Shown: one piece after another, positions 1 to 64,000 of the stretch
Position numbering within the stretch: position 1 is the first letter of the stretch
How the letters are laid out: each line of letters opens with the position of its first letter
IMG/VR virus record: IMGVR_UViG_3300046543_000266
Coordinates: 124,001-188,000 of that record
DNA: 64,000 nucleotides
Direction: 5' to 3' (one strand)
Translations under genes and position numbers: made by a program
Notes under the pieces: model-generated
What the model was told of the DNA's origin: nothing
Seen by the model: the letters and a program-made list of their open reading frames with translations, nothing else
Database searches by the model: none

Positions 1-1
1 T

Positions 2-508
2 CCGCGTTCAAACCAGTGGACGGTATTCGACGACATGTACTGCACGCTGGATGACGGCACAGGCACGGTTGGTCCGGTTGGTCCTTCATATATGGTGGTG
101 CGTCGCCCGACGTCGGATACTACGGCTCAGTGGACGAAAGACGGGGCAGAAGCGTCGAATGCAGCGGCTGTATCGGCGCTGGCATTGTCGTCGACCAATG
201 GTTACGTGCAGACGACTACCGACGGTGCGAAAGATGTGTACGCGTCGACGGATACGCTCCCAGCCTCGGGATACCGAGTCAAGGGTGTGGCAGTCGAAGG
301 TTACTTCGCCCGCATGAGCGCAGGTTCGCCGGTAGTTACGATTGGCGCTACGATCAGTGGGGTTGAAGTTGACAGTGCCAATATCACGGTGTCGTCTGCA
401 GCCTATACGTTCGCCCAGAAGATCCTGGAAAAGAATCCGAATGGCAACGTGAACTGGACAACCACTACGGCGGCGCAAGTCTCTTCGGTGATCAACAAAC
501 TGAGCTAA
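2..508 (+). CDS. Virion/tail-fibre-associated protein, 5'-truncated; paralog of the C-terminus of 859..3045
   Basis: Frame is open from the window edge (PRSNQWTVFDDMYCTLDDG). The C-terminus aligns with 859..3045 (DDMYxTxDxGTGxVGP, EKxPNGNVxWT, INKxS). Confidence 0.75.
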   Translation, partial: PRSNQWTVFDDMYCTLDDGTGTVGPVGPSYMVVRRPTSDTTAQWTKDGAEASNAAAVSALALSSTNGYVQTTTDGAKDVYASTDTLPASGYRVKGVAVEGYFARMSAGSPVVTIGATISGVEVDSANITVSSAAYTFAQKILEKNPNGNVNWTTTTAAQVSSVINKLS

Positions 509-518
509 GGAGAGACTA

Positions 519-848
519 ATGTCGAGCAGTAATCAACCGAAAGCTCGGGCGATAGCTCAGCAGGTGATGCTGGCTCCAGGCACTGATCCGGTGAACAAGG
601 CTGGAGCCACAGCAGTCGGGCTCCAGACCTTCCTCCAACCCGCACCGAACGTCCAAGACTTCGGTGTGAAGTTGGAGGTTCTGGGTCGAGGCCTGATTCC
701 GGTGCAGCTAGCCAAGGTGGTGATGGAAGTCATAAGCGGTGTGCCCTACGCTGTCCCTGACTCAAAGGTAACTATGGAAGTCGTGGCAGCAACCACTCAG
801 ACTCCCGCCAAACCCATGCAACGGATTGTGTGGTTCATGCCTAATTAG
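519..848 (+). CDS. Small virion protein; paralog of 3058..3426
   Basis: SD aaggagag upstream. Shares VxxEVISGVPY and the terminal PMQRIVWFMPN with 3058..3426. Confidence 0.75.
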   Translation: MSSSNQPKARAIAQQVMLAPGTDPVNKAGATAVGLQTFLQPAPNVQDFGVKLEVLGRGLIPVQLAKVVMEVISGVPYAVPDSKVTMEVVAATTQTPAKPMQRIVWFMPN

Positions 849-858
849 GAAAATACAA

Positions 859-3045
859 ATGACTCTCAAATACGCTCAGGGATTCGAGACCATGCGCGAT
901 GACACCGACCTGCGTGCGCAAGGCTGGGTCAATGGTCCGGTGTCCCGATCCTGCGGTTTCGTTCCGTCGGCGAATGGTAGCGGCACCGGATACGCGATGG
1001 CTCTTATGGGAGCAAATCGTGTAGGAACTTCAGGATACGCAGGGGGTTCCGGCGTTACTGACCCCGCGTATTTCAACCTCGGTGTTACCATCAACTCGTT
1101 GTGGAATGCGGGCGGGTTCACGCTTGGCGCCTCTGGTAAGCTCAATGCCGGGGCTGCGAATGCTCCAGGTGCTGGCTCGTCCAATCAGTTGGCCTTTGAC
1201 GGCACCAAGTACTGGACTATCCTGCGCAACTTGACGACAAGTTCGGCAAACGTTGCCACGTCGACCGACCTGATCAACTGGACGGTAACTCCGGCACAGC
1301 CGTCGAACGCAGGTGTCTACGCAGGATTGGCTGTTCTCGGTAGTGGACTGGTCGCAGTCATCGGTATCGACAGTTCGACAAGCGTCCAGTATTACTACTC
1401 CACGAACTCGGGTGCTACGTGGAACCAGAAGGTCCTGTACACGACGGCGTCAACCGCTGGCGCAGTTACAGGACACGTCATCAACACCGGCAACTCATCG
1501 TTCCCGCACGCGCTGATCATCTCCAGCAACTCCTCGGGAGCAACGGGTACGAACAACGGCGTCTGGATCGGTGACATCACAGGCACCATGACCAACGTCA
1601 CAGGTGCTGGCGCAGGCAACATCTACTTCTGCCCGTGGCGAATCACGAACGGCTATCTAAATGTGATTGGGAACGGCTTCGTCTATTCGGCGCTTGCCAA
1701 TAACGTAGCACTCAACACAGCGGGTGCGTGGTCGAAGTCAACAACCACGCTGACCGGCGGGGCCAGTGACTTCGTGTTCTTCCCGGCAGGCAATCTCTGG
1801 GTTGCGAGCACTCAGTCGGGTATCTCCACGACGCCGAACACCGGTACGGTAGGAGCTCCGATTCCTCCGACTGGATCGTTCACCTGGACCAGTCGTTACA
1901 GCACGCTTGCCGTCTATAGGTTGGCAGTTGACGGAAGCAACATCTACGCCTTCTGTGCGAACGGCACGGTGGTCACGTCAACCGATGGTCTTACGTGGAC
2001 GGTAACGGCTCAGCAGCACATGATGCCCGCAGTATCCGCGTCTAACTACTGGACGAACTGCATCTATGACGGCACGCGTTGGGTCATGTCGTCGTCTGGT
2101 CCATACGGACTGGTAGCTACAGCGCCGACTCTAGCATACGGCTGGCAGCTCGTGTCAACCGCAGAAGCGGCAGAAGCGAATCCGGGCCCGTATAGCGCGC
2201 TGTCAGTGCTGAGCTACACCGGTACATTCGGTTCGACGTTCACCATGCCGATCGTGCAAGGTTTCGGTATCGTGGTCGGATCGATCTCCGCAGGTAATCG
2301 GCCGGTGACACTGTACGGGTGGACGAACGCGACAACCAACGTCGCGGCGGTAACTGGTTCCATTCCGTCGGCGCCTAATGCGTGGCATAGCTACGAGCTC
2401 AAGGCAGTCAAGGACACGACGGTCAACACGTTCAAGCTTTCGCTCTACATTGACGGCGTCCTGATCGGAACATCGGCTGCGGCCTATGCAATCGGCGCAG
2501 GTACTAGTGATACGACGTCGCAGGCGTTCATCAACGTGCAAGCTAGCGGACAGATCACGCAGTACGATGATATGTATTTCACGATCGACAATGGTACTGG
2601 CGTGGTCGGCCCGCTCGGTGTTATCAACATCATGGCTATTCGTCCATCCGGCGATGTTCAAGCTCAATGGACTAAGGCCGGGTCTGCTGGTACGAACGCC
2701 GCATCGGCTCGTGTGGATGGATTGTCGCAAGCCAATCCGGCCAACTACGTGACCACCAACACGGACGGTGCACAGGACCAGTATTCGTTGGACGACATTC
2801 CGACTACCTACAAGGTCGCGGCAGTCATGTCCGAGGCGTACTTTGCCAAGATCGGAACTTCGGCACCGACGACTAGTGTGGGTGTGGTAAGCGGAGCAGT
2901 CGAGGCGGATTCGACTCAGGTTGCTATTGCGAGCACCAACTTCACCTACATGAGTTCGATCGTCGAGAAAGACCCGAACGGTAACGTAGCCTGGACTCCT
3001 TCGACAGTGAACGCGTTGAAGCTCGCCATCAACAAGGTTAGCTAA
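859..3045 (+). CDS. Large Gly/Ser/Thr-rich virion adhesin (BNR/beta-propeller-like centre, lectin-like C-terminal part)
   Basis: Start moved to ATG 859 (SD agga). Contains Asp-box-like motifs (STNSGATW, STDGLTW, STDLINW). Confidence 0.65.
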   Translation: MTLKYAQGFETMRDDTDLRAQGWVNGPVSRSCGFVPSANGSGTGYAMALMGANRVGTSGYAGGSGVTDPAYFNLGVTINSLWNAGGFTLGASGKLNAGAANAPGAGSSNQLAFDGTKYWTILRNLTTSSANVATSTDLINWTVTPAQPSNAGVYAGLAVLGSGLVAVIGIDSSTSVQYYYSTNSGATWNQKVLYTTASTAGAVTGHVINTGNSSFPHALIISSNSSGATGTNNGVWIGDITGTMTNVTGAGAGNIYFCPWRITNGYLNVIGNGFVYSALANNVALNTAGAWSKSTTTLTGGASDFVFFPAGNLWVASTQSGISTTPNTGTVGAPIPPTGSFTWTSRYSTLAVYRLAVDGSNIYAFCANGTVVTSTDGLTWTVTAQQHMMPAVSASNYWTNCIYDGTRWVMSSSGPYGLVATAPTLAYGWQLVSTAEAAEANPGPYSALSVLSYTGTFGSTFTMPIVQGFGIVVGSISAGNRPVTLYGWTNATTNVAAVTGSIPSAPNAWHSYELKAVKDTTVNTFKLSLYIDGVLIGTSAAAYAIGAGTSDTTSQAFINVQASGQITQYDDMYFTIDNGTGVVGPLGVINIMAIRPSGDVQAQWTKAGSAGTNAASARVDGLSQANPANYVTTNTDGAQDQYSLDDIPTTYKVAAVMSEAYFAKIGTSAPTTSVGVVSGAVEADSTQVAIASTNFTYMSSIVEKDPNGNVAWTPSTVNALKLAINKVS

Positions 3046-3057
3046 TGTGGGGTCCAC

Positions 3058-3426
3058 ATGTCCACAAGTAACGTAGCAAAATCAGTCGGAGGGGCGGTAT
3101 CGGTAGTCACTGTACCTAACGCAGTCGCTACTGCCAGAGCACCGGCAGTGACTGCGGTTCTGCAGACAGCCAGCAATGCGAAGGCCCTCGCCCCGGCGGT
3201 GATGGTCATCTCGCAGGTGATGAACACGGTGAACGTGAGCAAAACCAATCTCGAAGTGCTGGCTTCGGGCTACATTCCGAACAGCAATTCTAAGGTGGCA
3301 CTGGAGATCATCAGCGGCGTTCCGTACAGTGCGCCAGCCAAGCAAGTAACGCTTGAGGTGATTGCACAGACGACGCAGATACCGCAGAAGCCCATGCAAC
3401 GTATCGTATGGTTCATGCCTAACTAA
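3058..3426 (+). CDS. Small virion protein; paralog of 519..848
   Basis: Same C-terminal motif PMQRIVWFMPN and same position after a large paralogous gene. Confidence 0.75.
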   Translation: MSTSNVAKSVGGAVSVVTVPNAVATARAPAVTAVLQTASNAKALAPAVMVISQVMNTVNVSKTNLEVLASGYIPNSNSKVALEIISGVPYSAPAKQVTLEVIAQTTQIPQKPMQRIVWFMPN

Positions 3427-3438
3427 CAGGGAAATCAA

Positions 3439-3726
3439 ATGGAGATTCAACTGAACGACGTCCAGAAGCTCGTCCATGTGTTTGATCTGGATTTCAATGA
3501 CTTGGCTGAGTTCAACAGGCAGCGGTCTACGATACCTGACGACTACCTAGTGCAGTTCATCCCCACCGTCGAGGATGCGCGGGTGCCGGAACTGGGTCTC
3601 GCCGGACGAAATCTGTACTTCACCACACGCACAGTCTACGAGACGCGGTCTACGGGAAATGGTTTTGTATCACATCCGTCGACGGTGTATGACCAGTTCC
3701 TGTCGGCGGTGAAGGCTGGGGAGTGA
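3439..3726 (+). CDS. Hypothetical protein
   Basis: SD-like caggga upstream; overlaps the next gene (GTGA). Confidence 0.6.
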   Translation: MEIQLNDVQKLVHVFDLDFNDLAEFNRQRSTIPDDYLVQFIPTVEDARVPELGLAGRNLYFTTRTVYETRSTGNGFVSHPSTVYDQFLSAVKAGE

Positions 3727-4190
3727 TGATGAAACTCCACGCCAGTAAGCGGCTAATGGCCGATCAGAACAGTCGGTGGCAGGACGAGGTTGAGAAGGAC
3801 TACAAGGGCAAGCCTCGTCCGTATGGTGACAAGCTACCGGAAGGTACGTTCACGAACAAGTCGCCTGGAACTATCGCTAATGATCTGAAGCAACACTCGG
3901 AAGATCATGGTGAAGCCAGTTCCAAGCTCAACATGTACGTGAATCGGCAAGGTCGCAATCTACAAGGTGCAGACAAGGTTCGGATGCAACAGACCAAGGA
4001 TGCACTGGACCAAGCCTACGGCATGGAGCACAAGCCGGACAGCCCCAAGCCGACTACCGCAGACATGACCAGCATCTGCGCACCACGTGACGGATTCAAC
4101 CCGGATGCCCCGTCCTTGGAAACAGGGCTGGACGTCGACCCAGCAACGGAAACTCCGACGCTGAACGCATCCAACAGGTTGCTTGCGTGA
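3723..4190 (+). CDS. DUF3175-like protein
   Basis: EGTFT..PGTIANDLK...ASSKLNMYVNRQGRNL...KDALDQAYG resembles the DUF3175 pattern (GVF..DP..IA.SLK..AMSMLNFYINRAG.NL). Confidence 0.6.
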   Translation: MMMKLHASKRLMADQNSRWQDEVEKDYKGKPRPYGDKLPEGTFTNKSPGTIANDLKQHSEDHGEASSKLNMYVNRQGRNLQGADKVRMQQTKDALDQAYGMEHKPDSPKPTTADMTSICAPRDGFNPDAPSLETGLDVDPATETPTLNASNRLLA

Positions 4191-4194
4191 CCTC

Positions 4195-4247
4195 AAGATC
4201 CCCGCAATTTGACTCGGTACATACCCGGTCAGGTTGACGGGGATTTT
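4195..4247 (+). terminator. Long hairpin, probable intrinsic terminator after the DUF3175 gene
   Basis: AAGATCCCCG-CAATTTGAC-TCGG pairs with CCG-GTCAGGTTG-A-CGGGGATTTT, followed by a T-rich tract. Confidence 0.5.
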
Positions 4248-4291
4248 GCATTTTCCCTTCCCAATCCATAGCAGATAACACGAGATATGCG

Positions 4292-5593
4292 ATGACCACA
4301 GTGATACAGATACTGCGTAATTCCACCGCCGGGAAGGTTCCACTAGCCGCAGAAATGTCGCAAGGCCAGTTGGCAATCAATCTGGTGGACAAGAAGCTCT
4401 ATACCAAAGACAACACAAACACGATCGCGCAGATCGGTGTCGCTCGGTCTGAAATGTCCGCCGTCGCGTTCAGTGGCGCATACGGTGATTTGCTCGGTGC
4501 ACCCTCAGCATACGTGTTGCCGGTTGCTACCTCCAGCATTCTGGGTGGCGTGAAAGCCGGAACCGGAGTCACCATCGCCGGTGACGGTACCATCAGTGTG
4601 TCCGGTGGTGGATACACGCTGCCGACGGCAAGTGCCAGTGTGCTCGGTGGTATCAAGATCGGCACTGGATTGTCCATTGACGGAAGTGGTGTAGTATCGG
4701 TCAGTGGAAGCAGTTACACTCTTCCGGCGGCAACGACGTCTGTTCTGGGTGGCGTGATCGTCAAGACTGGCCTGACCGTAGACGCCTCGGGTAATCTGAG
4801 TGCCAACGTGACAAGCGTCGCTGGACGGACCGGCATAGTCACACTGTCGGCTAGTGACGTGAGTGGGTTGGCAACGGTAGCGACCACAGGTGCTTACGCA
4901 GATCTGAGTGGCAAGCCCACGATTCCGGCGGCTCAGGTCAATAGCGACTGGAACGCCGTATCTGGGGTAGCTCAGATACTCAACAAGCCGACTATCCCAG
5001 CCGCACAGGTCAGCAGCGATTGGAATGCCTCTTCTGGTGTGGCACAGATACTGAACAAGCCTACGACGTTCACTCCGCCGATTGCTACCGCTAGTGTCCT
5101 TGGTGGCGTGAAGATCGGTAGTGGTGTTACCGTCGCAGGTGATGGTACGATCAGCGTCACGGCCTATTCACTTCCGACTGCAAGTGCCAGCGTCTTGGGT
5201 GGTGTGAAAGTTGGTACAGGATTAGCCGTCGCTGGGGATGGGACGCTTAGTGTCAGCAATATCGATCTCGGTTCGTTCTTCCCGGGGATTCCGGCTAATA
5301 GTCAGCGAATGGCTCGTACCAAGATTATACGCACCATCATACTGAAGGCTGGATTGCCTTCCAGTCAGGCTGATGCCGATGCAGCAGCGACCGCGGCAAC
5401 CACGCTGACGATCAAGCAGAACGGCACTTCGATCGGCACAGTCAATTTCGCGGCCGGAGCAAGCATCGCAACGTTCACGTTCAGTGCCGATATCACGTTG
5501 GCCGCTGGTGACGTACTGGCTATCGATAATCAAGCAAGTGCCGACGCGACACTCGGCAACATCTCAATCACGTTGGCTGGGCTTCGAGGTTAA
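4292..5593 (+). CDS. Tail/head fibre protein with LPxAxxxxLGGVKIG repeats
   Basis: N-terminal NSTAGKVP..GQLAINLVDKKLY is shared with 15307..16557. Five LGG(V/I)K/V repeats and a tandem SDWNAxSGVAQILNKP repeat. Confidence 0.8.
   Translation: MTTVIQILRNSTAGKVPLAAEMSQGQLAINLVDKKLYTKDNTNTIAQIGVARSEMSAVAFSGAYGDLLGAPSAYVLPVATSSILGGVKAGTGVTIAGDGTISVSGGGYTLPTASASVLGGIKIGTGLSIDGSGVVSVSGSSYTLPAATTSVLGGVIVKTGLTVDASGNLSANVTSVAGRTGIVTLSASDVSGLATVATTGAYADLSGKPTIPAAQVNSDWNAVSGVAQILNKPTIPAAQVSSDWNASSGVAQILNKPTTFTPPIATASVLGGVKIGSGVTVAGDGTISVTAYSLPTASASVLGGVKVGTGLAVAGDGTLSVSNIDLGSFFPGIPANSQRMARTKIIRTIILKAGLPSSQADADAAATAATTLTIKQNGTSIGTVNFAAGASIATFTFSADITLAAGDVLAIDNQASADATLGNISITLAGLRG
4714..4762 (+). repeat. 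49-bp exact repeat, copy 1
   Basis: TTACACTCTTCCGGCGGCAACGACGTCTGTTCTGGGTGGCGTGATCGTC is identical to 13914..13962. Confidence 0.95.
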
Positions 5594-5595
5594 TA

Positions 5596-7626
5596 ATGAC
5601 AATCTGGTATCTTGATCCTGAAGGCGGTAACGATAGCAACAACGGCCAGTCGTTCGCTAATCGCAAATTAACCGTCCAGAGTATCACCGCCGCAGCAGTG
5701 GCGGCCGGGGATGAAATCCGATGCATCGCGTCAGTTGATCCGTGGAGTGTAGGCAACGCTACCTGGACAGACAACAGTGCCAGTATCACGCTGGCTGCCG
5801 CGCAGACCTTGACGTTGGATAACTGTGACGTCGTGTGGACGGCTGGAACGAATGTGACTGCAGCATTGACAACTCAGCGCCGCAAGCAAGGTACGAATGC
5901 GATGCAGTTCACGATGGGGGCTAGTTACGCTGGCGGACTGATTGGATACAAGGCGTTCGGCAGCACCCAGAACTTGAGCGCCTATAACTGCATTTCGTTC
6001 TGGTTCTATTCGTCAAACACGTTCGTAGCAGCAACCGGTATCAATCTACGGATAGCGCTGTGTTCGGATGCGGCAGGTGCCACGCCTATCGCCAGCTATC
6101 CGTTGTCCGCGGCATGGTTATCTCTACTGAACACCGCAAGTTTGCCGAACAACCCGTGGCCTATTCTGCTCAACGAAGGTGGGTCAGCGCTACCTAACGG
6201 TGTGAACTCGATTGCCATCTATGCCGATGCCCAACCGCGTTCCGGGTTAAACCTTGTGTTCGACAACATCATCGCAACGACGCCGTCCAATGCCGCTGGG
6301 CATTTGTCACACGGATGTCTCATCAGTAAGAACACTACTGGCGAGCCGGAGTTCTATCCGATCCAATACATCGACGGCACTACAGTCAACCTCGGGAGCA
6401 GCGCCGACTTTTCGCTAGCTTCCGGATCACGTCCGTACCGAGGCACTACTGCGACAGTCACCACGTATGCGTTGCTCGGCTTGCGTCCATTACCGTGGAC
6501 CACTACCCAGAGCACCACGTCCAAAAGTGGGGTGTTCGGTAATCCAATCAAGTGGACGGGTGGTTGGGATCGTACTACGATGACCACCCAAACCGGAAGG
6601 TCCTGGTTCAACGGATTCGCAGGCATGTTCACCAACGGACTTACGGTCTCGAATGACTTCCACCTGTTCGACGATCTGACCTTCGCGTTTACTGGCTACA
6701 CTAACGGAATTAACTTATCCATCGGCAAAGGTTCTAAGATACGAATCTATTCAGCAAGCAACTGCGGTCAGGCAGTATCAGGCGCTTCCGGGGCGAGCTG
6801 GTACTCGCGGTATATTGAGGTTAACTCAATAACGGCGTGTCTTGGTCAGGACGTTGCAACAGCGATTTCCACCGAATCTGGATTCTACAAGGCGCGGCGG
6901 ATACATCACGGCACAGCGGGCGGGATCCAAACTAGTTCAACACTTCCAAACATGCGACAAGCGGCACGCTGCGTCATTGGTCAGATTGATAACAACACGG
7001 GTTACGGAATTAACTTTGGGACGGCGGTGACGCTGACTATCGACGGGCTGACGCTGCAGAACAATAGTACAGCGTCTATCAGCACCGGGTCCAGTGGTCA
7101 GCTTACGCTGAACAGACCAATCCTGAACGATGCGACATTTGCGTCAATAAGTGCCACGGATGCGATGATCAAAGTCAATCAAGCGAACGGTAATCGATAT
7201 GACTATCGCATATACACGGCCTCGTACACGCTGCTCACTGATCAGGCTACGGTACACGCCCCGGCGACGCAGTCGTTGAAGTTCACGATGAACGACTTCA
7301 ACAGGTTCCCGGCCTATCTGCCTGCCCGCATTTCATTGTCCAAGATTGCCTGTTTCGCTAACAAGACGATCACGTTCAAGATATGGGTACAGCGTACGAC
7401 GCAGAACGTTCAGAACGGTATTGCCGTCTATGCAGGTCCGATCGCCGGGATGGTTGATACGTTTGTGCTAGGGACTGCGGCCAACGCAACGTGGGAACAG
7501 CTGACAGTCACGTTCACACCTACTGAAGACGGAGTGGCGGAAGTGTGGGGCACGGTTGCCGCATTGAATTCTAGTGCCAACACTTCCGTCAGTTACTTCA
7601 GTAATCCTACGGTGAGTTCAACATGA
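5596..7626 (+). CDS. Putative receptor-binding/adhesin protein, paralog 1 of 3
   Basis: MTIWYLDPEGGNDSN N-terminus, EPEFYPI core, beta-helix-like middle, C-terminal W.Q.TVTFTPTEDG..EVWG. Confidence 0.7.
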   Translation: MTIWYLDPEGGNDSNNGQSFANRKLTVQSITAAAVAAGDEIRCIASVDPWSVGNATWTDNSASITLAAAQTLTLDNCDVVWTAGTNVTAALTTQRRKQGTNAMQFTMGASYAGGLIGYKAFGSTQNLSAYNCISFWFYSSNTFVAATGINLRIALCSDAAGATPIASYPLSAAWLSLLNTASLPNNPWPILLNEGGSALPNGVNSIAIYADAQPRSGLNLVFDNIIATTPSNAAGHLSHGCLISKNTTGEPEFYPIQYIDGTTVNLGSSADFSLASGSRPYRGTTATVTTYALLGLRPLPWTTTQSTTSKSGVFGNPIKWTGGWDRTTMTTQTGRSWFNGFAGMFTNGLTVSNDFHLFDDLTFAFTGYTNGINLSIGKGSKIRIYSASNCGQAVSGASGASWYSRYIEVNSITACLGQDVATAISTESGFYKARRIHHGTAGGIQTSSTLPNMRQAARCVIGQIDNNTGYGINFGTAVTLTIDGLTLQNNSTASISTGSSGQLTLNRPILNDATFASISATDAMIKVNQANGNRYDYRIYTASYTLLTDQATVHAPATQSLKFTMNDFNRFPAYLPARISLSKIACFANKTITFKIWVQRTTQNVQNGIAVYAGPIAGMVDTFVLGTAANATWEQLTVTFTPTEDGVAEVWGTVAALNSSANTSVSYFSNPTVSST

Positions 7627-7829
7627 GTCTTCCAGTACAGTCTGATCTGTTGGGTCTGGGATGGGGCTTCGACGGGGAGCCCGCCGCTTGGGTTGCCCCG
7701 TCGCCGCTGTTCGCAGAGTACTCCATGCGTTGGGGATTCGACGGCGAGCCTATGAACGCGCTTCAATCGGCGTCGACCGGTGGAGTCCCTATCATCAGTG
7801 GCAGTGCCTCGATACAGATACTTATGTGA
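7623..7829 (+). CDS. Small fibre-associated protein
   Basis: ATGA coupling to 5596..7626; internal duplicated WGFDGEP motif. Confidence 0.6.
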   Translation: MSLPVQSDLLGLGWGFDGEPAAWVAPSPLFAEYSMRWGFDGEPMNALQSASTGGVPIISGSASIQILM

Positions 7830-7879
7830 AGAGGCCGTAATTTTATGTCATCGGCACCACACACTACACGAGATAAACT

Positions 7880-9955
7880 ATGACGATCTGGTACGTTGAC
7901 CCGGAAGGCGGGAACGATAGCAACGCGGGTACGAGCTTCGCGCTGCGCAAGAGGACGATGAACAGCATCGCCAGCCCTCAAGCCGGGGATCAAGTCCGTG
8001 TGATCGCGAGCCGTCCACGGCAGCAGCCGATGAACGTGACGTGGACGGATGGTTCGTCGGTGCTTACAATGGCAAACGGCGCAGTCACCAAGACGATCGA
8101 CACGTGTGACGTGGTATGGTCGATCACAGGTGGGAATCCGAGTGCTGCCACCAACGTGCAGACGGTGGGCAGTCGTCGGGAAGGGACGGCTTCTGTTCAG
8201 TTATCAATTCCGGTTGGAACGTTTACCGGCAAGATCGCATATCACAATCTTGGGACGCCGGTTGACTTGAGTGGATATAAGGGTGTATCCATGGCGTTCA
8301 TCCCGCCTAGCAATATTCCGGCGGGTAACACACTGGTCCTGGACCTCTGCTCCGATACTACCGGTGACGTGCCGATCCTCTCTATCCCGATGAACTACGG
8401 TAGCACGTCCAACGCCGCGTTCTCCAGCCCATCTGCTCAAGCCTGGACTGCAGTGGCATACGACACGGGAGCCGCGCTTCCGGCAGTCGTGCAGTCGATA
8501 GCGATTCGGATCGCGACGTCGCTGGTTGTGGGAGGCACTGGCGTTCTTATGTACATCGATAACATCCTCGCAACCTTGGGTTGGGACGATCCGAATCACG
8601 TATCTCACCTGTCGGTGATCTCGAAGGACACAGTGGCTGAGCCTGAGTATTACCCGGTCATGGCTATCAGCGGCACCTCACTGCGTATCGGAAGCGTGTC
8701 GGACACCACGACGTCGGCGCGTCCGTACAAAGGAACCACCGAGACGGTCCCCACGTACTTCCGGCTAGCAACTCGTAGCTGGGTCGGTACGGATAACCGG
8801 CTGAACAACGGCGGGACTGTAGGTAATCGCATTGTTGTCAGCGGAGGGTGGGATCGCACAGCAATGTCTACCCAGTCCGACTACACGGTGCTCACTGGAA
8901 TGGGCGCGCTCGGGACGGCTATTGATATCGGGAGCTGGTTCTCTTCGGCGTTCAACTCCGTGGAGGTGTCAGGCTTCGGCTACGCTAACTTCCCCGGAAC
9001 GCTCATTCAGATCGCACAAGGGACGGGCGATCACAAGTTCGTGTATGAATTCGTGATCGGCGGGTACTTCACGAGCCTCACCTATGTAGGGTCGGCGTCC
9101 AACGCTGGATTGCCCTATGAACTGACGGTCAAGCGCAACTACGGGTTCAACAACGGAAGTGGTCCGCTCGCGTCCGCCACAACGCTGTGGGCTATTGGAT
9201 TCACGATGGCTCCGGTCAAGCTGTACATCCGACGCGTTCACGGCCGATCCGACGGTAGCGGTATGGTGCTTCCGAGTGGCAACCGCGAGACCATGGACGT
9301 CACGATCGACCGGATCGACAACAACAGCGGCGCAGCACTGGCGGTCGCCAGCTTCTACACCAACTTCCAGTATCTGCGTGGGTGTACGCTTCAGAACAAC
9401 GACAGCGGTGACTTTGCCAACGGAAGTATCCAGCACACGCTGCATCTTGATCGCTGCTTCTTCTCCACGACGCCCTCAGTCAACGCCTTCTCGGATGACG
9501 GCTGGTCCGGCAAGCTCTTGGTGACTGCAGCCAACGGCAACGCATGGGACAACCGTGAGTATTCGAAATACTACACGTGGATATCAGATCAGGCTACCCG
9601 ACATTCGGCGGATGGAGTAGCTTGGAAGATCTCGATCCGGAACGCCAGCTTCTTCACGGCAGATGCGCCAGTTAAGAAGTCGCTGGTGAAGATCCCGTGT
9701 AAAGCGAATAGTCCGAAGACGGTCAACATGTGGATGCAGCGCGACAACGTCGGGTTGAACATGGGGCTAATGACCATGAGTGGATACGTCGCAGGGGTGG
9801 TTGATCAGCAAGTGGCAATGACCGCGGGTGCTGGAACATGGCAACTGGTGACGCTGAATTTTACACCAATAGAGGACGGACTAGTCGAGGTGTGGGGTTA
9901 CGCCTACGGCGGTACGACGTACAATGGCTGGTTTAGCGATGTGTCCGTGACGTAA
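7880..9955 (+). CDS. Putative receptor-binding/adhesin protein, paralog 2 of 3
   Basis: MTIWYVDPEGGNDSN N-terminus, EPEYYP core, ends GGTTYNGWFSDVSVT. Confidence 0.7.
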   Translation: MTIWYVDPEGGNDSNAGTSFALRKRTMNSIASPQAGDQVRVIASRPRQQPMNVTWTDGSSVLTMANGAVTKTIDTCDVVWSITGGNPSAATNVQTVGSRREGTASVQLSIPVGTFTGKIAYHNLGTPVDLSGYKGVSMAFIPPSNIPAGNTLVLDLCSDTTGDVPILSIPMNYGSTSNAAFSSPSAQAWTAVAYDTGAALPAVVQSIAIRIATSLVVGGTGVLMYIDNILATLGWDDPNHVSHLSVISKDTVAEPEYYPVMAISGTSLRIGSVSDTTTSARPYKGTTETVPTYFRLATRSWVGTDNRLNNGGTVGNRIVVSGGWDRTAMSTQSDYTVLTGMGALGTAIDIGSWFSSAFNSVEVSGFGYANFPGTLIQIAQGTGDHKFVYEFVIGGYFTSLTYVGSASNAGLPYELTVKRNYGFNNGSGPLASATTLWAIGFTMAPVKLYIRRVHGRSDGSGMVLPSGNRETMDVTIDRIDNNSGAALAVASFYTNFQYLRGCTLQNNDSGDFANGSIQHTLHLDRCFFSTTPSVNAFSDDGWSGKLLVTAANGNAWDNREYSKYYTWISDQATRHSADGVAWKISIRNASFFTADAPVKKSLVKIPCKANSPKTVNMWMQRDNVGLNMGLMTMSGYVAGVVDQQVAMTAGAGTWQLVTLNFTPIEDGLVEVWGYAYGGTTYNGWFSDVSVT

Positions 9956-9963
9956 GAACACGT

Positions 9964-9981
9964 GGAGGGACTAGTCCCTCC
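9964..9981. promoter_or_regulatory. Perfect 18-bp palindrome / stable hairpin upstream of adhesin paralog 3
   Basis: GGAGGGACTAGTCCCTCC is intergenic, lies 19 nt before ATG 10001, and has no U-tract. Confidence 0.45.
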
Positions 9982-10000
9982 GCATCTCACAGAGAACAAT

Positions 10001-12736
10001 ATGGCTATTGGATTTAACACCGCGAACAAGACGTCGGGCATGACCATATCGCCAGACGGGCGGACTGCCACGAACTCTGCGGCAAATGGTGTAGCAAGCG
10101 GAGTTCAGGGGCTTCTGGCGTTGACGACTCGGTGCTACATCGAGTTCACTGTAATCGCCAACGCAAACACCAACTCCGCAACCTCCGGCGTAGGTATCGG
10201 TCCGGTTGGTATCGACCTGACACAGATGGCTGGTAGTGTGGCAACCCATTCGGCGGCCGCACTGTTCACTACGCTGACCGGCATCTACTTCAACGGCAGT
10301 ACTCTGCGTAACATCGGCGGAGCTACTCCCGCTGGAACCACTATCGGGATGGCGTGGGATCCGGCCACGCGGAAGGTGTGGTTCCGCAGCACGTTCAACA
10401 CGAATGGGACAACCACTTACTGGAATGCATCCGACGTATCCGGTATCACTGAGAATCCGGCAACTGGACAGGGTGGTTACGTAATCGCTGGTGCCGAAAC
10501 CATGTATGCAGTGTTCCAGTCCACAGTCAACGGGATGTCGCTGCTGATGAACAGTGGTGAGTCGCCGTACGTGATGATACCGCCCGACATGTCACCAGCC
10601 GGTTCGAAGGTCTGGTATGTGGATCCGGAAGGTGGACAAGATACCGGCACTGGTCTGTCGTTTATTCAACGCAAGCGTGTGATTGGTGGTCCTACTGGTA
10701 TCCCGTCTTCGCTGGCGGGTGGCGATGTTATCCGTGTGATGGCGAGCCGACCGAAGAGCTTGGTGGGCAACGCAACGTGGACGGACAACAGCGGTACTGT
10801 CACGCTGGATGCGTCACTGTCGGGGCTCACGCAGGTGGTAGACAACTGTGAAGTCGCGTGGCTTCGCACTGGAGGCGCAGCCAGCATTTCCACGGCGTCG
10901 ACTGTGATCGTCAACAGCCGCGAAGGGAACAACGCGATCTCGATCGACATTCCGGCGAGCGGCACAGGCAAGCTCGCGTATAAGACGTTGGGCGCGGCGT
11001 TGGACTTGAGTGCGTTCACAGGCGTTTCGATGAGCGCATGGTACACGGGCAGCACGGCGACTCCTGCACCCGGAGTCTTGGTCCTGGATCTGTGCTCGGA
11101 CGCCACTGGTGACGTACCGCTGAAGACTATTCCGTTGAACTACGGGAACAGCGCGTCTCTGACGCTGCCTACCACGAACGGTTCCACCATCCTGATTGGT
11201 GATACGCAAGTAGCCCTCCCGTCAGGTGTCAACTCAGTGGCTCTGCGATTGACTGCCGCCTATGGGACGACGCAAACCATAATAGTGGACAACATCATTG
11301 CGACGAAGAGTTGGAGCGATCCCAACCACATTTCGCACATGAGCCTGATATCGAAGGACAATGCTGCAGAACCTGAGTATTATCCTATCATGTCGATCAG
11401 CGGTACGACGGTGGTGATCGGTGGTATTGCCGAGCGAGTGCGTGGGGCCAGCGTTCCCCAACCGCGCCCCTATCGTGGAACTACCGAAACAGTGCCTACG
11501 TACTTCCGCACACCGACGCGATACAACTGGACTACCGCACAGAGCGCCATTGTCACCGGCGGGACTGTCGGTAATCGAGTGGTGGTGAGCGGAGGCTGGA
11601 GTCGTACCGATATGAGCACTCAGACTGACATCACGGTGTTCAGCGCTGTGGGTGCATACAGTCAGGTGTTCAGCGTAGGACCCGGTATCAGCTCAGTAGA
11701 GGTGTCGAGCTTTGCGTACGCACACTTCAACAACGGCAATCTGTTCCAGACCAGTTTCTTGGCGAGCGGGGACTTCAAGCATCACGTGTCGTTTGTGGCC
11801 GGATGTTGGAATACGCCGTTCATTCGCACCGACACGTCACCGGCCAATGGTCAGCTGTACGATCTGCGCATTTCGCGCGGGTGGACCTTCAACTCCGGCG
11901 CGCTGGTCCTGGACAATGCGAATATCTGGAAGGTCAACGGGATGCAAACTCCGTTGAAAGCGTACTTCCGACGGCTGCACGGGCGCTCAGAAGGCTCAGC
12001 GATAACGCTTCCCAACGGAAGCCGTGAGTTGATCAATATGCGTATCGACATGATCGACAACAACTCGGCTTTTGCGCTGACTGACAGCACGACGTATTAC
12101 CTTCAGAACTGCTACCTGCGGAATTGCGTGATGCAGAACAACGCACAGGGCGACTTCGCACCGGGTCTGGTGCAGCTCAACCTGTTCTTGGAACGATGCA
12201 CGTTTCAGGGTCCAGTCATTAGCGGTAATCCCAACACTGGTCTAGGTTCACCGTTCAATAACGGCGGATGGGCCGGTAAGATTCTGGTCAACGCGTTCGG
12301 CGGCGTGACGTGGGACAACCGCGAATACTCCATGTGGTATCGGTGGGTATCGGACAACGCGAATAGGCATATCCCAGCAGGTCCGCCATCGCAAGGTGCC
12401 AGCTGGAAAGTGTCGCTGTACAACTCCACGCTGTTCACGGCCGATTTCCCGGCTCGCAAGTCGCTGGTCAAAGTCGCGTGTAAAGCCAACGAAGCGCGCA
12501 CCGTCAGCGTGTGGTTGATGCGTGACGATCCTGGATTAACTCTGGGTCTGATGACGCTGTCCAGCTACGTCGCGGGTGTGACGCGACAGCAAGTGCCGAT
12601 GACCGCAGGTGCTTCGACGTGGCAGCAAGTATCGATCTCGTTCACGCCGACGGAAGACGGTCTGGTAGACATCTGGGGTTACGCCTTCGGCGGCACTACG
12701 TTCAACGGCTGGTTCAGTGATGTATCAGTCACCTAG
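10001..12736 (+). CDS. Putative receptor-binding/adhesin protein, paralog 3 of 3, with extra N-terminal SPRY/concanavalin-like domain
   Basis: Start moved to ATG 10001. About 200 extra N-terminal residues (YIEFTV, TIGMAWDPATRKVWFR) precede WYVDPEGG; ends GGTTFNGWFSDVSVT. Confidence 0.7.
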   Translation: MAIGFNTANKTSGMTISPDGRTATNSAANGVASGVQGLLALTTRCYIEFTVIANANTNSATSGVGIGPVGIDLTQMAGSVATHSAAALFTTLTGIYFNGSTLRNIGGATPAGTTIGMAWDPATRKVWFRSTFNTNGTTTYWNASDVSGITENPATGQGGYVIAGAETMYAVFQSTVNGMSLLMNSGESPYVMIPPDMSPAGSKVWYVDPEGGQDTGTGLSFIQRKRVIGGPTGIPSSLAGGDVIRVMASRPKSLVGNATWTDNSGTVTLDASLSGLTQVVDNCEVAWLRTGGAASISTASTVIVNSREGNNAISIDIPASGTGKLAYKTLGAALDLSAFTGVSMSAWYTGSTATPAPGVLVLDLCSDATGDVPLKTIPLNYGNSASLTLPTTNGSTILIGDTQVALPSGVNSVALRLTAAYGTTQTIIVDNIIATKSWSDPNHISHMSLISKDNAAEPEYYPIMSISGTTVVIGGIAERVRGASVPQPRPYRGTTETVPTYFRTPTRYNWTTAQSAIVTGGTVGNRVVVSGGWSRTDMSTQTDITVFSAVGAYSQVFSVGPGISSVEVSSFAYAHFNNGNLFQTSFLASGDFKHHVSFVAGCWNTPFIRTDTSPANGQLYDLRISRGWTFNSGALVLDNANIWKVNGMQTPLKAYFRRLHGRSEGSAITLPNGSRELINMRIDMIDNNSAFALTDSTTYYLQNCYLRNCVMQNNAQGDFAPGLVQLNLFLERCTFQGPVISGNPNTGLGSPFNNGGWAGKILVNAFGGVTWDNREYSMWYRWVSDNANRHIPAGPPSQGASWKVSLYNSTLFTADFPARKSLVKVACKANEARTVSVWLMRDDPGLTLGLMTLSSYVAGVTRQQVPMTAGASTWQQVSISFTPTEDGLVDIWGYAFGGTTFNGWFSDVSVT

Positions 12737-12744
12737 GAGATAGC

Positions 12745-12945
12745 ATGTCCCAGCCAGTAGCAGACGGGGTGGCCCAATTCGCGTTCGCGTGTCTTGGGGA
12801 CCCCTATGTGGTGATTCCAGCCAGTGCCGCGACCCCGAAGTACAACAGCTTCCCGTTCGCTGTAGAGGGTGAAGTGTACAACGACGGGTCCGTGGGATTG
12901 TCTGCCAACAGTCAGCAGCAGCCGATCGTCATGATCTGTATGTAA
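12745..12945 (+). CDS. Small fibre-associated protein
   Basis: SD aggag. Similar size and position to 7623..7829. Confidence 0.55.
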   Translation: MSQPVADGVAQFAFACLGDPYVVIPASAATPKYNSFPFAVEGEVYNDGSVGLSANSQQQPIVMICM

Positions 12946-12966
12946 CGCATTCAAAAAGAGAACCAT

Positions 12967-14529
12967 ATGAATTTTCAAATCACACAAGCGGCACTCGATG
13001 CGTTGGCGGTCACTCCGGGATTGAGGCCCACCCTGTATCGCCTCGGTAGCGGCACTGGCTACACACCGGTTCCCGGCGATATCGCTATCCACGGTGGTCT
13101 GATCTATCAGGGATCGCTGACCACACAAGACGTCGTCAGTGGTAACATCATCCGCCAATCGGTGGTGCTGCCGTATGACTTGGGTCCCTTCGATTTCGGT
13201 GAAGTCGGCCTGTACACCGAGAGCGGTATGCTGTTTGCATTGGGCGTGTGTGACGTGCTCATGCACAAGACGGTGAACAGCGACACCACGAAAGCCAATT
13301 CCATTCGCTTCGACGCGTATCTGTCGAGCGTCGGCTCCATGTACAATATGTGGCTGGACGTTGCGGAAACTAGCAACGCCTTCCAGATGGCAGTGCTGGA
13401 TTCGGTTGATCAGTTGCCGATGGCGGCTAACAGTGTTCCGGCTGCGTACATCATTCGCGGCCGCAATCTGGCAGACAGCTTCCGTGCCTACACCGATGGT
13501 TACGGTCTGTGGAACTTCGACGAGTACGTGGTAACGCCGACTCCGAGCACGGTAGTGTCGGCAGACATGAACAGCATAACGCTGCCGATCTCGGATTACT
13601 ACGGATACACGAGTGTCACGTCGGATGGTGACCTGATCGTAGAGTTTATCACGGGCGCTTGCTACTCGACGCCGCGTATCGTCCACCAAGCTGTCATCAG
13701 CGGGGCGAACATCACGCTGATCTATAAGACCCCGCTGCAAGTATCACCGCAGCCGGGCGACCAGTTCCTGATCTTCAAGCGACGCACGGGCACGCAGTAC
13801 GTGTTGCCCATCGCGAGCTCGACGATTCTGGGTGGTGTGAAGATTGGTTCTGGTATCACCATCTCGGCAGACGGCACGATCAGCGCAGCAGGTGGTGGCG
13901 GAGGCGGCTCGGATTACACTCTTCCGGCGGCAACGACGTCTGTTCTGGGTGGCGTGATCGTCGGCGCTGGATTGGCTGTGCAGCTCAATGGTCTGATCAA
14001 CGTGAAGGCCGCAACGTCGGCGCAGATCGGTGGTGTGAAAGCCGGAACCTCGATGACCATCGCAGGTGACGGAACGATCGACTACAATCTTCCGAAAGCG
14101 ACTGCCGTGGTATTGGGTGGTATCAAGGTAGGTACGGGCTTGACAGTCGCCGCAGACGGTACGCTGTCAGCAGTGGCTACGACCAATCCGTACGACATGC
14201 CGATTGGATACATCGGGGCAATGCCCGCCAACAATGCGCTGATGGCGCGTGTGATGTTCGCACGTCAAGTTCAGTTCCCGAATAACTTCACAGGTTCGGT
14301 GGCGAGTGCAGCGACGGCGGCGACGGGTACGGTTGTCCTGTCCGTGCGTAAGAACGGTACGGAAGTCGCACAGGTGACGTTCTCAGCTGGACAAGCGACT
14401 GGTGCAGTAACCGGTGCCAGCGTCACGTTCAACGCTGGTGACGTGCTTACTCTGTACACGACCCAAACGATTGCCGATGCCACGTTGGCGAACATGAGCG
14501 TCACGCTGACGGGTACGCGCCTGTCCTAA
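12967..14529 (+). CDS. Baseplate-anchored tail fibre (tail-collar-like N-terminus, LGGVKIG repeats)
   Basis: N-terminus is paralogous to 18418..19896 (GPFDFGEV.L....G.LFA). C-terminal domain resembles that of 4292..5593. Confidence 0.8.
   Translation: MNFQITQAALDALAVTPGLRPTLYRLGSGTGYTPVPGDIAIHGGLIYQGSLTTQDVVSGNIIRQSVVLPYDLGPFDFGEVGLYTESGMLFALGVCDVLMHKTVNSDTTKANSIRFDAYLSSVGSMYNMWLDVAETSNAFQMAVLDSVDQLPMAANSVPAAYIIRGRNLADSFRAYTDGYGLWNFDEYVVTPTPSTVVSADMNSITLPISDYYGYTSVTSDGDLIVEFITGACYSTPRIVHQAVISGANITLIYKTPLQVSPQPGDQFLIFKRRTGTQYVLPIASSTILGGVKIGSGITISADGTISAAGGGGGGSDYTLPAATTSVLGGVIVGAGLAVQLNGLINVKAATSAQIGGVKAGTSMTIAGDGTIDYNLPKATAVVLGGIKVGTGLTVAADGTLSAVATTNPYDMPIGYIGAMPANNALMARVMFARQVQFPNNFTGSVASAATAATGTVVLSVRKNGTEVAQVTFSAGQATGAVTGASVTFNAGDVLTLYTTQTIADATLANMSVTLTGTRLS
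13914..13962 (+). repeat. 49-bp exact repeat, copy 2
   Basis: Identical to 4714..4762. Confidence 0.95.
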
Positions 14530-14542
14530 GGAGTGCCGGGCC

Positions 14543-14731
14543 ATGGAATTTTATAAGGTAGCGGCACGTAACGGCGGCATTCGCACCGACCTCATTCTGT
14601 ACAAGGACGACAACGGTGTGAAGTGGAATGTGCCGAGCGTACATCGGATCTGGCGTGAAATCTATCTGCCTTGGCTGGCAGCAGGTAACACGCCGAAGGA
14701 GCCAGACACGTCAGATAACGCCAGAGGTTAG
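14543..14731 (+). CDS. Small tail-fibre-associated protein
   Basis: YLPWLAAGNTP motif is typical of short ORFs that follow phage fibre genes; SD aaggag. Confidence 0.65.
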   Translation: MEFYKVAARNGGIRTDLILYKDDNGVKWNVPSVHRIWREIYLPWLAAGNTPKEPDTSDNARG

Positions 14732-14733
14732 TA

Positions 14734-15306
14734 ATGATAGAGCAACTGAACTTCCCGTACACTGCGGTGAAGGCGGACGGGCAGATGATCATCGCACAGT
14801 CCCCGTCGGTCGATGCACTACCGTCCAGCGCGACGGTAGTGGATCAGGTTGGTCACAACAACGTGGTGCTGACAGCAGACCTCAACGATAGTTATCGATT
14901 GGGGATGTACCAATACACGACGATCCGCAATCGGTGGCAGATGGTGCTCCCGTACGAGGTCATCTGTTCGGAGCTGTTCGGCATCTCCACGATGTACGTG
15001 TGTCTTCCCAACGATGGGGACAATCTGCTGCCGATAGGCGATACGGGGCAAGCACTGCTGACCGTAACGCGGAACGGCGTGTCGATCTCCAACTACGATC
15101 GCACGAACACCGGATTGGCGTTGCAGTTACCGGCAGTCCGTGGTGATGTGTACGGTATCCTGTGTGCGTCTCCGATCACCGCAGCAACCGTAATACCGGC
15201 TGGAATAGCAGACGCACCGTTTGATAGCAGTCCCTACGTCCGCACTAACGGGATGTGGGACACGCTTCAAGATCACCTCAACGAAGGCGAATTCACAGGT
15301 TCCTAA
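14734..15306 (+). CDS. Hypothetical virion protein
   Basis: Sits in the operon; ends LNEGEF, similar to the LDEGTY end of the next gene. Confidence 0.6.
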   Translation: MIEQLNFPYTAVKADGQMIIAQSPSVDALPSSATVVDQVGHNNVVLTADLNDSYRLGMYQYTTIRNRWQMVLPYEVICSELFGISTMYVCLPNDGDNLLPIGDTGQALLTVTRNGVSISNYDRTNTGLALQLPAVRGDVYGILCASPITAATVIPAGIADAPFDSSPYVRTNGMWDTLQDHLNEGEFTGS

Positions 15307-16557
15307 ATGGCTACGAAATTAATTCATCTACACAATAGCACGGCCGGGAAGGTTCCGCTGCCTTCGGAGTTGGTTGCAGGACAGATCGCAATCAATACCG
15401 CGGATAAGAAGATCTTCATTCTGGCCGCCGATGGTACGGTAGCATCTATCGCTGGCGGAGGTGGTGCTGGATCAGTAACCAGTGTGAACGGCGTGGCTCC
15501 TGACGGAGGCGGTAACGTCGCACTCACAGCATTCAATCTCGGTGCGTCTACCGTAGGGAACTCGATATTCACAGCGGTGACCGCGGCAGCAGCGCGCACT
15601 GCTCTGGGGGCAACTACGGTAGGATCGTCGGTGTTCACAGCAGCGACTGCAGCAGCAGCGCAATCCGCAATCGGCGCGACTTCAGTTGGTAGCGCAGTGC
15701 TGAGTGCGACGGATGCTCCGACTGCAGTCAGTGCCTTGGGTGCGTCATCGGTAGGAGCCGCAGTCTTTACGGCGAACAATACTGCGACTGCGCAATCAGC
15801 TCTCGGTGCTACGGCGATTGGTAAGTCGATCTTCACGGCAACGGATGCACCGACTGTCGTGTCGTTGCTGCAAGTAGTTCCGTCCGGCTCAGTAGGCGCA
15901 GCCAACGGCGTAGCTCCGCTGGATGTCAACGGTAAGGTGCCGGTCGCCAATCTGCCGTCGTCTATCCTGGGGTCGGTGAACTACCAAGGCACGTTCACTC
16001 CCGGATCGTCCACGCTCCCCATCGCAGGTGTTGGTAACAAGGGATGGTACTACGTCACGACGTCAGGCGGCACGTACACTCCGCCGGGTGGAACGCTTAT
16101 CACGTTCAGCCAAGGCGACTGGCTGATATCGGATGCTTCCAAGTGGTCAGTGCTCGACTCGCAGGATGCAGTCACTGCGGTGAACGGCAAGACGGGTACA
16201 GTCACATTGGTTGCTGGTGACATCACGAGCGGAACGTTCGGTGCTGCTCAGTTGGGTTCCAATCCGGCTACAGGTATCCGTGTGCTGACTACGGATGCTG
16301 GCGGAAGCCCAACATGGTTGACCGTTGCACCGTCGGGTGTTCTGGGTGCGAATCCGGGTACGACCAAGGTGTTGACGACAGACGTTGCAGGGAACCCGAC
16401 ATGGGTGACGGCGATTCCGTATGCAAATCTTCCGGTAGCAACTGCTTCTTCGCTGGGACTGGCACAAGCTGGATCCGGTTTGTCGGTGGTCTCCGGTGTG
16501 ATGAGTGTGAACACATCAGCTTTGACACTGGACGAAGGAACCTACGTCGGAGCGTAA
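15307..16557 (+). CDS. Fibre protein with Ala/Thr-rich heptad-like repeats
   Basis: NSTAGKVP N-terminus, five xGxxxFTAxxAxxAxxALGA-type repeats, GSVNYQGTF..GDWLISD..W..LDSQDAVTAVNG motif. Confidence 0.8.
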   Translation: MATKLIHLHNSTAGKVPLPSELVAGQIAINTADKKIFILAADGTVASIAGGGGAGSVTSVNGVAPDGGGNVALTAFNLGASTVGNSIFTAVTAAAARTALGATTVGSSVFTAATAAAAQSAIGATSVGSAVLSATDAPTAVSALGASSVGAAVFTANNTATAQSALGATAIGKSIFTATDAPTVVSLLQVVPSGSVGAANGVAPLDVNGKVPVANLPSSILGSVNYQGTFTPGSSTLPIAGVGNKGWYYVTTSGGTYTPPGGTLITFSQGDWLISDASKWSVLDSQDAVTAVNGKTGTVTLVAGDITSGTFGAAQLGSNPATGIRVLTTDAGGSPTWLTVAPSGVLGANPGTTKVLTTDVAGNPTWVTAIPYANLPVATASSLGLAQAGSGLSVVSGVMSVNTSALTLDEGTYVGA

Positions 16558-16584
16558 CCCTTGGCTTCGTCGTGTAATTTTATG

Positions 16585-16603
16585 CTGTAACACTTTGTTA
16601 CAG
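16585..16603. promoter_or_regulatory. Operator-like inverted repeat
   Basis: CTGTAACA-ctt-TGTTACAG in an AT-rich intergenic gap. Confidence 0.35.
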
Positions 16604-16629
16604 AACGATCTTGCGCGACGGGGCCAACG

Positions 16630-16845
16630 ATGTGCACAACAGATAAAGCAATTGAATCACAAGAAGTACTCACTGAGTATGCAATCGCGGCGATCCGCAG
16701 GAACGCTAAGCGAACGCTACTTTATTCTGGACACTGTTACTACTGTGACGAGACGGTACGTTCGCCGCATCTTTTCTGCGATCTCGATTGCCGCGATGAC
16801 TGGGAACGAGAGAAACGGTTGAAGGAGATCGCTGGTAAGAAATAA
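16630..16845 (+). CDS. Small zinc-finger protein (CxxC-x9-CxxxC)
   Basis: GHCYYCDETVRSPHLFCDLDCRDDWE, a common phage DksA/TraR- or DUF2116-like pattern. Confidence 0.7.
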   Translation: MCTTDKAIESQEVLTEYAIAAIRRNAKRTLLYSGHCYYCDETVRSPHLFCDLDCRDDWEREKRLKEIAGKK

Positions 16846-16848
16846 CCA

Positions 16849-16883
16849 AAGGGTCCGCACGAGTGCTTGCTCTGCGGACCCTT
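16849..16883 (+). terminator. Hairpin after the Zn-finger gene, possible terminator
   Basis: AAGGGTCCGCA...TGCGGACCCTT stem with a weak T-tract. Confidence 0.4.
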
Positions 16884-16922
16884 GACTCATTGAATGGCAC
16901 ATCCCCTCACGCACGGTATCCT

Positions 16923-17261
16923 ATGTATCCATCCAACGCGGTAGTACGTCGGCAGGCGGTCGTAGAAGCCACGCCGGTGACAATCGGTGACGCAGGTGCG
17001 GTCTACAAGCCGGGTCAAGTCATCAACCATTCCATTGTGCTGAACCCTGGACACAGCTTCGACAGTCCGACAGGGTTTTCGGCCGTCTCGATGTCCGTGA
17101 ACAATACGGTATTGTTCGTGTCGACGGTCGACGGTGTCAGCACCGAACAGAAGGTCAACAGTACCCTGTCGATGAACGAAAGTGTGGATTCGTTCAACAT
17201 CCGTAACCTGAGCTATGCCGTGGTCGGGGTCCTACTCACGTTCATCACAAAGGAGGCTTAA
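16923..17261 (+). CDS. Hypothetical beta-rich virion protein
   Basis: Start set at ATG 16923 (uncertain); abuts the next gene. Confidence 0.55.
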   Translation: MYPSNAVVRRQAVVEATPVTIGDAGAVYKPGQVINHSIVLNPGHSFDSPTGFSAVSMSVNNTVLFVSTVDGVSTEQKVNSTLSMNESVDSFNIRNLSYAVVGVLLTFITKEA

Positions 17262-17657
17262 ATGCCCACTCCCGTCGTAGGCGATTGCGCAGATTGCATT
17301 GTCGCACTGCCGCAGACTCCACCCAAAGCTCTGAAGCTCGAGACTTACGTATCCACAGGGAATCGTCTGGTGATTCAGCGTGTCGGCACGTTCACCGGAT
17401 ACTATCCCTCCAATTCGGACCCGATGGTCCACGCAGGGCCAATGGCACCGGCGAGCAGCTATACCGTGCCTTCACCCGTTTCTGGTCTGTTTGTAGCTAC
17501 AAATCAGCCTCTTAGCGTGACTGTGACGAAGGCTTCGGTCTCCATGACGTTCATTGTGAACCGTATGCTAGTTCTCGATGATACGTATGATTCGGTATCA
17601 GTGGTCAATACCGGAACCAATACGGCAGACGCCACTATCAGTTACGTGACTCCGTAA
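17262..17657 (+). CDS. Hypothetical beta-rich virion protein
   Basis: SD aaggagg; last + strand gene before the terminator. Confidence 0.65.
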   Translation: MPTPVVGDCADCIVALPQTPPKALKLETYVSTGNRLVIQRVGTFTGYYPSNSDPMVHAGPMAPASSYTVPSPVSGLFVATNQPLSVTVTKASVSMTFIVNRMLVLDDTYDSVSVVNTGTNTADATISYVTP

Positions 17658-17661
17658 CGTC

Positions 17662-17699
17662 AAAAGCCCCATCCGAGTGTGATATCGGATGGGGCTTTT
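17662..17699. terminator. Bidirectional Rho-independent terminator
   Basis: AAAAGCCCCATCCGA-gtgtgata-TCGGATGGGGCTTTT lies between convergent operons. Confidence 0.9.
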
Positions 17700-17713
17700 C
17701 TCATTCTGCGCGC

Positions 17714-17881
17714 TTACAGGCTGGAGAACGGCTTGTTTAACCAAGCAGAATACTCACCGGGTTTCCACCCACGAGCTTGCTGTTCCTGGTCAACCTTTTC
17801 GCATGTGGCAACCAGCCGCCTGACATCTTCGGCAGTTGGTTTGAAGCGCTTCGCTGCGGCAATAAGTTCAGTAACCGTCAC
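17714..17881 (-). CDS. 55-aa hypothetical protein, absent from the ORF track
   Basis: SD GAGGA then GTG; MTVTELIAAAKRFKPTAEDVRRLVATCEKVDQEQQARGWKPGEYSAWLNKPFSSL fills the gap between acb1 and the terminator. Confidence 0.6.
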   Translation of the reverse strand: MTVTELIAAAKRFKPTAEDVRRLVATCEKVDQEQQARGWKPGEYSAWLNKPFSSL

Positions 17882-17898
17882 GTGCAGTTCCTCAGTGA

Positions 17899-18408
17899 TT
17901 ACTTCAGCGAACAGGCTTTCAGCGACTTATCGAATTCGACCGGAATCGGATTCTCCTTCAAGAAGCTGTTGGCTTCTTCCAGCCATGTACGCACTTCAGC
18001 AGTGAGCTCGACTTTCTTACCCACACTGATGTGCGGAGTGTAGTCGTCGAAGCTGTGCTTGAATTGCTGGCCGATCAGCTCGTAGTGCAAGCTCATCAAC
18101 TGCGGACTGTTGATCAACGCAACGATGATCTTCTCACCGTCTCGCTCTTCCCACACCACGAACTCCGTGAGCTCACCGCTACACGTCCGATCCTTTGGCA
18201 CGTTGACTTCGGTGGGGATATCACCCGCATGGTACAGCACGGTAGTATGGAACTCCGTGCTGTTGCGGGTTTTGAACGGCGCGTTCTTCAGGATGCGGCT
18301 GAGCAACACGACGGTGCTTTCCGTAGGATCGACCCACACGTAGAAACCACCCGTGGGGTCGCTGCCCGCGATTTCGTCGTACAAGATTCTTGCTGTGACT
18401 TTGTTCAC
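17899..18408 (-). CDS. acb1: 2H phosphoesterase, Acb1 (T4 57B)-like anti-CBASS nuclease
   Basis: Two HxT/S motifs (FHTTVLY, YTPHISV). G.YV N-terminus, VW....DG...V..L.S..L...H and HSFDDYTPH closely match T4 Acb1 (HDFDDYTPHITL). Confidence 0.75.
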   Translation of the reverse strand: MNKVTARILYDEIAGSDPTGGFYVWVDPTESTVVLLSRILKNAPFKTRNSTEFHTTVLYHAGDIPTEVNVPKDRTCSGELTEFVVWEERDGEKIIVALINSPQLMSLHYELIGQQFKHSFDDYTPHISVGKKVELTAEVRTWLEEANSFLKENPIPVEFDKSLKACSLK

Positions 18409-18417
18409 GGGCTATCC

Positions 18418-19896
18418 TTACGTGTTGAAGTTGCAAAGCTGAAGCGTGATGACGGCACCAACGTTGGCGGAGTATATGATTTCATCGCCGGGCAAGAACA
18501 TTGCAGTGTCATGGTGACGTCGACCATAACCACCACCGCCGTCCTTAGTGTTGCGCGAGACCATAGCACCATTGACGGACATGGAAGTGTTGCGCGACTG
18601 GTCGTCGACCACCCATGTATGGCAGACACCCTGCTTGAATGTCCGAATCGCATTGTTGCTGGTATATCCAGGAACTGTGTTGCCGCCACCATTGATGACG
18701 ATGTTGGGTGCCGTCATGGTGAACGAGATCATCGCGTTGTTACCACCGCTCGGAGTATAGCTGTAGGGCGGAACGCTGATGGTACCGTCACCCGCTTCGT
18801 TGATTCCCGAACCGATCTTCACACCGCCGAGCTGTCCGCCGTTAGCTATCGGCAGCACATACGGAGGAGGCGGGCTGTACGGCGGATTGGCACTGATACG
18901 TCCGTTGCCATCTACAGTCAGGTAATCACCGACGATCACACCACCGAGGCTACCCGTCGTTGCTTTCGGCAGCACATACTGAGCCGGGATCACGGGCGGA
19001 TCTACGATCTGGCCGTAGTAGACAGTACCGCCGCGCTGATCGTCGCGATAGATACGCATCTGCGAGCCAATGGTCGGCGCACTCAACAGCGGATTGGCAT
19101 TCAGGTAGAATCGGTAGTTGCCGCCCGACACCACCACTTGCGATACCGAACGGAAGAACTGGTCGGCAGTCTTGATGACGAAACGTCGGTTCACAGTAGT
19201 CAGATCCGACGGGCGGAACTGTGCAGCCGGGAACTCGATCCACGTAGTCGTGCTGTTGGCAACGGTGAACGCTGAACCGTTTGCCGACGCGTATTCCATA
19301 TAGCCAGTGGATTCGAGGGACCACGTAGCATCGCTGGTGTTGGTCAGCAACGAGCTGTCCCCATGCGAGTTCAGTTCACGCACCAGAACCAGAGGGATAT
19401 CCGGATTGGCCGACAGTACCGGCGGATACACATCGCTCCAGTTGTAGACTTCCCATACCGCCGGAGGGCCGTTCATAGTGTCGATCTGGAAGACTGCCGT
19501 GGACTGTTGCAGCTTCAGCAGCGCGTGGAACGTATAGCTCGACACGACGTTGGTTCCCAGCGAGCTGTACTTCGTCTGCGGAGTTTCGAACACAGCCTTC
19601 GCGAACATCGTGCCGTCTTGCAGGAACACTGCGACCTCACCGAAGTCGAAGGGGCCAGCGTCCGGCGGGATCTCCAGAACGATGTCGATAGTGTTGTTGC
19701 CGATATTGTTGTACGTGGTGGGGACGCCGGTGTACAGCAGATTGCCGTTGATCCCAGCGTCGGTAGTCTGCGGGTCGTACCCGTAACCACTGCCGATCTG
19801 AAAGCTGGTGATGTGGATGTACGGTCCAGTCGGGGTTGCGACACTGGCAACCGCCAGCCCCCGATCGGTGATGAGAAACAGTGGAGTACCTGCCAT
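18418..19896 (-). CDS. Baseplate-anchored tail fibre
   Basis: LITDRGLAVA..GPFDFGEV N-terminus and LPxAxxGxLGGVKIG repeats. Confidence 0.75.
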   Translation of the reverse strand: MAGTPLFLITDRGLAVASVATPTGPYIHITSFQIGSGYGYDPQTTDAGINGNLLYTGVPTTYNNIGNNTIDIVLEIPPDAGPFDFGEVAVFLQDGTMFAKAVFETPQTKYSSLGTNVVSSYTFHALLKLQQSTAVFQIDTMNGPPAVWEVYNWSDVYPPVLSANPDIPLVLVRELNSHGDSSLLTNTSDATWSLESTGYMEYASANGSAFTVANSTTTWIEFPAAQFRPSDLTTVNRRFVIKTADQFFRSVSQVVVSGGNYRFYLNANPLLSAPTIGSQMRIYRDDQRGGTVYYGQIVDPPVIPAQYVLPKATTGSLGGVIVGDYLTVDGNGRISANPPYSPPPPYVLPIANGGQLGGVKIGSGINEAGDGTISVPPYSYTPSGGNNAMISFTMTAPNIVINGGGNTVPGYTSNNAIRTFKQGVCHTWVVDDQSRNTSMSVNGAMVSRNTKDGGGGYGRRHHDTAMFLPGDEIIYSANVGAVITLQLCNFNT

Positions 19897-19922
19897 GATA
19901 TGCCTTGAACGTTATACGTTGG

Positions 19923-21038
19923 TTAGATGAGGCGCGGGCTGATAACGTTCAGCGGACGCGACTGCTGATCCTTCTGCAACCCGAAGAAGTAGTTGCGGAT
20001 ACCATAGCTAAGGTCGAAGTTCGCCGGGAATGTTCCCAGATTGGTCTTGCCCGTGGTCACAGTCAGCGCTTCGGTATCCGTCCAACTCAAATTAAGGATG
20101 CCGCTGCCGCTGCTACTGTTCGCACTGGTAGGGCTCAACACACTCGTCGTAGTGTTGCCCGGGATGTCGGCGTACAGCTTGATGAAGTACTGACGCGCCA
20201 GAAGCTGAGCTGCTGACGGGCCCGACGCCGCGTTCATCAGCAGACCGTTGATCTGGAACTGCGATGCGAACTGCGTGAGGTTGAGGCCTAGGGCACGAGC
20301 TTGCACACCCAAGAAGCCGAAGTACGCATTGGTGTCCGTCATGTTGACGATACTACCAACCAACTGAACGTATCCAGCGTCTGCCAGCGAAGGGCTGCGC
20401 ACAACGTCGATGTTCTGCGAGTACAAGCCGATGGAAGGAGTAGCAGGTGCCGCCGGAAGGTTGAGTTTCACGCCGCGGATGATGACGGTGCCACCCAGAC
20501 GATTGATACCGTTCATGTACCACTGCGCGCTGATGTTCTGCACAGCGAACGTGATGACTGGACGGTTCAGATCAGCCATCCATGCGGGAGCCGCACCTGT
20601 GCCGATTGGAGCGCCGTTGAAGTCACCGTACTGAGCATCGCCGTAGAACGTCAGGGTTACACGTCCACCGTAGATGTTGAAGTCGGCGTTCATCGAGAAC
20701 GACTGTCCGGCTTGCAGTGCGATCGTGGTATCCGCCGCGCGATATTGACCGAAGGGGCTTTGCGACGACAGGTAGGCCAGCGCATAGTCCAGCGAGCGGA
20801 ACGGTGCGGCTTTCGTGCCGTGTGCCGGATCGTCGACTCCAGTGCTGGAGTTCACGTAGTAAGCAGTCGAACCGAGCTGACCGCCGACGTACAGTCCGTC
20901 ACCAACGCTCTGAATGGTATTGCCAGCACGCGCAGACAACGGGACCAGCGCCGGGTTCACAGCCTCGACGCCCGAAGTCATGGGTCGATGGACCTTCGCG
21001 GTCGCATCATACACATCAGGGTTTAAAAAGTTTGCCAT
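19923..21038 (-). CDS. Hypothetical virion/baseplate protein
   Basis: In the baseplate operon; YYVNSSTGVDD..GTKAAPFRSL motif is common to adhesin N-termini. Confidence 0.6.
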   Translation of the reverse strand: MANFLNPDVYDATAKVHRPMTSGVEAVNPALVPLSARAGNTIQSVGDGLYVGGQLGSTAYYVNSSTGVDDPAHGTKAAPFRSLDYALAYLSSQSPFGQYRAADTTIALQAGQSFSMNADFNIYGGRVTLTFYGDAQYGDFNGAPIGTGAAPAWMADLNRPVITFAVQNISAQWYMNGINRLGGTVIIRGVKLNLPAAPATPSIGLYSQNIDVVRSPSLADAGYVQLVGSIVNMTDTNAYFGFLGVQARALGLNLTQFASQFQINGLLMNAASGPSAAQLLARQYFIKLYADIPGNTTTSVLSPTSANSSSGSGILNLSWTDTEALTVTTGKTNLGTFPANFDLSYGIRNYFFGLQKDQQSRPLNVISPRLI

Positions 21039-21045
21039 GTCTTAT

Positions 21046-22299
21046 TTACCAATATGGGGTGAACTGGCCGCTGCCCGGGACGACTTCCTTGAAGCCCTTC
21101 GGATTCACGAGCAGATTAGCGCGTTGATTGCCTACGACCTGTGACGGTATCCAGTCCGGGTGTGTACCCGTCCGTGCGGTAGGTATCACGGTGTAGACCG
21201 GGAGTCGAGCATCCGACCGACTGCTGCCCGGTACTGGAATCCAACCTACGGGTCCGTACAGAACCTTGTATCCGTCAGGCGTACCAGTCGTGGACGCGCC
21301 ACCACACAGAGTGGTTGGCAACGTCGGCGTGTTGCTAACTGCCTGATCATGCAGAGTGTACGCGGGGAGCTTGTTGCCGGACTGGTCCTGAATCCAGGCA
21401 GTCGGCTGGCTCAGCATGTAGATGCTGGTGTAGTCGGTCGCCGCCGGATTGGACATCAACGCACCTGACGGGACGTTCGGAGCCGTGTCGTAAATCGGCG
21501 GACTATCCACACCCATACGCATGGTATTGGACAGCACGATTGCCGAGTCGCCCCACAGACCGATGGCTACGACCTTGGCGTCGGTGTATCCAGCTTCCAG
21601 GTGGTCAACCACCGGGATCTTGTAGTCGAGCCTGACAGACTCAAGAACCAGATTGTAGTTGGCGATTTCATAGAAGAAAGACACCAGAGTCTTGATGTCC
21701 AGCTTCTCCAAACCACCGGATGCAATCACAGCTACGTGCGTAGTCGGATACCATGTGCCGCCGTCCCAGATCGCGGTGCCGATAGTCTGGTCACCTTCGT
21801 CGTAGAAGTTCACATAGTCCTGCGTCCACTGCTTGCGCACGTCGAGGCTGGTGGACAGGCAGTAGTTGATGAAGTTGATGAACGACTCGGTGCCTTTGCC
21901 GAACCAGTATTGCCCGACCCATCGACTGATCGTCTGATAGTTGTCGCTGGTTACAACTCCGGCGTTCTGCAGCTTCATCCCCAACGCGTTCACTTGCTTG
22001 ACCAGCAAGTCCCGCTCAGGCTGCGACCACGCCTCGAACGGGATGAGCTGGCTCTCGTTGATGTACGTAGCTTCCATCTCCGGATTGGTCACCCACATAT
22101 TACGCAGGTTGCCCAAGATCTCCGTCTTCTTGTCCACAGTCGTTTCGAACACTTCGTCGACCGCGTCCATGAAGTCCGTGAAGTACGGGTTGATCTCCAG
22201 ATACGGCGGCAGCAGGATTGACCGCGGTGTGCGATAACCAAGCCGCCGATTCTCAGCAGGATCGTTAGACGGTGGATCCGTCGTGTATTGGTAGCTCAT
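21046..22299 (-). CDS. Baseplate wedge subunit (P2 gpI / T4 gp7-like)
   Basis: LLPPYL..NP, KGTESFINF motifs; follows the gp6/J-like gene. Confidence 0.6.
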   Translation of the reverse strand: MSYQYTTDPPSNDPAENRRLGYRTPRSILLPPYLEINPYFTDFMDAVDEVFETTVDKKTEILGNLRNMWVTNPEMEATYINESQLIPFEAWSQPERDLLVKQVNALGMKLQNAGVVTSDNYQTISRWVGQYWFGKGTESFINFINYCLSTSLDVRKQWTQDYVNFYDEGDQTIGTAIWDGGTWYPTTHVAVIASGGLEKLDIKTLVSFFYEIANYNLVLESVRLDYKIPVVDHLEAGYTDAKVVAIGLWGDSAIVLSNTMRMGVDSPPIYDTAPNVPSGALMSNPAATDYTSIYMLSQPTAWIQDQSGNKLPAYTLHDQAVSNTPTLPTTLCGGASTTGTPDGYKVLYGPVGWIPVPGSSRSDARLPVYTVIPTARTGTHPDWIPSQVVGNQRANLLVNPKGFKEVVPGSGQFTPYW

Positions 22300-22302
22300 G
22301 GT

Positions 22303-24087
22303 TTATCCGTTTGACAGACGCGTCGGATTGTTGCTGTCGATACGCTGCTGACGTTCCGCGTAGAACACGTTGATGGTCAAGCTGTTCAGCGAGTTGTAGC
22401 GAATCGGCGTGTTAGCGATCGTGGTAGGCGCACCACCCGTCGGCGTTATCGTACCGTTGTCCGTGAAGGTCAGCGGCGACGCAGCCGATACGTTAGCCAG
22501 AATACCTAGCTGGCCGCTCTTGCGACCCCAGACTTGATACGAGGCAGCGTTCACGACGGCGGGCCAATCAAGCTTGACCGCATAGCTATTTGTCACACTG
22601 ACGATCTGCGGGAATGTCCAGTTGGTCGGAACACCGACTTCGCCCGTGGTAAGCGTGGTGCTGACTGCGTATGCGTATACTGACGAACCCAAACCACCAC
22701 CGCCCGGAATCAGAGTGTACGTGGCATCAGGACTTTCCGGGCTGGTGACGACCATCGAACCAGTAGGAGCATTCGGGATGATGTACGATATCTGACCGGG
22801 AGCCGCAGCCGTTGCCACGTCGATCAAGTCGGACACGTAGAAGTTGGTCATCAACAAACCGGGGCGCGGAGCAAACAGCTTGGTGATCGCGCTGGTCACT
22901 GCGGTCTGCACTTGGGACGGAATAGCCGTGTTGAACACGTACACGTCCAGCGCCACGTCGCGCGGTACAGCGATCGGATCCTGCCACAGGAAGTACGGAG
23001 CGTACATCGTGACTGATTGGCAGTAGTCCGTGAAGCTCCTCTTCTGCGCCTGTGTCCACGGACTGCTGGTCAACCCGGCTACGCGGATAACGTTCATCCA
23101 GCGATAGTCCGAGGGGTTGATCTCACGCTGTGCCTGCGTCACTGCATCCAGGATACCGGGATACGTGGCGATGGTTGCTTGATACTGCGACTTGGTGACC
23201 GCCGACTGGTAAGTCCCGAATCCACCGGCTGCCACGTTCTTGTAGGCGACCACAGGCTTGTCGTTGGAACCACCGGTCGGATTGGCGTTGAACGTGCCGG
23301 TGATCTGCGGGAAGCCAGTGACGCTCACTGCCTTGTTGATGGTTACGACGTTGTTCCCGTTCGAACCCTGAGTAACCGGGTACGAGATGACAACCGCGTC
23401 GTTGACCTGCGGGATGGTGCCGAACTGGCCGTTCAACCCACCCAGATTACCGAACTGAATGAGCAACCGTCCGTCAGACATAGACAGGTCAGCGTAACCG
23501 GGCACACCGTCGAAGTTCCACAAGACGCCGAACGACTTGGGAATGATGGTGCCGTTCACCTGCACGATAACGTCCTGATCCGAGATCACGAACCCGTCTT
23601 GCGAGGACACGAACGTCTGCCGTTCAGTACCCAGACCGTTCATGGCGTAGCTGTAGACCTTGCCTTCATACAACGTTACTGCCAATGGCACGCCCGCCAT
23701 GATGGTGATCTGCGAGCGGTTGAAGAAGTACGCGCCGCCACATGAGAACTGTGTCAGTGGCGGAAGGCTGACTGATACCGGGCTGTTGAGCGTACCGGTC
23801 ACACCGGCCGGCAGATAGCGGGCGATACGCAGTCCCTGCATCTGCGTGATGGACAGGATCGAATCGTCAGCCTGTGCCGTTTCCGAGAACACGTCCTCGA
23901 CTTCGCGCATGATACGGCCTTGCGCAAAGGCACCAACAGCGCTGATAAGTTCGATCAGGGTTTGCGATGTCTGCGTTGTGAGGTTGCCTACCCAAGTAGG
24001 CTTGTTCGCCAACGCCTGTTGGAACTGTGCGACGAACTGGTCAACGTCCGCGGTCAGGTCCGACAAAACGAGATTGGTGGTTGCCAT
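22303..24087 (-). CDS. Baseplate wedge protein (T4 gp6 / baseplate J-like)
   Basis: D.DQ..AQ..Q.L, ETAQ..DSIL, TQGSNGN, PTGGSND, SAVTKSQY; follows the gp25-like gene. Confidence 0.75.
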   Translation of the reverse strand: MATTNLVLSDLTADVDQFVAQFQQALANKPTWVGNLTTQTSQTLIELISAVGAFAQGRIMREVEDVFSETAQADDSILSITQMQGLRIARYLPAGVTGTLNSPVSVSLPPLTQFSCGGAYFFNRSQITIMAGVPLAVTLYEGKVYSYAMNGLGTERQTFVSSQDGFVISDQDVIVQVNGTIIPKSFGVLWNFDGVPGYADLSMSDGRLLIQFGNLGGLNGQFGTIPQVNDAVVISYPVTQGSNGNNVVTINKAVSVTGFPQITGTFNANPTGGSNDKPVVAYKNVAAGGFGTYQSAVTKSQYQATIATYPGILDAVTQAQREINPSDYRWMNVIRVAGLTSSPWTQAQKRSFTDYCQSVTMYAPYFLWQDPIAVPRDVALDVYVFNTAIPSQVQTAVTSAITKLFAPRPGLLMTNFYVSDLIDVATAAAPGQISYIIPNAPTGSMVVTSPESPDATYTLIPGGGGLGSSVYAYAVSTTLTTGEVGVPTNWTFPQIVSVTNSYAVKLDWPAVVNAASYQVWGRKSGQLGILANVSAASPLTFTDNGTITPTGGAPTTIANTPIRYNSLNSLTINVFYAERQQRIDSNNPTRLSNG

Positions 24088-24095
24088 CTATTTCT

Positions 24096-24515
24096 CTACT
24101 GAGTGATCGTGAAGTTAATGGCCTGTCTTGCACTCGTGAGTCCTACACCAAACGCCAGCCTCACGTTGTAACCGGGGAGCGTCAGGTCAGGTGTGATAAA
24201 CGAGTTAGACATGTCGAGGTTGATGCGCGGTTCCCAGCGAGCGATAGCCTGGATCATCGCGATCTGCATCTTGTTGGCGGTTGTCTGATCGATCGGTTCC
24301 TGCAAGAACTGATACCACATCGAGCCGTACTCCGGCTGGAAGATGCGGGACCGGGAACCTATGGGGCAGTTGAACAGATTGAAGAGGCTACACAACTGGA
24401 TAGCCTGTGCGTCAGGCAAACGATCCGGTAGATTGTTCATACCGAACTGAGTATTTACGTCGATCCAGGTTGCGCCGTCCAACGACGTCTGGTACGAAGT
24501 GAGTTGAGCGGCCAT
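24096..24515 (-). CDS. Baseplate wedge gp25/GPW-like protein
   Basis: LFNCPIGSRSRIFQPEYGS...QEPID...AIARWEPRI is the GPW_gp25 signature. Confidence 0.85.
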   Translation of the reverse strand: MAAQLTSYQTSLDGATWIDVNTQFGMNNLPDRLPDAQAIQLCSLFNLFNCPIGSRSRIFQPEYGSMWYQFLQEPIDQTTANKMQIAMIQAIARWEPRINLDMSNSFITPDLTLPGYNVRLAFGVGLTSARQAINFTITQ

Positions 24516-24541
24516 TGCTATACCCTGTAAAATTCGGATTG

Positions 24542-25357
24542 TTAGATCGGCTGATTCGGCTTGCCAGTCGTGCGCTCGTTGCCGTCGTCAGTGTATTCGT
24601 GATCGTGATTGTCGTAGGTGCTGCGCATGTTCCCGACGGTCTTGGAGTTACCCGAACTCGTCAAGTCGGTAATGTCACCACCGGCCGCGATCGTGGAATC
24701 CGCAACGATGGGGCCGTGGAAGTTATGTGCCGACGCAGTGTACGTAGCGGTTCCACCTGCCTGAACCGTGATGTTACTACTGGCGTGGACCGCGGCATTG
24801 CCACTAGCGGTGATAGACGCGTTCCCAGTAACGTTGACAGTCCAGTCGCCATTGGAATTCGTGACGTCCCCGTTGACCTGCGTGATGCGCTTGCCGTTAG
24901 CGTCGATATTGATTTGCGCGCCGCCCTTCGTGATGAAGGTATAGGTATGGTTCGTCATATCGTACTTGACGATGTTACCATCCGGGTCCTTGAAGCCCCA
25001 CACGTTCGGATCGCTGAAGTCCGCGTTCACATCGGCCTTGACTTGCACCGGCGAGTACAGAGCGTTGTGCTCATCACCGTTCTGCAACTCGATCTTGATC
25101 TTGCTGCCAACCGCCGGACTGCCGTAGGTTCCGTACTGTCCGTTAGCGCCAGTACCGAAGCCGAACGGGCTGTCCTTGTGCGGACCAATCCAGGGCACTT
25201 CACCGGCAGCGCTGTCATACAGACCGGGCACGTCGGCCTGTACTCGATGGAGGCCTAACGGATCTTGATTGTTGGTCACGGTTCCCAAGTAATAGCCGGA
25301 GCCGTACTCCTCGGAATGTGATACTGTGTCGTTGGCTGTGTGGAAGGCCATGATCAA
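24542..25357 (-). CDS. Baseplate spike (gpV/gp5 OB-fold plus beta-helix)
   Basis: GTVTNNQDPLGLHRVQADVP, P.VGSKI.I.L.NGD; beta-helical repeats with a terminal HDHEY metal-binding tip. Confidence 0.8.
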   Translation of the reverse strand: MIMAFHTANDTVSHSEEYGSGYYLGTVTNNQDPLGLHRVQADVPGLYDSAAGEVPWIGPHKDSPFGFGTGANGQYGTYGSPAVGSKIKIELQNGDEHNALYSPVQVKADVNADFSDPNVWGFKDPDGNIVKYDMTNHTYTFITKGGAQINIDANGKRITQVNGDVTNSNGDWTVNVTGNASITASGNAAVHASSNITVQAGGTATYTASAHNFHGPIVADSTIAAGGDITDLTSSGNSKTVGNMRSTYDNHDHEYTDDGNERTTGKPNQPI

Positions 25358-26478
25358 CCCGATGTGTAATTAGAATTCGTGCCCTGACGTACTCCCAGCA
25401 ACTTCTCAGCGTAGTTGGCACCGACAATCAGAAAGGCTTTGGCTGAGATGATATACGTCCCGGCGTAGGCCACATCCTGCTTCTGGTTCTCGGTATCCAC
25501 TGCGAAGGTGAAGGTATCGAACAGTTGCAACGTTGTCGGCGTGGAGATGTTGAACTCAACACTCAGACTGTACGTGTTGGCAAACCGCATGTTCTGATAG
25601 ACTGCGCGCTCGTAGTTCGTGTGGACGTTGCCAACGTCGATAGCGCTGAAGGTACGGTAGCCCTGCTGGATCTTGTCTTTGATAGCTACGTTGAACAGCG
25701 GACTATTGCTGTCCGGCGTGAACGTCACCTGATCGTGCATAGTGTGCGTGTCGTCGCCAATCATCGACTGCTGGACCCGGGTATTCTGGTAGCCAGTCAT
25801 CTTGTTGTTAAGCCCAGACTTGGCTTGCGGCTGGTAGTCAGTAGCTGTGAACGCGCCGATGAGGTACTGGCCCAGAACAATCTTGGCAGACGGATCAGGC
25901 AACGTGTTCACATCCTTGTACTTCATTCCCCCGACAGGATCCACACCCAGAACCATGTATGATCCATCGTTTGCGTATCCGCGCTTCGCCACTTGCTTGG
26001 CGAACTCACCGTAGGTTCGGTTGCGAGGCATCCACAGTTGCGAATCGTTTGTGGCGGTGCCGCTATACGGGATACCGCACGTCGAAGCAATCTGAGACAG
26101 GACGTCGTCGCTTGTACCACGAACACCTCCAGTAGCAGTGCCCGTCCAGTAGCGAGGGGCGTCGTAGTAACCGTCCACCTCGTACTCAAACGACGAGCCG
26201 TTGAACTGCTTCACGTGATGGAACTTGCGGAAGTTATACGTGACTGTGGCAGCGGCTGACGGCTTGACCACCACGCGGATCGGAATGGCATCCTGCAACT
26301 CTAGCTGGTCCAGAGAGTGGATTACGTCGATGAGCTTGAAGTGCACGGTCGGAAGGAACGTCTTGGTCGAATAACCAACGTGCAGAAAGGCCAGCGTGTT
26401 AGTACCCGGATCCAGCGGATACTCCACGTTGTTGATGAAGATTGCTACTTCCAACCTTCCGTTTACGTTATAGCCCAT
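25354..26478 (-). CDS. Baseplate hub (gp27/GpD-like)
   Basis: Directly upstream of the spike; GTSDDVLSQIA..CG, WMPRNRTYGEFAKQVA pattern. Confidence 0.55.
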   Translation of the reverse strand: MGYNVNGRLEVAIFINNVEYPLDPGTNTLAFLHVGYSTKTFLPTVHFKLIDVIHSLDQLELQDAIPIRVVVKPSAAATVTYNFRKFHHVKQFNGSSFEYEVDGYYDAPRYWTGTATGGVRGTSDDVLSQIASTCGIPYSGTATNDSQLWMPRNRTYGEFAKQVAKRGYANDGSYMVLGVDPVGGMKYKDVNTLPDPSAKIVLGQYLIGAFTATDYQPQAKSGLNNKMTGYQNTRVQQSMIGDDTHTMHDQVTFTPDSNSPLFNVAIKDKIQQGYRTFSAIDVGNVHTNYERAVYQNMRFANTYSLSVEFNISTPTTLQLFDTFTFAVDTENQKQDVAYAGTYIISAKAFLIVGANYAEKLLGVRQGTNSNYTSG

Positions 26479-26485
26479 GCTATCC

Positions 26486-26827
26486 TCAGATGGTCAATGT
26501 CTGCTGCTGATTGTTCTGCTGCTTCGACAGATACGCGATAACGTCTGCCTTGGTTGGCACACGAAGCACCAATCCGACAGCAAGATCCGAGATCGGGTCG
26601 GACAGACCGTTGTATGCCAGAAGGGCGCGCCACAGTGACGTGTCCCCGAACAAGCGGAAGGCCAGACCCGGCAGATTAGCGACGTCGGTGGACTTCAGCT
26701 GGATCTGCGTGTTAGGCTGCACGTTGAAGCGCAGATTCTTGTAACCCGATTTGAACTTGTCGTAGTTGCCACTGTTATCCAGCGGCGTGTAGCGACTCCA
26801 GTTGTAATCGCCGGTGTAACCGTCCAT
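26486..26827 (-). CDS. Baseplate wedge gp53/tail-X (LysM-like) protein
   Basis: LPGLAFRLFGDTSLWRALLAYNGLSDP..L..GLVLRVP. Confidence 0.75.
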   Translation of the reverse strand: MDGYTGDYNWSRYTPLDNSGNYDKFKSGYKNLRFNVQPNTQIQLKSTDVANLPGLAFRLFGDTSLWRALLAYNGLSDPISDLAVGLVLRVPTKADVIAYLSKQQNNQQQTLTI

Positions 26828-26837
26828 GATCTATCTC

Positions 26838-27833
26838 CTACAGGTGGAAGCCGAATGAACTGGCGGCTTTCGAGGCAGCGCCAGATGCGGCTTGGAATGC
26901 GTTCTGACCGACGCTGGAAATTGCGTTCGGAATGCTGAACCCGAAGTTGTCGGCACCGCTGGTGGTCCCACCGTTAGGATTCAGGAACAACTGATCCAAG
27001 TCCGACTGGACCAGCATGAAGAGTGGCTTGAATCCGACCATCACCTTCGCGTGGTGCGGCAAGCCAGTCTGCGCATCGAAGTTGGAACTGAACGTCTGCT
27101 GCACGTTCGTGATGACCACGCTATCGAAGAACATGTAGTTACCGATGCGGATGCTGATCTGATTCTTGATACGCGACTTCCAGTAAGCGGACGTACCGAG
27201 ACTGGGGTTCTGCTGCAAGCTCGACTGAATGGTCGAGTTAGCCCCGTCGTTAGACGTCGTTGCACTGTTACTCAACGTGCCTAGTTGCGGGGACACACCG
27301 ATAGCGCTGCCTACTTGGTTGACGACATCCTTGCCAAGATTCGTCGCGGTGTTCCACAGACCTTTGGCAACCGTACCGAACGTGGTGCCAGCGCTTTTGA
27401 TACCGTCAGCGGCGGTCCCCACCAACTGCGACAAGTCCATGGACGGGCCGGGCTGTTGCAGCAATCCGAACGTGGAGTTGATTGAAGGCATCGTCAACTT
27501 CAACAGGTTCAGAATCGGCTGCCGCACGTCGGCATCCGGATCCGTTTCGGTGTGGAACTCCAATTCGATCGACAGGTCCGAGTCCTGATTACCAGACCAG
27601 ATCTGAGCCGTAAGCGCTTGCACCGACAGCTTGGTGCCGAACAACGCCATCGCGTCGTTCAGCTTCTTGTTGCCTGAGAGCCCTTGTGCGAACGGTGTGT
27701 CGTAAGTGGCACGAGCATCGAACGCGAAGCTATCAGGCATCGGTGCAGTCACGACGATAGGCTGTCCGCCGTTGCTCGGCTGCGTCTGTTGAATGACGCA
27801 CAGATAATTCGTATTTGCCATTGTAAACCCCAA
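26838..27833 (-). CDS. Tail-tube initiator / baseplate protein (gp48/gp54-like)
   Basis: IWSG...LSIELEF, IRIGNYMFFDSVVITNVQQTF; synteny. Confidence 0.5.
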   Translation of the reverse strand: MGFTMANTNYLCVIQQTQPSNGGQPIVVTAPMPDSFAFDARATYDTPFAQGLSGNKKLNDAMALFGTKLSVQALTAQIWSGNQDSDLSIELEFHTETDPDADVRQPILNLLKLTMPSINSTFGLLQQPGPSMDLSQLVGTAADGIKSAGTTFGTVAKGLWNTATNLGKDVVNQVGSAIGVSPQLGTLSNSATTSNDGANSTIQSSLQQNPSLGTSAYWKSRIKNQISIRIGNYMFFDSVVITNVQQTFSSNFDAQTGLPHHAKVMVGFKPLFMLVQSDLDQLFLNPNGGTTSGADNFGFSIPNAISSVGQNAFQAASGAASKAASSFGFHL

Positions 27834-27837
27834 TCAA

Positions 27838-29397
27838 TCAAGCGTTGACTGCTATGAGAACACCCTGCGGTCCGCGAATCACAGTGTTCCCGTTTGATCC
27901 GTCCTTCGAAGCGACGACGTTGCCGTTAGCCATCCGCTGACCAGGAGCTGACGCCGTGCCATTGTTAGGTTTCCCGTTGGGCTGCGTGGTCGCCCCGTTC
28001 TGCATCGCTACCTGTGCGTCTGGAAGTGACGACGTCGCACCCTGCGGATACTGCGTATTGTTTGCCAGCTGGACCAGCGATGCCTTTTCTGATTCGGCAC
28101 GCTTACGCAAACCTCCCCACAGCGTAGGGCTCTTCGAGAACAGCTTCTCGGTGTTCGCGTATTTGTAGTCCTGGATAGCAGCGACGATCTGAGCGTCTGT
28201 CCACTTCTGCCAGTCCTGACCAGCCAGCGCTCCCTGCACGACCTTCAGAGTTAGGCCACGCATCTGCACAGCCGTCGACCAGATGTTATCCTGTACCGCT
28301 GGACCACGGTCGCTGAAGTCGAAGCCCGCCTGTTTCAAGCGGCGCATCTGCACATCGTAATACTGACCCTTGATGAAGTCGTGCTGTGCCTGTCCAAACG
28401 CTGGATCCTTTGCCAGTTCCTTCCACTTGGCATTAAACGCATCCGTGGCTGGAACCAGACCTTCGAACTCCTTACCGTATGGCGTGTTCTTCAGGAACTC
28501 CTGCACACCACCGGTCTTCGAGCTGAACTGATAGATACCGTAGGACACACCACCCAAGTCGCCAGCGCCGGACGAGATAGTGCCAGCACCACCTGAACCA
28601 GACTCGAAGCGCTTGGACGTCTGACCGAGACTCCAGGCACCACTCTGCGTGATTGCACGAATAGGAGCACCCGCTTCGCCTGGAGCTCCGGCCGCGATAG
28701 GGGCTCCGGCCATGCCTTCCATGCGAACAGGACTTTCCAGCAGTGCATCCGCTTGATCAGCGAGATTGCTCTTATCCGCATTGGCATCTTTCAGTGAATC
28801 CTTGTTACCCTTGAAGAACATGTCCCATGCCGCGTAACCAAGGACCGCAGCACCACCCAAGACTACGATAACCGGCCACAGTTCAGGGTTCAGGCCGATG
28901 AAGCCCAACACTTCCATGAGCACTGGACGCACCAACCATTCGACCATACCCATCATGCCGCGTACGATAACCTCTTTGACTATCCACTTCACGAAGCGAA
29001 ACACTGCGCGCACTGCCGTCTTGACCACCCATTTCACGATCTTCTTCAGCGCCCACTTGGTAACGCGTTTCAGCAGACTGTCGCCTTGGCGTACTCGCTT
29101 GGCTTCAGCTTCATCAGCATCGGCCTCTTCGTCCAATCGCGACTGGATGAACGCTTCCTTGGCTGCTGCCTGTACTCGTTCCCAGTCAGCTTGCTCGTCA
29201 TCGTGATTAGCGAAGTGCGTAACCACACCCTGGAAGGTCCAGGCCATGTAGTCACGCTTCTCCTGCTCGCGAGGTACGATAACCTTGTCGATAAATGACG
29301 ACAGGTCCATAAACGACTTGGGGTTATCGACCGCAGTGCTGTCTTCCTTCGGTTCTCTGAAGGGCACCAGAGCCGTTGCGTCCGTCAGAGTAACCAT
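27838..29397 (-). CDS. Tail-associated peptidoglycan hydrolase (VgrG3-C-terminal-like lysozyme) with hydrophobic N-terminal region
   Basis: LGQTSKRFESG..GAGTISSG.GD.GGVSYGIYQFSSKTG, AQHDFIK..YY, WSTAVQ. Confidence 0.7.
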   Translation of the reverse strand: MVTLTDATALVPFREPKEDSTAVDNPKSFMDLSSFIDKVIVPREQEKRDYMAWTFQGVVTHFANHDDEQADWERVQAAAKEAFIQSRLDEEADADEAEAKRVRQGDSLLKRVTKWALKKIVKWVVKTAVRAVFRFVKWIVKEVIVRGMMGMVEWLVRPVLMEVLGFIGLNPELWPVIVVLGGAAVLGYAAWDMFFKGNKDSLKDANADKSNLADQADALLESPVRMEGMAGAPIAAGAPGEAGAPIRAITQSGAWSLGQTSKRFESGSGGAGTISSGAGDLGGVSYGIYQFSSKTGGVQEFLKNTPYGKEFEGLVPATDAFNAKWKELAKDPAFGQAQHDFIKGQYYDVQMRRLKQAGFDFSDRGPAVQDNIWSTAVQMRGLTLKVVQGALAGQDWQKWTDAQIVAAIQDYKYANTEKLFSKSPTLWGGLRKRAESEKASLVQLANNTQYPQGATSSLPDAQVAMQNGATTQPNGKPNNGTASAPGQRMANGNVVASKDGSNGNTVIRGPQGVLIAVNA

Positions 29398-29398
29398 A

Positions 29399-31315
29399 TT
29401 AGTTCACGAGGAAAGTAGAGTTCATCAACGGCAGACTATCATCAATGCCTGACTGGAAGCCGAAGCTTGACCCACCAATCTTCGGTGAGCCTACACCCGG
29501 AGCGTTGCTACCAGTTCCAGCCGGACCACTCGGCGAGCTGGCTCCCGGTGGGGGAGTGGATGTTCCCGGATTTACCTTGACGGTAGTGCCCGGATTCGAC
29601 ACCGTCGAGTTGGTGATGCTACCGGCATTGGCCTGATTGTTGACGGTCGAGCGGTTGCCTCCGACGTTAGCACTCGACGACGCGGTCACCGTAGTGTTGG
29701 CGTTGACGCTGGTAGTGTTGGAGTTGCCACCCTTGTTCGCATAGTAGCTCGGATTGCTCGTGGCGTTGGCTACGTCGCTCTTCACCACGTTCTCATCACC
29801 GAGCTTGATGCCAAAGAAGTTGCCGATCTTCGACTGCCACGACTGATGCGCACCCGGATCTTTGGCTTCCGGTAGCTTGGCTCCAGGATGCTGGTCCTTC
29901 AAGCCCGCGTCCATCTTTGCCAGTTCAGCCTGTACCTTCGGATCTTGTAAGCGCTGCGCGTTGGACTTGGTGAGCTTGGCACCACCGTGATCCTTGGCTG
30001 CGTCTACTTCAGGCTGCTCGATCTTCTTGTTGAGCCCGAGCTTCTCGAGAACCCAATCAATGATCGTCTTGCCCTGATCCTTCATGTACTCCCACGAAGA
30101 GACCGCCATCTTCTTGATGTTATCCCATGTGAGGATCTTCTGAACCGTTTCCGCCAATCCAGTGAACAACTGCGGGTCCATGATCATGGCGGCCAACACA
30201 CCACCCAGACCCTTCAGCCATGAACTAGTGTCGTCCTTCTCCTTCTTGGACTTCTTGCCTGAAGACTTATCGCCGAACTCATTCTTCAGGGCGCGGGCGA
30301 CGGCGTTGGCATTCTCTTCAGCCTTATCCGACTCACCACTCTTGTGACCGTTCGGGTTAGCCAGGAAGTCCATCAGCTGTTTGTACAGCGACGTCTGGTC
30401 GTTAGCCGCAGTGGTGATCGCAGCTTCCGTATTCGGAGACAGCGACACCACGTCTGCACCCTTGACGGTACTGCCCTGAGTAGCAGTGTTGCCCGTCGGC
30501 ATATCGATGACGTCGGCTGCCGGAGCACGATCACTTTCGCGATTGCCGCCAACCAACGACATCGCACGATTCAGCACCGAAGGCTGTTCTGCTAGGTGCC
30601 AGTCGTTGCTCTGATACGGGACCAGCGAGTTACCACCCGAAGGTCCCGACAGAAGCGGGGTATTGGCGTGATGTCCAATCTCGCCGTTCCCCATCGCAGT
30701 GCGTTCCCGCTTGATGGACGCCGCCAGATCGCGCAACGTGTGTTGAAACACGTCGGCAATGCTTTCCAGCAGATCCTTCTTGCGAGTAACCCATCGAGCG
30801 TCGTCGCGCGCCATCAGCTCGTCGACCATAATGTCCTGCGCAGTCAGAACATCATCCACACTTGCCGGATCTGCCTGTTTGCGCGGGGCCACCATGTTCT
30901 GGAAGTCCGTGAGCTTCGTGCCGATCACGCGCTCGATCTCTTCGGACTGTTCCAGGTTACTGAGCTCGACCACATCCTGGATCTGATGCAACAGATCAGG
31001 GAATGCGTCGGCAAGCGCCTTGTTCAGGGCTTGCTCGTAGGCCGTGAGTTGCGCGCCGCCACCGTCGTCAGCGCCGTGAAGCTTTTCATACTGTGCTTCG
31101 AACTTCTTGGCACTGACTTCGGCAGCGCTGATCGCCTGATCGAACACCTGCTTCGCCAGTCCACTCAACCCGTTGAGCGCGGTACTAACCGCCTTCACAT
31201 CGGATGCGCTGGCAACTCCCTTTGCGATGTTCTGCAACGAGAGGCCCGCCTTGTGTTCCAGCGAAGCCCACTTCTTTTTCTCTGCGTCACTACGAAAAGC
31301 GGCCATAGTAATCAA
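29399..31315 (-). CDS. Tape-measure-like / tail-associated coiled-coil protein
   Basis: Helical N-terminus, hydrophobic segment, low-complexity C-terminus; lies between the chaperone and lysozyme genes. Confidence 0.4.
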   Translation of the reverse strand: MITMAAFRSDAEKKKWASLEHKAGLSLQNIAKGVASASDVKAVSTALNGLSGLAKQVFDQAISAAEVSAKKFEAQYEKLHGADDGGGAQLTAYEQALNKALADAFPDLLHQIQDVVELSNLEQSEEIERVIGTKLTDFQNMVAPRKQADPASVDDVLTAQDIMVDELMARDDARWVTRKKDLLESIADVFQHTLRDLAASIKRERTAMGNGEIGHHANTPLLSGPSGGNSLVPYQSNDWHLAEQPSVLNRAMSLVGGNRESDRAPAADVIDMPTGNTATQGSTVKGADVVSLSPNTEAAITTAANDQTSLYKQLMDFLANPNGHKSGESDKAEENANAVARALKNEFGDKSSGKKSKKEKDDTSSWLKGLGGVLAAMIMDPQLFTGLAETVQKILTWDNIKKMAVSSWEYMKDQGKTIIDWVLEKLGLNKKIEQPEVDAAKDHGGAKLTKSNAQRLQDPKVQAELAKMDAGLKDQHPGAKLPEAKDPGAHQSWQSKIGNFFGIKLGDENVVKSDVANATSNPSYYANKGGNSNTTSVNANTTVTASSSANVGGNRSTVNNQANAGSITNSTVSNPGTTVKVNPGTSTPPPGASSPSGPAGTGSNAPGVGSPKIGGSSFGFQSGIDDSLPLMNSTFLVN

Positions 31316-31506
31316 CCTGTGTAGATCATTCCATTGCGTGCAGCATCGATGCGCTCGTCACGACGTTTCTGAGCATACTCCGAATACTGCTGGAACCGAT
31401 AAAGCGGCATTTCGTCAGATGGATCAAAACCGAATTCCGAAGCTATCAGAAAGTAGCGGTCCTTGACGTCAGCCGCGCTTGTCAGGGGAAAGAAACGAGA
31501 ACGCAT
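31312..31506 (-). CDS. Short tail/baseplate assembly chaperone segment (gp51-like or frameshift extension)
   Basis: KDRYFLIASEFGFDPSDEMPLYRFQQYSEYAQKRRDE; +1 frame overlap with 31469..32734 and ATGA coupling to the next gene. Confidence 0.55.
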   Translation of the reverse strand: MRSRFFPLTSAADVKDRYFLIASEFGFDPSDEMPLYRFQQYSEYAQKRRDERIDAARNGMIYTG

Positions 31507-32734
31507 CGAGGATGAGCTTACTCTTCCTCGATGCGCCACACCCCTTGCACGTAACAACGACTTCTTCATCAACACCGTAAGTGCCAATGGCCTGTTCATA
31601 GTCTTGCAGCAGCTGAACTTGGTCTGCGGTTGCTTCCCCGACGATATCCACGCGCACGGCCAGCGTGAGCAGGAGTTCCTGATGCTGGATATGCGACGCC
31701 ATCTGAGCCAGATACGCAAACTCGGTACGGGTAGCCTTGTCCTGCATCTGCGGCGCATCCTGGAACTCGATGACATCGCGCATGGTAGGCGGGCGGAAGA
31801 ACATCGCCGAGGTATCGCTGAAGTGGTAGTGTTCCGGATTCGGGATTTCTTCCAGCTCCTTAACTACCATCGTGGATTGACGAATGATCTCGGCAATCTG
31901 CAGCGAGTCTTCCGGCAGGACTTGCGACTGGATGAGGTCGAACTGCTCCTGGGACATTTCGCCAGCAGCGACCGCGGCAGCGTACTGTTCCAGCTTGTAG
32001 CCGTCCTCGACGCGCTTCATGTGCGCTTCGTTGTTACACGTCGTCTTGTGCGTGTAGTTCGACTTCGTGAAGCTATTCAGACGCAGCCAATACAGCACGA
32101 AGTAGAAGTCCGGCAGGGTCAGGTCGAATGCGACAGCCGAATGTCCAGGCGTGGTCGTCATCAGAATCGATGACACGGCTTCCACCAGCGGAAGCAGTGA
32201 CTGTTCACGGTGCGCGCGTTGCAGCTTCGCCAGATGCTTGGCACGAAACGGCGAGGCGTACAGATCCTTGAAGTTGTAGAAGGCGAAGCGCGAAGGCAGT
32301 GCCAGCGACGTACCTTCCGGTTCAGCGATCGCGTTCGTGAATCCAGGCATTTCCACCGGAACCGTCGGCGCGCTCACTTGAGCTTGTCCAGCAGGGACGC
32401 CGTTGAACGACATTCCCATCGGATTGGGTTGCGGAGCCTGACGAGGAGCTTGCGGCTGATCGTCAAGCACCGGCTGCATCATCGGGCGACGTTGCAGCTG
32501 CGGCGCGTGTTGCGCTTGCGGGGCTGCCTGAGGTTGCGGCTGTGCCGTAGGTTGATGCGGCGTCTGACCTACCTTCGTCATCTGCTGAGGTGCCTGAGGA
32601 TGTGCCTTGGGCGGCGTCATGAAGTGAGCAGTCGACGCAGAACGCGCATCGACCTTCTTCTGGATCGCTTCCTGCCGCTCACGTGGGAACTCCATCGTGG
32701 TGGTGGAATGGATCGTGGTGTTGTTACCACTCAT
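31469..32734 (-). CDS. Baseplate hub assembly / tail assembly chaperone (T4 gp26/gp51-like)
   Basis: LALPSR..FY, DLTLPDFYFVLYWLRLNSF, terminal CKGCG; Gln/Pro-rich disordered N-terminus. Confidence 0.6.
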   Translation of the reverse strand: MSGNNTTIHSTTTMEFPRERQEAIQKKVDARSASTAHFMTPPKAHPQAPQQMTKVGQTPHQPTAQPQPQAAPQAQHAPQLQRRPMMQPVLDDQPQAPRQAPQPNPMGMSFNGVPAGQAQVSAPTVPVEMPGFTNAIAEPEGTSLALPSRFAFYNFKDLYASPFRAKHLAKLQRAHREQSLLPLVEAVSSILMTTTPGHSAVAFDLTLPDFYFVLYWLRLNSFTKSNYTHKTTCNNEAHMKRVEDGYKLEQYAAAVAAGEMSQEQFDLIQSQVLPEDSLQIAEIIRQSTMVVKELEEIPNPEHYHFSDTSAMFFRPPTMRDVIEFQDAPQMQDKATRTEFAYLAQMASHIQHQELLLTLAVRVDIVGEATADQVQLLQDYEQAIGTYGVDEEVVVTCKGCGASRKSKLILDAFSFLSPDKRG

Positions 32735-32771
32735 CGTTTACTCCTAGGTTGGGAAGGGTATTGCTTTGTGT

Positions 32772-33971
32772 TTATATCGTCGGTTGATACAGCGACGACG
32801 AGCCGGGCAACGGCAGATTATTGGCAAGGAAGTCAGTAGCACTGGACAGCATATGCGAACCGCTGCTGATCAGATCACCGACGTTACCAACTCCACTACC
32901 GATTAGATTCGTCAGCGCGTTGCTACTAAGGTTGGACGCAATCGCCGAAGTGAGGTCCGGGTTGACATCCATGACATTGATGAACACGTCGCCAACACTG
33001 AACGTCACGTGGTTGACTAGGCGCTCGCTGCTGTTGCTACCCATCTGGTAGGTGTCTACCGAGATAGGCCAGCACTCGGTGTACTGCACGATGGCGATAA
33101 CGCTCTTGGTGACATCCAGCAAGTAGATATAGATCGGCTTCTTGTAGTCAGACGGGCGACCCCATCCACCAGCGAGCTGTCCAGCAGTTGCCGCGCTGAA
33201 TGGCGTGAGCACTGCGTTGTTCCAGGCTTGCAGGTACTTCAACGAAGTGTTGGAGCTGTCCGCGTAGACCGCCAGACGAAGCGTATCCACAGAATACTTA
33301 TCCGGGTAGTTGCGGTCGCGACCTTCACGGAAGATGGCCTTCGACGCGAACTGGCGGAAAGGCATAGTAGCCTCTTCCACGAAGTACCACGGAAGTTGCG
33401 CTGCTTGGCTAGTGGACACAGCGCCGCCCATAGCCGAAGACAGAGCGCCACCGACACCGCTGAGTGCGCTGCTCGCAAGACTAGCCAGCACTCCAGCGCT
33501 CGCGCCAGATGCGGTCTGCGTCGTGCCGGGGCTGATGACTGGGAGCTGAGCGTACCATGTGAACGACATCAGCGGATCTGGACGTGCGGAGATACCAGCC
33601 AACGGATTGCCGGGGTCTGCGCCACCGATGCTGCTCATAGCACTGAAAGTGCCAGGACTCTGCAGAGTTGCTGACGGGGCGAAGCCACCTAGGCCAGACA
33701 ATGCTGAATCGAAAATCTTGGAGGGTGCGTTGAGTATGGAACCAACTGCACCGCTGACGTTGCCTGTGAGTAAGCTACCGACTGCACCTGTTACGGCGCC
33801 AATACCGGTCTTAACCACATTATTTACTGTGCCGCTGACTGCGGAACTAGCGTTGTTCTTGACGTTGGTGACAGCGCCTTTGACGCCCTGCTTGAGCGCG
33901 TTGACCTGCCCCTTCGTGTTCACGTGAATCTGTTGCTCGGCGTTGGATATTGCGTCGGAAAGAAAGCTCAT
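32772..33971 (-). CDS. Tail-tube-fold protein (gp19/gp54-like)
   Basis: Start moved to ATG 33971. DPLMSFTW, EATMPF, L.AW...V, YKK.I.IYLLD, Y..CWPISV. Confidence 0.6.
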   Translation of the reverse strand: MSFLSDAISNAEQQIHVNTKGQVNALKQGVKGAVTNVKNNASSAVSGTVNNVVKTGIGAVTGAVGSLLTGNVSGAVGSILNAPSKIFDSALSGLGGFAPSATLQSPGTFSAMSSIGGADPGNPLAGISARPDPLMSFTWYAQLPVISPGTTQTASGASAGVLASLASSALSGVGGALSSAMGGAVSTSQAAQLPWYFVEEATMPFRQFASKAIFREGRDRNYPDKYSVDTLRLAVYADSSNTSLKYLQAWNNAVLTPFSAATAGQLAGGWGRPSDYKKPIYIYLLDVTKSVIAIVQYTECWPISVDTYQMGSNSSERLVNHVTFSVGDVFINVMDVNPDLTSAIASNLSSNALTNLIGSGVGNVGDLISSGSHMLSSATDFLANNLPLPGSSSLYQPTI

Positions 33972-34210
33972 GATTGGCACGCCCGTAAGGAGGCACCAAG
34001 AGTGGATTAGCTGACGGTTGAACCTCAAGAGTCAGCTGAACTCTTGGGTAAAGAGGAAAAGAGGAAAAGAGGGGACGCGAGACTCGAACTCGTTTTGATC
34101 GTCCCCCAAACCACAATGCAGTGTGTCACCCTTCCCACAAGTTTGAACCCACTGCACGTCGTCGAGTATGCGATACTGATGCTATTAAATTGGGGCTACT
34201 GGTGCCGTGC

Positions 34211-34906
34211 TTAGATCAGATGCACGTCATCGACAGTGAACGCCGGGAGGTCCGCAGTCTTCGTAGCGTTGCCAATCTGATCACGGAGCTTCTGGTATGC
34301 GGCAAGCAACGTCGCGTATTTGTCGTTGTACGCGTTCGACTTGGCGATGATCGAAGCCGCCAGATAGGAGACTTCGATACCGCGTGCGGTTGCCAGCGTG
34401 GACAACAGATGCGAAGCGGGTTGTCCGTCGATGACTGCGTGTGCGTCGACGACTTGCTGCTTCCACGAGGCTTGCTCGGACTTCGTGTAACCTGACGACA
34501 GCGCGTAGACTGCTTCGTCGAAGTCCATGGCGGCACGCGCATACGCTGCAGACTGCTGACTGGCGATCGGTGCGTTGATCAGGTCAGCACCGACTTGCCA
34601 CGCGTTGCCAGTCCAGTAAACTACCAGTCCGGTGCCGAGTACCATCGGCGGTTCCCACGGCGTGCTGTTGTCGGGTTGCGCTGCGTCGGCGTCGAGCTCG
34701 ACACTGGTATCGTACACGGTCAGTGCGCCAACGCCCGAAGCCTTGAACAGATACCACGTTTTCTTGGCGGGCGCTGCCGGAGTTTCTTCGACAGTCGGAG
34801 CGGGTTCTTCAGCAGGAACGCCGGTCTGGATGTTGATGGTTGCATCCGGCTCGATCGTTTCAACCGTCGTCGGTTGTTCAGGAAGGGTGTCTTGAGTGTC
34901 GGACAT
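34211..34906 (-). CDS. Tail fibre assembly-like protein
   Basis: STPWEPP....LVVYWTGNAWQ, YT..EQASW.QQ..DA, LA.ARGI....LA..II.K pattern. Confidence 0.6.
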   Translation of the reverse strand: MSDTQDTLPEQPTTVETIEPDATINIQTGVPAEEPAPTVEETPAAPAKKTWYLFKASGVGALTVYDTSVELDADAAQPDNSTPWEPPMVLGTGLVVYWTGNAWQVGADLINAPIASQQSAAYARAAMDFDEAVYALSSGYTKSEQASWKQQVVDAHAVIDGQPASHLLSTLATARGIEVSYLAASIIAKSNAYNDKYATLLAAYQKLRDQIGNATKTADLPAFTVDDVHLI

Positions 34907-34910
34907 GTTG

Positions 34911-35399
34911 TTAAGACCAGATGAGTGTGAGTGCGGGGTCGACCGGGATGTAGCCGTTAGGAGCCGGCCGATCGAGCGAGATGGTATCCGGACACGGACG
35001 ACCCTGCTCTGGCAGGTAATAGCCGTTGTCGTGAGCCTCGTCGGGAGCGATCATCTGCACGTTCTTCGTCGCAACGTACAGATCGCGCTGAACTTCCAGT
35101 GTCGTGCCTTCGGGAGCTACCGGCCAGTCCGCGTTCGTGCGGTACACCAACCATTCAGTGGTCAGCGTCGGGATCATCACACGACGCATACCAATGGCTT
35201 CCAGCAGTTGATCCGGTTTGTCGCTTTGACACACCAGAACAACCTCGTCGTACCGTTCCTTGCGCGCCACATCCATAAGCATGATGCAGTCACGCAGGAG
35301 TTGCGCTTCGACTTGCGGCGTGTACTCGTCGAAAAGCGCACCAAAATATTTACGCTTCGGTGCGGTCACTGGTTGATCGTTCGGGATATGCGTATCCAC
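34911..35399 (-). CDS. Hypothetical protein
   Basis: SD ggagt; fits the operon. Confidence 0.55.
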   Translation of the reverse strand: MDTHIPNDQPVTAPKRKYFGALFDEYTPQVEAQLLRDCIMLMDVARKERYDEVVLVCQSDKPDQLLEAIGMRRVMIPTLTTEWLVYRTNADWPVAPEGTTLEVQRDLYVATKNVQMIAPDEAHDNGYYLPEQGRPCPDTISLDRPAPNGYIPVDPALTLIWS

Positions 35400-35400
35400 G

Positions 35401-35658
35401 TCAGACTCCCTTAGCGAGCTTGTCGGCTTGCTGCTTGGTTAGGGTGTGAACCTTGGTAGGTTCACCCTTGAAGATAAGCCGGATGTCCGTGCCGTTGACG
35501 GAAGGGCGCACGCCGAAGCGCATACCCTTTTCAACGACTACCGTCTTGCCACGGAAATCCAACTTGACCGGACGAGCTCCCTTGTAAGAAAACCACTGAT
35601 AGGCCGTTTCGGGCTTGATTGCGGCAGTAACAGGTTTGCTGATCAGGAATGAATACAT
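35401..35658 (-). CDS. Small basic hypothetical protein
   Basis: SD aagga; operon-packed. Confidence 0.6.
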   Translation of the reverse strand: MYSFLISKPVTAAIKPETAYQWFSYKGARPVKLDFRGKTVVVEKGMRFGVRPSVNGTDIRLIFKGEPTKVHTLTKQQADKLAKGV

Positions 35659-35667
35659 AGAGCATCC

Positions 35668-37572
35668 TTACATCGGGAGTGTTGTACGACCGAGCTTTTC
35701 TTTGTTGCGCTTCGCCAGTTCCAGGCGATAGTTCGGATCGCGGTCGGCTTTCGCTGCGATCTTGATGATCCGGCTGTTTGCTTCTGCCTTGGCACGCGGC
35801 TGGCTGATAGACGGGATGTGCTTGATCTTACCCGTCTTCGACAACGTCCAGCTGTCACCACTGTCGCCAAAGTCACGAGACAGCAACGGCTTCCGGTATC
35901 CACGTGAATGCGAAGCCGATTGTGTGGTCAGTTGACCAGCACTAGCACGTTCCAACAAGCGTGCGTGTTCCTGCTTGGCTTCTTCACGTGCGTCGACGCT
36001 ACCACCGAAGTCATCGTCGAACTCGTCAGTGCCGAAGTCGTCTTCACCTTCGTGGCTGGTGTCCTTGCCCGTGTACTTCTCGAGCTTCTTGCGGAGCTCG
36101 GCGTCTTCGTCCAAGTCACGCATCAGCGCATCCGGATCGATCTTCGCAGCAGCCATCCACATCTTCAGCGGGATAGGTACACCCTTGTCGGATGCTTGCT
36201 GAAGCAGTTCCGCCATGTTCTCTTCACCCTTCGCTTCCAACTCCTTATGCCAGTGAAGCTGCGGCATCTTCAGGTTGTTGCGATTGGTGCGGTTGAACAG
36301 GAAGTCAACAACACGGCCAGCCTCTGCGCGTTTGCTCGGATCCTTGTACAGATTGTTGGTAACGGCGACCAGCGGGAAGATCTTCGAGTAGAACACCCGT
36401 TCCGTCATGTCGGTACGGAAGCTGTTCATCGATTCCAGGAACGTGGAGTACGCCGACTCAGCCGAAGCGTAGCTGGCATCACCCGAAAGGAACGACTCCG
36501 AGATACCGAGTGCCCGCAGCTTGTAGGCAACCAGAATGTCGGCCATGTCGGTCCACTTCCAGAAGTCACCACCAGGACGCAGATCGGTTGCTTGCACGGC
36601 GTTACGTGTGGATACCCATCCGCCAAGCGGATCCATTTCCGCGCTCTGGAACTCCTGCACCAATGCGCCGAGCTCTTCGCCTGTCGGTGTCCACTGATCG
36701 TCACCTGCGGTCAAGTGGGTCATCGCGCGCTGACGACGTTGCGATTCAACCAACGTACCGCGGAACAGCGTCTTCTCGATGAGGTACATCGGGAGGATGC
36801 GGTGCAGGTACGAGGTGAAGGCCCGGTCCGTTGTCGAACGGCGCGGCACGAACAGCGTAGTCACCGGGTCTAGAGTGAATGCACCCGACTTCAGCATGTC
36901 AACGAACTGCGACGGCATCTGCTGCAGATAGCGGCGTGCGTACTCCGAGGTATCGTTGAGGAACTGCTGCGTTGACTGTCCAACCCGCACGTTGATCGTG
37001 GGGTCGATGTTGAAGAACGGCGAAGGCATCACGCTGCAGGACAGTGCGTCGTGCAGCAGAGTGTCCATGAACACCTTAGCCTTCGGATCGAACACCAAGC
37101 TTCCGGCGAAGAAGCCGTCCACAAGGTGCGTTGTCGAGATCAACGGCATCATCTGCTGAACGTTGAGGCGCTCCAGCGTTTCATTGAACGGGCGCAGTTC
37201 CTTTTCTTCCAGACCCCGCAGTTCCCAGCTTGAGAACGGGAAGTGCGCCTGAATGTCCACTGCGCTACCTGCCGTGTTATCGAACAGGTAGATGTCCCGA
37301 TACATCAGGGCCAGCGTGGAGGTGTCGACCAGATGCGGATCCGCCGGGATCAGGCCAGTCATGTAATACTGGTAGTTCGATTGCCAGAAGCCGTTGACGG
37401 ACATCGAGGCACCACCGGCACCGCTTCCACCACCGAACATCGACATGTTAGCGCTGACCTCTGACTTGCTGGCTTTACGCGAAGCGCGTGCGCTGATACC
37501 ATTTCCCTGGGAAGGAGGGGCCATGTTGAAGTTCTTGCCGTTCACACCCAGAATCTTTTGTTTGGCGAACAT
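35668..37572 (-). CDS. Putative portal protein
   Basis: 634 aa, near terL, helical with an acidic C-terminal tail. The call rests mainly on size and synteny. Confidence 0.5.
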   Translation of the reverse strand: MFAKQKILGVNGKNFNMAPPSQGNGISARASRKASKSEVSANMSMFGGGSGAGGASMSVNGFWQSNYQYYMTGLIPADPHLVDTSTLALMYRDIYLFDNTAGSAVDIQAHFPFSSWELRGLEEKELRPFNETLERLNVQQMMPLISTTHLVDGFFAGSLVFDPKAKVFMDTLLHDALSCSVMPSPFFNIDPTINVRVGQSTQQFLNDTSEYARRYLQQMPSQFVDMLKSGAFTLDPVTTLFVPRRSTTDRAFTSYLHRILPMYLIEKTLFRGTLVESQRRQRAMTHLTAGDDQWTPTGEELGALVQEFQSAEMDPLGGWVSTRNAVQATDLRPGGDFWKWTDMADILVAYKLRALGISESFLSGDASYASAESAYSTFLESMNSFRTDMTERVFYSKIFPLVAVTNNLYKDPSKRAEAGRVVDFLFNRTNRNNLKMPQLHWHKELEAKGEENMAELLQQASDKGVPIPLKMWMAAAKIDPDALMRDLDEDAELRKKLEKYTGKDTSHEGEDDFGTDEFDDDFGGSVDAREEAKQEHARLLERASAGQLTTQSASHSRGYRKPLLSRDFGDSGDSWTLSKTGKIKHIPSISQPRAKAEANSRIIKIAAKADRDPNYRLELAKRNKEKLGRTTLPM

Positions 37573-37581
37573 GTTGTTCCT

Positions 37582-38055
37582 TTATTTGGCCTTGCGATGT
37601 TTCGCAAACCGATTGAACTGCGCGTTGCGAAACGCCAGCCGGATTATCAGGTCGAGGTTGACTACGGCGTCGAGCTCACGGCGGAACGCGTACTTGGCAA
37701 CCTTGGACTTCAGCAGATTACGACCCATTCGATCAGTAGCCCGGCTGACCAGCAACACACCGACTCCGCGTGGAATGTCGTCCTTCACCTTAGCGTACAC
37801 GGCGGGCGACATGGCGAAGTAGAAGCGATTGCTCAACTCGACATAGTTGTGCCACTTCTTGTCTGCACGAAAATCGGCGACGCTCGACTTGACTTCTACG
37901 ATAGTAACATCGCCGGAGAAGCTCAAGCACAGCAGGTCAGCACGGAAACGACCGCCTCGACACAAGCCCATCTCTTCGTTGACTGCCATGCGCTTCTTGA
38001 CGAAGTATCGCGTGGCCGCAGTCTTGATCTCTGATGCAACCAGTGGTGTGCTCAT
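37582..38055 (-). CDS. mmcB: MmcB-family PD-(D/E)xK DNA repair endonuclease
   Basis: RADLLCL...GDVTIVEVKSSVADFRADKKWHNY....NRFYFA. Confidence 0.85.
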   Translation of the reverse strand: MSTPLVASEIKTAATRYFVKKRMAVNEEMGLCRGGRFRADLLCLSFSGDVTIVEVKSSVADFRADKKWHNYVELSNRFYFAMSPAVYAKVKDDIPRGVGVLLVSRATDRMGRNLLKSKVAKYAFRRELDAVVNLDLIIRLAFRNAQFNRFAKHRKAK

Positions 38056-38897
38056 CGCTGCATCGCCTGAATGATTTCCGTCTTCATCTTGTCGTGCTGC
38101 TCTTGCATGACTGTACCAAGCCGAGTACGACTCTGCACCATGCGCTCCCGGAATTCCTTCATGTTGGATTCGGGCAGCCCCAAGGTCTTGGCGTCATCGG
38201 TGATAAGCGCTAGCTCCTTCATGATCGCCATACCGATGTCCAGCATACCCGGACGCAGCACCTTCTCGACCAGCATCATGCCGACGGCACCGCGGTCTTG
38301 CGTGGACTGCAGGTCGATCATCAGCTCACGGATCGACTGGACCAAGCCGTTGAACGAGTGAACGCCGTAGCGGCCCTTCGACTCACGAATACCAGCTTCT
38401 ACTTCCGAGATCAAGTCGATGGACGTTTGGATAAGCCGCTTGTTCAGCTGGGACAATGCGTTGTCCGCTTCACCAGCTTCCAGCATCTGTTGCAGTGCTT
38501 CTGCGTCATCACCGAGGATAGAGTTCAGACCCTTCTTGTTGAGGCGCGAAATACGACCCGGCTTCTGCGGTTCCAGCACCATGAGCTCAGTCCCCGGTTT
38601 ATTCGGGGACGGGGCGGCTTTAGCTTTCTCAGCCTTGGGTGCCAGATGACGCTTGGCCTTCTTTGCTTTCGGAGGACGCGGCCGGAAGTCATTCTCGAAA
38701 TCCGCGTCGTCCGGTTCATCTGTGTGGCGCGCCTTCTCAGGCTGTGCTGCCGACTTGTTCTTCCCCTTGCGCAACGGTTGCTCGTCGCCGTCTGCACCTT
38801 TCTTCTTGGATGGCTTTGGACTGGGGGACTGGGAAGGGTTGCTACCGGGACCCGAAATGTTGAACGAAAAGTCCCGTGTTTTAGTTTTCTTCAACAT
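38052..38897 (-). CDS. Hypothetical protein (Lys/Pro-rich N-terminus, helical C-terminus; terminase small subunit candidate)
   Basis: ORF is clear; function suggested only by position. Confidence 0.45.
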   Translation of the reverse strand: MLKKTKTRDFSFNISGPGSNPSQSPSPKPSKKKGADGDEQPLRKGKNKSAAQPEKARHTDEPDDADFENDFRPRPPKAKKAKRHLAPKAEKAKAAPSPNKPGTELMVLEPQKPGRISRLNKKGLNSILGDDAEALQQMLEAGEADNALSQLNKRLIQTSIDLISEVEAGIRESKGRYGVHSFNGLVQSIRELMIDLQSTQDRGAVGMMLVEKVLRPGMLDIGMAIMKELALITDDAKTLGLPESNMKEFRERMVQSRTRLGTVMQEQHDKMKTEIIQAMQR

Positions 38898-38922
38898 CAG
38901 CTACTCCTTTCGTGCGTGCTGG

Positions 38923-39177
38923 TCACTCGCTGTCAGCAACCGGAAGGGCGATACGGTGGTCTTCGCACACGAGAACCGGAATGCCGTTGGCGTGGCTGGC
39001 AGTCATCGGTTGACGGCATTCGGGACACAGACCCTTGCCTGCGACTTCGGCGCTCATGTCGATGCGCGCAGTCAGCTTCTTCTGGGTGGTAGCGGCAGCC
39101 GCGCCAATCTTCTTCGCGACCGCTTCGCTTTTGGTGGACGATGCTTCGAGATACGCTTTCGGGAATTGCATTGCCAT
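38923..39177 (-). CDS. Zn-ribbon small protein
   Basis: CPECRQPM...VLVCEDHR. Confidence 0.6.
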   Translation of the reverse strand: MAMQFPKAYLEASSTKSEAVAKKIGAAAATTQKKLTARIDMSAEVAGKGLCPECRQPMTASHANGIPVLVCEDHRIALPVADSE

Positions 39178-39179
39178 GA

Positions 39180-39794
39180 TTACACTCGCTTGTTGATTAA
39201 GGGCATACGGCTACTGTCTTCGACCATCTTGACGATGCCCATCGGCTGGTAGTCAAGGTATTTACCAAGACCGGCTTCCAGACCATACAGACCGATGAAG
39301 CTGCAGTCCAGTTGGTGCGGAGGCGTCCGACAGACACGGTACAGCTGATCAAGAGTGTAGCCTTCGAACCGCCGATGGAACTCGTTCTTCCACGTTGCCG
39401 CGGTGATGTACTTGACAGGAACGTTGTAGCGGCCAGCCAGCAGACCGTTCATCATCGAGACGCATTCAATGAGCGGACCCATCGAACTACCACCACGCGT
39501 CTGGAACCGTTCGGCGATGATGCCGTTCGGTTGATAAAGATCGATCCACCTACCAACCTCAGTCAAGAACAGATCGCGCTGCGGGCCGAACTTCGTCAGA
39601 TCGTAGATTGGATTGGTCAGGATGGCGTTAGCCAGAACCCCGACCTTTCCGTTCTCGTTCACGGCAACTACCGAGATTCCCATATTGCGACTTCCCGGGT
39701 CGAATGCCAGCACCCGCTTCGTTGTGGGCTTCAGCTTCACATTGTCCGGCAAGTCATATTCCCGATTGGGCTTTCGTATTTTTCTGCGGGCCAT
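39180..39794 (-). CDS. ruvC: RuvC-like Holliday junction resolvase
   Basis: VLAFDPGSRNMG, IIAERFQ, TAATWK, HQLDCSFIG: RNase H-fold catalytic acidic residues. Confidence 0.8.
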   Translation of the reverse strand: MARRKIRKPNREYDLPDNVKLKPTTKRVLAFDPGSRNMGISVVAVNENGKVGVLANAILTNPIYDLTKFGPQRDLFLTEVGRWIDLYQPNGIIAERFQTRGGSSMGPLIECVSMMNGLLAGRYNVPVKYITAATWKNEFHRRFEGYTLDQLYRVCRTPPHQLDCSFIGLYGLEAGLGKYLDYQPMGIVKMVEDSSRMPLINKRV

Positions 39795-39842
39795 CTCGTG
39801 TTACCTCGTATTCACATACGGTTAAATTGCGACAATCCGCAA

Positions 39843-42104
39843 TTAACGTAAGCCCCTGAATCCTCGGAAGGCGCCACCACTGCGTCCGGCACTGGCGGGC
39901 ATCGGCATGGTTGCACGACTCCCGTCGTACGTCCAGTCCTTGGCTTCGTTCAAGCGTTCCATGATTTTCGGATCGTGTAGCTTGGCACCCCACAGCACGA
40001 ATGCACGGAAGATGTCGTCTGTGAATCCGTCACCCTTCTCAGGGCAGCGCGCTTCGCCAACATCTTTCACGGTAACGATCTGGAGCATCAAGTGCGGGAC
40101 AGGCTTGCCGAACATATCCGTCTTGTAGTTCTCGACACGTCCGTCCAATATCATACGTTTCTCGGCGTCGTTGATGGTTGGGGCGACGATGTTCTTCTGT
40201 CCAAGCATTGCCACCACTGCGTTGAAATCCTTCCGACGCGGACTGTACTGACGCGCCAAACAACGCGGCTTCTGCGACGGGTTGTTACCCATGTCATCCT
40301 TCGCACGGTTCAGCAAGTCGATGGATTGCCACTGATCCGCCAGCAATGCCACAGCGTTGAGTTGCTTGAGCATCGGGAGGATCACGTGCTGATACATCAT
40401 ATTGTGATTGATGCGTCGGCCGTCATGTGGCATACACTCGATGACTGTAGTCAACACGCTCTTGCCTGAGTTGAAGTCGTAGTGACCGCCACACAGCGTG
40501 AACGAGTTATCTACTACTCCAGCGTCGATAGTTACCAGTGACGGCCAGCGGAAGCTACGAACACGATCCAGCTTGAGGTAGACCTCGTCGGCCTTGTCGT
40601 ACTGGTAGGTTGCGTTGTGGCTGTTCTGACCGTTAACGAAGATCTCCTCTTCAACAACCTTGGGCTGAATGAACCGCGAGTGTACCGACGGCGGATTAGC
40701 CCCGAAGTCTCGCTCAGCCTTTTCCGGATTGGAGTTGTAGGCCATAGCGATGATCGGATCGTCCTTTTCCATTTCCGGGTGCATTTCCCATGTCGGGAGA
40801 TTCACGCCCAGAATGTACTTGGATCCCACTTCGGTGCGCGACTCAGCCAGCAATCGCATCACCTTATCGCGCTTCGAGATCGGCGACGACACGCACATCA
40901 TCAGAGCAGATGGAGCACTGGAAAAGCCAGCGGCCAGCAACTTGCGGCTCACCTTCTGCACCGTAGTCAGACTGTTGGTCAGTGACTTGTGTGCTTCGTC
41001 AGCGTTGGCGCGCTCGGACTGTTCGTCCTCATCTTCGTTACCTTTCGGCAGCGGGAACAAACCCAATTCGTCAAGGGCAGCGCCGATGCGTGTGTCACCC
41101 CGGAGGGTAGTAGAGTTCGGCCCACTCGGGTAGAACTTCATGTTGCGGTGATGGAACGTCAGGTACATTGACGAGTCGCGATACAGTTCTGTGCCTGAAC
41201 GGGCCTTGGTATCGTCCAACACTTCGAAGTATGATTGGAACCAGGAACTGTTGTCAATCAGCTTCTTGAACGGAGTCCACAACACGCCGACGGCCTTGTT
41301 GAAGTTCAAGCTGACCATCGTACAGGTCAACTGCGTCGAGGCTTGCATCATAGTAGGAGCGAGCTCCGCGATGTTCGGAAACATCAAATACTGATGGGCC
41401 ATGTACGCAAAGTAGCCAGCGGCCGACGATGATTTGCCGGATCGCTGGCCCAGAACGTTGACTAACTGCTGATAGTGATGCAGACCGTGGTTCTTTATCA
41501 GATCCCACTTGTGACGCTTGCACTTCGGACATACACCGTGCTCCAGCATCACCACGCTCTTCTTCAGGCGATCTGGTTCCAGTGCCTTCGGAATGTTGTA
41601 GATGTCGAATACGCGCTTGTCCGAACAGCACGGGCAGATCTCGGCGAACAACATCAGGCCGATCCACATCTGGCGCGCCCACGGAACGCTGTACTTCGGA
41701 GCATCACGCGACAGCACATTCATAGTGAAGTCGTAGAAGTTCTTGGCATGAGTAAGCTGTCGTGTATCGATCTTCAGATCACGTAGCGTACCCGTTGCCG
41801 GATCCTCCGCGTCGTTCATGTAAGCCAGGATGTCGAAGTCATCGACGGCCATACCACCTTCTTCGAATCCACCATGCTTGATGATGTACTCGTCAGGCGA
41901 GATCTCCTTGAACTTGATCTTCTTGCCCTTCTTCTTGGCAAGTTTAGCCTTCAGCATCCGCTTCTCGTGGATGCGTTGCATGTCGTCGTCAGACAGCAAG
42001 CCCTTCAGGAAGACGTCGGCATCCGCGTCCATCAAGCTGTCGGTACGAGCCGTTGCCAAGCGATCACTCGCAGACTCCACGGCATTATAATCGATCTTCT
42101 GCAT
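39843..42104 (-). CDS. terL: Terminase large subunit
   Basis: Start at ATG 42104 (SD agga). Walker A GQRSGKS, Walker B AALDELG, motif III CVSSP, nuclease TIDAG and DDIF. Confidence 0.85.
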   Translation of the reverse strand: MQKIDYNAVESASDRLATARTDSLMDADADVFLKGLLSDDDMQRIHEKRMLKAKLAKKKGKKIKFKEISPDEYIIKHGGFEEGGMAVDDFDILAYMNDAEDPATGTLRDLKIDTRQLTHAKNFYDFTMNVLSRDAPKYSVPWARQMWIGLMLFAEICPCCSDKRVFDIYNIPKALEPDRLKKSVVMLEHGVCPKCKRHKWDLIKNHGLHHYQQLVNVLGQRSGKSSSAAGYFAYMAHQYLMFPNIAELAPTMMQASTQLTCTMVSLNFNKAVGVLWTPFKKLIDNSSWFQSYFEVLDDTKARSGTELYRDSSMYLTFHHRNMKFYPSGPNSTTLRGDTRIGAALDELGLFPLPKGNEDEDEQSERANADEAHKSLTNSLTTVQKVSRKLLAAGFSSAPSALMMCVSSPISKRDKVMRLLAESRTEVGSKYILGVNLPTWEMHPEMEKDDPIIAMAYNSNPEKAERDFGANPPSVHSRFIQPKVVEEEIFVNGQNSHNATYQYDKADEVYLKLDRVRSFRWPSLVTIDAGVVDNSFTLCGGHYDFNSGKSVLTTVIECMPHDGRRINHNMMYQHVILPMLKQLNAVALLADQWQSIDLLNRAKDDMGNNPSQKPRCLARQYSPRRKDFNAVVAMLGQKNIVAPTINDAEKRMILDGRVENYKTDMFGKPVPHLMLQIVTVKDVGEARCPEKGDGFTDDIFRAFVLWGAKLHDPKIMERLNEAKDWTYDGSRATMPMPASAGRSGGAFRGFRGLR

Positions 42105-42111
42105 GGCAATC

Positions 42112-42831
42112 CTATTCTTCAATTACCGGCGAACGTTTAGGTGTGGGTGTCTTGGGCGTGTCGTCGGAAGACGCTGCTGATTGGGCTTTCTCTTTCGGCC
42201 TACGACGTTCATCGTCGGAAAGCGCCGGGAAGATGATATTCGCTGGCTGCTTAGGCGTGATTGAGTTGATCAACGAGTCGACTGCAGACCGCGGCAATCC
42301 AAGATACTTTGCAATGTAGCGAGCCATCAACAATTGAGATCCGGTCGCTACCATGCGTTCAAATTGCGCGAATTGGGTATTGTCGACCTCAGCGTTCAAG
42401 GTACGCTGGACTACCTCACGTGCTTGCGAGGTGCCCGCCTGAACGGCCAGAGTAAGCGGTCCGAGGTCATTAAGGAAGAACTCTCGTACACGCTCGATGT
42501 TGGATTGGAGGGCGACTGGAAGCTCGTCAGAGTAGGCACTCTTACGGATCTCCACCTCCTCGGTGATGAGGGATAGTGCGTGCGGGGCCACCACCTTCTT
42601 GGTAGCATTCAACGACTCGTCGAAGGACTGGGTCGGACGGTAGAAGAAGCGGGAACGCCTGGACTTGGTGGTCTTTTTCTTTTTCTTGGGTGCTTCGGGA
42701 GCTTCCACTTCGGGTTGCTGCTGTGACTTCGGTGTCGGGTGGGCCATCACAGTCAGCGCACTGAGAAGATCGTCTGCCACGTCCTCCTGCTTCTTGGTGG
42801 ACAAACTCAGGTGGGATAAACGACTTGCCAT
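42112..42831 (-). CDS. Hypothetical protein
   Basis: Start moved to ATG 42831 because the track start overlaps recA. Confidence 0.6.
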   Translation of the reverse strand: MASRLSHLSLSTKKQEDVADDLLSALTVMAHPTPKSQQQPEVEAPEAPKKKKKTTKSRRSRFFYRPTQSFDESLNATKKVVAPHALSLITEEVEIRKSAYSDELPVALQSNIERVREFFLNDLGPLTLAVQAGTSQAREVVQRTLNAEVDNTQFAQFERMVATGSQLLMARYIAKYLGLPRSAVDSLINSITPKQPANIIFPALSDDERRRPKEKAQSAASSDDTPKTPTPKRSPVIEE

Positions 42832-42863
42832 TGCGGACCTCTGACTGTGATGGTTGATTACGA

Positions 42864-44417
42864 TTACTCTTCTGCGTCGTCGTCCATGGACTTCGACTTC
42901 TTCTGGTTGCGTTTCGCTACGTACAACTCTTCGCCAACGCCGGAAGCCAACTGGCGGAAGCACCACGAACGCAGATTCATAGGCTTGTAACCCATGCGGT
43001 TCGAATGCTCGGTCATCTTGGCCTTGTCGCCGAGGACCCATTCCTTGAGTTGCGCCCAGCTGATGACCTTCTTACCAGCGCCCAGACCCTTGAGGTCGAT
43101 ATACATATTTTTCCGATTCTTGCCGGTGAGCTGGCCCGTCTGGCGGAGATAGTACACCGTGTCGAAGAACGGGTCGAAACCGCGAGCTTCACCACTGCCG
43201 TCTTCTTCCCACAAGCGAACGAAGCCCATACGACCCGGCGTCCACAGCTTGTTCTTGATAGCCTTGAACCGGACGTAGCGATAACGGTCGGTGCCCTCTA
43301 CTTCTACCGACGGCTCGTGCTCGCGACGATCTTCCGCGTCGAACTTCGGATTGAACGGCAGGTTCGAGGCCAACGGCGTCCATTGGATACGCACGTCACT
43401 GTTGAAGCGCAGTGCCTGTCCACCCGGTTCTGCTTCCTTCGGACCGTACATCGCCATCGGAACAGCACGCAGCTGATTGATACCAATGACCGCGACCATC
43501 TTTGATGCCAGACGACCCTTCACGCGCGGCAGATGCTTCGAGAACATACGCGCTTGCAACGCCAGCGAGTTGTCGCCGTCTTCCTTGTCGTTCGACGTCG
43601 GGTTCATTGCCGGATACGAGTCGACCAAGATCAGAGCTTGCAGTGCTCCATCGGGTGCCGGGATCCAGATGCCCTTGCCGTACTTCTTGGACATCGTCTT
43701 GTCGGAATGGCTATCGAGCTTCGCCTTGTTTTCCTTCGTCTCGTCGAACACGAGCCACCACTTACCCGCGATGAACTTCTTGTCCGGCAGCTTCTGCAGC
43801 ATGTCGTGCAACCAGTCGAAGAACTTCTCGCCGATGGTTTCCGCACGATAACGCACACGCGGAGCCACCGTCCACTTGCCGGTTTGCGCGTCCTTCTTGC
43901 CGAACACTTCCTTGATCGAGATCTTCGCGCCGCAGGTACGCAGAATGTTGGCGACGTAGGGCTTGGAGTTCTTGGTCGAACCTTCGTAGTCCGCCAGCCC
44001 GATGATCGGGATGTTGGCGTTGATACCAGCGGCCATGATGTGCAGCGCGCCAGTAGTCTTACACGACTGTTCCGGGCCGAAGTGGGTGTACCATGCCGGG
44101 CGGATACCACCACCCTCGACGAGGTCCAGCGCCAGAATGCCGGTGGACATCGGCGGTACGTCTTCGAGCAAGTCGCTATCGAAGTCTTGACGGCGGCTGA
44201 CGTCGTCGAGCGTATCCGAGTACAGACCAGCGACGTCGAAGGTTACTTCACCCTTCGCACCCTTCTTGCCACGAGGTGCCTTACCTACGACCGCTTCGAT
44301 TGCTTCTTCGACTTCGTCTTGCTTGGCGCGGCGTGCTGGAGCTCGCTTGACTGCTGGCGCCTTCTTGGCTGCGACCTTACGGGCCGGAGCCTTAGCTACT
44401 GGCTTCTTTGTTGCCAT
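42864..44417 (-). CDS. recA: RecA/UvsX-like recombinase
   Basis: STGILALD, GPEQSCKTT (Walker A), LILVDSYPAM (Walker B), LQARMFS, INQLR, PGGQALRFNSDVRI, IKNKL. Start set at ATG 44417. Confidence 0.9.
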   Translation of the reverse strand: MATKKPVAKAPARKVAAKKAPAVKRAPARRAKQDEVEEAIEAVVGKAPRGKKGAKGEVTFDVAGLYSDTLDDVSRRQDFDSDLLEDVPPMSTGILALDLVEGGGIRPAWYTHFGPEQSCKTTGALHIMAAGINANIPIIGLADYEGSTKNSKPYVANILRTCGAKISIKEVFGKKDAQTGKWTVAPRVRYRAETIGEKFFDWLHDMLQKLPDKKFIAGKWWLVFDETKENKAKLDSHSDKTMSKKYGKGIWIPAPDGALQALILVDSYPAMNPTSNDKEDGDNSLALQARMFSKHLPRVKGRLASKMVAVIGINQLRAVPMAMYGPKEAEPGGQALRFNSDVRIQWTPLASNLPFNPKFDAEDRREHEPSVEVEGTDRYRYVRFKAIKNKLWTPGRMGFVRLWEEDGSGEARGFDPFFDTVYYLRQTGQLTGKNRKNMYIDLKGLGAGKKVISWAQLKEWVLGDKAKMTEHSNRMGYKPMNLRSWCFRQLASGVGEELYVAKRNQKKSKSMDDDAEE

Positions 44418-44443
44418 GAGTTCTGTTCCTGGGAAGGGCAAAT

Positions 44444-44483
44444 GAAAAGACCCGCCGCGAACGGTCATCTGTTCGGCGGCGGG
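44444..44483 (-). terminator. Intrinsic terminator/attenuator between ssb-like gene and recA
   Basis: CCCGCCGCCGAAC...GTTCGCGGCGGG followed by TCTTTTC on the - strand. Confidence 0.65.
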
Positions 44484-44529
44484 CCCGAGGCTTCACGATG
44501 AGTTACGTGAGCTATTTACTACTGACGCT

Positions 44530-46068
44530 TTAGCGACGTGCCTTCTTCACCGGAGCCTTCTTACGTGCGGGCGGCTCGTCGTCCTCGTCTTCATCTTCGT
44601 CGTCGAAGTCATCGTCATCTTCATCTTCTTCCTCGACGACCTTCTTGCTTTTGGCTGCCGTCTTCTTGGCGGGAGCCTTGGCTACCGGCTTCTTGGCACC
44701 CTTCTTGGGCGGCGGGGCTTCGTCTTCATCTTCGTCGTCGAAGTCATCTTCATCTTCGTCATCCGAATCTTCGTCCTCGTCCTCGTCTTCCTCGACGGCG
44801 GCCTTCTTGCCCTTGGCTACAGGCTTCTTCGCCGGGGCTTTCTTGGCACCCTTCTTCGGAGCCGGCTCGTCGTCTTCGTCTTCGTCTTCGTCCTCGTCGT
44901 CGAGATCGTCGTCTTCGTCTTCCGAGTCTTGATCATCCTCGTCGTCCGAATCTTCGTCCTCGTCTTCATCATCGCCGAAGTCGTCCTCGTCTTCTTCGTC
45001 TTCCTCGACCTTCTTGCCCTTCTTGGCCGGTGCAGCCTTACCCTTCTTGGGCGGCGGTGCATCGTCCTCGTCTTCATCTTCGTCGTCGAAGTCATCGGAC
45101 TCTTCGTCCTCGTCTTCTTCGTCTTCCTCAGCAGCCTTCTTGCCCTTGCCCTTTGCCGGAGCAGCCTTCTTGGCGGGAGCCGGTTTGCCCTTGCCCTTCT
45201 TCGGCGCCGGTTCGTCGTCCTCGTCCTCGTCTTCCTCGTCGAGGTCTTCGTCCTCTTCGTAGTCGTCTTCAGCAGCCTTCTTGCCCTTCGACTTCACCTT
45301 GATGCCCATGCGCTTTGCCCACGATTCGTAGTCACGCTTGGTTTCTTCTTCCGTCGATTCAGCAGCCAGATCCGACAGGTCCCACGTGAGGAATGCCAGT
45401 TCTTCTTCGGTCAGCGGCGAACGCTCGCCGATCTGCACGGAGTACTGCTCAGCCGGTGCCTTCGTGCTGTCGAACATGATACGCACGTCGCAACCGAACT
45501 TATCGTGGCTGACTGCGTAGGCCGTCGTGCTGCCAGTCTTCTTCGACGTTACCGTGTTGAGGGGCTTCAGTTCAGCCAGCTTGCGGATAGCGCCGCCCGG
45601 CAGTGCCAGAGCAACCCACGGTGTCCACGTTTCCGAGTCCTTGTCCTTGTGGCCCGACTTGCGTTCGGCAGCCGTCGGCTTCGGCAGACGCGACGGTTGC
45701 TGCTTCTGGGCAGCACGCGACAGAGCGTTGCAGTAGAACTTCTTTGCCACCTGAACCGTCTTCTTGTCGTTCTCGCGGATGTCTTCCTCTTCCTGCACGA
45801 TTGCATACCACGGATCGTACTTCGTGGTGTCGAACTGCTGCGTGTCCGGATCGTACGACGGGAAAGAGACCGGGAACTTCGTGGGCTTGCCGTCCTTCGT
45901 CTTCGTCTTGACCCAACCCGTTGCGTAGCTGAACGTCGGTCCGAAGAAGCGGAACGTCACCCACTTCTTTTCCGGGAACTTGAACAGGTTGATCTTGTCG
46001 GTGATCTTCGGTTTGTCCGAACGGTTGCCAGTGCGGACGTTATCGAAATCTGTACCCTTTTGAGCCAT
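44530..46068 (-). CDS. gp32-like single-stranded DNA-binding protein with long acidic/basic low-complexity tail
   Basis: KWVTFRFFGP, KFYCNAL, FGCDVRI..D.TK.....YSV..GERSPLTEEE fit the phage SSB OB-fold pattern; adjacent to recA. Confidence 0.6.
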   Translation of the reverse strand: MAQKGTDFDNVRTGNRSDKPKITDKINLFKFPEKKWVTFRFFGPTFSYATGWVKTKTKDGKPTKFPVSFPSYDPDTQQFDTTKYDPWYAIVQEEEDIRENDKKTVQVAKKFYCNALSRAAQKQQPSRLPKPTAAERKSGHKDKDSETWTPWVALALPGGAIRKLAELKPLNTVTSKKTGSTTAYAVSHDKFGCDVRIMFDSTKAPAEQYSVQIGERSPLTEEELAFLTWDLSDLAAESTEEETKRDYESWAKRMGIKVKSKGKKAAEDDYEEDEDLDEEDEDEDDEPAPKKGKGKPAPAKKAAPAKGKGKKAAEEDEEDEDEESDDFDDEDEDEDDAPPPKKGKAAPAKKGKKVEEDEEDEDDFGDDEDEDEDSDDEDDQDSEDEDDDLDDEDEDEDEDDEPAPKKGAKKAPAKKPVAKGKKAAVEEDEDEDEDSDDEDEDDFDDEDEDEAPPPKKGAKKPVAKAPAKKTAAKSKKVVEEEDEDDDDFDDEDEDEDDEPPARKKAPVKKARR

Positions 46069-46075
46069 GCTGGTG

Positions 46076-46468
46076 TTACTCCTGTGTGGGATGAGTTGGT
46101 CTCGACGCGCGCCCTTGTGATTGGTTCATCTGGGCGAGCGACATGGTAAGTGCCTTCTGAATACTATTTACTGTGTGCCGCAGAGTTGCATCGTCGAGCG
46201 GCGCAGCGCTATTCAGGGCAACCAGAGTGGTTTGTAGCAATGCCTGTTGATGCACAGCCAGCTGATTGGCACGCGATTCCAAGTGAGCGGCGACGAGCGT
46301 AGCAAACTTCTCAATGCCGTCAGCGTCCATCTTCTCGCGCATCATCAACGATACCGCTTGTTCTGCCTGTTGAGTGCGCTGCGAATACTCAGCAAGCAAT
46401 CCCTTGTGGGCCTGAAGGGATAGTTCGAGACTGGCCTCCCGATTGGCGTTACGGCTAACGTGCGTCAT
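46076..46468 (-). CDS. Hypothetical helical protein
   Basis: TAATG coupling to the upstream gene. Confidence 0.55.
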   Translation of the reverse strand: MTHVSRNANREASLELSLQAHKGLLAEYSQRTQQAEQAVSLMMREKMDADGIEKFATLVAAHLESRANQLAVHQQALLQTTLVALNSAAPLDDATLRHTVNSIQKALTMSLAQMNQSQGRASRPTHPTQE

Positions 46469-47439
46469 TAAATTTCCAATGCGAACGAGCGCAGTAAGTC
46501 ACGGTTCTTGCGGCTCACATGCTCGGGGATTCCGAGACTGGCTCGGATATATCCGTGCGTGTCCGCCTGTTTGGCTACGAAGGCGATGTGTTCTTCGAGC
46601 TCACCACTGGTATCCGGCATTGTGAAGCCGAGGATATCAGAAGCCGCGTCGCCGTGCGCATCGGTCAGACTCTCGACAGACTGGTCCGATTGTCCACGCG
46701 CCATGTTGGCTACTTCAGAGCGCGCACTCTTGAACCAGTTCTGTATGAATGTGGTAAGAACACCTTGCCGCGCGTCACACCGATCAATCGCCCGCGACAC
46801 CACGATCATGTACGTCTGAGCGACGTCGTCCAATGGAACGTAGTGGTTGAAGTCCTTGTAGGTAGCTTGCGCTTGCATGATCGCCATCCGGGTGTACTTC
46901 TGGACAATCATCTCCTTGAACTCGCGAGCCTTGTCATACCAGTAACGCACCTGCTGGATTGCGCTATACAGACTACCACCCGGACGCAGTCCCATCTCGC
47001 GCTCGACCTGATGCATCCGTGAGTTGCGCACCACGTTGTCCACACGGGCAAACGGTGAATGCAACCACTCGTAGTGACGCAACTTCTTCAGGAACATCGA
47101 CAGGAAGCCGAACAGCAAGCCTCGGTTGATGTACATGGACTTGGCGTGCTCGTGCGCCTTGGTTATGTCCGGGGCGGTGATTACATTGAACAAGTGGATA
47201 GCCAGTTTGGCCCGGTCATCCGACGTGAACTTGGTACTAGCCTTCAGCGACTGGTGCGCCGTGATCTTCGCCAGATAGTTGTTGAACAGCGACGGGCACT
47301 CCGCGTGAATCGGTTCGAGGGCTTTCCAGAGAAACAGGTCGAGCGTCTGCAGATACTGGAGGCTCGTCAGATTGCCCGTGATACTTTCGGTGATACCCTT
47401 CAGCGAGTCGAAGGCGCGGCTGTGCTCGTAGCTTTTCAT
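46468..47439 (-). CDS. Phage-encoded sigma-70-like transcription factor
   Basis: AREFKEMIVQKYTRMAI..A..Y.....LDDVAQ...V.SRAIDRCDARQG.LTTFIQNWFK parallels sigma region 2 (LIEANLRLV..IA..Y..DLIQEG.GL..AVEKFD...G.FSTYATWWI). Confidence 0.65.
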   Translation of the reverse strand: MKSYEHSRAFDSLKGITESITGNLTSLQYLQTLDLFLWKALEPIHAECPSLFNNYLAKITAHQSLKASTKFTSDDRAKLAIHLFNVITAPDITKAHEHAKSMYINRGLLFGFLSMFLKKLRHYEWLHSPFARVDNVVRNSRMHQVEREMGLRPGGSLYSAIQQVRYWYDKAREFKEMIVQKYTRMAIMQAQATYKDFNHYVPLDDVAQTYMIVVSRAIDRCDARQGVLTTFIQNWFKSARSEVANMARGQSDQSVESLTDAHGDAASDILGFTMPDTSGELEEHIAFVAKQADTHGYIRASLGIPEHVSRKNRDLLRSFALEI

Positions 47440-47441
47440 GA

Positions 47442-47894
47442 TTACTTCTTACGTTGAGATACCGGCGAGGGTTTCTGAGGCGGCGGGAGTTTGGACTCGA
47501 TCTTGTTGAAGAGGGATACGACATGCTTGCACATCCCTGTGCGAAGCTCGGGATTGGTTTGGATCGGATACTCGCCGTTGGAGTACTCGATATCAGCGGC
47601 ACCCTTCTCGTGTAAGGCCGTTTCCCAACGGTACGTGAAGTCGGCGCAACTGCAAGACAGCTTGACGTGCAGTTGCTTGTCCAAGAACACAATCACAGTC
47701 ACGTACTTCTGTGGGTCTGGGTTCTTGACCGGACGGCCCTCGTTGTTGATGACGTGAGTGCTGTAGCTGGCACTCGCCACGTATCCTCGACCTTTAGAGT
47801 CGAAGCCCTTCTTCATATCGGTGATCCGCACGTACTTCGCACCCTCGTGGCGGAGGCGAGTGGTACGGCGGATGATTTGCGGCAATGTCAGCAT
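47442..47894 (-). CDS. SWIM zinc-finger protein
   Basis: CSCADF...GMCKHVVSL (CxC-xn-CxH). Confidence 0.75.
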   Translation of the reverse strand: MLTLPQIIRRTTRLRHEGAKYVRITDMKKGFDSKGRGYVASASYSTHVINNEGRPVKNPDPQKYVTVIVFLDKQLHVKLSCSCADFTYRWETALHEKGAADIEYSNGEYPIQTNPELRTGMCKHVVSLFNKIESKLPPPQKPSPVSQRKK

Positions 47895-47924
47895 GATGGA
47901 TCCTCGGTGAGCCGAGTAATCAAA

Positions 47925-48053
47925 TTACGTGAAGCTGATGTGCAGGTGTTGGAACAGGTGGATTAGCCAGCCGAACTCCGTGTAGACGCCGATCACCAGC
48001 AGAGTTGCCACCCATAATAACAGTAGGCCAATCCAGAATTCACTCTTGTTCAT
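47925..48053 (-). CDS. 42-aa membrane protein, absent from the ORF track
   Basis: MNKSEFWIGLLLLWVATLLVIGVYTEFGWLIHLFQHLHISFT; ATGA-coupled to the GntR gene. Confidence 0.55.
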   Translation of the reverse strand: MNKSEFWIGLLLLWVATLLVIGVYTEFGWLIHLFQHLHISFT

Positions 48054-48325
48054 GGGTATGCAACTCCGGCACGCTCTTGCCATGCAATCACTTCGGGATT
48101 GCGCGTCTTCCAGCGGCCAGCCGGATTTACCTTAGTGCCAGCGCGCGGACGCATGGTTATCACGTTCAGCAGCGTGAGTCGGCTGAGCGCTTCACGCAGA
48201 ACGGTACGGCTCACCCCCAACTGCACAGCCAGATCCAGCTGATCCGGAAGCATACCGCCGGGGCCGACTTTGACTACGAGGTCAACCAACGATTCGAGCG
48301 TCTTATCTACTTTGCTGACTGCCAT
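48050..48325 (-). CDS. GntR-family winged-HTH regulator (stand-alone DNA-binding domain)
   Basis: PGGMLPDQLDLAVQLGVSRTVLREALSRL....ITMRPRAGTKV. Confidence 0.85.
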   Translation of the reverse strand: MAVSKVDKTLESLVDLVVKVGPGGMLPDQLDLAVQLGVSRTVLREALSRLTLLNVITMRPRAGTKVNPAGRWKTRNPEVIAWQERAGVAYP

Positions 48326-48349
48326 GATGCACCTCTTAAGATGGGTGGT

Positions 48350-48823
48350 TTAATAGTCGGCTACTGCGGTGTGATAGCAAACGATGCCGCGTGCGCGCCA
48401 CATATCGACTACGCATTGACGATCGTCGAACGCCATGAACACGTCGGCCAAGTCGAAGCCCGCTTGCTGCACGATCCACGGCTTGTAGTCTTCGTCCGAC
48501 ATCTTCGCAAGACCGTGGAGGCCGGGCGGACGCATCAGCAGTTGATCGTTGGTGATCTTCGGGCCAACGTACTCGTGAATCTGGTGGAGCGTCATACCCC
48601 GATACTCAGGACCGTCGCCACGGCTGGTAACGAACAGCATGTGGAACGCCGGATTGTCGTAGAAGGCGCGGTAGACGTGTGCTCCTTGTGGGATCACCGT
48701 GTCATTGACCGTTGCCTTGATGTAGGCTTCACGATCACCCTTGAAGTAGTGGGCCGTGCGATGGCTGGAGTTGATGAGGCAGCCGTCCAGATCACAGATG
48801 ACCAGCTTGATTGGTGCTTGCAT
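48350..48823 (-). CDS. HAD phosphatase (T4 PNK 3'-phosphatase-like)
   Basis: ICDLDGCL, FVTSR, LLMRP, FDDRQCVVDMWRARG. Confidence 0.85.
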   Translation of the reverse strand: MQAPIKLVICDLDGCLINSSHRTAHYFKGDREAYIKATVNDTVIPQGAHVYRAFYDNPAFHMLFVTSRGDGPEYRGMTLHQIHEYVGPKITNDQLLMRPPGLHGLAKMSDEDYKPWIVQQAGFDLADVFMAFDDRQCVVDMWRARGIVCYHTAVADY

Positions 48824-48856
48824 GAGGGAACCTCGTTGGGTTGGTTGTGGAGATGA

Positions 48857-49309
48857 TCAGTTGGCGGCTGCGGTTTCCGGCGACGCGAGCAGCAGTGCGC
48901 GCTCAGCGATCATGCGTTGCTTGGTGCGACGCTTCTCCAACAGCAGCGCGAAGTAGAAGATCGCGTCGAGAAGCGTTTCGTCCAGCGACTCGGTGGCATT
49001 CGCATCACCTTCAACGTTGAACACGTCGTAGTTCAGCAGTTCGCACTGCGTCTCGAGGCGGTCGATCTTGCGCCAGATCGTGAAGAAGGCACCCGGTCCC
49101 ACACGCTTGCACCACGACGCGCCGTACTCGCTGTCCTTCTTGATGCCGAGGTCGACCAGTTCGTTCATCATCTGGCGGATGTTCTCGAAGTTGGTATGCG
49201 GCAGGTCACGGTCTTGAATCAGCGAGTTGGGGAAAAAGGACACGCCGAAGTCCGGATGCAGCATCGACTGTTGTTTGGGTTGTTGGGGTTGTTTGGGTTG
49301 GTTGCTCAT
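48857..49309 (-). CDS. Nmad1/DUF1599-like all-alpha nucleotide pyrophosphatase
   Basis: KKDSEYGASW.....G.FFTIWRKIDRL...ESLDETLLDAIFY. Confidence 0.7.
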   Translation of the reverse strand: MSNQPKQPQQPKQQSMLHPDFGVSFFPNSLIQDRDLPHTNFENIRQMMNELVDLGIKKDSEYGASWCKRVGPGAFFTIWRKIDRLETQCELLNYDVFNVEGDANATESLDETLLDAIFYFALLLEKRRTKQRMIAERALLLASPETAAAN

Positions 49310-49506
49310 GTTGGTTCCTTGGGTTGGAAGCGGTTCAATACTACGGCGGTTCCGTCAGCGCTAATACGTTGCCACACTAGCGCTTTCTCTTCGACGCTGA
49401 GGAATACCCAATTGTCTACTTCGAATTGGGTACGACCGCAGCCTTTGCATTTGGCGTCGAAGAGCGTGGAACACACGCCGATACATGGGGTGTCGAGTCC
49501 GTGCAT
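49306..49506 (-). CDS. DUF1289-family small Cys-rich (predicted Fe-S) protein
   Basis: TPCIGVCST...KCKGCGRTQFEVDNW...S.EEK..VWQRI; TAATG-coupled start at 49506. Confidence 0.8.
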   Translation of the reverse strand: MHGLDTPCIGVCSTLFDAKCKGCGRTQFEVDNWVFLSVEEKALVWQRISADGTAVVLNRFQPKEPT

Positions 49507-50606
49507 TACTTCATCCGGCGGCCGAGCCACATGATACCGGCGGTCAGCCAGTCGTTGCCGAGCTTGGTGTCGAGGTCAAGCTGGAGGCACTGCTTGTTGT
49601 ACGTGAGCAGAGCCAGACCGCTCGCCGTGTCGCCGGCCTTGTGCATGTTGTAAGCCCGAGCCATCGGCATTGCCACGTAGTCCAGGAACTGGTTCTCGTA
49701 GTCACGGGGGTTCACCTGCTCGGTACACACCGTGACGAAGTCGCGCAGTTCGTCTTCGAATTCATCGCTGTCAGCTTGCAGCGGCAGCGGTGCCACGTCT
49801 TCGTCATACCGACCTGGATAGGCCAGACCACCCTCGACCCCACGGAAGCCGTTGCCCGCGCGCTCGATGAACCGCTTTGTTACGTCGAACTCCGTGTAGA
49901 TGTGCAGGTTGTTGGACACCTGATAGTAGTTGCCAACTTCGACGCCGATCTTGTTCGCCAGATATTCATGGAGGAACGCGAAGTGAACGGCGTTGGCGCC
50001 GTAGGCACCCCAGATCATGTCGTTGCTACGGTTCGTCACCGTGATATTGAGCTTGCCCTGACAGATGTCGACGTAGACCGCGGTATTGCACGGCAGGTCC
50101 TTCGACGTCTGGTTCAGCAGATCCGACGGCTTATACTCGTTGTACATGCCGATGCCGCTTTCGTGCTCGACATCTTCGCCCTTGCCGTCCCACATGCTGA
50201 TCACACAGCGACGGCTGCCCGGATTCTTGCGCAGTTCGGCGATCACGGCGTCCAGCTGATCGTAGCCGAAGTGGTTGCGCCAGCGGAAGCCATACGCGCC
50301 GTTGAGCGTCTCACCGTCGTCGGTGTACTGGAGCATCTGCTTGGCATAGTAGCCGATGGTCGCCACGTCGTTGTTGCCATTCAGCATCCACATGCTTTCG
50401 ATCAGGTGGAGGAACGGGTTGGCGTCGCGAGCCTTGCTGAACGACACACGGTGCATCGGGCTCGACCACATGGTCGTCACCGGACGGGGGAAGCGCAGGA
50501 CCGGACCGTTGCGGCTGTCGGTGACAACACCGTTGGCGAGGATCTGGGGGATGCCAATGCTGAGGGCATGGTCCGGGTTAGCTGCATGAATCACAAACAT
50601 GAACAA
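49506..50606 (-). CDS. Thymidylate-synthase-fold enzyme, probable dUMP hydroxymethylase
   Basis: SRNG, GAYGFRWR, SRRCVISMWD, catalytic DLPCN, NRSNDMIWGAYGANAVHF (Asn at the dUMP-specificity position), NNLHIY. Confidence 0.8.
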   Translation of the reverse strand: MFMFVIHAANPDHALSIGIPQILANGVVTDSRNGPVLRFPRPVTTMWSSPMHRVSFSKARDANPFLHLIESMWMLNGNNDVATIGYYAKQMLQYTDDGETLNGAYGFRWRNHFGYDQLDAVIAELRKNPGSRRCVISMWDGKGEDVEHESGIGMYNEYKPSDLLNQTSKDLPCNTAVYVDICQGKLNITVTNRSNDMIWGAYGANAVHFAFLHEYLANKIGVEVGNYYQVSNNLHIYTEFDVTKRFIERAGNGFRGVEGGLAYPGRYDEDVAPLPLQADSDEFEDELRDFVTVCTEQVNPRDYENQFLDYVAMPMARAYNMHKAGDTASGLALLTYNKQCLQLDLDTKLGNDWLTAGIMWLGRRMK

Positions 50607-50671
50607 CTCCTATGAGAAGGGTTTGATTGGTTGCATACACCAGCTTATTTACGCGCTGGCTTAGAGTTGGA

Positions 50672-51676
50672 TTAGGAGCCTTTGTAGCCGCTGCGAGGCT
50701 CGCCTTCACCGCTGATGACGCGGCAGTATTTGTCGTACTCGCACAGACAGTTGCTGAGGTTCGCTGCGCTCAGGTCGACGAAGCCCGTCTCGAAGCTACC
50801 GGACCACCACTTCGGAGGCACGATCGTCTTCGCCAACTTGTTCATGTCGCGGCGCAGCTTGACCATCGGCTCGTTGAGAGCATTGCCGCGGACGTCGGCT
50901 TTACGACCGCCGCTCATCACTCGGTTCATACCCCGCGTAGTGCCCGGTCCAGGACTAGTGAACGTCTCGATGTCCGTGGCATTCATCAGCCACTTCTGGC
51001 TGTACGTCAGGTCGACGATAACCTGATATGCCATGAACGGTCCCCAACCTTGATACTCACGAAGGGTGGATACGGCCTCTTCCTGGGACTCCTTGAACTT
51101 ACTGCGCAATTCCTTGCGATCCTTCCACAGCGGATCCAGCCCAAAGTACGGGATGTAGTAAGCCTTGCTGTTGTCCGGCGGGTTCGTGCCCTTCGGGAAC
51201 ACGCTGTTGACGATGTAGGCACCGGTGATCAGCTTCTGCTTCTCGTTCTTGATAGCGTTGAACGTGGCGTAGGCTTTCTTGGCACTCCAGCCGTCGACTG
51301 GGAAGCTACCTTCGTCCATCATGCGTTGCAGCGTATCCGGCCAGTTGATGATACGAGCCAGCGCCAGCATGAACCACAGGTCCGGATGGTTCTGGTACGG
51401 CGTGATGATGTTGTCGATTATCCACTTGCTGACCGTGTCGAGCTCACGGTAGATGTTGCAGAAGCGGTAAGCGCGCAGCACTGGATCGTTGGTCCACGGC
51501 TTGGCCTTGCCTACGTGATAGCGCTTCAGGTAGATAGAGTGGCGCTCGATCCAGAACTTCGTGATCGACTCTACCTTGTTTTGATCTTCGGGCTGGAACA
51601 GATAGGGCAGCTTCTTCGGAGCCGCCGCTGGCTGATCAAACAGACTGCCTTGACTGGCGTTTGTTTTGCGCTTCAT
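50672..51676 (-). CDS. aGPT-Pplase1 / 5-hmdU DNA kinase helical-domain family protein
   Basis: ERHSIYLKR...PWTNDPVLRAYRFCNIYRELD, GWGPFMAYQVIVDLTY, GPGTTRG, NCLCEYDKY.R. Start moved to ATG 51676. Confidence 0.8.
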   Translation of the reverse strand: MKRKTNASQGSLFDQPAAAPKKLPYLFQPEDQNKVESITKFWIERHSIYLKRYHVGKAKPWTNDPVLRAYRFCNIYRELDTVSKWIIDNIITPYQNHPDLWFMLALARIINWPDTLQRMMDEGSFPVDGWSAKKAYATFNAIKNEKQKLITGAYIVNSVFPKGTNPPDNSKAYYIPYFGLDPLWKDRKELRSKFKESQEEAVSTLREYQGWGPFMAYQVIVDLTYSQKWLMNATDIETFTSPGPGTTRGMNRVMSGGRKADVRGNALNEPMVKLRRDMNKLAKTIVPPKWWSGSFETGFVDLSAANLSNCLCEYDKYCRVISGEGEPRSGYKGS

Positions 51677-51981
51677 TTGAATAAGCCTCGTGTTCTTTGA
51701 TTGGCAATCGTTGCCAGATACGTACCGTGACAGCGCTTGGGATTGCACCAACATCCGAGACGCTGTCCTTTTAAATCACGGCGGATCTCGTCTCGGGTTG
51801 GTGGCGTTTCTCCGTTAGGTGCTTCGAGCAATCCGTCTAGCCACTTCATGTGCTTGTCGCAGCATTCGGTACGCGTGCCGTGAACGCCGACCACAAAGGG
51901 ATTGCCGTACTTCTGAGGCCTCCCGATGTAGACGTCGTATTCGGATCGCTCGCAGTGGACAACCAACGGATGGTTCGTCAT
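51673..51981 (-). CDS. DUF4326 protein
   Basis: YDVYIGRP..YGNPF...LKGQRLGCWCNPKRCHG; start at ATG 51981. Confidence 0.85.
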   Translation of the reverse strand: MTNHPLVVHCERSEYDVYIGRPQKYGNPFVVGVHGTRTECCDKHMKWLDGLLEAPNGETPPTRDEIRRDLKGQRLGCWCNPKRCHGTYLATIANQRTRGLFK

Positions 51982-52772
51982 AGCAGGAAGTGTTCGGCTT
52001 CGATTGCACGAGTGCGCCAGTACATGCACTGGTCACCGAGCGACATGTTGCGAATGTCGTCTTCGGAATAGTACCCGAGCACCTTGCGCGCCAGCGTGTC
52101 CACGGTATGTGCGTGGGTTGTACCCCTATTTACGCTGCCGACCATTTCGTAGCCGAAGAGCTTGAAATCGCGCTCGTACAGACGGTTGATCAGGCCCAGA
52201 ACATCTTCGTCCAGTTCTTCGATTTTCAGCTTCGGACCAGTCGGATACTTCGTCTGATCCTTCGAGTGGCCGAACTCTTCGGTTTCCACGCCGATCATTT
52301 CACGCACCGTTTTCCAGTCGGCATCAAGGCGCTCGTAGCGGCCGATGAAGTCAGCGTAGCACTTGTTGCCTTGATAGAAGAAGTAATGCTGCGGGCAGAA
52401 GTGCGTGTACTTCCAGTCGAAGCGCACACTTACTTCGTTCAGATTGCGGCGCGCGAATTCGTTGAAGTCGGCATCGGCCGGCAGATTGTGTTGGCGCTTG
52501 TGCTCGGCCCACGAACTGATGAGACGAGTGTACGGATCACGCACGAAGCCGAACTTGAAGTACTCCTCGAAGTAGTGATGGGGCCACACTGCCGGGATGT
52601 CGGCAACGCACACGTGGAACACTTCGATCACACGTTCGAGCTTGGGAATGAACGACTGGTAGTCCAGCTTCAGCGGGTTGCTGTCATACTGGAAGAGGGT
52701 GCGGCGAATCGACGTTCCTGCAACCTTTGGGTTGTGCAAAAACATGAACTTGTTTTGGTCACTGATGATCAT
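51978..52772 (-). CDS. PAPS-dependent sulfotransferase (Sulfotransfer_2 family)
   Basis: 5'-PSB loop FLHNPKVAGTS, 3'-PB motif FVRDPYTRLISSW, HFCPQ, DFIGRYERL. Confidence 0.85.
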   Translation of the reverse strand: MIISDQNKFMFLHNPKVAGTSIRRTLFQYDSNPLKLDYQSFIPKLERVIEVFHVCVADIPAVWPHHYFEEYFKFGFVRDPYTRLISSWAEHKRQHNLPADADFNEFARRNLNEVSVRFDWKYTHFCPQHYFFYQGNKCYADFIGRYERLDADWKTVREMIGVETEEFGHSKDQTKYPTGPKLKIEELDEDVLGLINRLYERDFKLFGYEMVGSVNRGTTHAHTVDTLARKVLGYYSEDDIRNMSLGDQCMYWRTRAIEAEHFLL

Positions 52773-53682
52773 TGAGCAGTCTCTTGAGGTATTCGCGGTC
52801 TTTGTTTTGAAACGCCAGTTCGGCCTTCAGTAGTAATTTACCCTTCTCGCGGAACTTGGCGCGCTTTTCTTTGTCTTTGAACAGGCCCGGTGCGTTCATG
52901 AAGTCGACGCGCAGGAAGGACGCAACGTGCTGAGCTTGCTTGCCGCGCTTGATCAAACCTGGGAACATCACCATCTGGCGCAGGAACGAGTCGTGGACAT
53001 GCTGGACCTTGCGCTCGCTGCCTGCACCACCTTGATCTTTCGGGTCGAAGGTGGTGTTCCACAGCATGTGATAGTCGACGACCGAACGATAGCCGTTGCA
53101 CAGCACCGCCAGATTGTGAACTGTGTCGATGCCCCACAGATCGCGCGTTTCCTTCTTGTCGATGCAGTGCAGCAGGATGTTCACATCGTAGCCCGCGACG
53201 TTGGTACACTTGTGATTCTTGCGCTCCAGTCCCCAACGTTCGATGATGTTCTTGTGCATGAAGTAAGCGCCAGCGCCGACCAGCGCGTTACCCTTGCGGA
53301 ACAGTTGCGGAGCCCTCTTCAGGAACCACTCGTCCGCAGCGCTGATGTCTTTGGTTGCGCCCACGTACTTGTCACCACGACGACCGTAGAACAGCATGTC
53401 GTCCTCTATCACCATTGCGAACTTGGCCCCCTGCTTGCGATGATGATCGAACACCGAGTAGCGCTTGTTCGGCAGCAGGATGTCGTCCTTGGTGCGCAAG
53501 AAGTCCACGTGCTTGGCGTAGGCTTCCTTCTTGTGGGCCGCATGCTCTGAGGCCGGGCACACCACTGTGATGTGCTTCTGCACTTCAGGGGACAGGTAGG
53601 ACAGCGTCTTCTGCCGTCCTACTCGCCCCTTGGTCAGCAGGTAGATGTGGTAGTCTTTATCCATATGATACGTAGGTTCCAA
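52759..53682 (-). CDS. TAGT/JGT-like GT-A glycosyltransferase, paralog A (divergent)
   Basis: IYLLTKGR, KR..V, AMVIEDDM metal-binding motif, C-terminal QGG; the usual ED motif reads GID. Confidence 0.6.
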   Translation of the reverse strand: MEPTYHMDKDYHIYLLTKGRVGRQKTLSYLSPEVQKHITVVCPASEHAAHKKEAYAKHVDFLRTKDDILLPNKRYSVFDHHRKQGAKFAMVIEDDMLFYGRRGDKYVGATKDISAADEWFLKRAPQLFRKGNALVGAGAYFMHKNIIERWGLERKNHKCTNVAGYDVNILLHCIDKKETRDLWGIDTVHNLAVLCNGYRSVVDYHMLWNTTFDPKDQGGAGSERKVQHVHDSFLRQMVMFPGLIKRGKQAQHVASFLRVDFMNAPGLFKDKEKRAKFREKGKLLLKAELAFQNKDREYLKRLLNDHQ

Positions 53683-54175
53683 CCCACCCTTTATGGTGTT
53701 CTTTTATACCGCCGCAGACGGCCTTCATGCAAGAGTAGTCTAGACCGTGAATGCGGCATAGACCCCTGAGATTGTTTCCAATGTAGCTCACCCAACGTGG
53801 AGAAGTCACGTGGTAGCCGCGCGCCAGCTTGTTGCCAATCTCCACATCACCGCCGTTGAGGGCGCGCTCCGACAAGTTCTGAGCGGTTGTGATGAACCGG
53901 CAGTTACCCCAGACGTAATCACCGACGTCACCGAGGCGACCCATCTGGAATTCGGATACTGCCTTTCCGATCTGATCGGGGTGTTTTATACCGGCACGTT
54001 TCGCGAGCTTCATGTACTGGCGGAAGGTCAGCAAACAGACGCAACCACGACGACTAGCATTTCCGCGTAGATCGCGCCATTTCCTTCGCCATTGAAACCA
54101 GTAGCTCTGATCGAAGCTGAGCTTCTGCAGCACACCACAAGCTTCCTCTTCAGTTAGAACACGATCCCGAGTCAT
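53657..54175 (-). CDS. HNH-like (beta-beta-alpha-Me) free-standing endonuclease
   Basis: NASRRG...LLTF, MGRLGDVGDYVWGNCRFITTAQN; C-terminal NUMOD-like HHKGW. Confidence 0.55.
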   Translation of the reverse strand: MTRDRVLTEEEACGVLQKLSFDQSYWFQWRRKWRDLRGNASRRGCVCLLTFRQYMKLAKRAGIKHPDQIGKAVSEFQMGRLGDVGDYVWGNCRFITTAQNLSERALNGGDVEIGNKLARGYHVTSPRWVSYIGNNLRGLCRIHGLDYSCMKAVCGGIKEHHKGWVGTYVSYG

Positions 54176-54942
54176 TAGACCAGCCCTCCGATTTTAGCAG
54201 CACCCCTCCAACTGATGCGAGTGTTGGAATCCGGGTGTTGGGCCGATGGCGGCTTTTCCTTCACGACATCGGGGTGCAGCTTGAGCAGCTTCTGCAGCGC
54301 AGCCTTCGCCATATCACGGGTACGTTCACCTTCTAGCCCACCTGGAGCGTCGGCCTTACGCTGCGCCACCGCCATGTCGTACGTGAGGGCGATTCGCGTT
54401 CCACCCTTGAGTAGTTGGAGCGTGTAGTCTATGTCCTCGTACGGAAATAAACGATCCCACACGATCTTCTTTACGGTGCCGCGGGACATGCCGAAGGCGA
54501 ATCCTAGATGGCTGTTCTCTTTGATACCACCCTTCGGCGCGAAAGCCTTGGTCCCGAGCCCGACGCACTTGTAGCGCGAGCACAGGTCCGGAAGCACCTT
54601 GGTCCAGAAGCCCTTGGTCACTTCGGGAACCGTCGACGCCACGACGTGCTTGTCCTGCTCCTTATCGAAGGCATACAGGTACAGATCGTCGTCGAACATG
54701 AACGCGTACTTGTGCGGGCTGTTCTCCATGATCCACTGGCGCTTGGCACTCAGCGTCTGGATGGACTTCGGCTGCGCCAGCACGTTGACCTTCGGGTAGT
54801 TGGCCTTGAGGATAACGACTTCATCCTTGGGGCATACCAGAGTGACGTGACCGTGCATTCCCTTAGGCAACCGCTCGACCGTCAGCTGGTTGGCAGTACG
54901 GCCCCGCGTTGGGATGTAGATATGATAGTTGATCTTGGACAT
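54175..54942 (-). CDS. TAGT/JGT-like GT-A glycosyltransferase, paralog B
   Basis: IYIPTRGR, LSAKRQWI, FMFDDDL, YEDIDYTLQLL..G, PGG. Confidence 0.75.
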   Translation of the reverse strand: MSKINYHIYIPTRGRTANQLTVERLPKGMHGHVTLVCPKDEVVILKANYPKVNVLAQPKSIQTLSAKRQWIMENSPHKYAFMFDDDLYLYAFDKEQDKHVVASTVPEVTKGFWTKVLPDLCSRYKCVGLGTKAFAPKGGIKENSHLGFAFGMSRGTVKKIVWDRLFPYEDIDYTLQLLKGGTRIALTYDMAVAQRKADAPGGLEGERTRDMAKAALQKLLKLHPDVVKEKPPSAQHPDSNTRISWRGAAKIGGLV

Positions 54943-55676
54943 CAGAAGCGAGCCTCGTTTCTGCGTTGGAATTCCGCCAGATGCTCAGGCGTACCCAGAT
55001 TGGTGAACTGACGGGTCTCGAAGTACCGCAGCGGCAGTCGTGTGATCCCGTTGATGACGGCGCTCAGTGGCAGTTCGGCATAAGGCTTTCTGTTGCGCTC
55101 GGCTTCAAGGAACGCATCCGCCATGTCGTCCACGTTACGGAACCAGTAGCAGCCAGTGTTGATGTAGTCGGAGATCCGCAGCTTCTCGGACAGACCATGG
55201 AACACGGCAGTCTTACGCCACGCCGAATGATACTTGGCTGGATTGTTCAGGAAAGAGTACTCTTCCGACCCGCTCTTGTCTTCGTAGGCAATGACGCCGG
55301 AGCTGCCCTCGATGACTGCTTCGGTCATGGTGTACTTGAGGTCGACGTGTGCCGAGCAGTCACAGTCGAAGATGATGACCGGTCCTTCACGCGGTGGATC
55401 GCACATCAACGCCAGAGCCATCGCGCTGAATGCCGGACCCGGCGAAACGTCTTCGAGATAGTGGACGGCCTTGAAGGTATCCCCGTACTGTGCGAGCAGC
55501 TCCTCGTCCTTGCGCAGGATCAGGATCTCGACGTCCGACGGTTCCAGCCCATACGAGTCGATAACCCATCGGTACATCGGGACGCCCGGAAGTACTTCGA
55601 TGAACGGCTTGCTGACCGGGAATCCCTGCTCCCGGAAGCGTGAGCCCATTCCGGCGGCGGACATTAGATAGCGCAT
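54942..55676 (-). CDS. Sugar-phosphate nucleotidyltransferase (NTP_transferase fold)
   Basis: SAAGMGSRF...GFPVSKPFIEV, IFDCD, SEKLRISDYINTGCYWF, LGTPE. Confidence 0.8.
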   Translation of the reverse strand: MRYLMSAAGMGSRFREQGFPVSKPFIEVLPGVPMYRWVIDSYGLEPSDVEILILRKDEELLAQYGDTFKAVHYLEDVSPGPAFSAMALALMCDPPREGPVIIFDCDCSAHVDLKYTMTEAVIEGSSGVIAYEDKSGSEEYSFLNNPAKYHSAWRKTAVFHGLSEKLRISDYINTGCYWFRNVDDMADAFLEAERNRKPYAELPLSAVINGITRLPLRYFETRQFTNLGTPEHLAEFQRRNEARF

Positions 55677-57202
55677 GATTGCTGTTCCATGAGTTGGTAT
55701 ATTTCTTGGCCCTTCTTGAACAGAGCCAGTTGTCGTTGCAGCGAATCGCTGTGTAGCGGCAGCATTGAGAAGAACAGCAGCGCAGTCATCGCCAGCACTT
55801 CTTGGAAGTCGATACCGAAGCGCTCCCGAACTACGACGCTGAAGTAACTAATGACCTCACGGTTCAGCGGAGGCGGGTTGATTGCCGAGACACTGTAGTG
55901 CCCGGCGATAATCGAGTCGTAGCCAACCATCGAGTGCAGCAGCTTTGCCAACTCGTAGCGGACGTCGCCGTATATGGAGCGCTCGTCGAATCCGTTGAGG
56001 CCGCGCGGGTCAAACACCTTGATGCTATTAGTGCGATGGTCATACGCGATGTTGCTGAAGCACAGGTCACCATGAACTACCGAGATACGGTCAGGGCGAT
56101 CGGGTATCTGTGCGATGCAGTGCTCGGACAATGCCGTAAGCTCAGGCACAATCTCCGAGAAGGTGTCGGACTGGCCGCTGGACTGACCACTGAGTTGTAG
56201 CTGCTGGATGCGCTGGCGAGTCTTACCTTCGATGAGCTCACGGAACGCCGCCGCTTCATGCAGGACGGTCTCTGAGTCGATATGGTGTCCCGGGTCACCA
56301 CCAATGAAGTCGAGGCACTTGTCGATGATGGTGTGCCACACACCAAACTCTTGATTGCCGAACACGTACAGTTCAGCCAGCGTCGGCAGCGGCAGGTACT
56401 CGATCTCGTAGGATCCGTAGCAGTCGTACGACAGCAGGGCCGGAGTGTACTTACGCAGCTTGACTGGGAGGTTGCTGTACCAATCGAACTCAGCGTGGAT
56501 CTTGGCTGGAGTACCACTCTTACTCACCACGTTGTCTTCGATGCGAAGTTGGTTGAAATGCCGCGACGTCAGGAAGTTCTGCTTGGACAGGAAGTAGGTA
56601 GCAGCGTGTCCGAAGTCAAACCAGTCGACGCCGTCCGTATAGTCCTGATAGGTTACGGCGACTTCGTCGTGAATCCAATCCAGGGCTTCACTGATATCGT
56701 CGTCAGGTGCTATCACACGCGCTACCGTGTTGAGCGGAGCCATGAAGTATCCGATGAACACAGCATTGCGGCCGTTATCCAAGCGTATATCCAACCAGTT
56801 GAAGTTACCCGGACGGGTCGCAGCCACCCCGATGCACGGAGTGGTCGCCCACTTGCTGATCAGTGTATCGCCCCACAGAACGTGTAGTTCCACACCCTCA
56901 CAGTTTCGAGCACCGTTCAAGTGGTTCACTATCCTGGTCACCGCATAGTACAGAACGTGCGACAACGGACGTGGGTGCTTGGACGAGTACTCACTTAACA
57001 TGGTCACGCGATCATCGCACGGCGGCATCGGGAAATCTTCCGGATGTGTGACAAATACCTTGTCGAAGTCTGCACCCATCTTCAGCTGATGTTGGATCAA
57101 CGACTTGCCAGCTACCGGAATGCGTGAGGCGGGCAGCTTACCGAACATGAACTGAAGCTCGGGGTTGCACAGCGCTGAAGACAGGATAAGCAGGACCTTC
57201 AT
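55664..57202 (-). CDS. Nucleotidyltransferase-like / APH-choline-kinase-like phosphotransferase fusion (sugar kinase candidate)
   Basis: FGKLP..RIPVAGK, WFDFGH..TY, VVHGDLCFSNI, FDPRG, GDVRYELAKL.HS. Same architecture as so-called capsular biosynthesis proteins. Start at ATG 57202. Confidence 0.75.
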   Translation of the reverse strand: MKVLLILSSALCNPELQFMFGKLPASRIPVAGKSLIQHQLKMGADFDKVFVTHPEDFPMPPCDDRVTMLSEYSSKHPRPLSHVLYYAVTRIVNHLNGARNCEGVELHVLWGDTLISKWATTPCIGVAATRPGNFNWLDIRLDNGRNAVFIGYFMAPLNTVARVIAPDDDISEALDWIHDEVAVTYQDYTDGVDWFDFGHAATYFLSKQNFLTSRHFNQLRIEDNVVSKSGTPAKIHAEFDWYSNLPVKLRKYTPALLSYDCYGSYEIEYLPLPTLAELYVFGNQEFGVWHTIIDKCLDFIGGDPGHHIDSETVLHEAAAFRELIEGKTRQRIQQLQLSGQSSGQSDTFSEIVPELTALSEHCIAQIPDRPDRISVVHGDLCFSNIAYDHRTNSIKVFDPRGLNGFDERSIYGDVRYELAKLLHSMVGYDSIIAGHYSVSAINPPPLNREVISYFSVVVRERFGIDFQEVLAMTALLFFSMLPLHSDSLQRQLALFKKGQEIYQLMEQQSCAI

Positions 57203-57237
57203 TATGACCTCGGATTGTTGTGGGCGTACTACCCTAT

Positions 57238-58116
57238 TTACTTCTGGCTGGCAGCATAGCATTTCTGCCAGTAGATGATGACTTCCTTGCGGGAGATGCT
57301 CTCTTTGTACTTACGGTCCACCACCTTGACGAACGGCTCGTGCGCACGCGCCAGCTTGACCGCAGCGATGTCCGAGCGCTTGATCGTCCGCTCTTCGAAT
57401 GCCCCACCCTTTGCCCCGTAGGACAGCGGGTTGACTACGAAGTTGTTCATGATTAGATTGGGGATGCCGCGCTTGAGCAGATGCAAGGTCACGTTGAAGT
57501 CTTCGCGGAACTTGATCTCGTCGAAGCGGATGTCGTTGTCGAGTAGCGTGCGGCGGTGATGACCCATCGCGTGCATGGCGCGACCGGCTTCCATGGTTTC
57601 CTTGCGCTGCCGATTGTTGTTCTGCCGTGAAGCAATGCAGGTATGCCGATACTCACGTTCGAGCATGGCATCACGGATGAAGTCGAAGCGGCGGATCTTC
57701 TGCTCGTCGGTGAAGCCGTCCTTGAACAGGAACAGCACACCCTTCTTCTTGTACTCAGGCAGCACATCCCACTGCACCTTCTTGGGGTCGAAGGCTCGAT
57801 ACTTCTTGTTGCAGCGCCGGAAGAAGTACATGTCGTCGTCCATCTGGAAGATGTTGTCCGACTTGACGTTCTCGATGATCCACTGGCGCTTCTTGGCGAT
57901 GCCGTCCACCGTCGGATCGTCGATAGCGTACACCAGATCGTGTTTATACTTCTTCTTTAAGGCCCGCGCATCTTCGAGGGTCGAAGTAATGAGCAGTACC
58001 TTGGCACGCAGTTCTTCGGGGATGCCCAAGAACGTCACTTGGCGATCCACCCGTTGATGCGTTGGTATGACCAGCTGAAAGTCTTTATCAGCCACGAGGA
58101 GTCTGTTCTTGAACAT
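57238..58116 (-). CDS. TAGT/JGT-like GT-A glycosyltransferase, paralog C
   Basis: VIPTHQR, GIAKKRQWI, FQMDDDM, FREDFNVTLHLL..G, KGG. Confidence 0.75.
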   Translation of the reverse strand: MFKNRLLVADKDFQLVIPTHQRVDRQVTFLGIPEELRAKVLLITSTLEDARALKKKYKHDLVYAIDDPTVDGIAKKRQWIIENVKSDNIFQMDDDMYFFRRCNKKYRAFDPKKVQWDVLPEYKKKGVLFLFKDGFTDEQKIRRFDFIRDAMLEREYRHTCIASRQNNNRQRKETMEAGRAMHAMGHHRRTLLDNDIRFDEIKFREDFNVTLHLLKRGIPNLIMNNFVVNPLSYGAKGGAFEERTIKRSDIAAVKLARAHEPFVKVVDRKYKESISRKEVIIYWQKCYAASQK

Positions 58117-58127
58117 GCCCGAGCCTG

Positions 58128-58832
58128 TTAGTAGGTGAGAACGAACTTGCGGAATCCGTCAGGTGTGTTCTCGATGGAAGGGTAGCCAGTGGCCTCGACG
58201 TTGTACTTGGTGACGCCGTGCTCGACCGTGGTGGCGGGAACCATCAGACCACGCAGTTCGAAGTCGTCGAACAGATACTCTTCCATCGTGGCTGCGTTGA
58301 TAACGCGCCACTGATTGGTGTGGCCGTCCGAATGCGTGTTGTACCGGATGTAGTACTTCTTGTGACCGGTCGTCACCACCTTGGCGATCTGACGTGCTTC
58401 CTTGTCGAACTCTTCGGCGCTCTCCAGATAGTTGCCGATCTGATAGTCCACCTCATCGTACTTGGGCGGCACGTACATCTTGTTCGTGTCCTCGAAGCGG
58501 CCCTTGTCGATGGTGTTCATCCACACCTTGAACACGTCGTCTGTGTGATCGAGGAACTGTTCTTGGAACGCGTTGCGCGTGGTTGCCAGCGGACACACGA
58601 AGTCGACGATAACCCAATGGCCTTGGAAGTGCAGCATCCGAGCCAACTGACCGAGAGTGGTTGCTTGCTTGACGCGGTCCAGGTTGGAGAAGCCCAGATG
58701 CGACGTGATGGTGCTACGCGCCCAGTCAGCGTTGACGTGGATGGCGTTCAGCTTCTGTTGGAGAACCTTTGCCAACGTGGTCTTGCCGCTGCCGGGCAAA
58801 CCCTGAATGAAGATGACTTTGTTTTGGCTCAT
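58128..58832 (-). CDS. Adenylylsulfate (APS) kinase-like P-loop kinase
   Basis: QGLPGSGKTTLA, NAD.AR, LGFS..DR..Q, VIVDFVCP...R, GRFEDTN; C-terminal extension of unknown fold. Confidence 0.7.
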   Translation of the reverse strand: MSQNKVIFIQGLPGSGKTTLAKVLQQKLNAIHVNADWARSTITSHLGFSNLDRVKQATTLGQLARMLHFQGHWVIVDFVCPLATTRNAFQEQFLDHTDDVFKVWMNTIDKGRFEDTNKMYVPPKYDEVDYQIGNYLESAEEFDKEARQIAKVVTTGHKKYYIRYNTHSDGHTNQWRVINAATMEEYLFDDFELRGLMVPATTVEHGVTKYNVEATGYPSIENTPDGFRKFVLTY

Positions 58833-58887
58833 GATGGTTTGTTGTGTGTAGAGAGGGAAGAGCAGTAAAACTAGGAAGAGCGATTTT

Positions 58888-59280
58888 TCAGGCGGTGCGA
58901 GCCGAGGCTTGGTACGGCTTCATGCGCGTGTGGTGGACGATGATGTACTGCGACCGGCCGCCACGCGACATGTGATCAGCGTTGACCCATTGCCGTTCGC
59001 GCGGAAGGAACGCATCGGTGAACACGTAAATGTTGCTGTCGATACGGCACAGGAACCCTTCTGCCTTCTGAGCCGCAGTTGCCAGCAACGTCCGGTCCTG
59101 GATCTCCTCGTAGTTACGGCCGAGATGCTCGTACGTCGAGGGGTCCACGATGACGTGGGTGGTGAGCCGCGGATCGATGGTCACCAAGAAGTCCGGGATG
59201 GTCGTGAACTCCTGACGGGCCAGACCCATCGGGAAGTCCTTGTTCTTGTACACCTGGACAGGCTTGATCGGATTAGTCAC
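58888..59280 (-). CDS. Hypothetical protein
   Basis: SD GGAG plus GTG at 59280; the track ORF is 5'-overextended. Confidence 0.55.
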   Translation of the reverse strand: MTNPIKPVQVYKNKDFPMGLARQEFTTIPDFLVTIDPRLTTHVIVDPSTYEHLGRNYEEIQDRTLLATAAQKAEGFLCRIDSNIYVFTDAFLPRERQWVNADHMSRGGRSQYIIVHHTRMKPYQASARTA

Positions 59281-59413
59281 GAGTGTTCTCCAGTGCTTTA
59301 CGGCGACGCATTGCACGCACGTCATGAGCAACCTGACGTAACGTGTGAATGATGACTGCTAATGCCACGACGCCGAGCGCCAACATTATAGCGGATTGCA
59401 GCCGGGGTTCCAT
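59273..59413 (-). CDS. 46-aa single-pass membrane protein, absent from the ORF track
   Basis: SD GAAGGA; MEPRLQSAIMLALGVVALAVIIHTLRQVAHDVRAMRRRKALENTRD. Confidence 0.55.
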   Translation of the reverse strand: MEPRLQSAIMLALGVVALAVIIHTLRQVAHDVRAMRRRKALENTRD

Positions 59414-59437
59414 AGTGAAGATCCTTCAAATTGACTA

Positions 59438-59590
59438 TTACAGATTGGCCTTCTCTTTCGGGTCGCAGCACGTTGCTTCGATTGGGATAACGAAGCAGCA
59501 CCACCAACAGCGTTTGGTATCCGGACCAACTACAAACGGGAAGGGGTGCGGCGACGGCGGTTCGGTGTTCTCCCCCACGTCGTTTTCCAT
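59438..59590 (-). CDS. 50-aa Cys-rich protein, absent from the ORF track
   Basis: ATG 1 nt after the upstream stop; contains CWWCC-x8-CC. Confidence 0.45.
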   Translation of the reverse strand: MENDVGENTEPPSPHPFPFVVGPDTKRCWWCCFVIPIEATCCDPKEKANL

Positions 59591-59591
59591 G

Positions 59592-59876
59592 TTAGCGGCG
59601 ACCCTTCGTATTGAACTTGGCCTGTTGCCGCTGCTGGAAACGCTTCTGGTCTTGACGCTGGATCTTCAGTTCGTGACGCTTGTTCGCTTCGTCGTGGTTG
59701 AAGTCGGATGCAGGTGCCTGACACGGCGTATCGTCATAGTCATGTAGCTCGCGACGTTTACGCTGTTCGATGCTCGGTGTGCTCTCGTGAACGGCGCCCT
59801 GACTGGCGAGCATAGCCATTGCTGCGACTGCCGAAATGCTGGAGCGACCACCAAGTCCAATGCGACGCTGTGTCAT
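59592..59876 (-). CDS. Small basic hypothetical protein
   Basis: ATGA-coupled; ends KGRR. Confidence 0.6.
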   Translation of the reverse strand: MTQRRIGLGGRSSISAVAAMAMLASQGAVHESTPSIEQRKRRELHDYDDTPCQAPASDFNHDEANKRHELKIQRQDQKRFQQRQQAKFNTKGRR

Positions 59877-60064
59877 TTGCGACGTCTCCCTGTTCTAGCG
59901 CGGCGCTGTGCCTTGCGTTTGTGGTGTAGCTTGCGTAGCGCCCGGACGCGGTTGACTTCATACGCCATAAGACGTAGCTGTGAGTCAGTCAGAATACGAT
60001 AGTCAACCGCCCCCGGAACCTCGACCCATGTGAACTTCAATGGTTGTGGAAAGTAGAGGCCCAT
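59873..60064 (-). CDS. 63-aa Arg-rich protein
   Basis: TGATG-coupled start at 60064; ends KRKAQRRARTGRRRK. Confidence 0.6.
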   Translation of the reverse strand: MGLYFPQPLKFTWVEVPGAVDYRILTDSQLRLMAYEVNRVRALRKLHHKRKAQRRARTGRRRK

Positions 60065-60240
60065 CAACGCCTTCCGGTGCGTGCGCGCTTCTGGCGCTTG
60101 CGCTTGTTGAGCTTGAGTCTGTGTTGGCGATACAAAGCCCACAGAGTACCGAAGATCCGCCGGTTCTCAATTTCCTCGATCTGGTTAGCAAACTCTACGG
60201 CCAGTGGATCATCCAAATCGTTCATTGTCAAAGTAGGCAT
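60064..60240 (-). CDS. 58-aa Arg-rich protein, absent from the ORF track
   Basis: TGATG-coupled at both ends; ends KRKRQKRARTGRR. Confidence 0.6.
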   Translation of the reverse strand: MPTLTMNDLDDPLAVEFANQIEEIENRRIFGTLWALYRQHRLKLNKRKRQKRARTGRR

Positions 60241-61259
60241 CAACGTTTCTCCGAATTGGCCTTCGCATACGAGAACGTCTTGTCCACCAGCGACTCGACG
60301 TTCTTGGGCAGTTGCTTGCCGACCAACCGGAAGGCGATGGCCTCGGCGATCAGTTCGTTGACGTGCTTGGTGGCATACTCGGTGACGATGGGTTCAAGGT
60401 CACGCTTGGATACACCACGCGTAGGCCACAGCGCCCGGATGTCGTCCTTGAAGTCAGCCTCGAACAGCAGGTCCAGTTCCTTCACCGACAGGGAGTGGCG
60501 CTGGCTGATACTGCGCAGTATCCACTTGTAGGTGATGGTGTCCTCTTCCGACAGGATGGACCGGAAGTCTGACGGCATGTCTTCTTGACTCAGCAGCATG
60601 TCCAGCAGCTCCTGGGACTTGTCGCGCTTGATGTCCTCGACCTTGATGCTGGTATTGTACGCCCGGATCCACGCGGCATTGAGCTTCTTGCCGGTAGCGT
60701 ATTCCTTGTGGAGGTGATGGCCGAGCTCGTGGTAGATCACGTACGGATACTCCGAGAACGGCATGATCTCCGGGCGGATCTGGAACGTATGCGGCCGCAC
60801 TTCGGGCTTCTTACTGCGCTTGTAGAGGCCCGCGTACTTCTCGCCGTTGAACGGGATGACTTCCCACACGCAGGTGGAGGGGTCGATGATGAAGTCGAGG
60901 CCGTGTTGCTTCAGCACCTTGGCACACTTGTCGAACGCCGCGAACAGCTTCTTGCCGAGTTCAGCTTCGGGCTTGTAGAAGAAGTGGATGGTGCCGAAGT
61001 TGTCGTGTACCTTGCGGCCCGTATGCAGGATCGACGTATCGCAGCCGTACACCTTACCCGGAACCGGCGTCGGCCCCAGATTGACGACGATGTCCTTTGT
61101 GGACACTTCGACTGTGGACCGCAGGTTCGCGAAGTGGCAGTCCTTCTCTACTACACCAGTCACTTGATTGTTGGTCTTGCCAGTGACCTTGAACAGGAAG
61201 AGCTTGGCCTTCGTGTTGTTGGATTGGGTTCGTCCTACAGCGTAATCGCCTTTCTGCAT
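60240..61259 (-). CDS. Zinc metallopeptidase (HExxH)
   Basis: VIYHELGHHLH with distal YATKHVNELIAE; start moved to ATG 61259. Confidence 0.65.
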   Translation of the reverse strand: MQKGDYAVGRTQSNNTKAKLFLFKVTGKTNNQVTGVVEKDCHFANLRSTVEVSTKDIVVNLGPTPVPGKVYGCDTSILHTGRKVHDNFGTIHFFYKPEAELGKKLFAAFDKCAKVLKQHGLDFIIDPSTCVWEVIPFNGEKYAGLYKRSKKPEVRPHTFQIRPEIMPFSEYPYVIYHELGHHLHKEYATGKKLNAAWIRAYNTSIKVEDIKRDKSQELLDMLLSQEDMPSDFRSILSEEDTITYKWILRSISQRHSLSVKELDLLFEADFKDDIRALWPTRGVSKRDLEPIVTEYATKHVNELIAEAIAFRLVGKQLPKNVESLVDKTFSYAKANSEKR

Positions 61260-61300
61260 GGTGCCTTCCTGTTCGTGGATAGAGATATGGTCTGGAAACG

Positions 61301-61335
61301 AAAAATGCCCGACCCTGAGTAACAAGGCCGGGCAT
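61301..61335 (-). terminator. Intrinsic terminator
   Basis: ATGCCCGGCC...GGTCGGGCAT followed by TTTT on the - strand. Confidence 0.7.
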
Positions 61336-61354
61336 CCGTTACTGTACAGCTTAT

Positions 61355-62437
61355 TTACTGCGGATCGGCAGGTTGCACCGGGGCGACCACAACGGGTTCA
61401 GCCGGAGCCGGCGTCACAGTCAGCGTGACTGCGGGTTGCTCGGCGGGCACTTGCTGGATGGCTTCTTCGAACACAGCAGCCGGAGTAGGCGATGCCGTAA
61501 CCTCTTGCGCGTTGAGGTCGGGCGGCAAGCCAGCGCTCGTGGTGGTGACCGAGCCGTCTTCGTGCTGCACGCTGGCGACGTCTTGATGTTCAGACACGTC
61601 CGACTCTTCGACGCGGAAGTCCGACTCGTCAGTGCTCGGGTTGTCTTCGGTGCCGACCAAGACGCTGGCGTACAGGCCGTTGGTGCTGAACTCCGGGTAC
61701 ACACCGATGAAGTGCGTCCAGTACACGAGATCCGTGCCGAGCTTGGTGCGAACTTCGAAGGCGTCGACCGTGGAGTTGGTTTCCGACGGGGCGAATGCTG
61801 TGCGCAGGTTGTCGATCGTGACCTTTTCCGACAGTTCGAACAGCAGACGGTGTTGCGTGAGGTTGAACGTGCCGTTCGGATCTTGGCTGTACACCACCAG
61901 AGAATCCGTGAGTTCGCGCGCCGACAGCGGCGAATCGACCAGACCTTCTTCGACTGCGAATGCGAAGCCGACGTGCACGCCGTCGTTGCTGTTGCTGGCT
62001 GCGACAACCGGCTCGTTGTCACCGGAGAGCTCCGCCATGAGCTGTTCTGCGAGCGTGCCTTCGTTTGCGCTTTGCGGAACTTCGTCCGTGACCAGCAGAT
62101 CGACAGCGGCTTGCTCGACGGCTTCGGAGGCTTCTGCCGTTTCGGCTTCGTCGTCCGACGCGTAATCCGCCTCGTTGAATACGAACAGATTGTTGAGCTT
62201 GAGTTCGAGTTCGCCGTCGACGTTGTAGAACTTGTACATTTCGAGGAAACCGTCGATGTCGCGGTTGTACACCTTGCCGTCGTTGTCCGCGTACACGACT
62301 TGCGGCGGATGTTGCAACTGCGTCTTGGCTTTCAGCGCAGTGTTCGTGATGAACAGGAACTTCGCGGTGCGCCCGTCTTTGCGCATCCACACAGAACCGG
62401 GCGACAGGAATTCGAGTTGGGAAGCAGGAGTTGCCAT
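61355..62437 (-). CDS. Acidic hypothetical protein
   Basis: Strong host-like codon bias; N-terminal PGSVW.RKDG..A.FLFITN SH3-like segment and low-complexity linkers. Confidence 0.65.
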   Translation of the reverse strand: MATPASQLEFLSPGSVWMRKDGRTAKFLFITNTALKAKTQLQHPPQVVYADNDGKVYNRDIDGFLEMYKFYNVDGELELKLNNLFVFNEADYASDDEAETAEASEAVEQAAVDLLVTDEVPQSANEGTLAEQLMAELSGDNEPVVAASNSNDGVHVGFAFAVEEGLVDSPLSARELTDSLVVYSQDPNGTFNLTQHRLLFELSEKVTIDNLRTAFAPSETNSTVDAFEVRTKLGTDLVYWTHFIGVYPEFSTNGLYASVLVGTEDNPSTDESDFRVEESDVSEHQDVASVQHEDGSVTTTSAGLPPDLNAQEVTASPTPAAVFEEAIQQVPAEQPAVTLTVTPAPAEPVVVAPVQPADPQ

Positions 62438-62545
62438 TTGAATGGGATCCTTTGTAGGAAGGGTTATAGGTCGGCCGACCTTGGCGTCTATTGGGTTGCT
62501 TTACGCAGTTTATTTACTATGGTCGGCCGAGTTGCTTTTTGGCGC

Positions 62546-62866
62546 TTATTTCACGGGTTTTGCCGCTGGGACCGGCGTCTTCGTGATGTCGAATGCTTCC
62601 GCAGTCAGGTCCGAGAGTTTGGCTTGCTTGTTCGCACAGGCAGTGTACATGTCTTGCCACGTCTGCGCGGTAACGAGCGTTTCGCCCTGCGCGTATTTCC
62701 GCACCGGAAGTGTTTTCATGGGCGGACATTTCTCCAGAAGTTCTGGCGGAATATTGACCTCCTCCTTCGGTGCTACGATCGGCAGCGGCGTTGCAGTGAT
62801 CGTGGGCTGACTTCCACATCCGTACAGGAGTGTGAAGACATACGACATCGCGAGATATCTTTTCAT
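62546..62866 (-). CDS. Rz1: o-spanin (Rz1-like lipoprotein)
   Basis: Signal peptide with lipobox LYGC, Pro-rich IPPELLEKCP, Y.AC..KQ..L. Confidence 0.75.
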   Translation of the reverse strand: MKRYLAMSYVFTLLYGCGSQPTITATPLPIVAPKEEVNIPPELLEKCPPMKTLPVRKYAQGETLVTAQTWQDMYTACANKQAKLSDLTAEAFDITKTPVPAAKPVK

Positions 62867-63312
62867 TTCGTAACTCCGGTTGGTGCCGACGCTTCGTCGG
62901 GATGTGCGGCCTCGTAAGCGTTTGCTGCGGCGTTGACAGGATCCGCGTCGATGATCTCGTTAATCGCAGACACGGTTGCTTCATCCCACCCGCACGACTT
63001 GGTTACGACGTCGGGAACCAGCAGCTGATACTTGGTAACTACGGAGGCGCGCGTTGACGCCGCTTTGGCGTTAGCCGTAAAAATGTCACCAGCCGCCTTC
63101 ATGGCCTTCTGCTCCAAGTCGCTGATCCGAGCGTTCTGCGCAGTGGTTTGCGCATTCTGCTGATCGACCATCTTTTGAATGGTCTTCTGCTGCTCGTTCC
63201 AGCCAGCGGTGTGTCCGCTGTCGTAGCCATTGCTGTGTCCGTAGCTGTACACTCCGAACAACGCGCCGAGTATTGCAACGGTCATGAGACCGTACTTCAC
63301 CAACGTTGACAT
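62863..63312 (-). CDS. Rz: i-spanin (Rz-like)
   Basis: N-terminal TM, GY..G..AGW, coiled coil, CGW near C-terminus; ATGA overlap with the lipoprotein. Confidence 0.75.
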   Translation of the reverse strand: MSTLVKYGLMTVAILGALFGVYSYGHSNGYDSGHTAGWNEQQKTIQKMVDQQNAQTTAQNARISDLEQKAMKAAGDIFTANAKAASTRASVVTKYQLLVPDVVTKSCGWDEATVSAINEIIDADPVNAAANAYEAAHPDEASAPTGVTK

Positions 63313-63323
63313 GGTCTAACCTC

Positions 63324-64000
63324 TTAGTAGAATTTCTTTTTGATCTTTTCGAGGATCTGTTGCGGAAGATTGCCCGGATCCCAGAGCGTTACTCCTGCGG
63401 CCTTTGCTGCTTTGGACGGCTCTTCCTCGTCCTTGAAGGGAATATACGGCGACCCCTTTACCGCCCACAACCGGATGACCGACAGCTTGAACATCCGCTT
63501 GATCAGTGGCCGCAATCTCTCAGTGGCATCGATACCTGCATCGTCACCATCCATGAGCAGCACTACTTGATCGACCCCTGCGATCTCAAGTAGCTTGGCC
63601 TTGTTATCCGTCCACGACTGTGTACCGAAGATACACATAGCCGGGATGCCGTTCATGAGCAAGCGGAGTGCATCCCGCTGCCCCTCCACCAGAACAATAG
63701 TGCGACTCTTCTTCTGCACCATCATGTCGATAGCGTAGTCGAAGGGCCAGAGTCCGTGGGTAAGCGCCCATTTGCTGCCACCTTCCGCAGCCGCCAGCAG
63801 ATAGGAGGGTGCCTCCCCTGTAGGGTCTTTCTTCAAGCGCGCACGGAAGAAGCCCTGCTGCTCGCCGTTTATAATAACCGGCATGTAGATATGCTTCGTG
63901 GTTCCCCACTTCTCCCACTCGTCATTCCACTTCAGACACATACGTCCACCCAACTCGATCAGCATGTCGGTTGGGATAGTACGCCACTTCTTTCCCTTCG
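63324..64000 (-). CDS. dnaG: DNA primase TOPRIM domain, 5'-truncated by window edge
   Basis: IVLVEGQRDALRL..NGIPA.CIFGT, LLMDGDDAG; frame is open to position 64000. Confidence 0.85.
   Translation of the reverse strand, partial: KGKKWRTIPTDMLIELGGRMCLKWNDEWEKWGTTKHIYMPVIINGEQQGFFRARLKKDPTGEAPSYLLAAAEGGSKWALTHGLWPFDYAIDMMVQKKSRTIVLVEGQRDALRLLMNGIPAMCIFGTQSWTDNKAKLLEIAGVDQVVLLMDGDDAGIDATERLRPLIKRMFKLSVIRLWAVKGSPYIPFKDEEEPSKAAKAAGVTLWDPGNLPQQILEKIKKKFY

Follow-up and report, generated by a model that had tools for sequence, protein, structure and literature searches.

RESULTS

A ten-gene block with three glycosyltransferases. The window, a 64,000-nucleotide stretch from the 217.6-kb genome of a jumbo phage related to Ralstonia phage phiRSL1 (IMG/VR record IMGVR_UViG_3300046543_000266), contains a tightly packed, co-directional block of ten genes on the minus strand. 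Three of them, within 52759-58116, encode glycosyltransferases of the TAGT family (PF20691): A (open reading frame 52759-53682), B (54175-54942), and C (57238-58116). All exceed the Pfam gathering score of 27.5 bits, with scores of 40.9, 130.8, and 44.4 bits (E-values of 2.7e-10, 8.4e-38, and 2.4e-11), and all match phrog_842, "beta-glucosyl-HMC-alpha-glucosyltransferase" (E-values of 2.6e-41, 1.3e-46, and 6.3e-48). A whole-genome profile scan finds exactly these three TAGT matches, which are only 24 to 29% identical to each other. Thus, the initial annotation was correct in its observation of three divergent glycosyltransferases at this position. However, A most likely starts at ATG 53664 (301 amino acids), as in all its orthologues, rather than at TTG 53682, and the interval also holds three other genes (an HNH-like open reading frame, a nucleotidyltransferase, and a nucleotidyltransferase-kinase fusion).

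The block begins, in coordinate order, with a thymidylate synthase (TS)-family gene (49506-50606), probably a dUMP hydroxymethylase that makes 5-hmdUMP, although hydroxymethylase rather than methylase activity is inferred. The protein is divergent from canonical ThyA (PF00303, 77 bits, E = 1.3e-21; phrog_5131, E = 1.7e-111). It is 55% identical to phiRSL1 ORF230, annotated as deoxyuridylate hydroxymethyltransferase in AB366653, and 42% identical over its full length to the M6/YuA/PaMx11 enzymes. It is the only TS-family gene in the genome, and no ThyX was found. The adjacent gene (50672-51754) encodes an HMUDK_hel protein (PF18723, E = 3.8e-48; formerly aGPT-Pplase clade 1) that is 38 to 40% identical to proteins annotated as aGPT-Pplase clade 1 in M6-like phages. 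Its true start may lie further in, as orthologues are 323 to 344 amino acids long. It has no P-loop, and a hmU-DNA-binding accessory function is only one possibility. The partner P-loop kinase family, PF18748, is absent from this genome, from phiRSL1, and from a 249-kb relative (G003).

The next gene (51978-52772), whose start overlaps the 3' end of gene A by 14 nucleotides, encodes a carbohydrate-type sulfotransferase predicted to depend on PAPS (Sulfotransfer_2, PF03567, 85.9 bits against a cutoff of 22, E = 6.2e-24; phrog_3347, E = 2.8e-47). Both PAPS-binding motifs are invariant in seven orthologues: HxPKxxG(T/S), with H13, P15, K16, and G19, and RxPxxRxxS, with R78, P80, R83, and S86. Between A (52759-53664) and B lies an HNH-endonuclease-like open reading frame of 172 amino acids (53657-54175; phrog_2081, E = 1.5e-7), probably a mobile element rather than part of the pathway. 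It is absent from phiRSL1 and from the metagenomic locus L006, but follows the B-type gene in loci L005 (68% identity) and L021 (64% identity, higher than the 50% of the neighboring glycosyltransferase).

Between B and C are two genes that may supply activated sugars. The first (54942-55676; 244 amino acids) encodes a protein with a predicted sugar-phosphate nucleotidyltransferase fold. It has no Pfam hit but matches phrog_3980 (E = 1.2e-16) and, by structure in the ESM Atlas, NTP_transferase clusters at TM 0.80 to 0.84. Orthologues are present in phiRSL1, L005, L006, L011, and L017. The second (55664-57262; probable start at Met21, position 57202) is a fusion of an N-terminal nucleotidyltransferase and a C-terminal APH-type kinase, predicted to turn a free sugar into an NDP-sugar. 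It matches phrog_24015 (E = 3.2e-96), has weak APH and fructosamine-kinase hits, and resembles bacterial NTP_transferase+APH "capsular biosynthesis/WeoK" clusters in the ESM Atlas at TM 0.86 to 0.89.

The block ends, beyond C, with an APS-kinase-like P-loop kinase (58128-58832; 234 amino acids), predicted to make PAPS for the sulfotransferase. It scores 56.6 bits against PF01583 (cutoff of 21.1; E = 3.9e-15), and 20 of its 21 PDB matches, including the best 19, are APS kinases (best 2yvu, E = 3.8e-11), with the DWAR and GF(S/T)xx(D/E)R stretches preserved in the alignments shown. However, its TIGR00455 score of 52 bits lies far below the equivalog cutoff of 138.7. It resembles the M6 gp54-type hmU DNA kinase only at the P-loop.

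Family motifs and predicted structures. The motifs listed in the initial annotation are real and correspond to the conserved columns of the family: xIPTxGR (LLTKGR in A), KR, DDD (EDD in A), the "ED" motif (YEDID in B, REDFN in C, and WGIDT in A), and GG...R. In an alignment of 83 TAGTs, the invariant columns (A numbering) are D88, D180, and G213, and the nearly invariant ones are R14, Q18, E40, R68, D87, D89, and R218. All three proteins carry every invariant column, and of the seven nearly invariant positions only D87 differs, as a conservative Glu in A. In B, the most consensus-like paralogue, which matches the full-length profile, the corresponding conserved residues include D84-D85-D86, E169-D170, G202, and R207. 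Only the Asp of the "ED" motif is invariant, and A keeps it (D180); the preceding Glu varies widely across the family (C, T, H, S, G, D, I, and L). The proposed altered catalytic motif in A is therefore a change at a nonconserved position, not the loss of a conserved acidic residue.

AlphaFold2 models of A and B (both with pLDDT of 95.8) have a predicted GT-A fold, and their PDB matches are all GT-A enzymes (Z scores of 12 to 14). Model A has an extra C-terminal helical pair (residues 265 to 298). Among predicted viral structures (BFVD), model A groups with phage TAGTs at TM 0.6 to 0.84, including 0.72/0.84 to the phiRSL1 B orthologue and 0.65/0.70 to a Klebsiella-phage beta-glucosyl-HMC-alpha-glucosyltransferase. 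Grouping of the models with LPS or protein glycosyltransferases had been named as evidence against a DNA-modifying role; as no TAGT or JGT structure is solved, every PDB hit is a generic GT-A enzyme (TM 0.4 to 0.55, Z about 14). Among the 30 best Swiss-Prot AlphaFold matches of model A, the GREB1 glycosyltransferase domain ranks second (E = 9.3e-7) and JGT did not appear, in a structural comparison that included no direct alignment to a JGT sequence.

Recurrence of the module. The same nine gene families (TS, HMUDK_hel, sulfotransferase, three TAGTs, nucleotidyltransferase, nucleotidyltransferase-kinase, and APS-kinase-like) occur in the same order in phiRSL1 and in different orders in L005, L006, and L011, loci of distant metagenomic phages. 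L007, L017, L020, and L021 carry subsets that always include TS, HMUDK_hel, an A-type TAGT, the sulfotransferase, and the APS-kinase-like gene. Counting across the loci, a TS-family gene lies in the same block here and in nine others. The APS-kinase-like gene usually lies next to TS and near HMUDK_hel. L011 additionally encodes a CysD-like protein (PF01507, E = 1e-28) and a CysN-like GTPase beside the module.

The three paralogues come from three deep clades rather than from recent duplication. A-type TAGTs form one clade (SH-aLRT of 98), and orthologues of A are 58 to 77% identical with the predicted donor-site residues invariant. In 12 of 12 loci with an A-type gene a sulfotransferase gene is present, directly adjacent in 10 and one or two genes away in the other 2. 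In contrast, three loci with only non-A TAGTs (L022 to L024) have no sulfotransferase and no APS-kinase-like gene, although many comparison contigs are short and these absences are weak evidence. All three still carry hmU front-end genes (TS in L022, HMUDK_hel in L024, and both in L023). C groups with phiRSL1 ORF237 and the L011 and L007 genes (SH-aLRT of 99), whereas B is 78% identical to phiRSL1 ORF234. A C-like TAGT is the only non-A glycosyltransferase in L007 and L020, and a TAGT of the sister group is the only glycosyltransferase in L023.

DISCUSSION

Comparison with known systems. The family that includes A, B, and C also holds the T2/T6 enzyme, which acts postreplicatively and adds a second glucose to glucosyl-hmC in phage DNA (PMC13216743, PMC13390438), providing a precedent for a sugar acceptor. 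The T-even enzyme works after a GT-B alpha-glucosyltransferase, whereas here the base is inferred to be hmU, no GT-B enzyme is present, three TAGT clades are combined, and sulfation genes are attached. The kinetoplastid base-J glucosyltransferase JGT and animal GREB1 are reportedly TAGT relatives (Iyer et al. 2013). In kinetoplastids, hmU is made on DNA by JBP dioxygenases and receives a single glucose; in the system proposed here, hmU would come from a nucleotide-level TS homologue, and the predicted product is larger and sulfated.

The front end is shared with the thymidine hypermodification pathway of M6, PaMx11, and ViI (Lee et al., PMC8989533), where TS-type and HMUDK_hel genes lie in the same neighborhood; identities to the proteins of AN14 (M6 virus) are 42% and 38%, respectively. 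However, the P-loop hmU DNA kinase, the amino-acid:DNA transferase, and the PLP and radical-SAM enzymes of that pathway are absent here, and glycosyltransferases, NDP-sugar enzymes, and sulfation genes take their place. A tblastn search of the whole genome found nothing with the AN14 gp54-like kinase and no hit at an E-value of 0.01 or better with the gp51-like protein (clade 2/3 aGPT-Pplase). Phage 5mC-TET-glycosyltransferase clusters also use several glycosyltransferases to build mono- to trisaccharides on a hydroxymethyl pyrimidine (Pyle et al., 10.1101/2023.12.21.572611), but they act on cytosine, modified by a methyltransferase plus a dioxygenase, and neither "sulf" nor "TAGT" occurs in that text. 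SP-15, Carin-5, and YerA41 carry anionic glycans on a thymine-derived base and have a gene block of nucleotidyltransferases and glycosyltransferases (PMC12686479, PMC5977210). Those bases use a dihydroxypentyl linker and phosphate, the glycosyltransferases are of other families, and no sulfotransferase or APS kinase is reported.

Alternative interpretations. We consider it possible, but less likely than sequential action, that each TAGT glycosylates hmU directly with a different sugar, anomer, or sequence context, as T4 alpha-GT and beta-GT share hmC (PMC13216743). The DNA would then carry a mixture of monosaccharide bases, one of them sulfated. The deep separation of the three clades and the two nucleotidyltransferases, which possibly make two NDP-sugars, are compatible with this. 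However, the characterized phage member of the family acts on a sugar acceptor, and A-type TAGTs were never seen alone: wherever the contig extends beyond the A-sulfotransferase pair another TAGT is present, whereas a non-A TAGT occurs alone in L023. This pattern fits a dependent second step better than independent enzymes, but the evidence is weak either way. It is also conceivable, though unlikely, that the APS-kinase-like protein is the missing P-loop partner of HMUDK_hel and phosphorylates hmU in DNA, with sugars attached through, or in exchange for, the phosphate, comparable to the phosphate-bearing oligosaccharide thymidines (PMC12686479), and with the sulfotransferase using host PAPS or another 3'-phospho-nucleotide donor. 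Three complete genomes with the module have HMUDK_hel without a PF18748 kinase, the gene is positioned much as gp54 is in M6-type phages, and its apsK equivalog score is low. On the other hand, its solved relatives are almost exclusively APS kinases, the APS-site stretches are kept, only the P-loop is shared with a gp54-type kinase, and L011 adds CysD- and CysN-like genes. Furthermore, L023 has HMUDK_hel, TS, and a TAGT without this kinase or a sulfotransferase, so the kinase tracks the sulfotransferase rather than HMUDK_hel.

We regard as improbable a module that does not modify DNA but builds or alters a sulfated cell-surface or virion glycan, for example to change host LPS or capsule and exclude other phages, as proposed for glycosyltransferase clusters of jumbo cyanophages (PMC7824862). 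The fusion protein does resemble capsule and O-antigen enzymes, carbohydrate sulfotransferases normally act on glycans, and surface-polysaccharide clusters are known in jumbo phages. Yet characterized members of PF20691 act on DNA bases or on sugars attached to DNA, the genes travel with TS and HMUDK_hel through repeated reshuffling in at least eight lineages, and no flippase, polymerase, undecaprenyl-phosphate transferase, or signal peptide was seen in the block. Least likely is the suggestion of the initial annotation that A is an adaptor, in this view a noncatalytic protein that only recruits the sulfotransferase to glycosylated DNA. The WGIDT and EDD variants, the extra helical pair, and the constant proximity to the sulfotransferase could be read in this way. 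However, every invariant family column is intact in A and in all 12 A-clade sequences aligned, only the DxD-adjacent D87 is conservatively Glu, the position before the invariant Asp varies across active-looking TAGTs (one A-clade member has Glu there), and the invariance of the predicted donor-site residues points to selection on catalysis.

A putative pathway for sulfated glycans on phage DNA. We infer, with moderate confidence, that the three proteins are catalytically competent GT-A glycosyltransferases from three anciently separated clades of the TAGT family and that they act in one functional module. Gene content, conservation, and linkage are what the analysis demonstrates; all of the chemistry, including sugar transfer itself, the sugar donors, and whether sugars are added in sequence or in parallel, is inferred. 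The interpretation offered in the initial annotation is partly supported: TAGT-family membership, hmU rather than hmC as the more likely base, a plausible multisugar product, and a special, sulfotransferase-linked status of A are upheld, whereas an altered catalytic motif or adaptor role is not supported.

In the proposed pathway, the TS homologue makes 5-hmdUMP, which is polymerized in place of dTMP. The choice of hmU rests on the similarity of the TS and HMUDK_hel proteins to those of M6- and PaMx11-type phages, whose 5-hmdU-derived bases are experimentally established (PMC8989533). As the amino-acid transferase, PLP enzyme, and P-loop hmU kinase are absent, the hydroxyl would be free for glycosylation. 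The TS homologue could nevertheless be an ordinary thymidylate synthase, as it is the only TS-family gene and there is no ThyX. HMUDK_hel has no explained role in a glycosylation route and accompanies a kinase in known systems. The fusion protein and the second nucleotidyltransferase would make one or two NDP-sugars, and a canonical TAGT (C is the better candidate, then B) would place the first sugar on the hydroxymethyl group of hmU in DNA, as in base J. The remaining TAGTs would extend or branch the glycan, with A installing, or acting on, the sugar that the neighboring Sulfotransfer_2 enzyme O-sulfates with PAPS from the APS-kinase-like enzyme. The order of action and the identity of the sugars rest only on which genes co-occur. 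The APS-kinase-like protein, as the only P-loop kinase in the module, might instead phosphorylate hmU or another NDP compound. We found no paper describing such a system and no experiment on the DNA of this phage or of phiRSL1.

If this reading is correct, the phage would replace thymine with 5-hmU and decorate it with a sulfated sugar chain, a chemistry not yet described for DNA. The result would be a bulky anionic glycan on thymine positions, the presumed purpose of which is to block host nucleases.

A ten-gene block with three predicted DNA glycosyltransferases

The IMG/VR virus record of which bases 124001-188000 were examined is complete, with a length of 217,605 bp and direct terminal repeats. 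Its only named relative among 50,697 GenBank phage records is the jumbo Ralstonia phage phiRSL1, at about 73% nucleotide identity over part of the region. From 58832 down to 49506, the minus strand carries ten abutting or overlapping genes. These encode an APS-kinase-like P-loop protein of 234 aa (58128-58832), the TAGT-family glycosyltransferase C (57238-58116), a 532-aa fusion of a nucleotidyltransferase and an APH kinase (55664-57262, probably starting at Met21), a 244-aa nucleotidyltransferase-fold protein (54942-55676), TAGT B (54175-54942), an HNH-like ORF (53657-54175), TAGT A (52759-53664), a Sulfotransfer_2 enzyme (51978-52772), an HMUDK_hel protein (50672-51754), and a thymidylate synthase (TS) homologue (49506-50606). 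ORF230-238 of phiRSL1 are the same genes in the same order, without the HNH-like ORF. A promoter and terminator scan of 47.5-60.5 kb predicted fewer sites than in shuffled sequence and gave nothing usable.

The HNH-endonuclease-like ORF (172 aa, minus strand) sits directly after the B-type TAGT in three loci: here, in metagenomic contig L005 (9429-9947), and in contig L021 (7998-8558). Its identity across these loci is 64-68%, higher than that of the neighboring glycosyltransferase in L021 (50%), and it is absent from phiRSL1 and from contig L006. It looks like a homing-type mobile gene with a preferred insertion site at the B/A junction.

Two further features lie downstream of the block. A small HAD phosphatase of the PNKP type (48350-48823, minus strand; E 7e-12) is encoded two genes downstream of the TS homologue, and one occurs again near the module in contig L011 (15122-15574). 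We speculate that it could be a dTMP or nucleotide phosphatase that helps to exclude thymine, as in other hmU phages. The strong AT-skew dip at 44 to 46 kb comes from a 512-aa protein (44530-46068, minus strand) in the position of the annotated ssDNA-binding protein of phiRSL1. Its C-terminal 270 residues or so are a low-complexity run of Asp/Glu blocks alternating with PAPKKGKG-like lysine-rich repeats, and a RecA/UvsX-like gene (42864-44468) lies beside it.

Conserved motifs and predicted structures of the glycosyltransferases

The initial annotation described three divergent glycosyltransferases in this region, and that observation holds. All three pass the curated Pfam threshold for TAGT (PF20691), match phrog_842 at E 1e-41 to 1e-48, and are the only TAGT matches in the genome. 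They are 24-29% identical to one another, while their phiRSL1 orthologues are 64-78% identical. The motifs listed in that annotation are the conserved columns of the family.

Its interpretation is only partly supported, as the claim that paralogue A has an altered catalytic motif did not stand up to comparison with the wider family. We searched 1.84 billion representative proteins with a profile of A and its five orthologues and then aligned 83 TAGTs. The invariant columns are the middle Asp of the DxD motif (D88 in A), the Asp of the "ED" motif (D180 in A, D170 in B), and a Gly (G213), whereas R14, Q18, E40, R68, D87, D89, and R218 are nearly invariant. A carries the family residue at all of these positions except D87, where its EDD has a conservative Glu. 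The residue before the invariant Asp, which is Glu in B and C and Ile in A, is Cys, Thr, His, Ser, Gly, Asp, Leu, or Gln elsewhere, and one member of the clade of A has Glu there. Thus, A differs by a two-residue insertion and a substitution at a variable position and not by loss of the conserved acidic residue, and we reject the idea that A is inactive. By analogy with GT-A mechanisms in general, we infer that D180 may be the catalytic base of an inverting enzyme.

AlphaFold models of A and B, for which two alignment rows from a GenBank-annotated locus were left out, are confident (pLDDT, 95.8; pTM, 0.92) and have a predicted GT-A fold. A has an extra C-terminal helical pair at residues 265-298. 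Grouping of the models with lipopolysaccharide or protein glycosyltransferases had been named in advance as an outcome that would count against a role on DNA. However, as no TAGT or JGT structure is solved, the PDB matches form a flat list of generic GT-A enzymes, including PcManGT, LH3, COLGALT1, TarP, RmlT, GalNAc-Ts, and B4GALNT1, with Foldseek TM-scores of 0.4-0.55 and VIA Z-scores of about 12 to 14. This comparison cannot separate DNA glycosyltransferases from those acting on LPS or proteins, and we set it aside as uninformative. Predicted structures are more informative. Among predicted viral structures, model A matches phiRSL1 ORF233 (TM 0.99), the B orthologue ORF234 (0.72/0.84), several TAGT-domain proteins, and a Klebsiella phage beta-glucosyl-HMC-alpha-glucosyltransferase (0.65/0.70). 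Among Swiss-Prot AlphaFold models, the GREB1 glycosyltransferase domain ranks second. Sequence searches of B, the nucleotidyltransferase-kinase fusion, and the 244-aa nucleotidyltransferase against the PDB gave no useful hits, nor did NCBIfam scans of the glycosyltransferases, nucleotidyltransferases, and sulfotransferase.

Conservation of the module and its link to a sulfotransferase

Orthologues of A are rare, with six clusters among 5.8 billion proteins. A scan of IMG/VR with the single protein A found nothing, and an alignment-based scan found only three loci, including phiRSL1 itself. Contigs carrying these orthologues or more distant A-like proteins show the same gene families rearranged. 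In L005 the order is B, HNH, A, sulfotransferase (ST), a third TAGT, nucleotidyltransferase-kinase, nucleotidyltransferase, HMUDK_hel, APS-kinase-like, and TS. In L006 it is a third TAGT, B, A, nucleotidyltransferase-kinase, nucleotidyltransferase, ST, HMUDK_hel, kinase, and TS. In L011 it is C, nucleotidyltransferase-kinase, nucleotidyltransferase, B, ST, a long A-type glycosyltransferase, HMUDK_hel, kinase, and TS, followed just downstream (13737-15129) by a CysD-like PAPS_reduct protein (E 1e-28) and a 183-aa EF-Tu-type GTPase (CysN-like), which suggests that this metagenomic relative also makes its own APS. Contigs L007, L017, and L020 have only two TAGTs, an A-type plus a C-like or third-clade one, and L007 also has an epimerase. 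In contig L010 (1141-4948), the A-type TAGT is flanked by two sulfotransferase homologues and preceded by a UDP-galactopyranose mutase (GLF), hinting at a galactofuranose-containing, possibly doubly sulfated variant. The persistence of the same families through repeated reshuffling, in lineages whose proteins are only 25-60% identical, is strong evidence for one pathway.

In a maximum-likelihood tree of 97 TAGTs, the A-like proteins form one clade (SH-aLRT, 98), B falls in a second (96), and C falls in a third (99). The third glycosyltransferase of L005, L006, and L017 falls in yet another clade. Every one of the 12 loci with an A-type gene has a Sulfotransfer_2 gene, which is directly adjacent in 10 and one or two genes away in L007 and L006. 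In the phage studied here, the two genes overlap by 14 nt. In contrast, three loci chosen from other TAGT clades (L022 to L024) have no ST and no APS-kinase-like gene, although these control contigs are short, so the negative side of the comparison is weak. Of these, L023 is a neat minimal system, with one C-related TAGT, a HAD enzyme, a nucleotidyltransferase, HMUDK_hel, TS, an HD hydrolase, and a dCMP deaminase. A predicted complex of A with the sulfotransferase scored 0.00, which counts neither for nor against binding.

Predicted sulfation chemistry, modified base, and sugar donors

The sulfotransferase keeps both PAPS-binding motifs in all seven orthologues aligned. For the 234-aa kinase, 20 of 21 solved-structure matches, including the best 19, are APS kinases (E down to 3.8e-11), and the DWAR and GFS..DR stretches are conserved, although the protein scores well below the NCBI equivalog cut-off for this function. 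We considered whether it might instead be the hmU DNA kinase of the M6 gp54 type, which belongs to PF18748, and rejected this as the leading reading. The two proteins share only the P-loop, L011 adds CysD-like and CysN-like genes, and the short contig L023 has HMUDK_hel and TS but no APS-kinase-like gene. The PF18748 family is absent from this genome, from phiRSL1, and from a complete 249-kb relative. We therefore favor PAPS synthesis, but retain as a rival explanation that this kinase phosphorylates hmU together with HMUDK_hel. Homologues with 31-36% identity, annotated as "kinase" or "adenylylsulfate kinase," occur in Sano/Salvo-type siphophages (records hit were Xylella phages Salvo, Sano, and Bacata and Xanthomonas and Stenotrophomonas relatives), where they lie next to a COG3236/GTP-cyclohydrolase-II-like gene and have no sulfotransferase hit. 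This family of phage kinases may therefore have more than one substrate.

The TS homologue is divergent from canonical ThyA (77 bits on PF00303) and is 42% identical over its full length to the enzymes of M6, YuA, and PaMx11 phages. HMUDK_hel is 38-40% identical to the "aGPT-Pplase clade 1" proteins of those phages, which make 5-hmdU-derived thymidine hypermodifications through a P-loop kinase and an amino-acid:DNA transferase (PMC8989533). Only the TS and HMUDK_hel genes of that pathway have homologues here. The genome has a dCMP deaminase but no second TS and no ThyX. The hmU assignment is therefore a good inference and not a demonstration.

The 532-aa protein matches bacterial NTP_transferase+APH "capsular biosynthesis" proteins at TM 0.86-0.89, and the 244-aa protein matches sugar-phosphate nucleotidyltransferases at TM 0.80-0.84. 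We infer that these could form a salvage-type route from as-yet-unidentified sugars to sugar-1-phosphate and then to NDP-sugar.

Proposed pathway and implications

We propose that 5-hmdUMP is made and incorporated into DNA, and that a canonical TAGT then glycosylates the hydroxymethyl group. C is favored for this step because C-like enzymes are the sole non-A glycosyltransferase in L007 and L020, and a sister enzyme is the sole glycosyltransferase in L023. B and A would extend or branch the glycan, and A would supply, or recognize, the residue that the sulfotransferase sulfates with phage-made PAPS. The T2/T6 enzyme provides the precedent that a TAGT can take a DNA-bound sugar as acceptor (PMC13216743, PMC13390438). 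The analysis establishes family membership, intact motifs, predicted folds, and gene linkage with its conservation, whereas every chemical step, the order of action, and the DNA target are inferred.

In its boldest form, which the evidence leaves possible but which we hold only tentatively, phiRSL1-like jumbo phages and several unrelated metagenomic phage lineages that pair an A-type TAGT with a sulfotransferase and an APS-kinase-like gene replace thymine by 5-hmU bearing an O-sulfated oligosaccharide. This would be the first sulfated natural DNA modification, made by a dedicated TAGT clade that works hand in hand with a DNA-glycan sulfotransferase and a phage-encoded PAPS supply. The genes themselves are new members of known families, and the GenBank record of phiRSL1 already calls its neighbors "sulfotransferase-like," "APS kinase," and "deoxyuridylate hydroxymethyltransferase." Glycosylated hmC, hydroxy-C, and hmU (base J) are known, as are amino-acid-derived thymidines, but we found no described sulfated DNA base and no paper on phiRSL1 DNA modification or on sulfated DNA glycans. 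In the literature consulted, including a 2021 jumbo phage survey in which "sulf" and "TAGT" do not occur, we found neither the combination of these genes into a predicted DNA modification pathway, nor recognition of a sulfotransferase-linked TAGT clade, nor the prediction of a sulfated DNA glycan.

This work provides a sequence signature for the sulfotransferase-linked clade, W-x-(I/L/Q/E)-D-T-x-x-N-L plus a C-terminal helical pair; a minimal gene set, comprising TS, HMUDK_hel, one canonical TAGT, an A-type TAGT, ST, and the APS-kinase-like gene; and a cultured model, phiRSL1. It also shows that HMUDK_hel (formerly aGPT-Pplase clade 1) travels with TAGTs inferred to glycosylate hmU in the absence of any PF18748 hmU kinase in three complete genomes (this phage, phiRSL1, and the 249-kb relative). 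The protein also accompanies TAGT and TS in ST-free loci (L023 and L024). Its function in a glycosylation context is unexplained, and its occurrence there reopens the question of what it does. If the proposed product exists, a sulfated glycan would add strong negative charge and bulk in the major groove, which bears on resistance to restriction enzymes, CRISPR, and glycosylases, on DNA packaging in a jumbo capsid, and on sequencing and library preparation failures.
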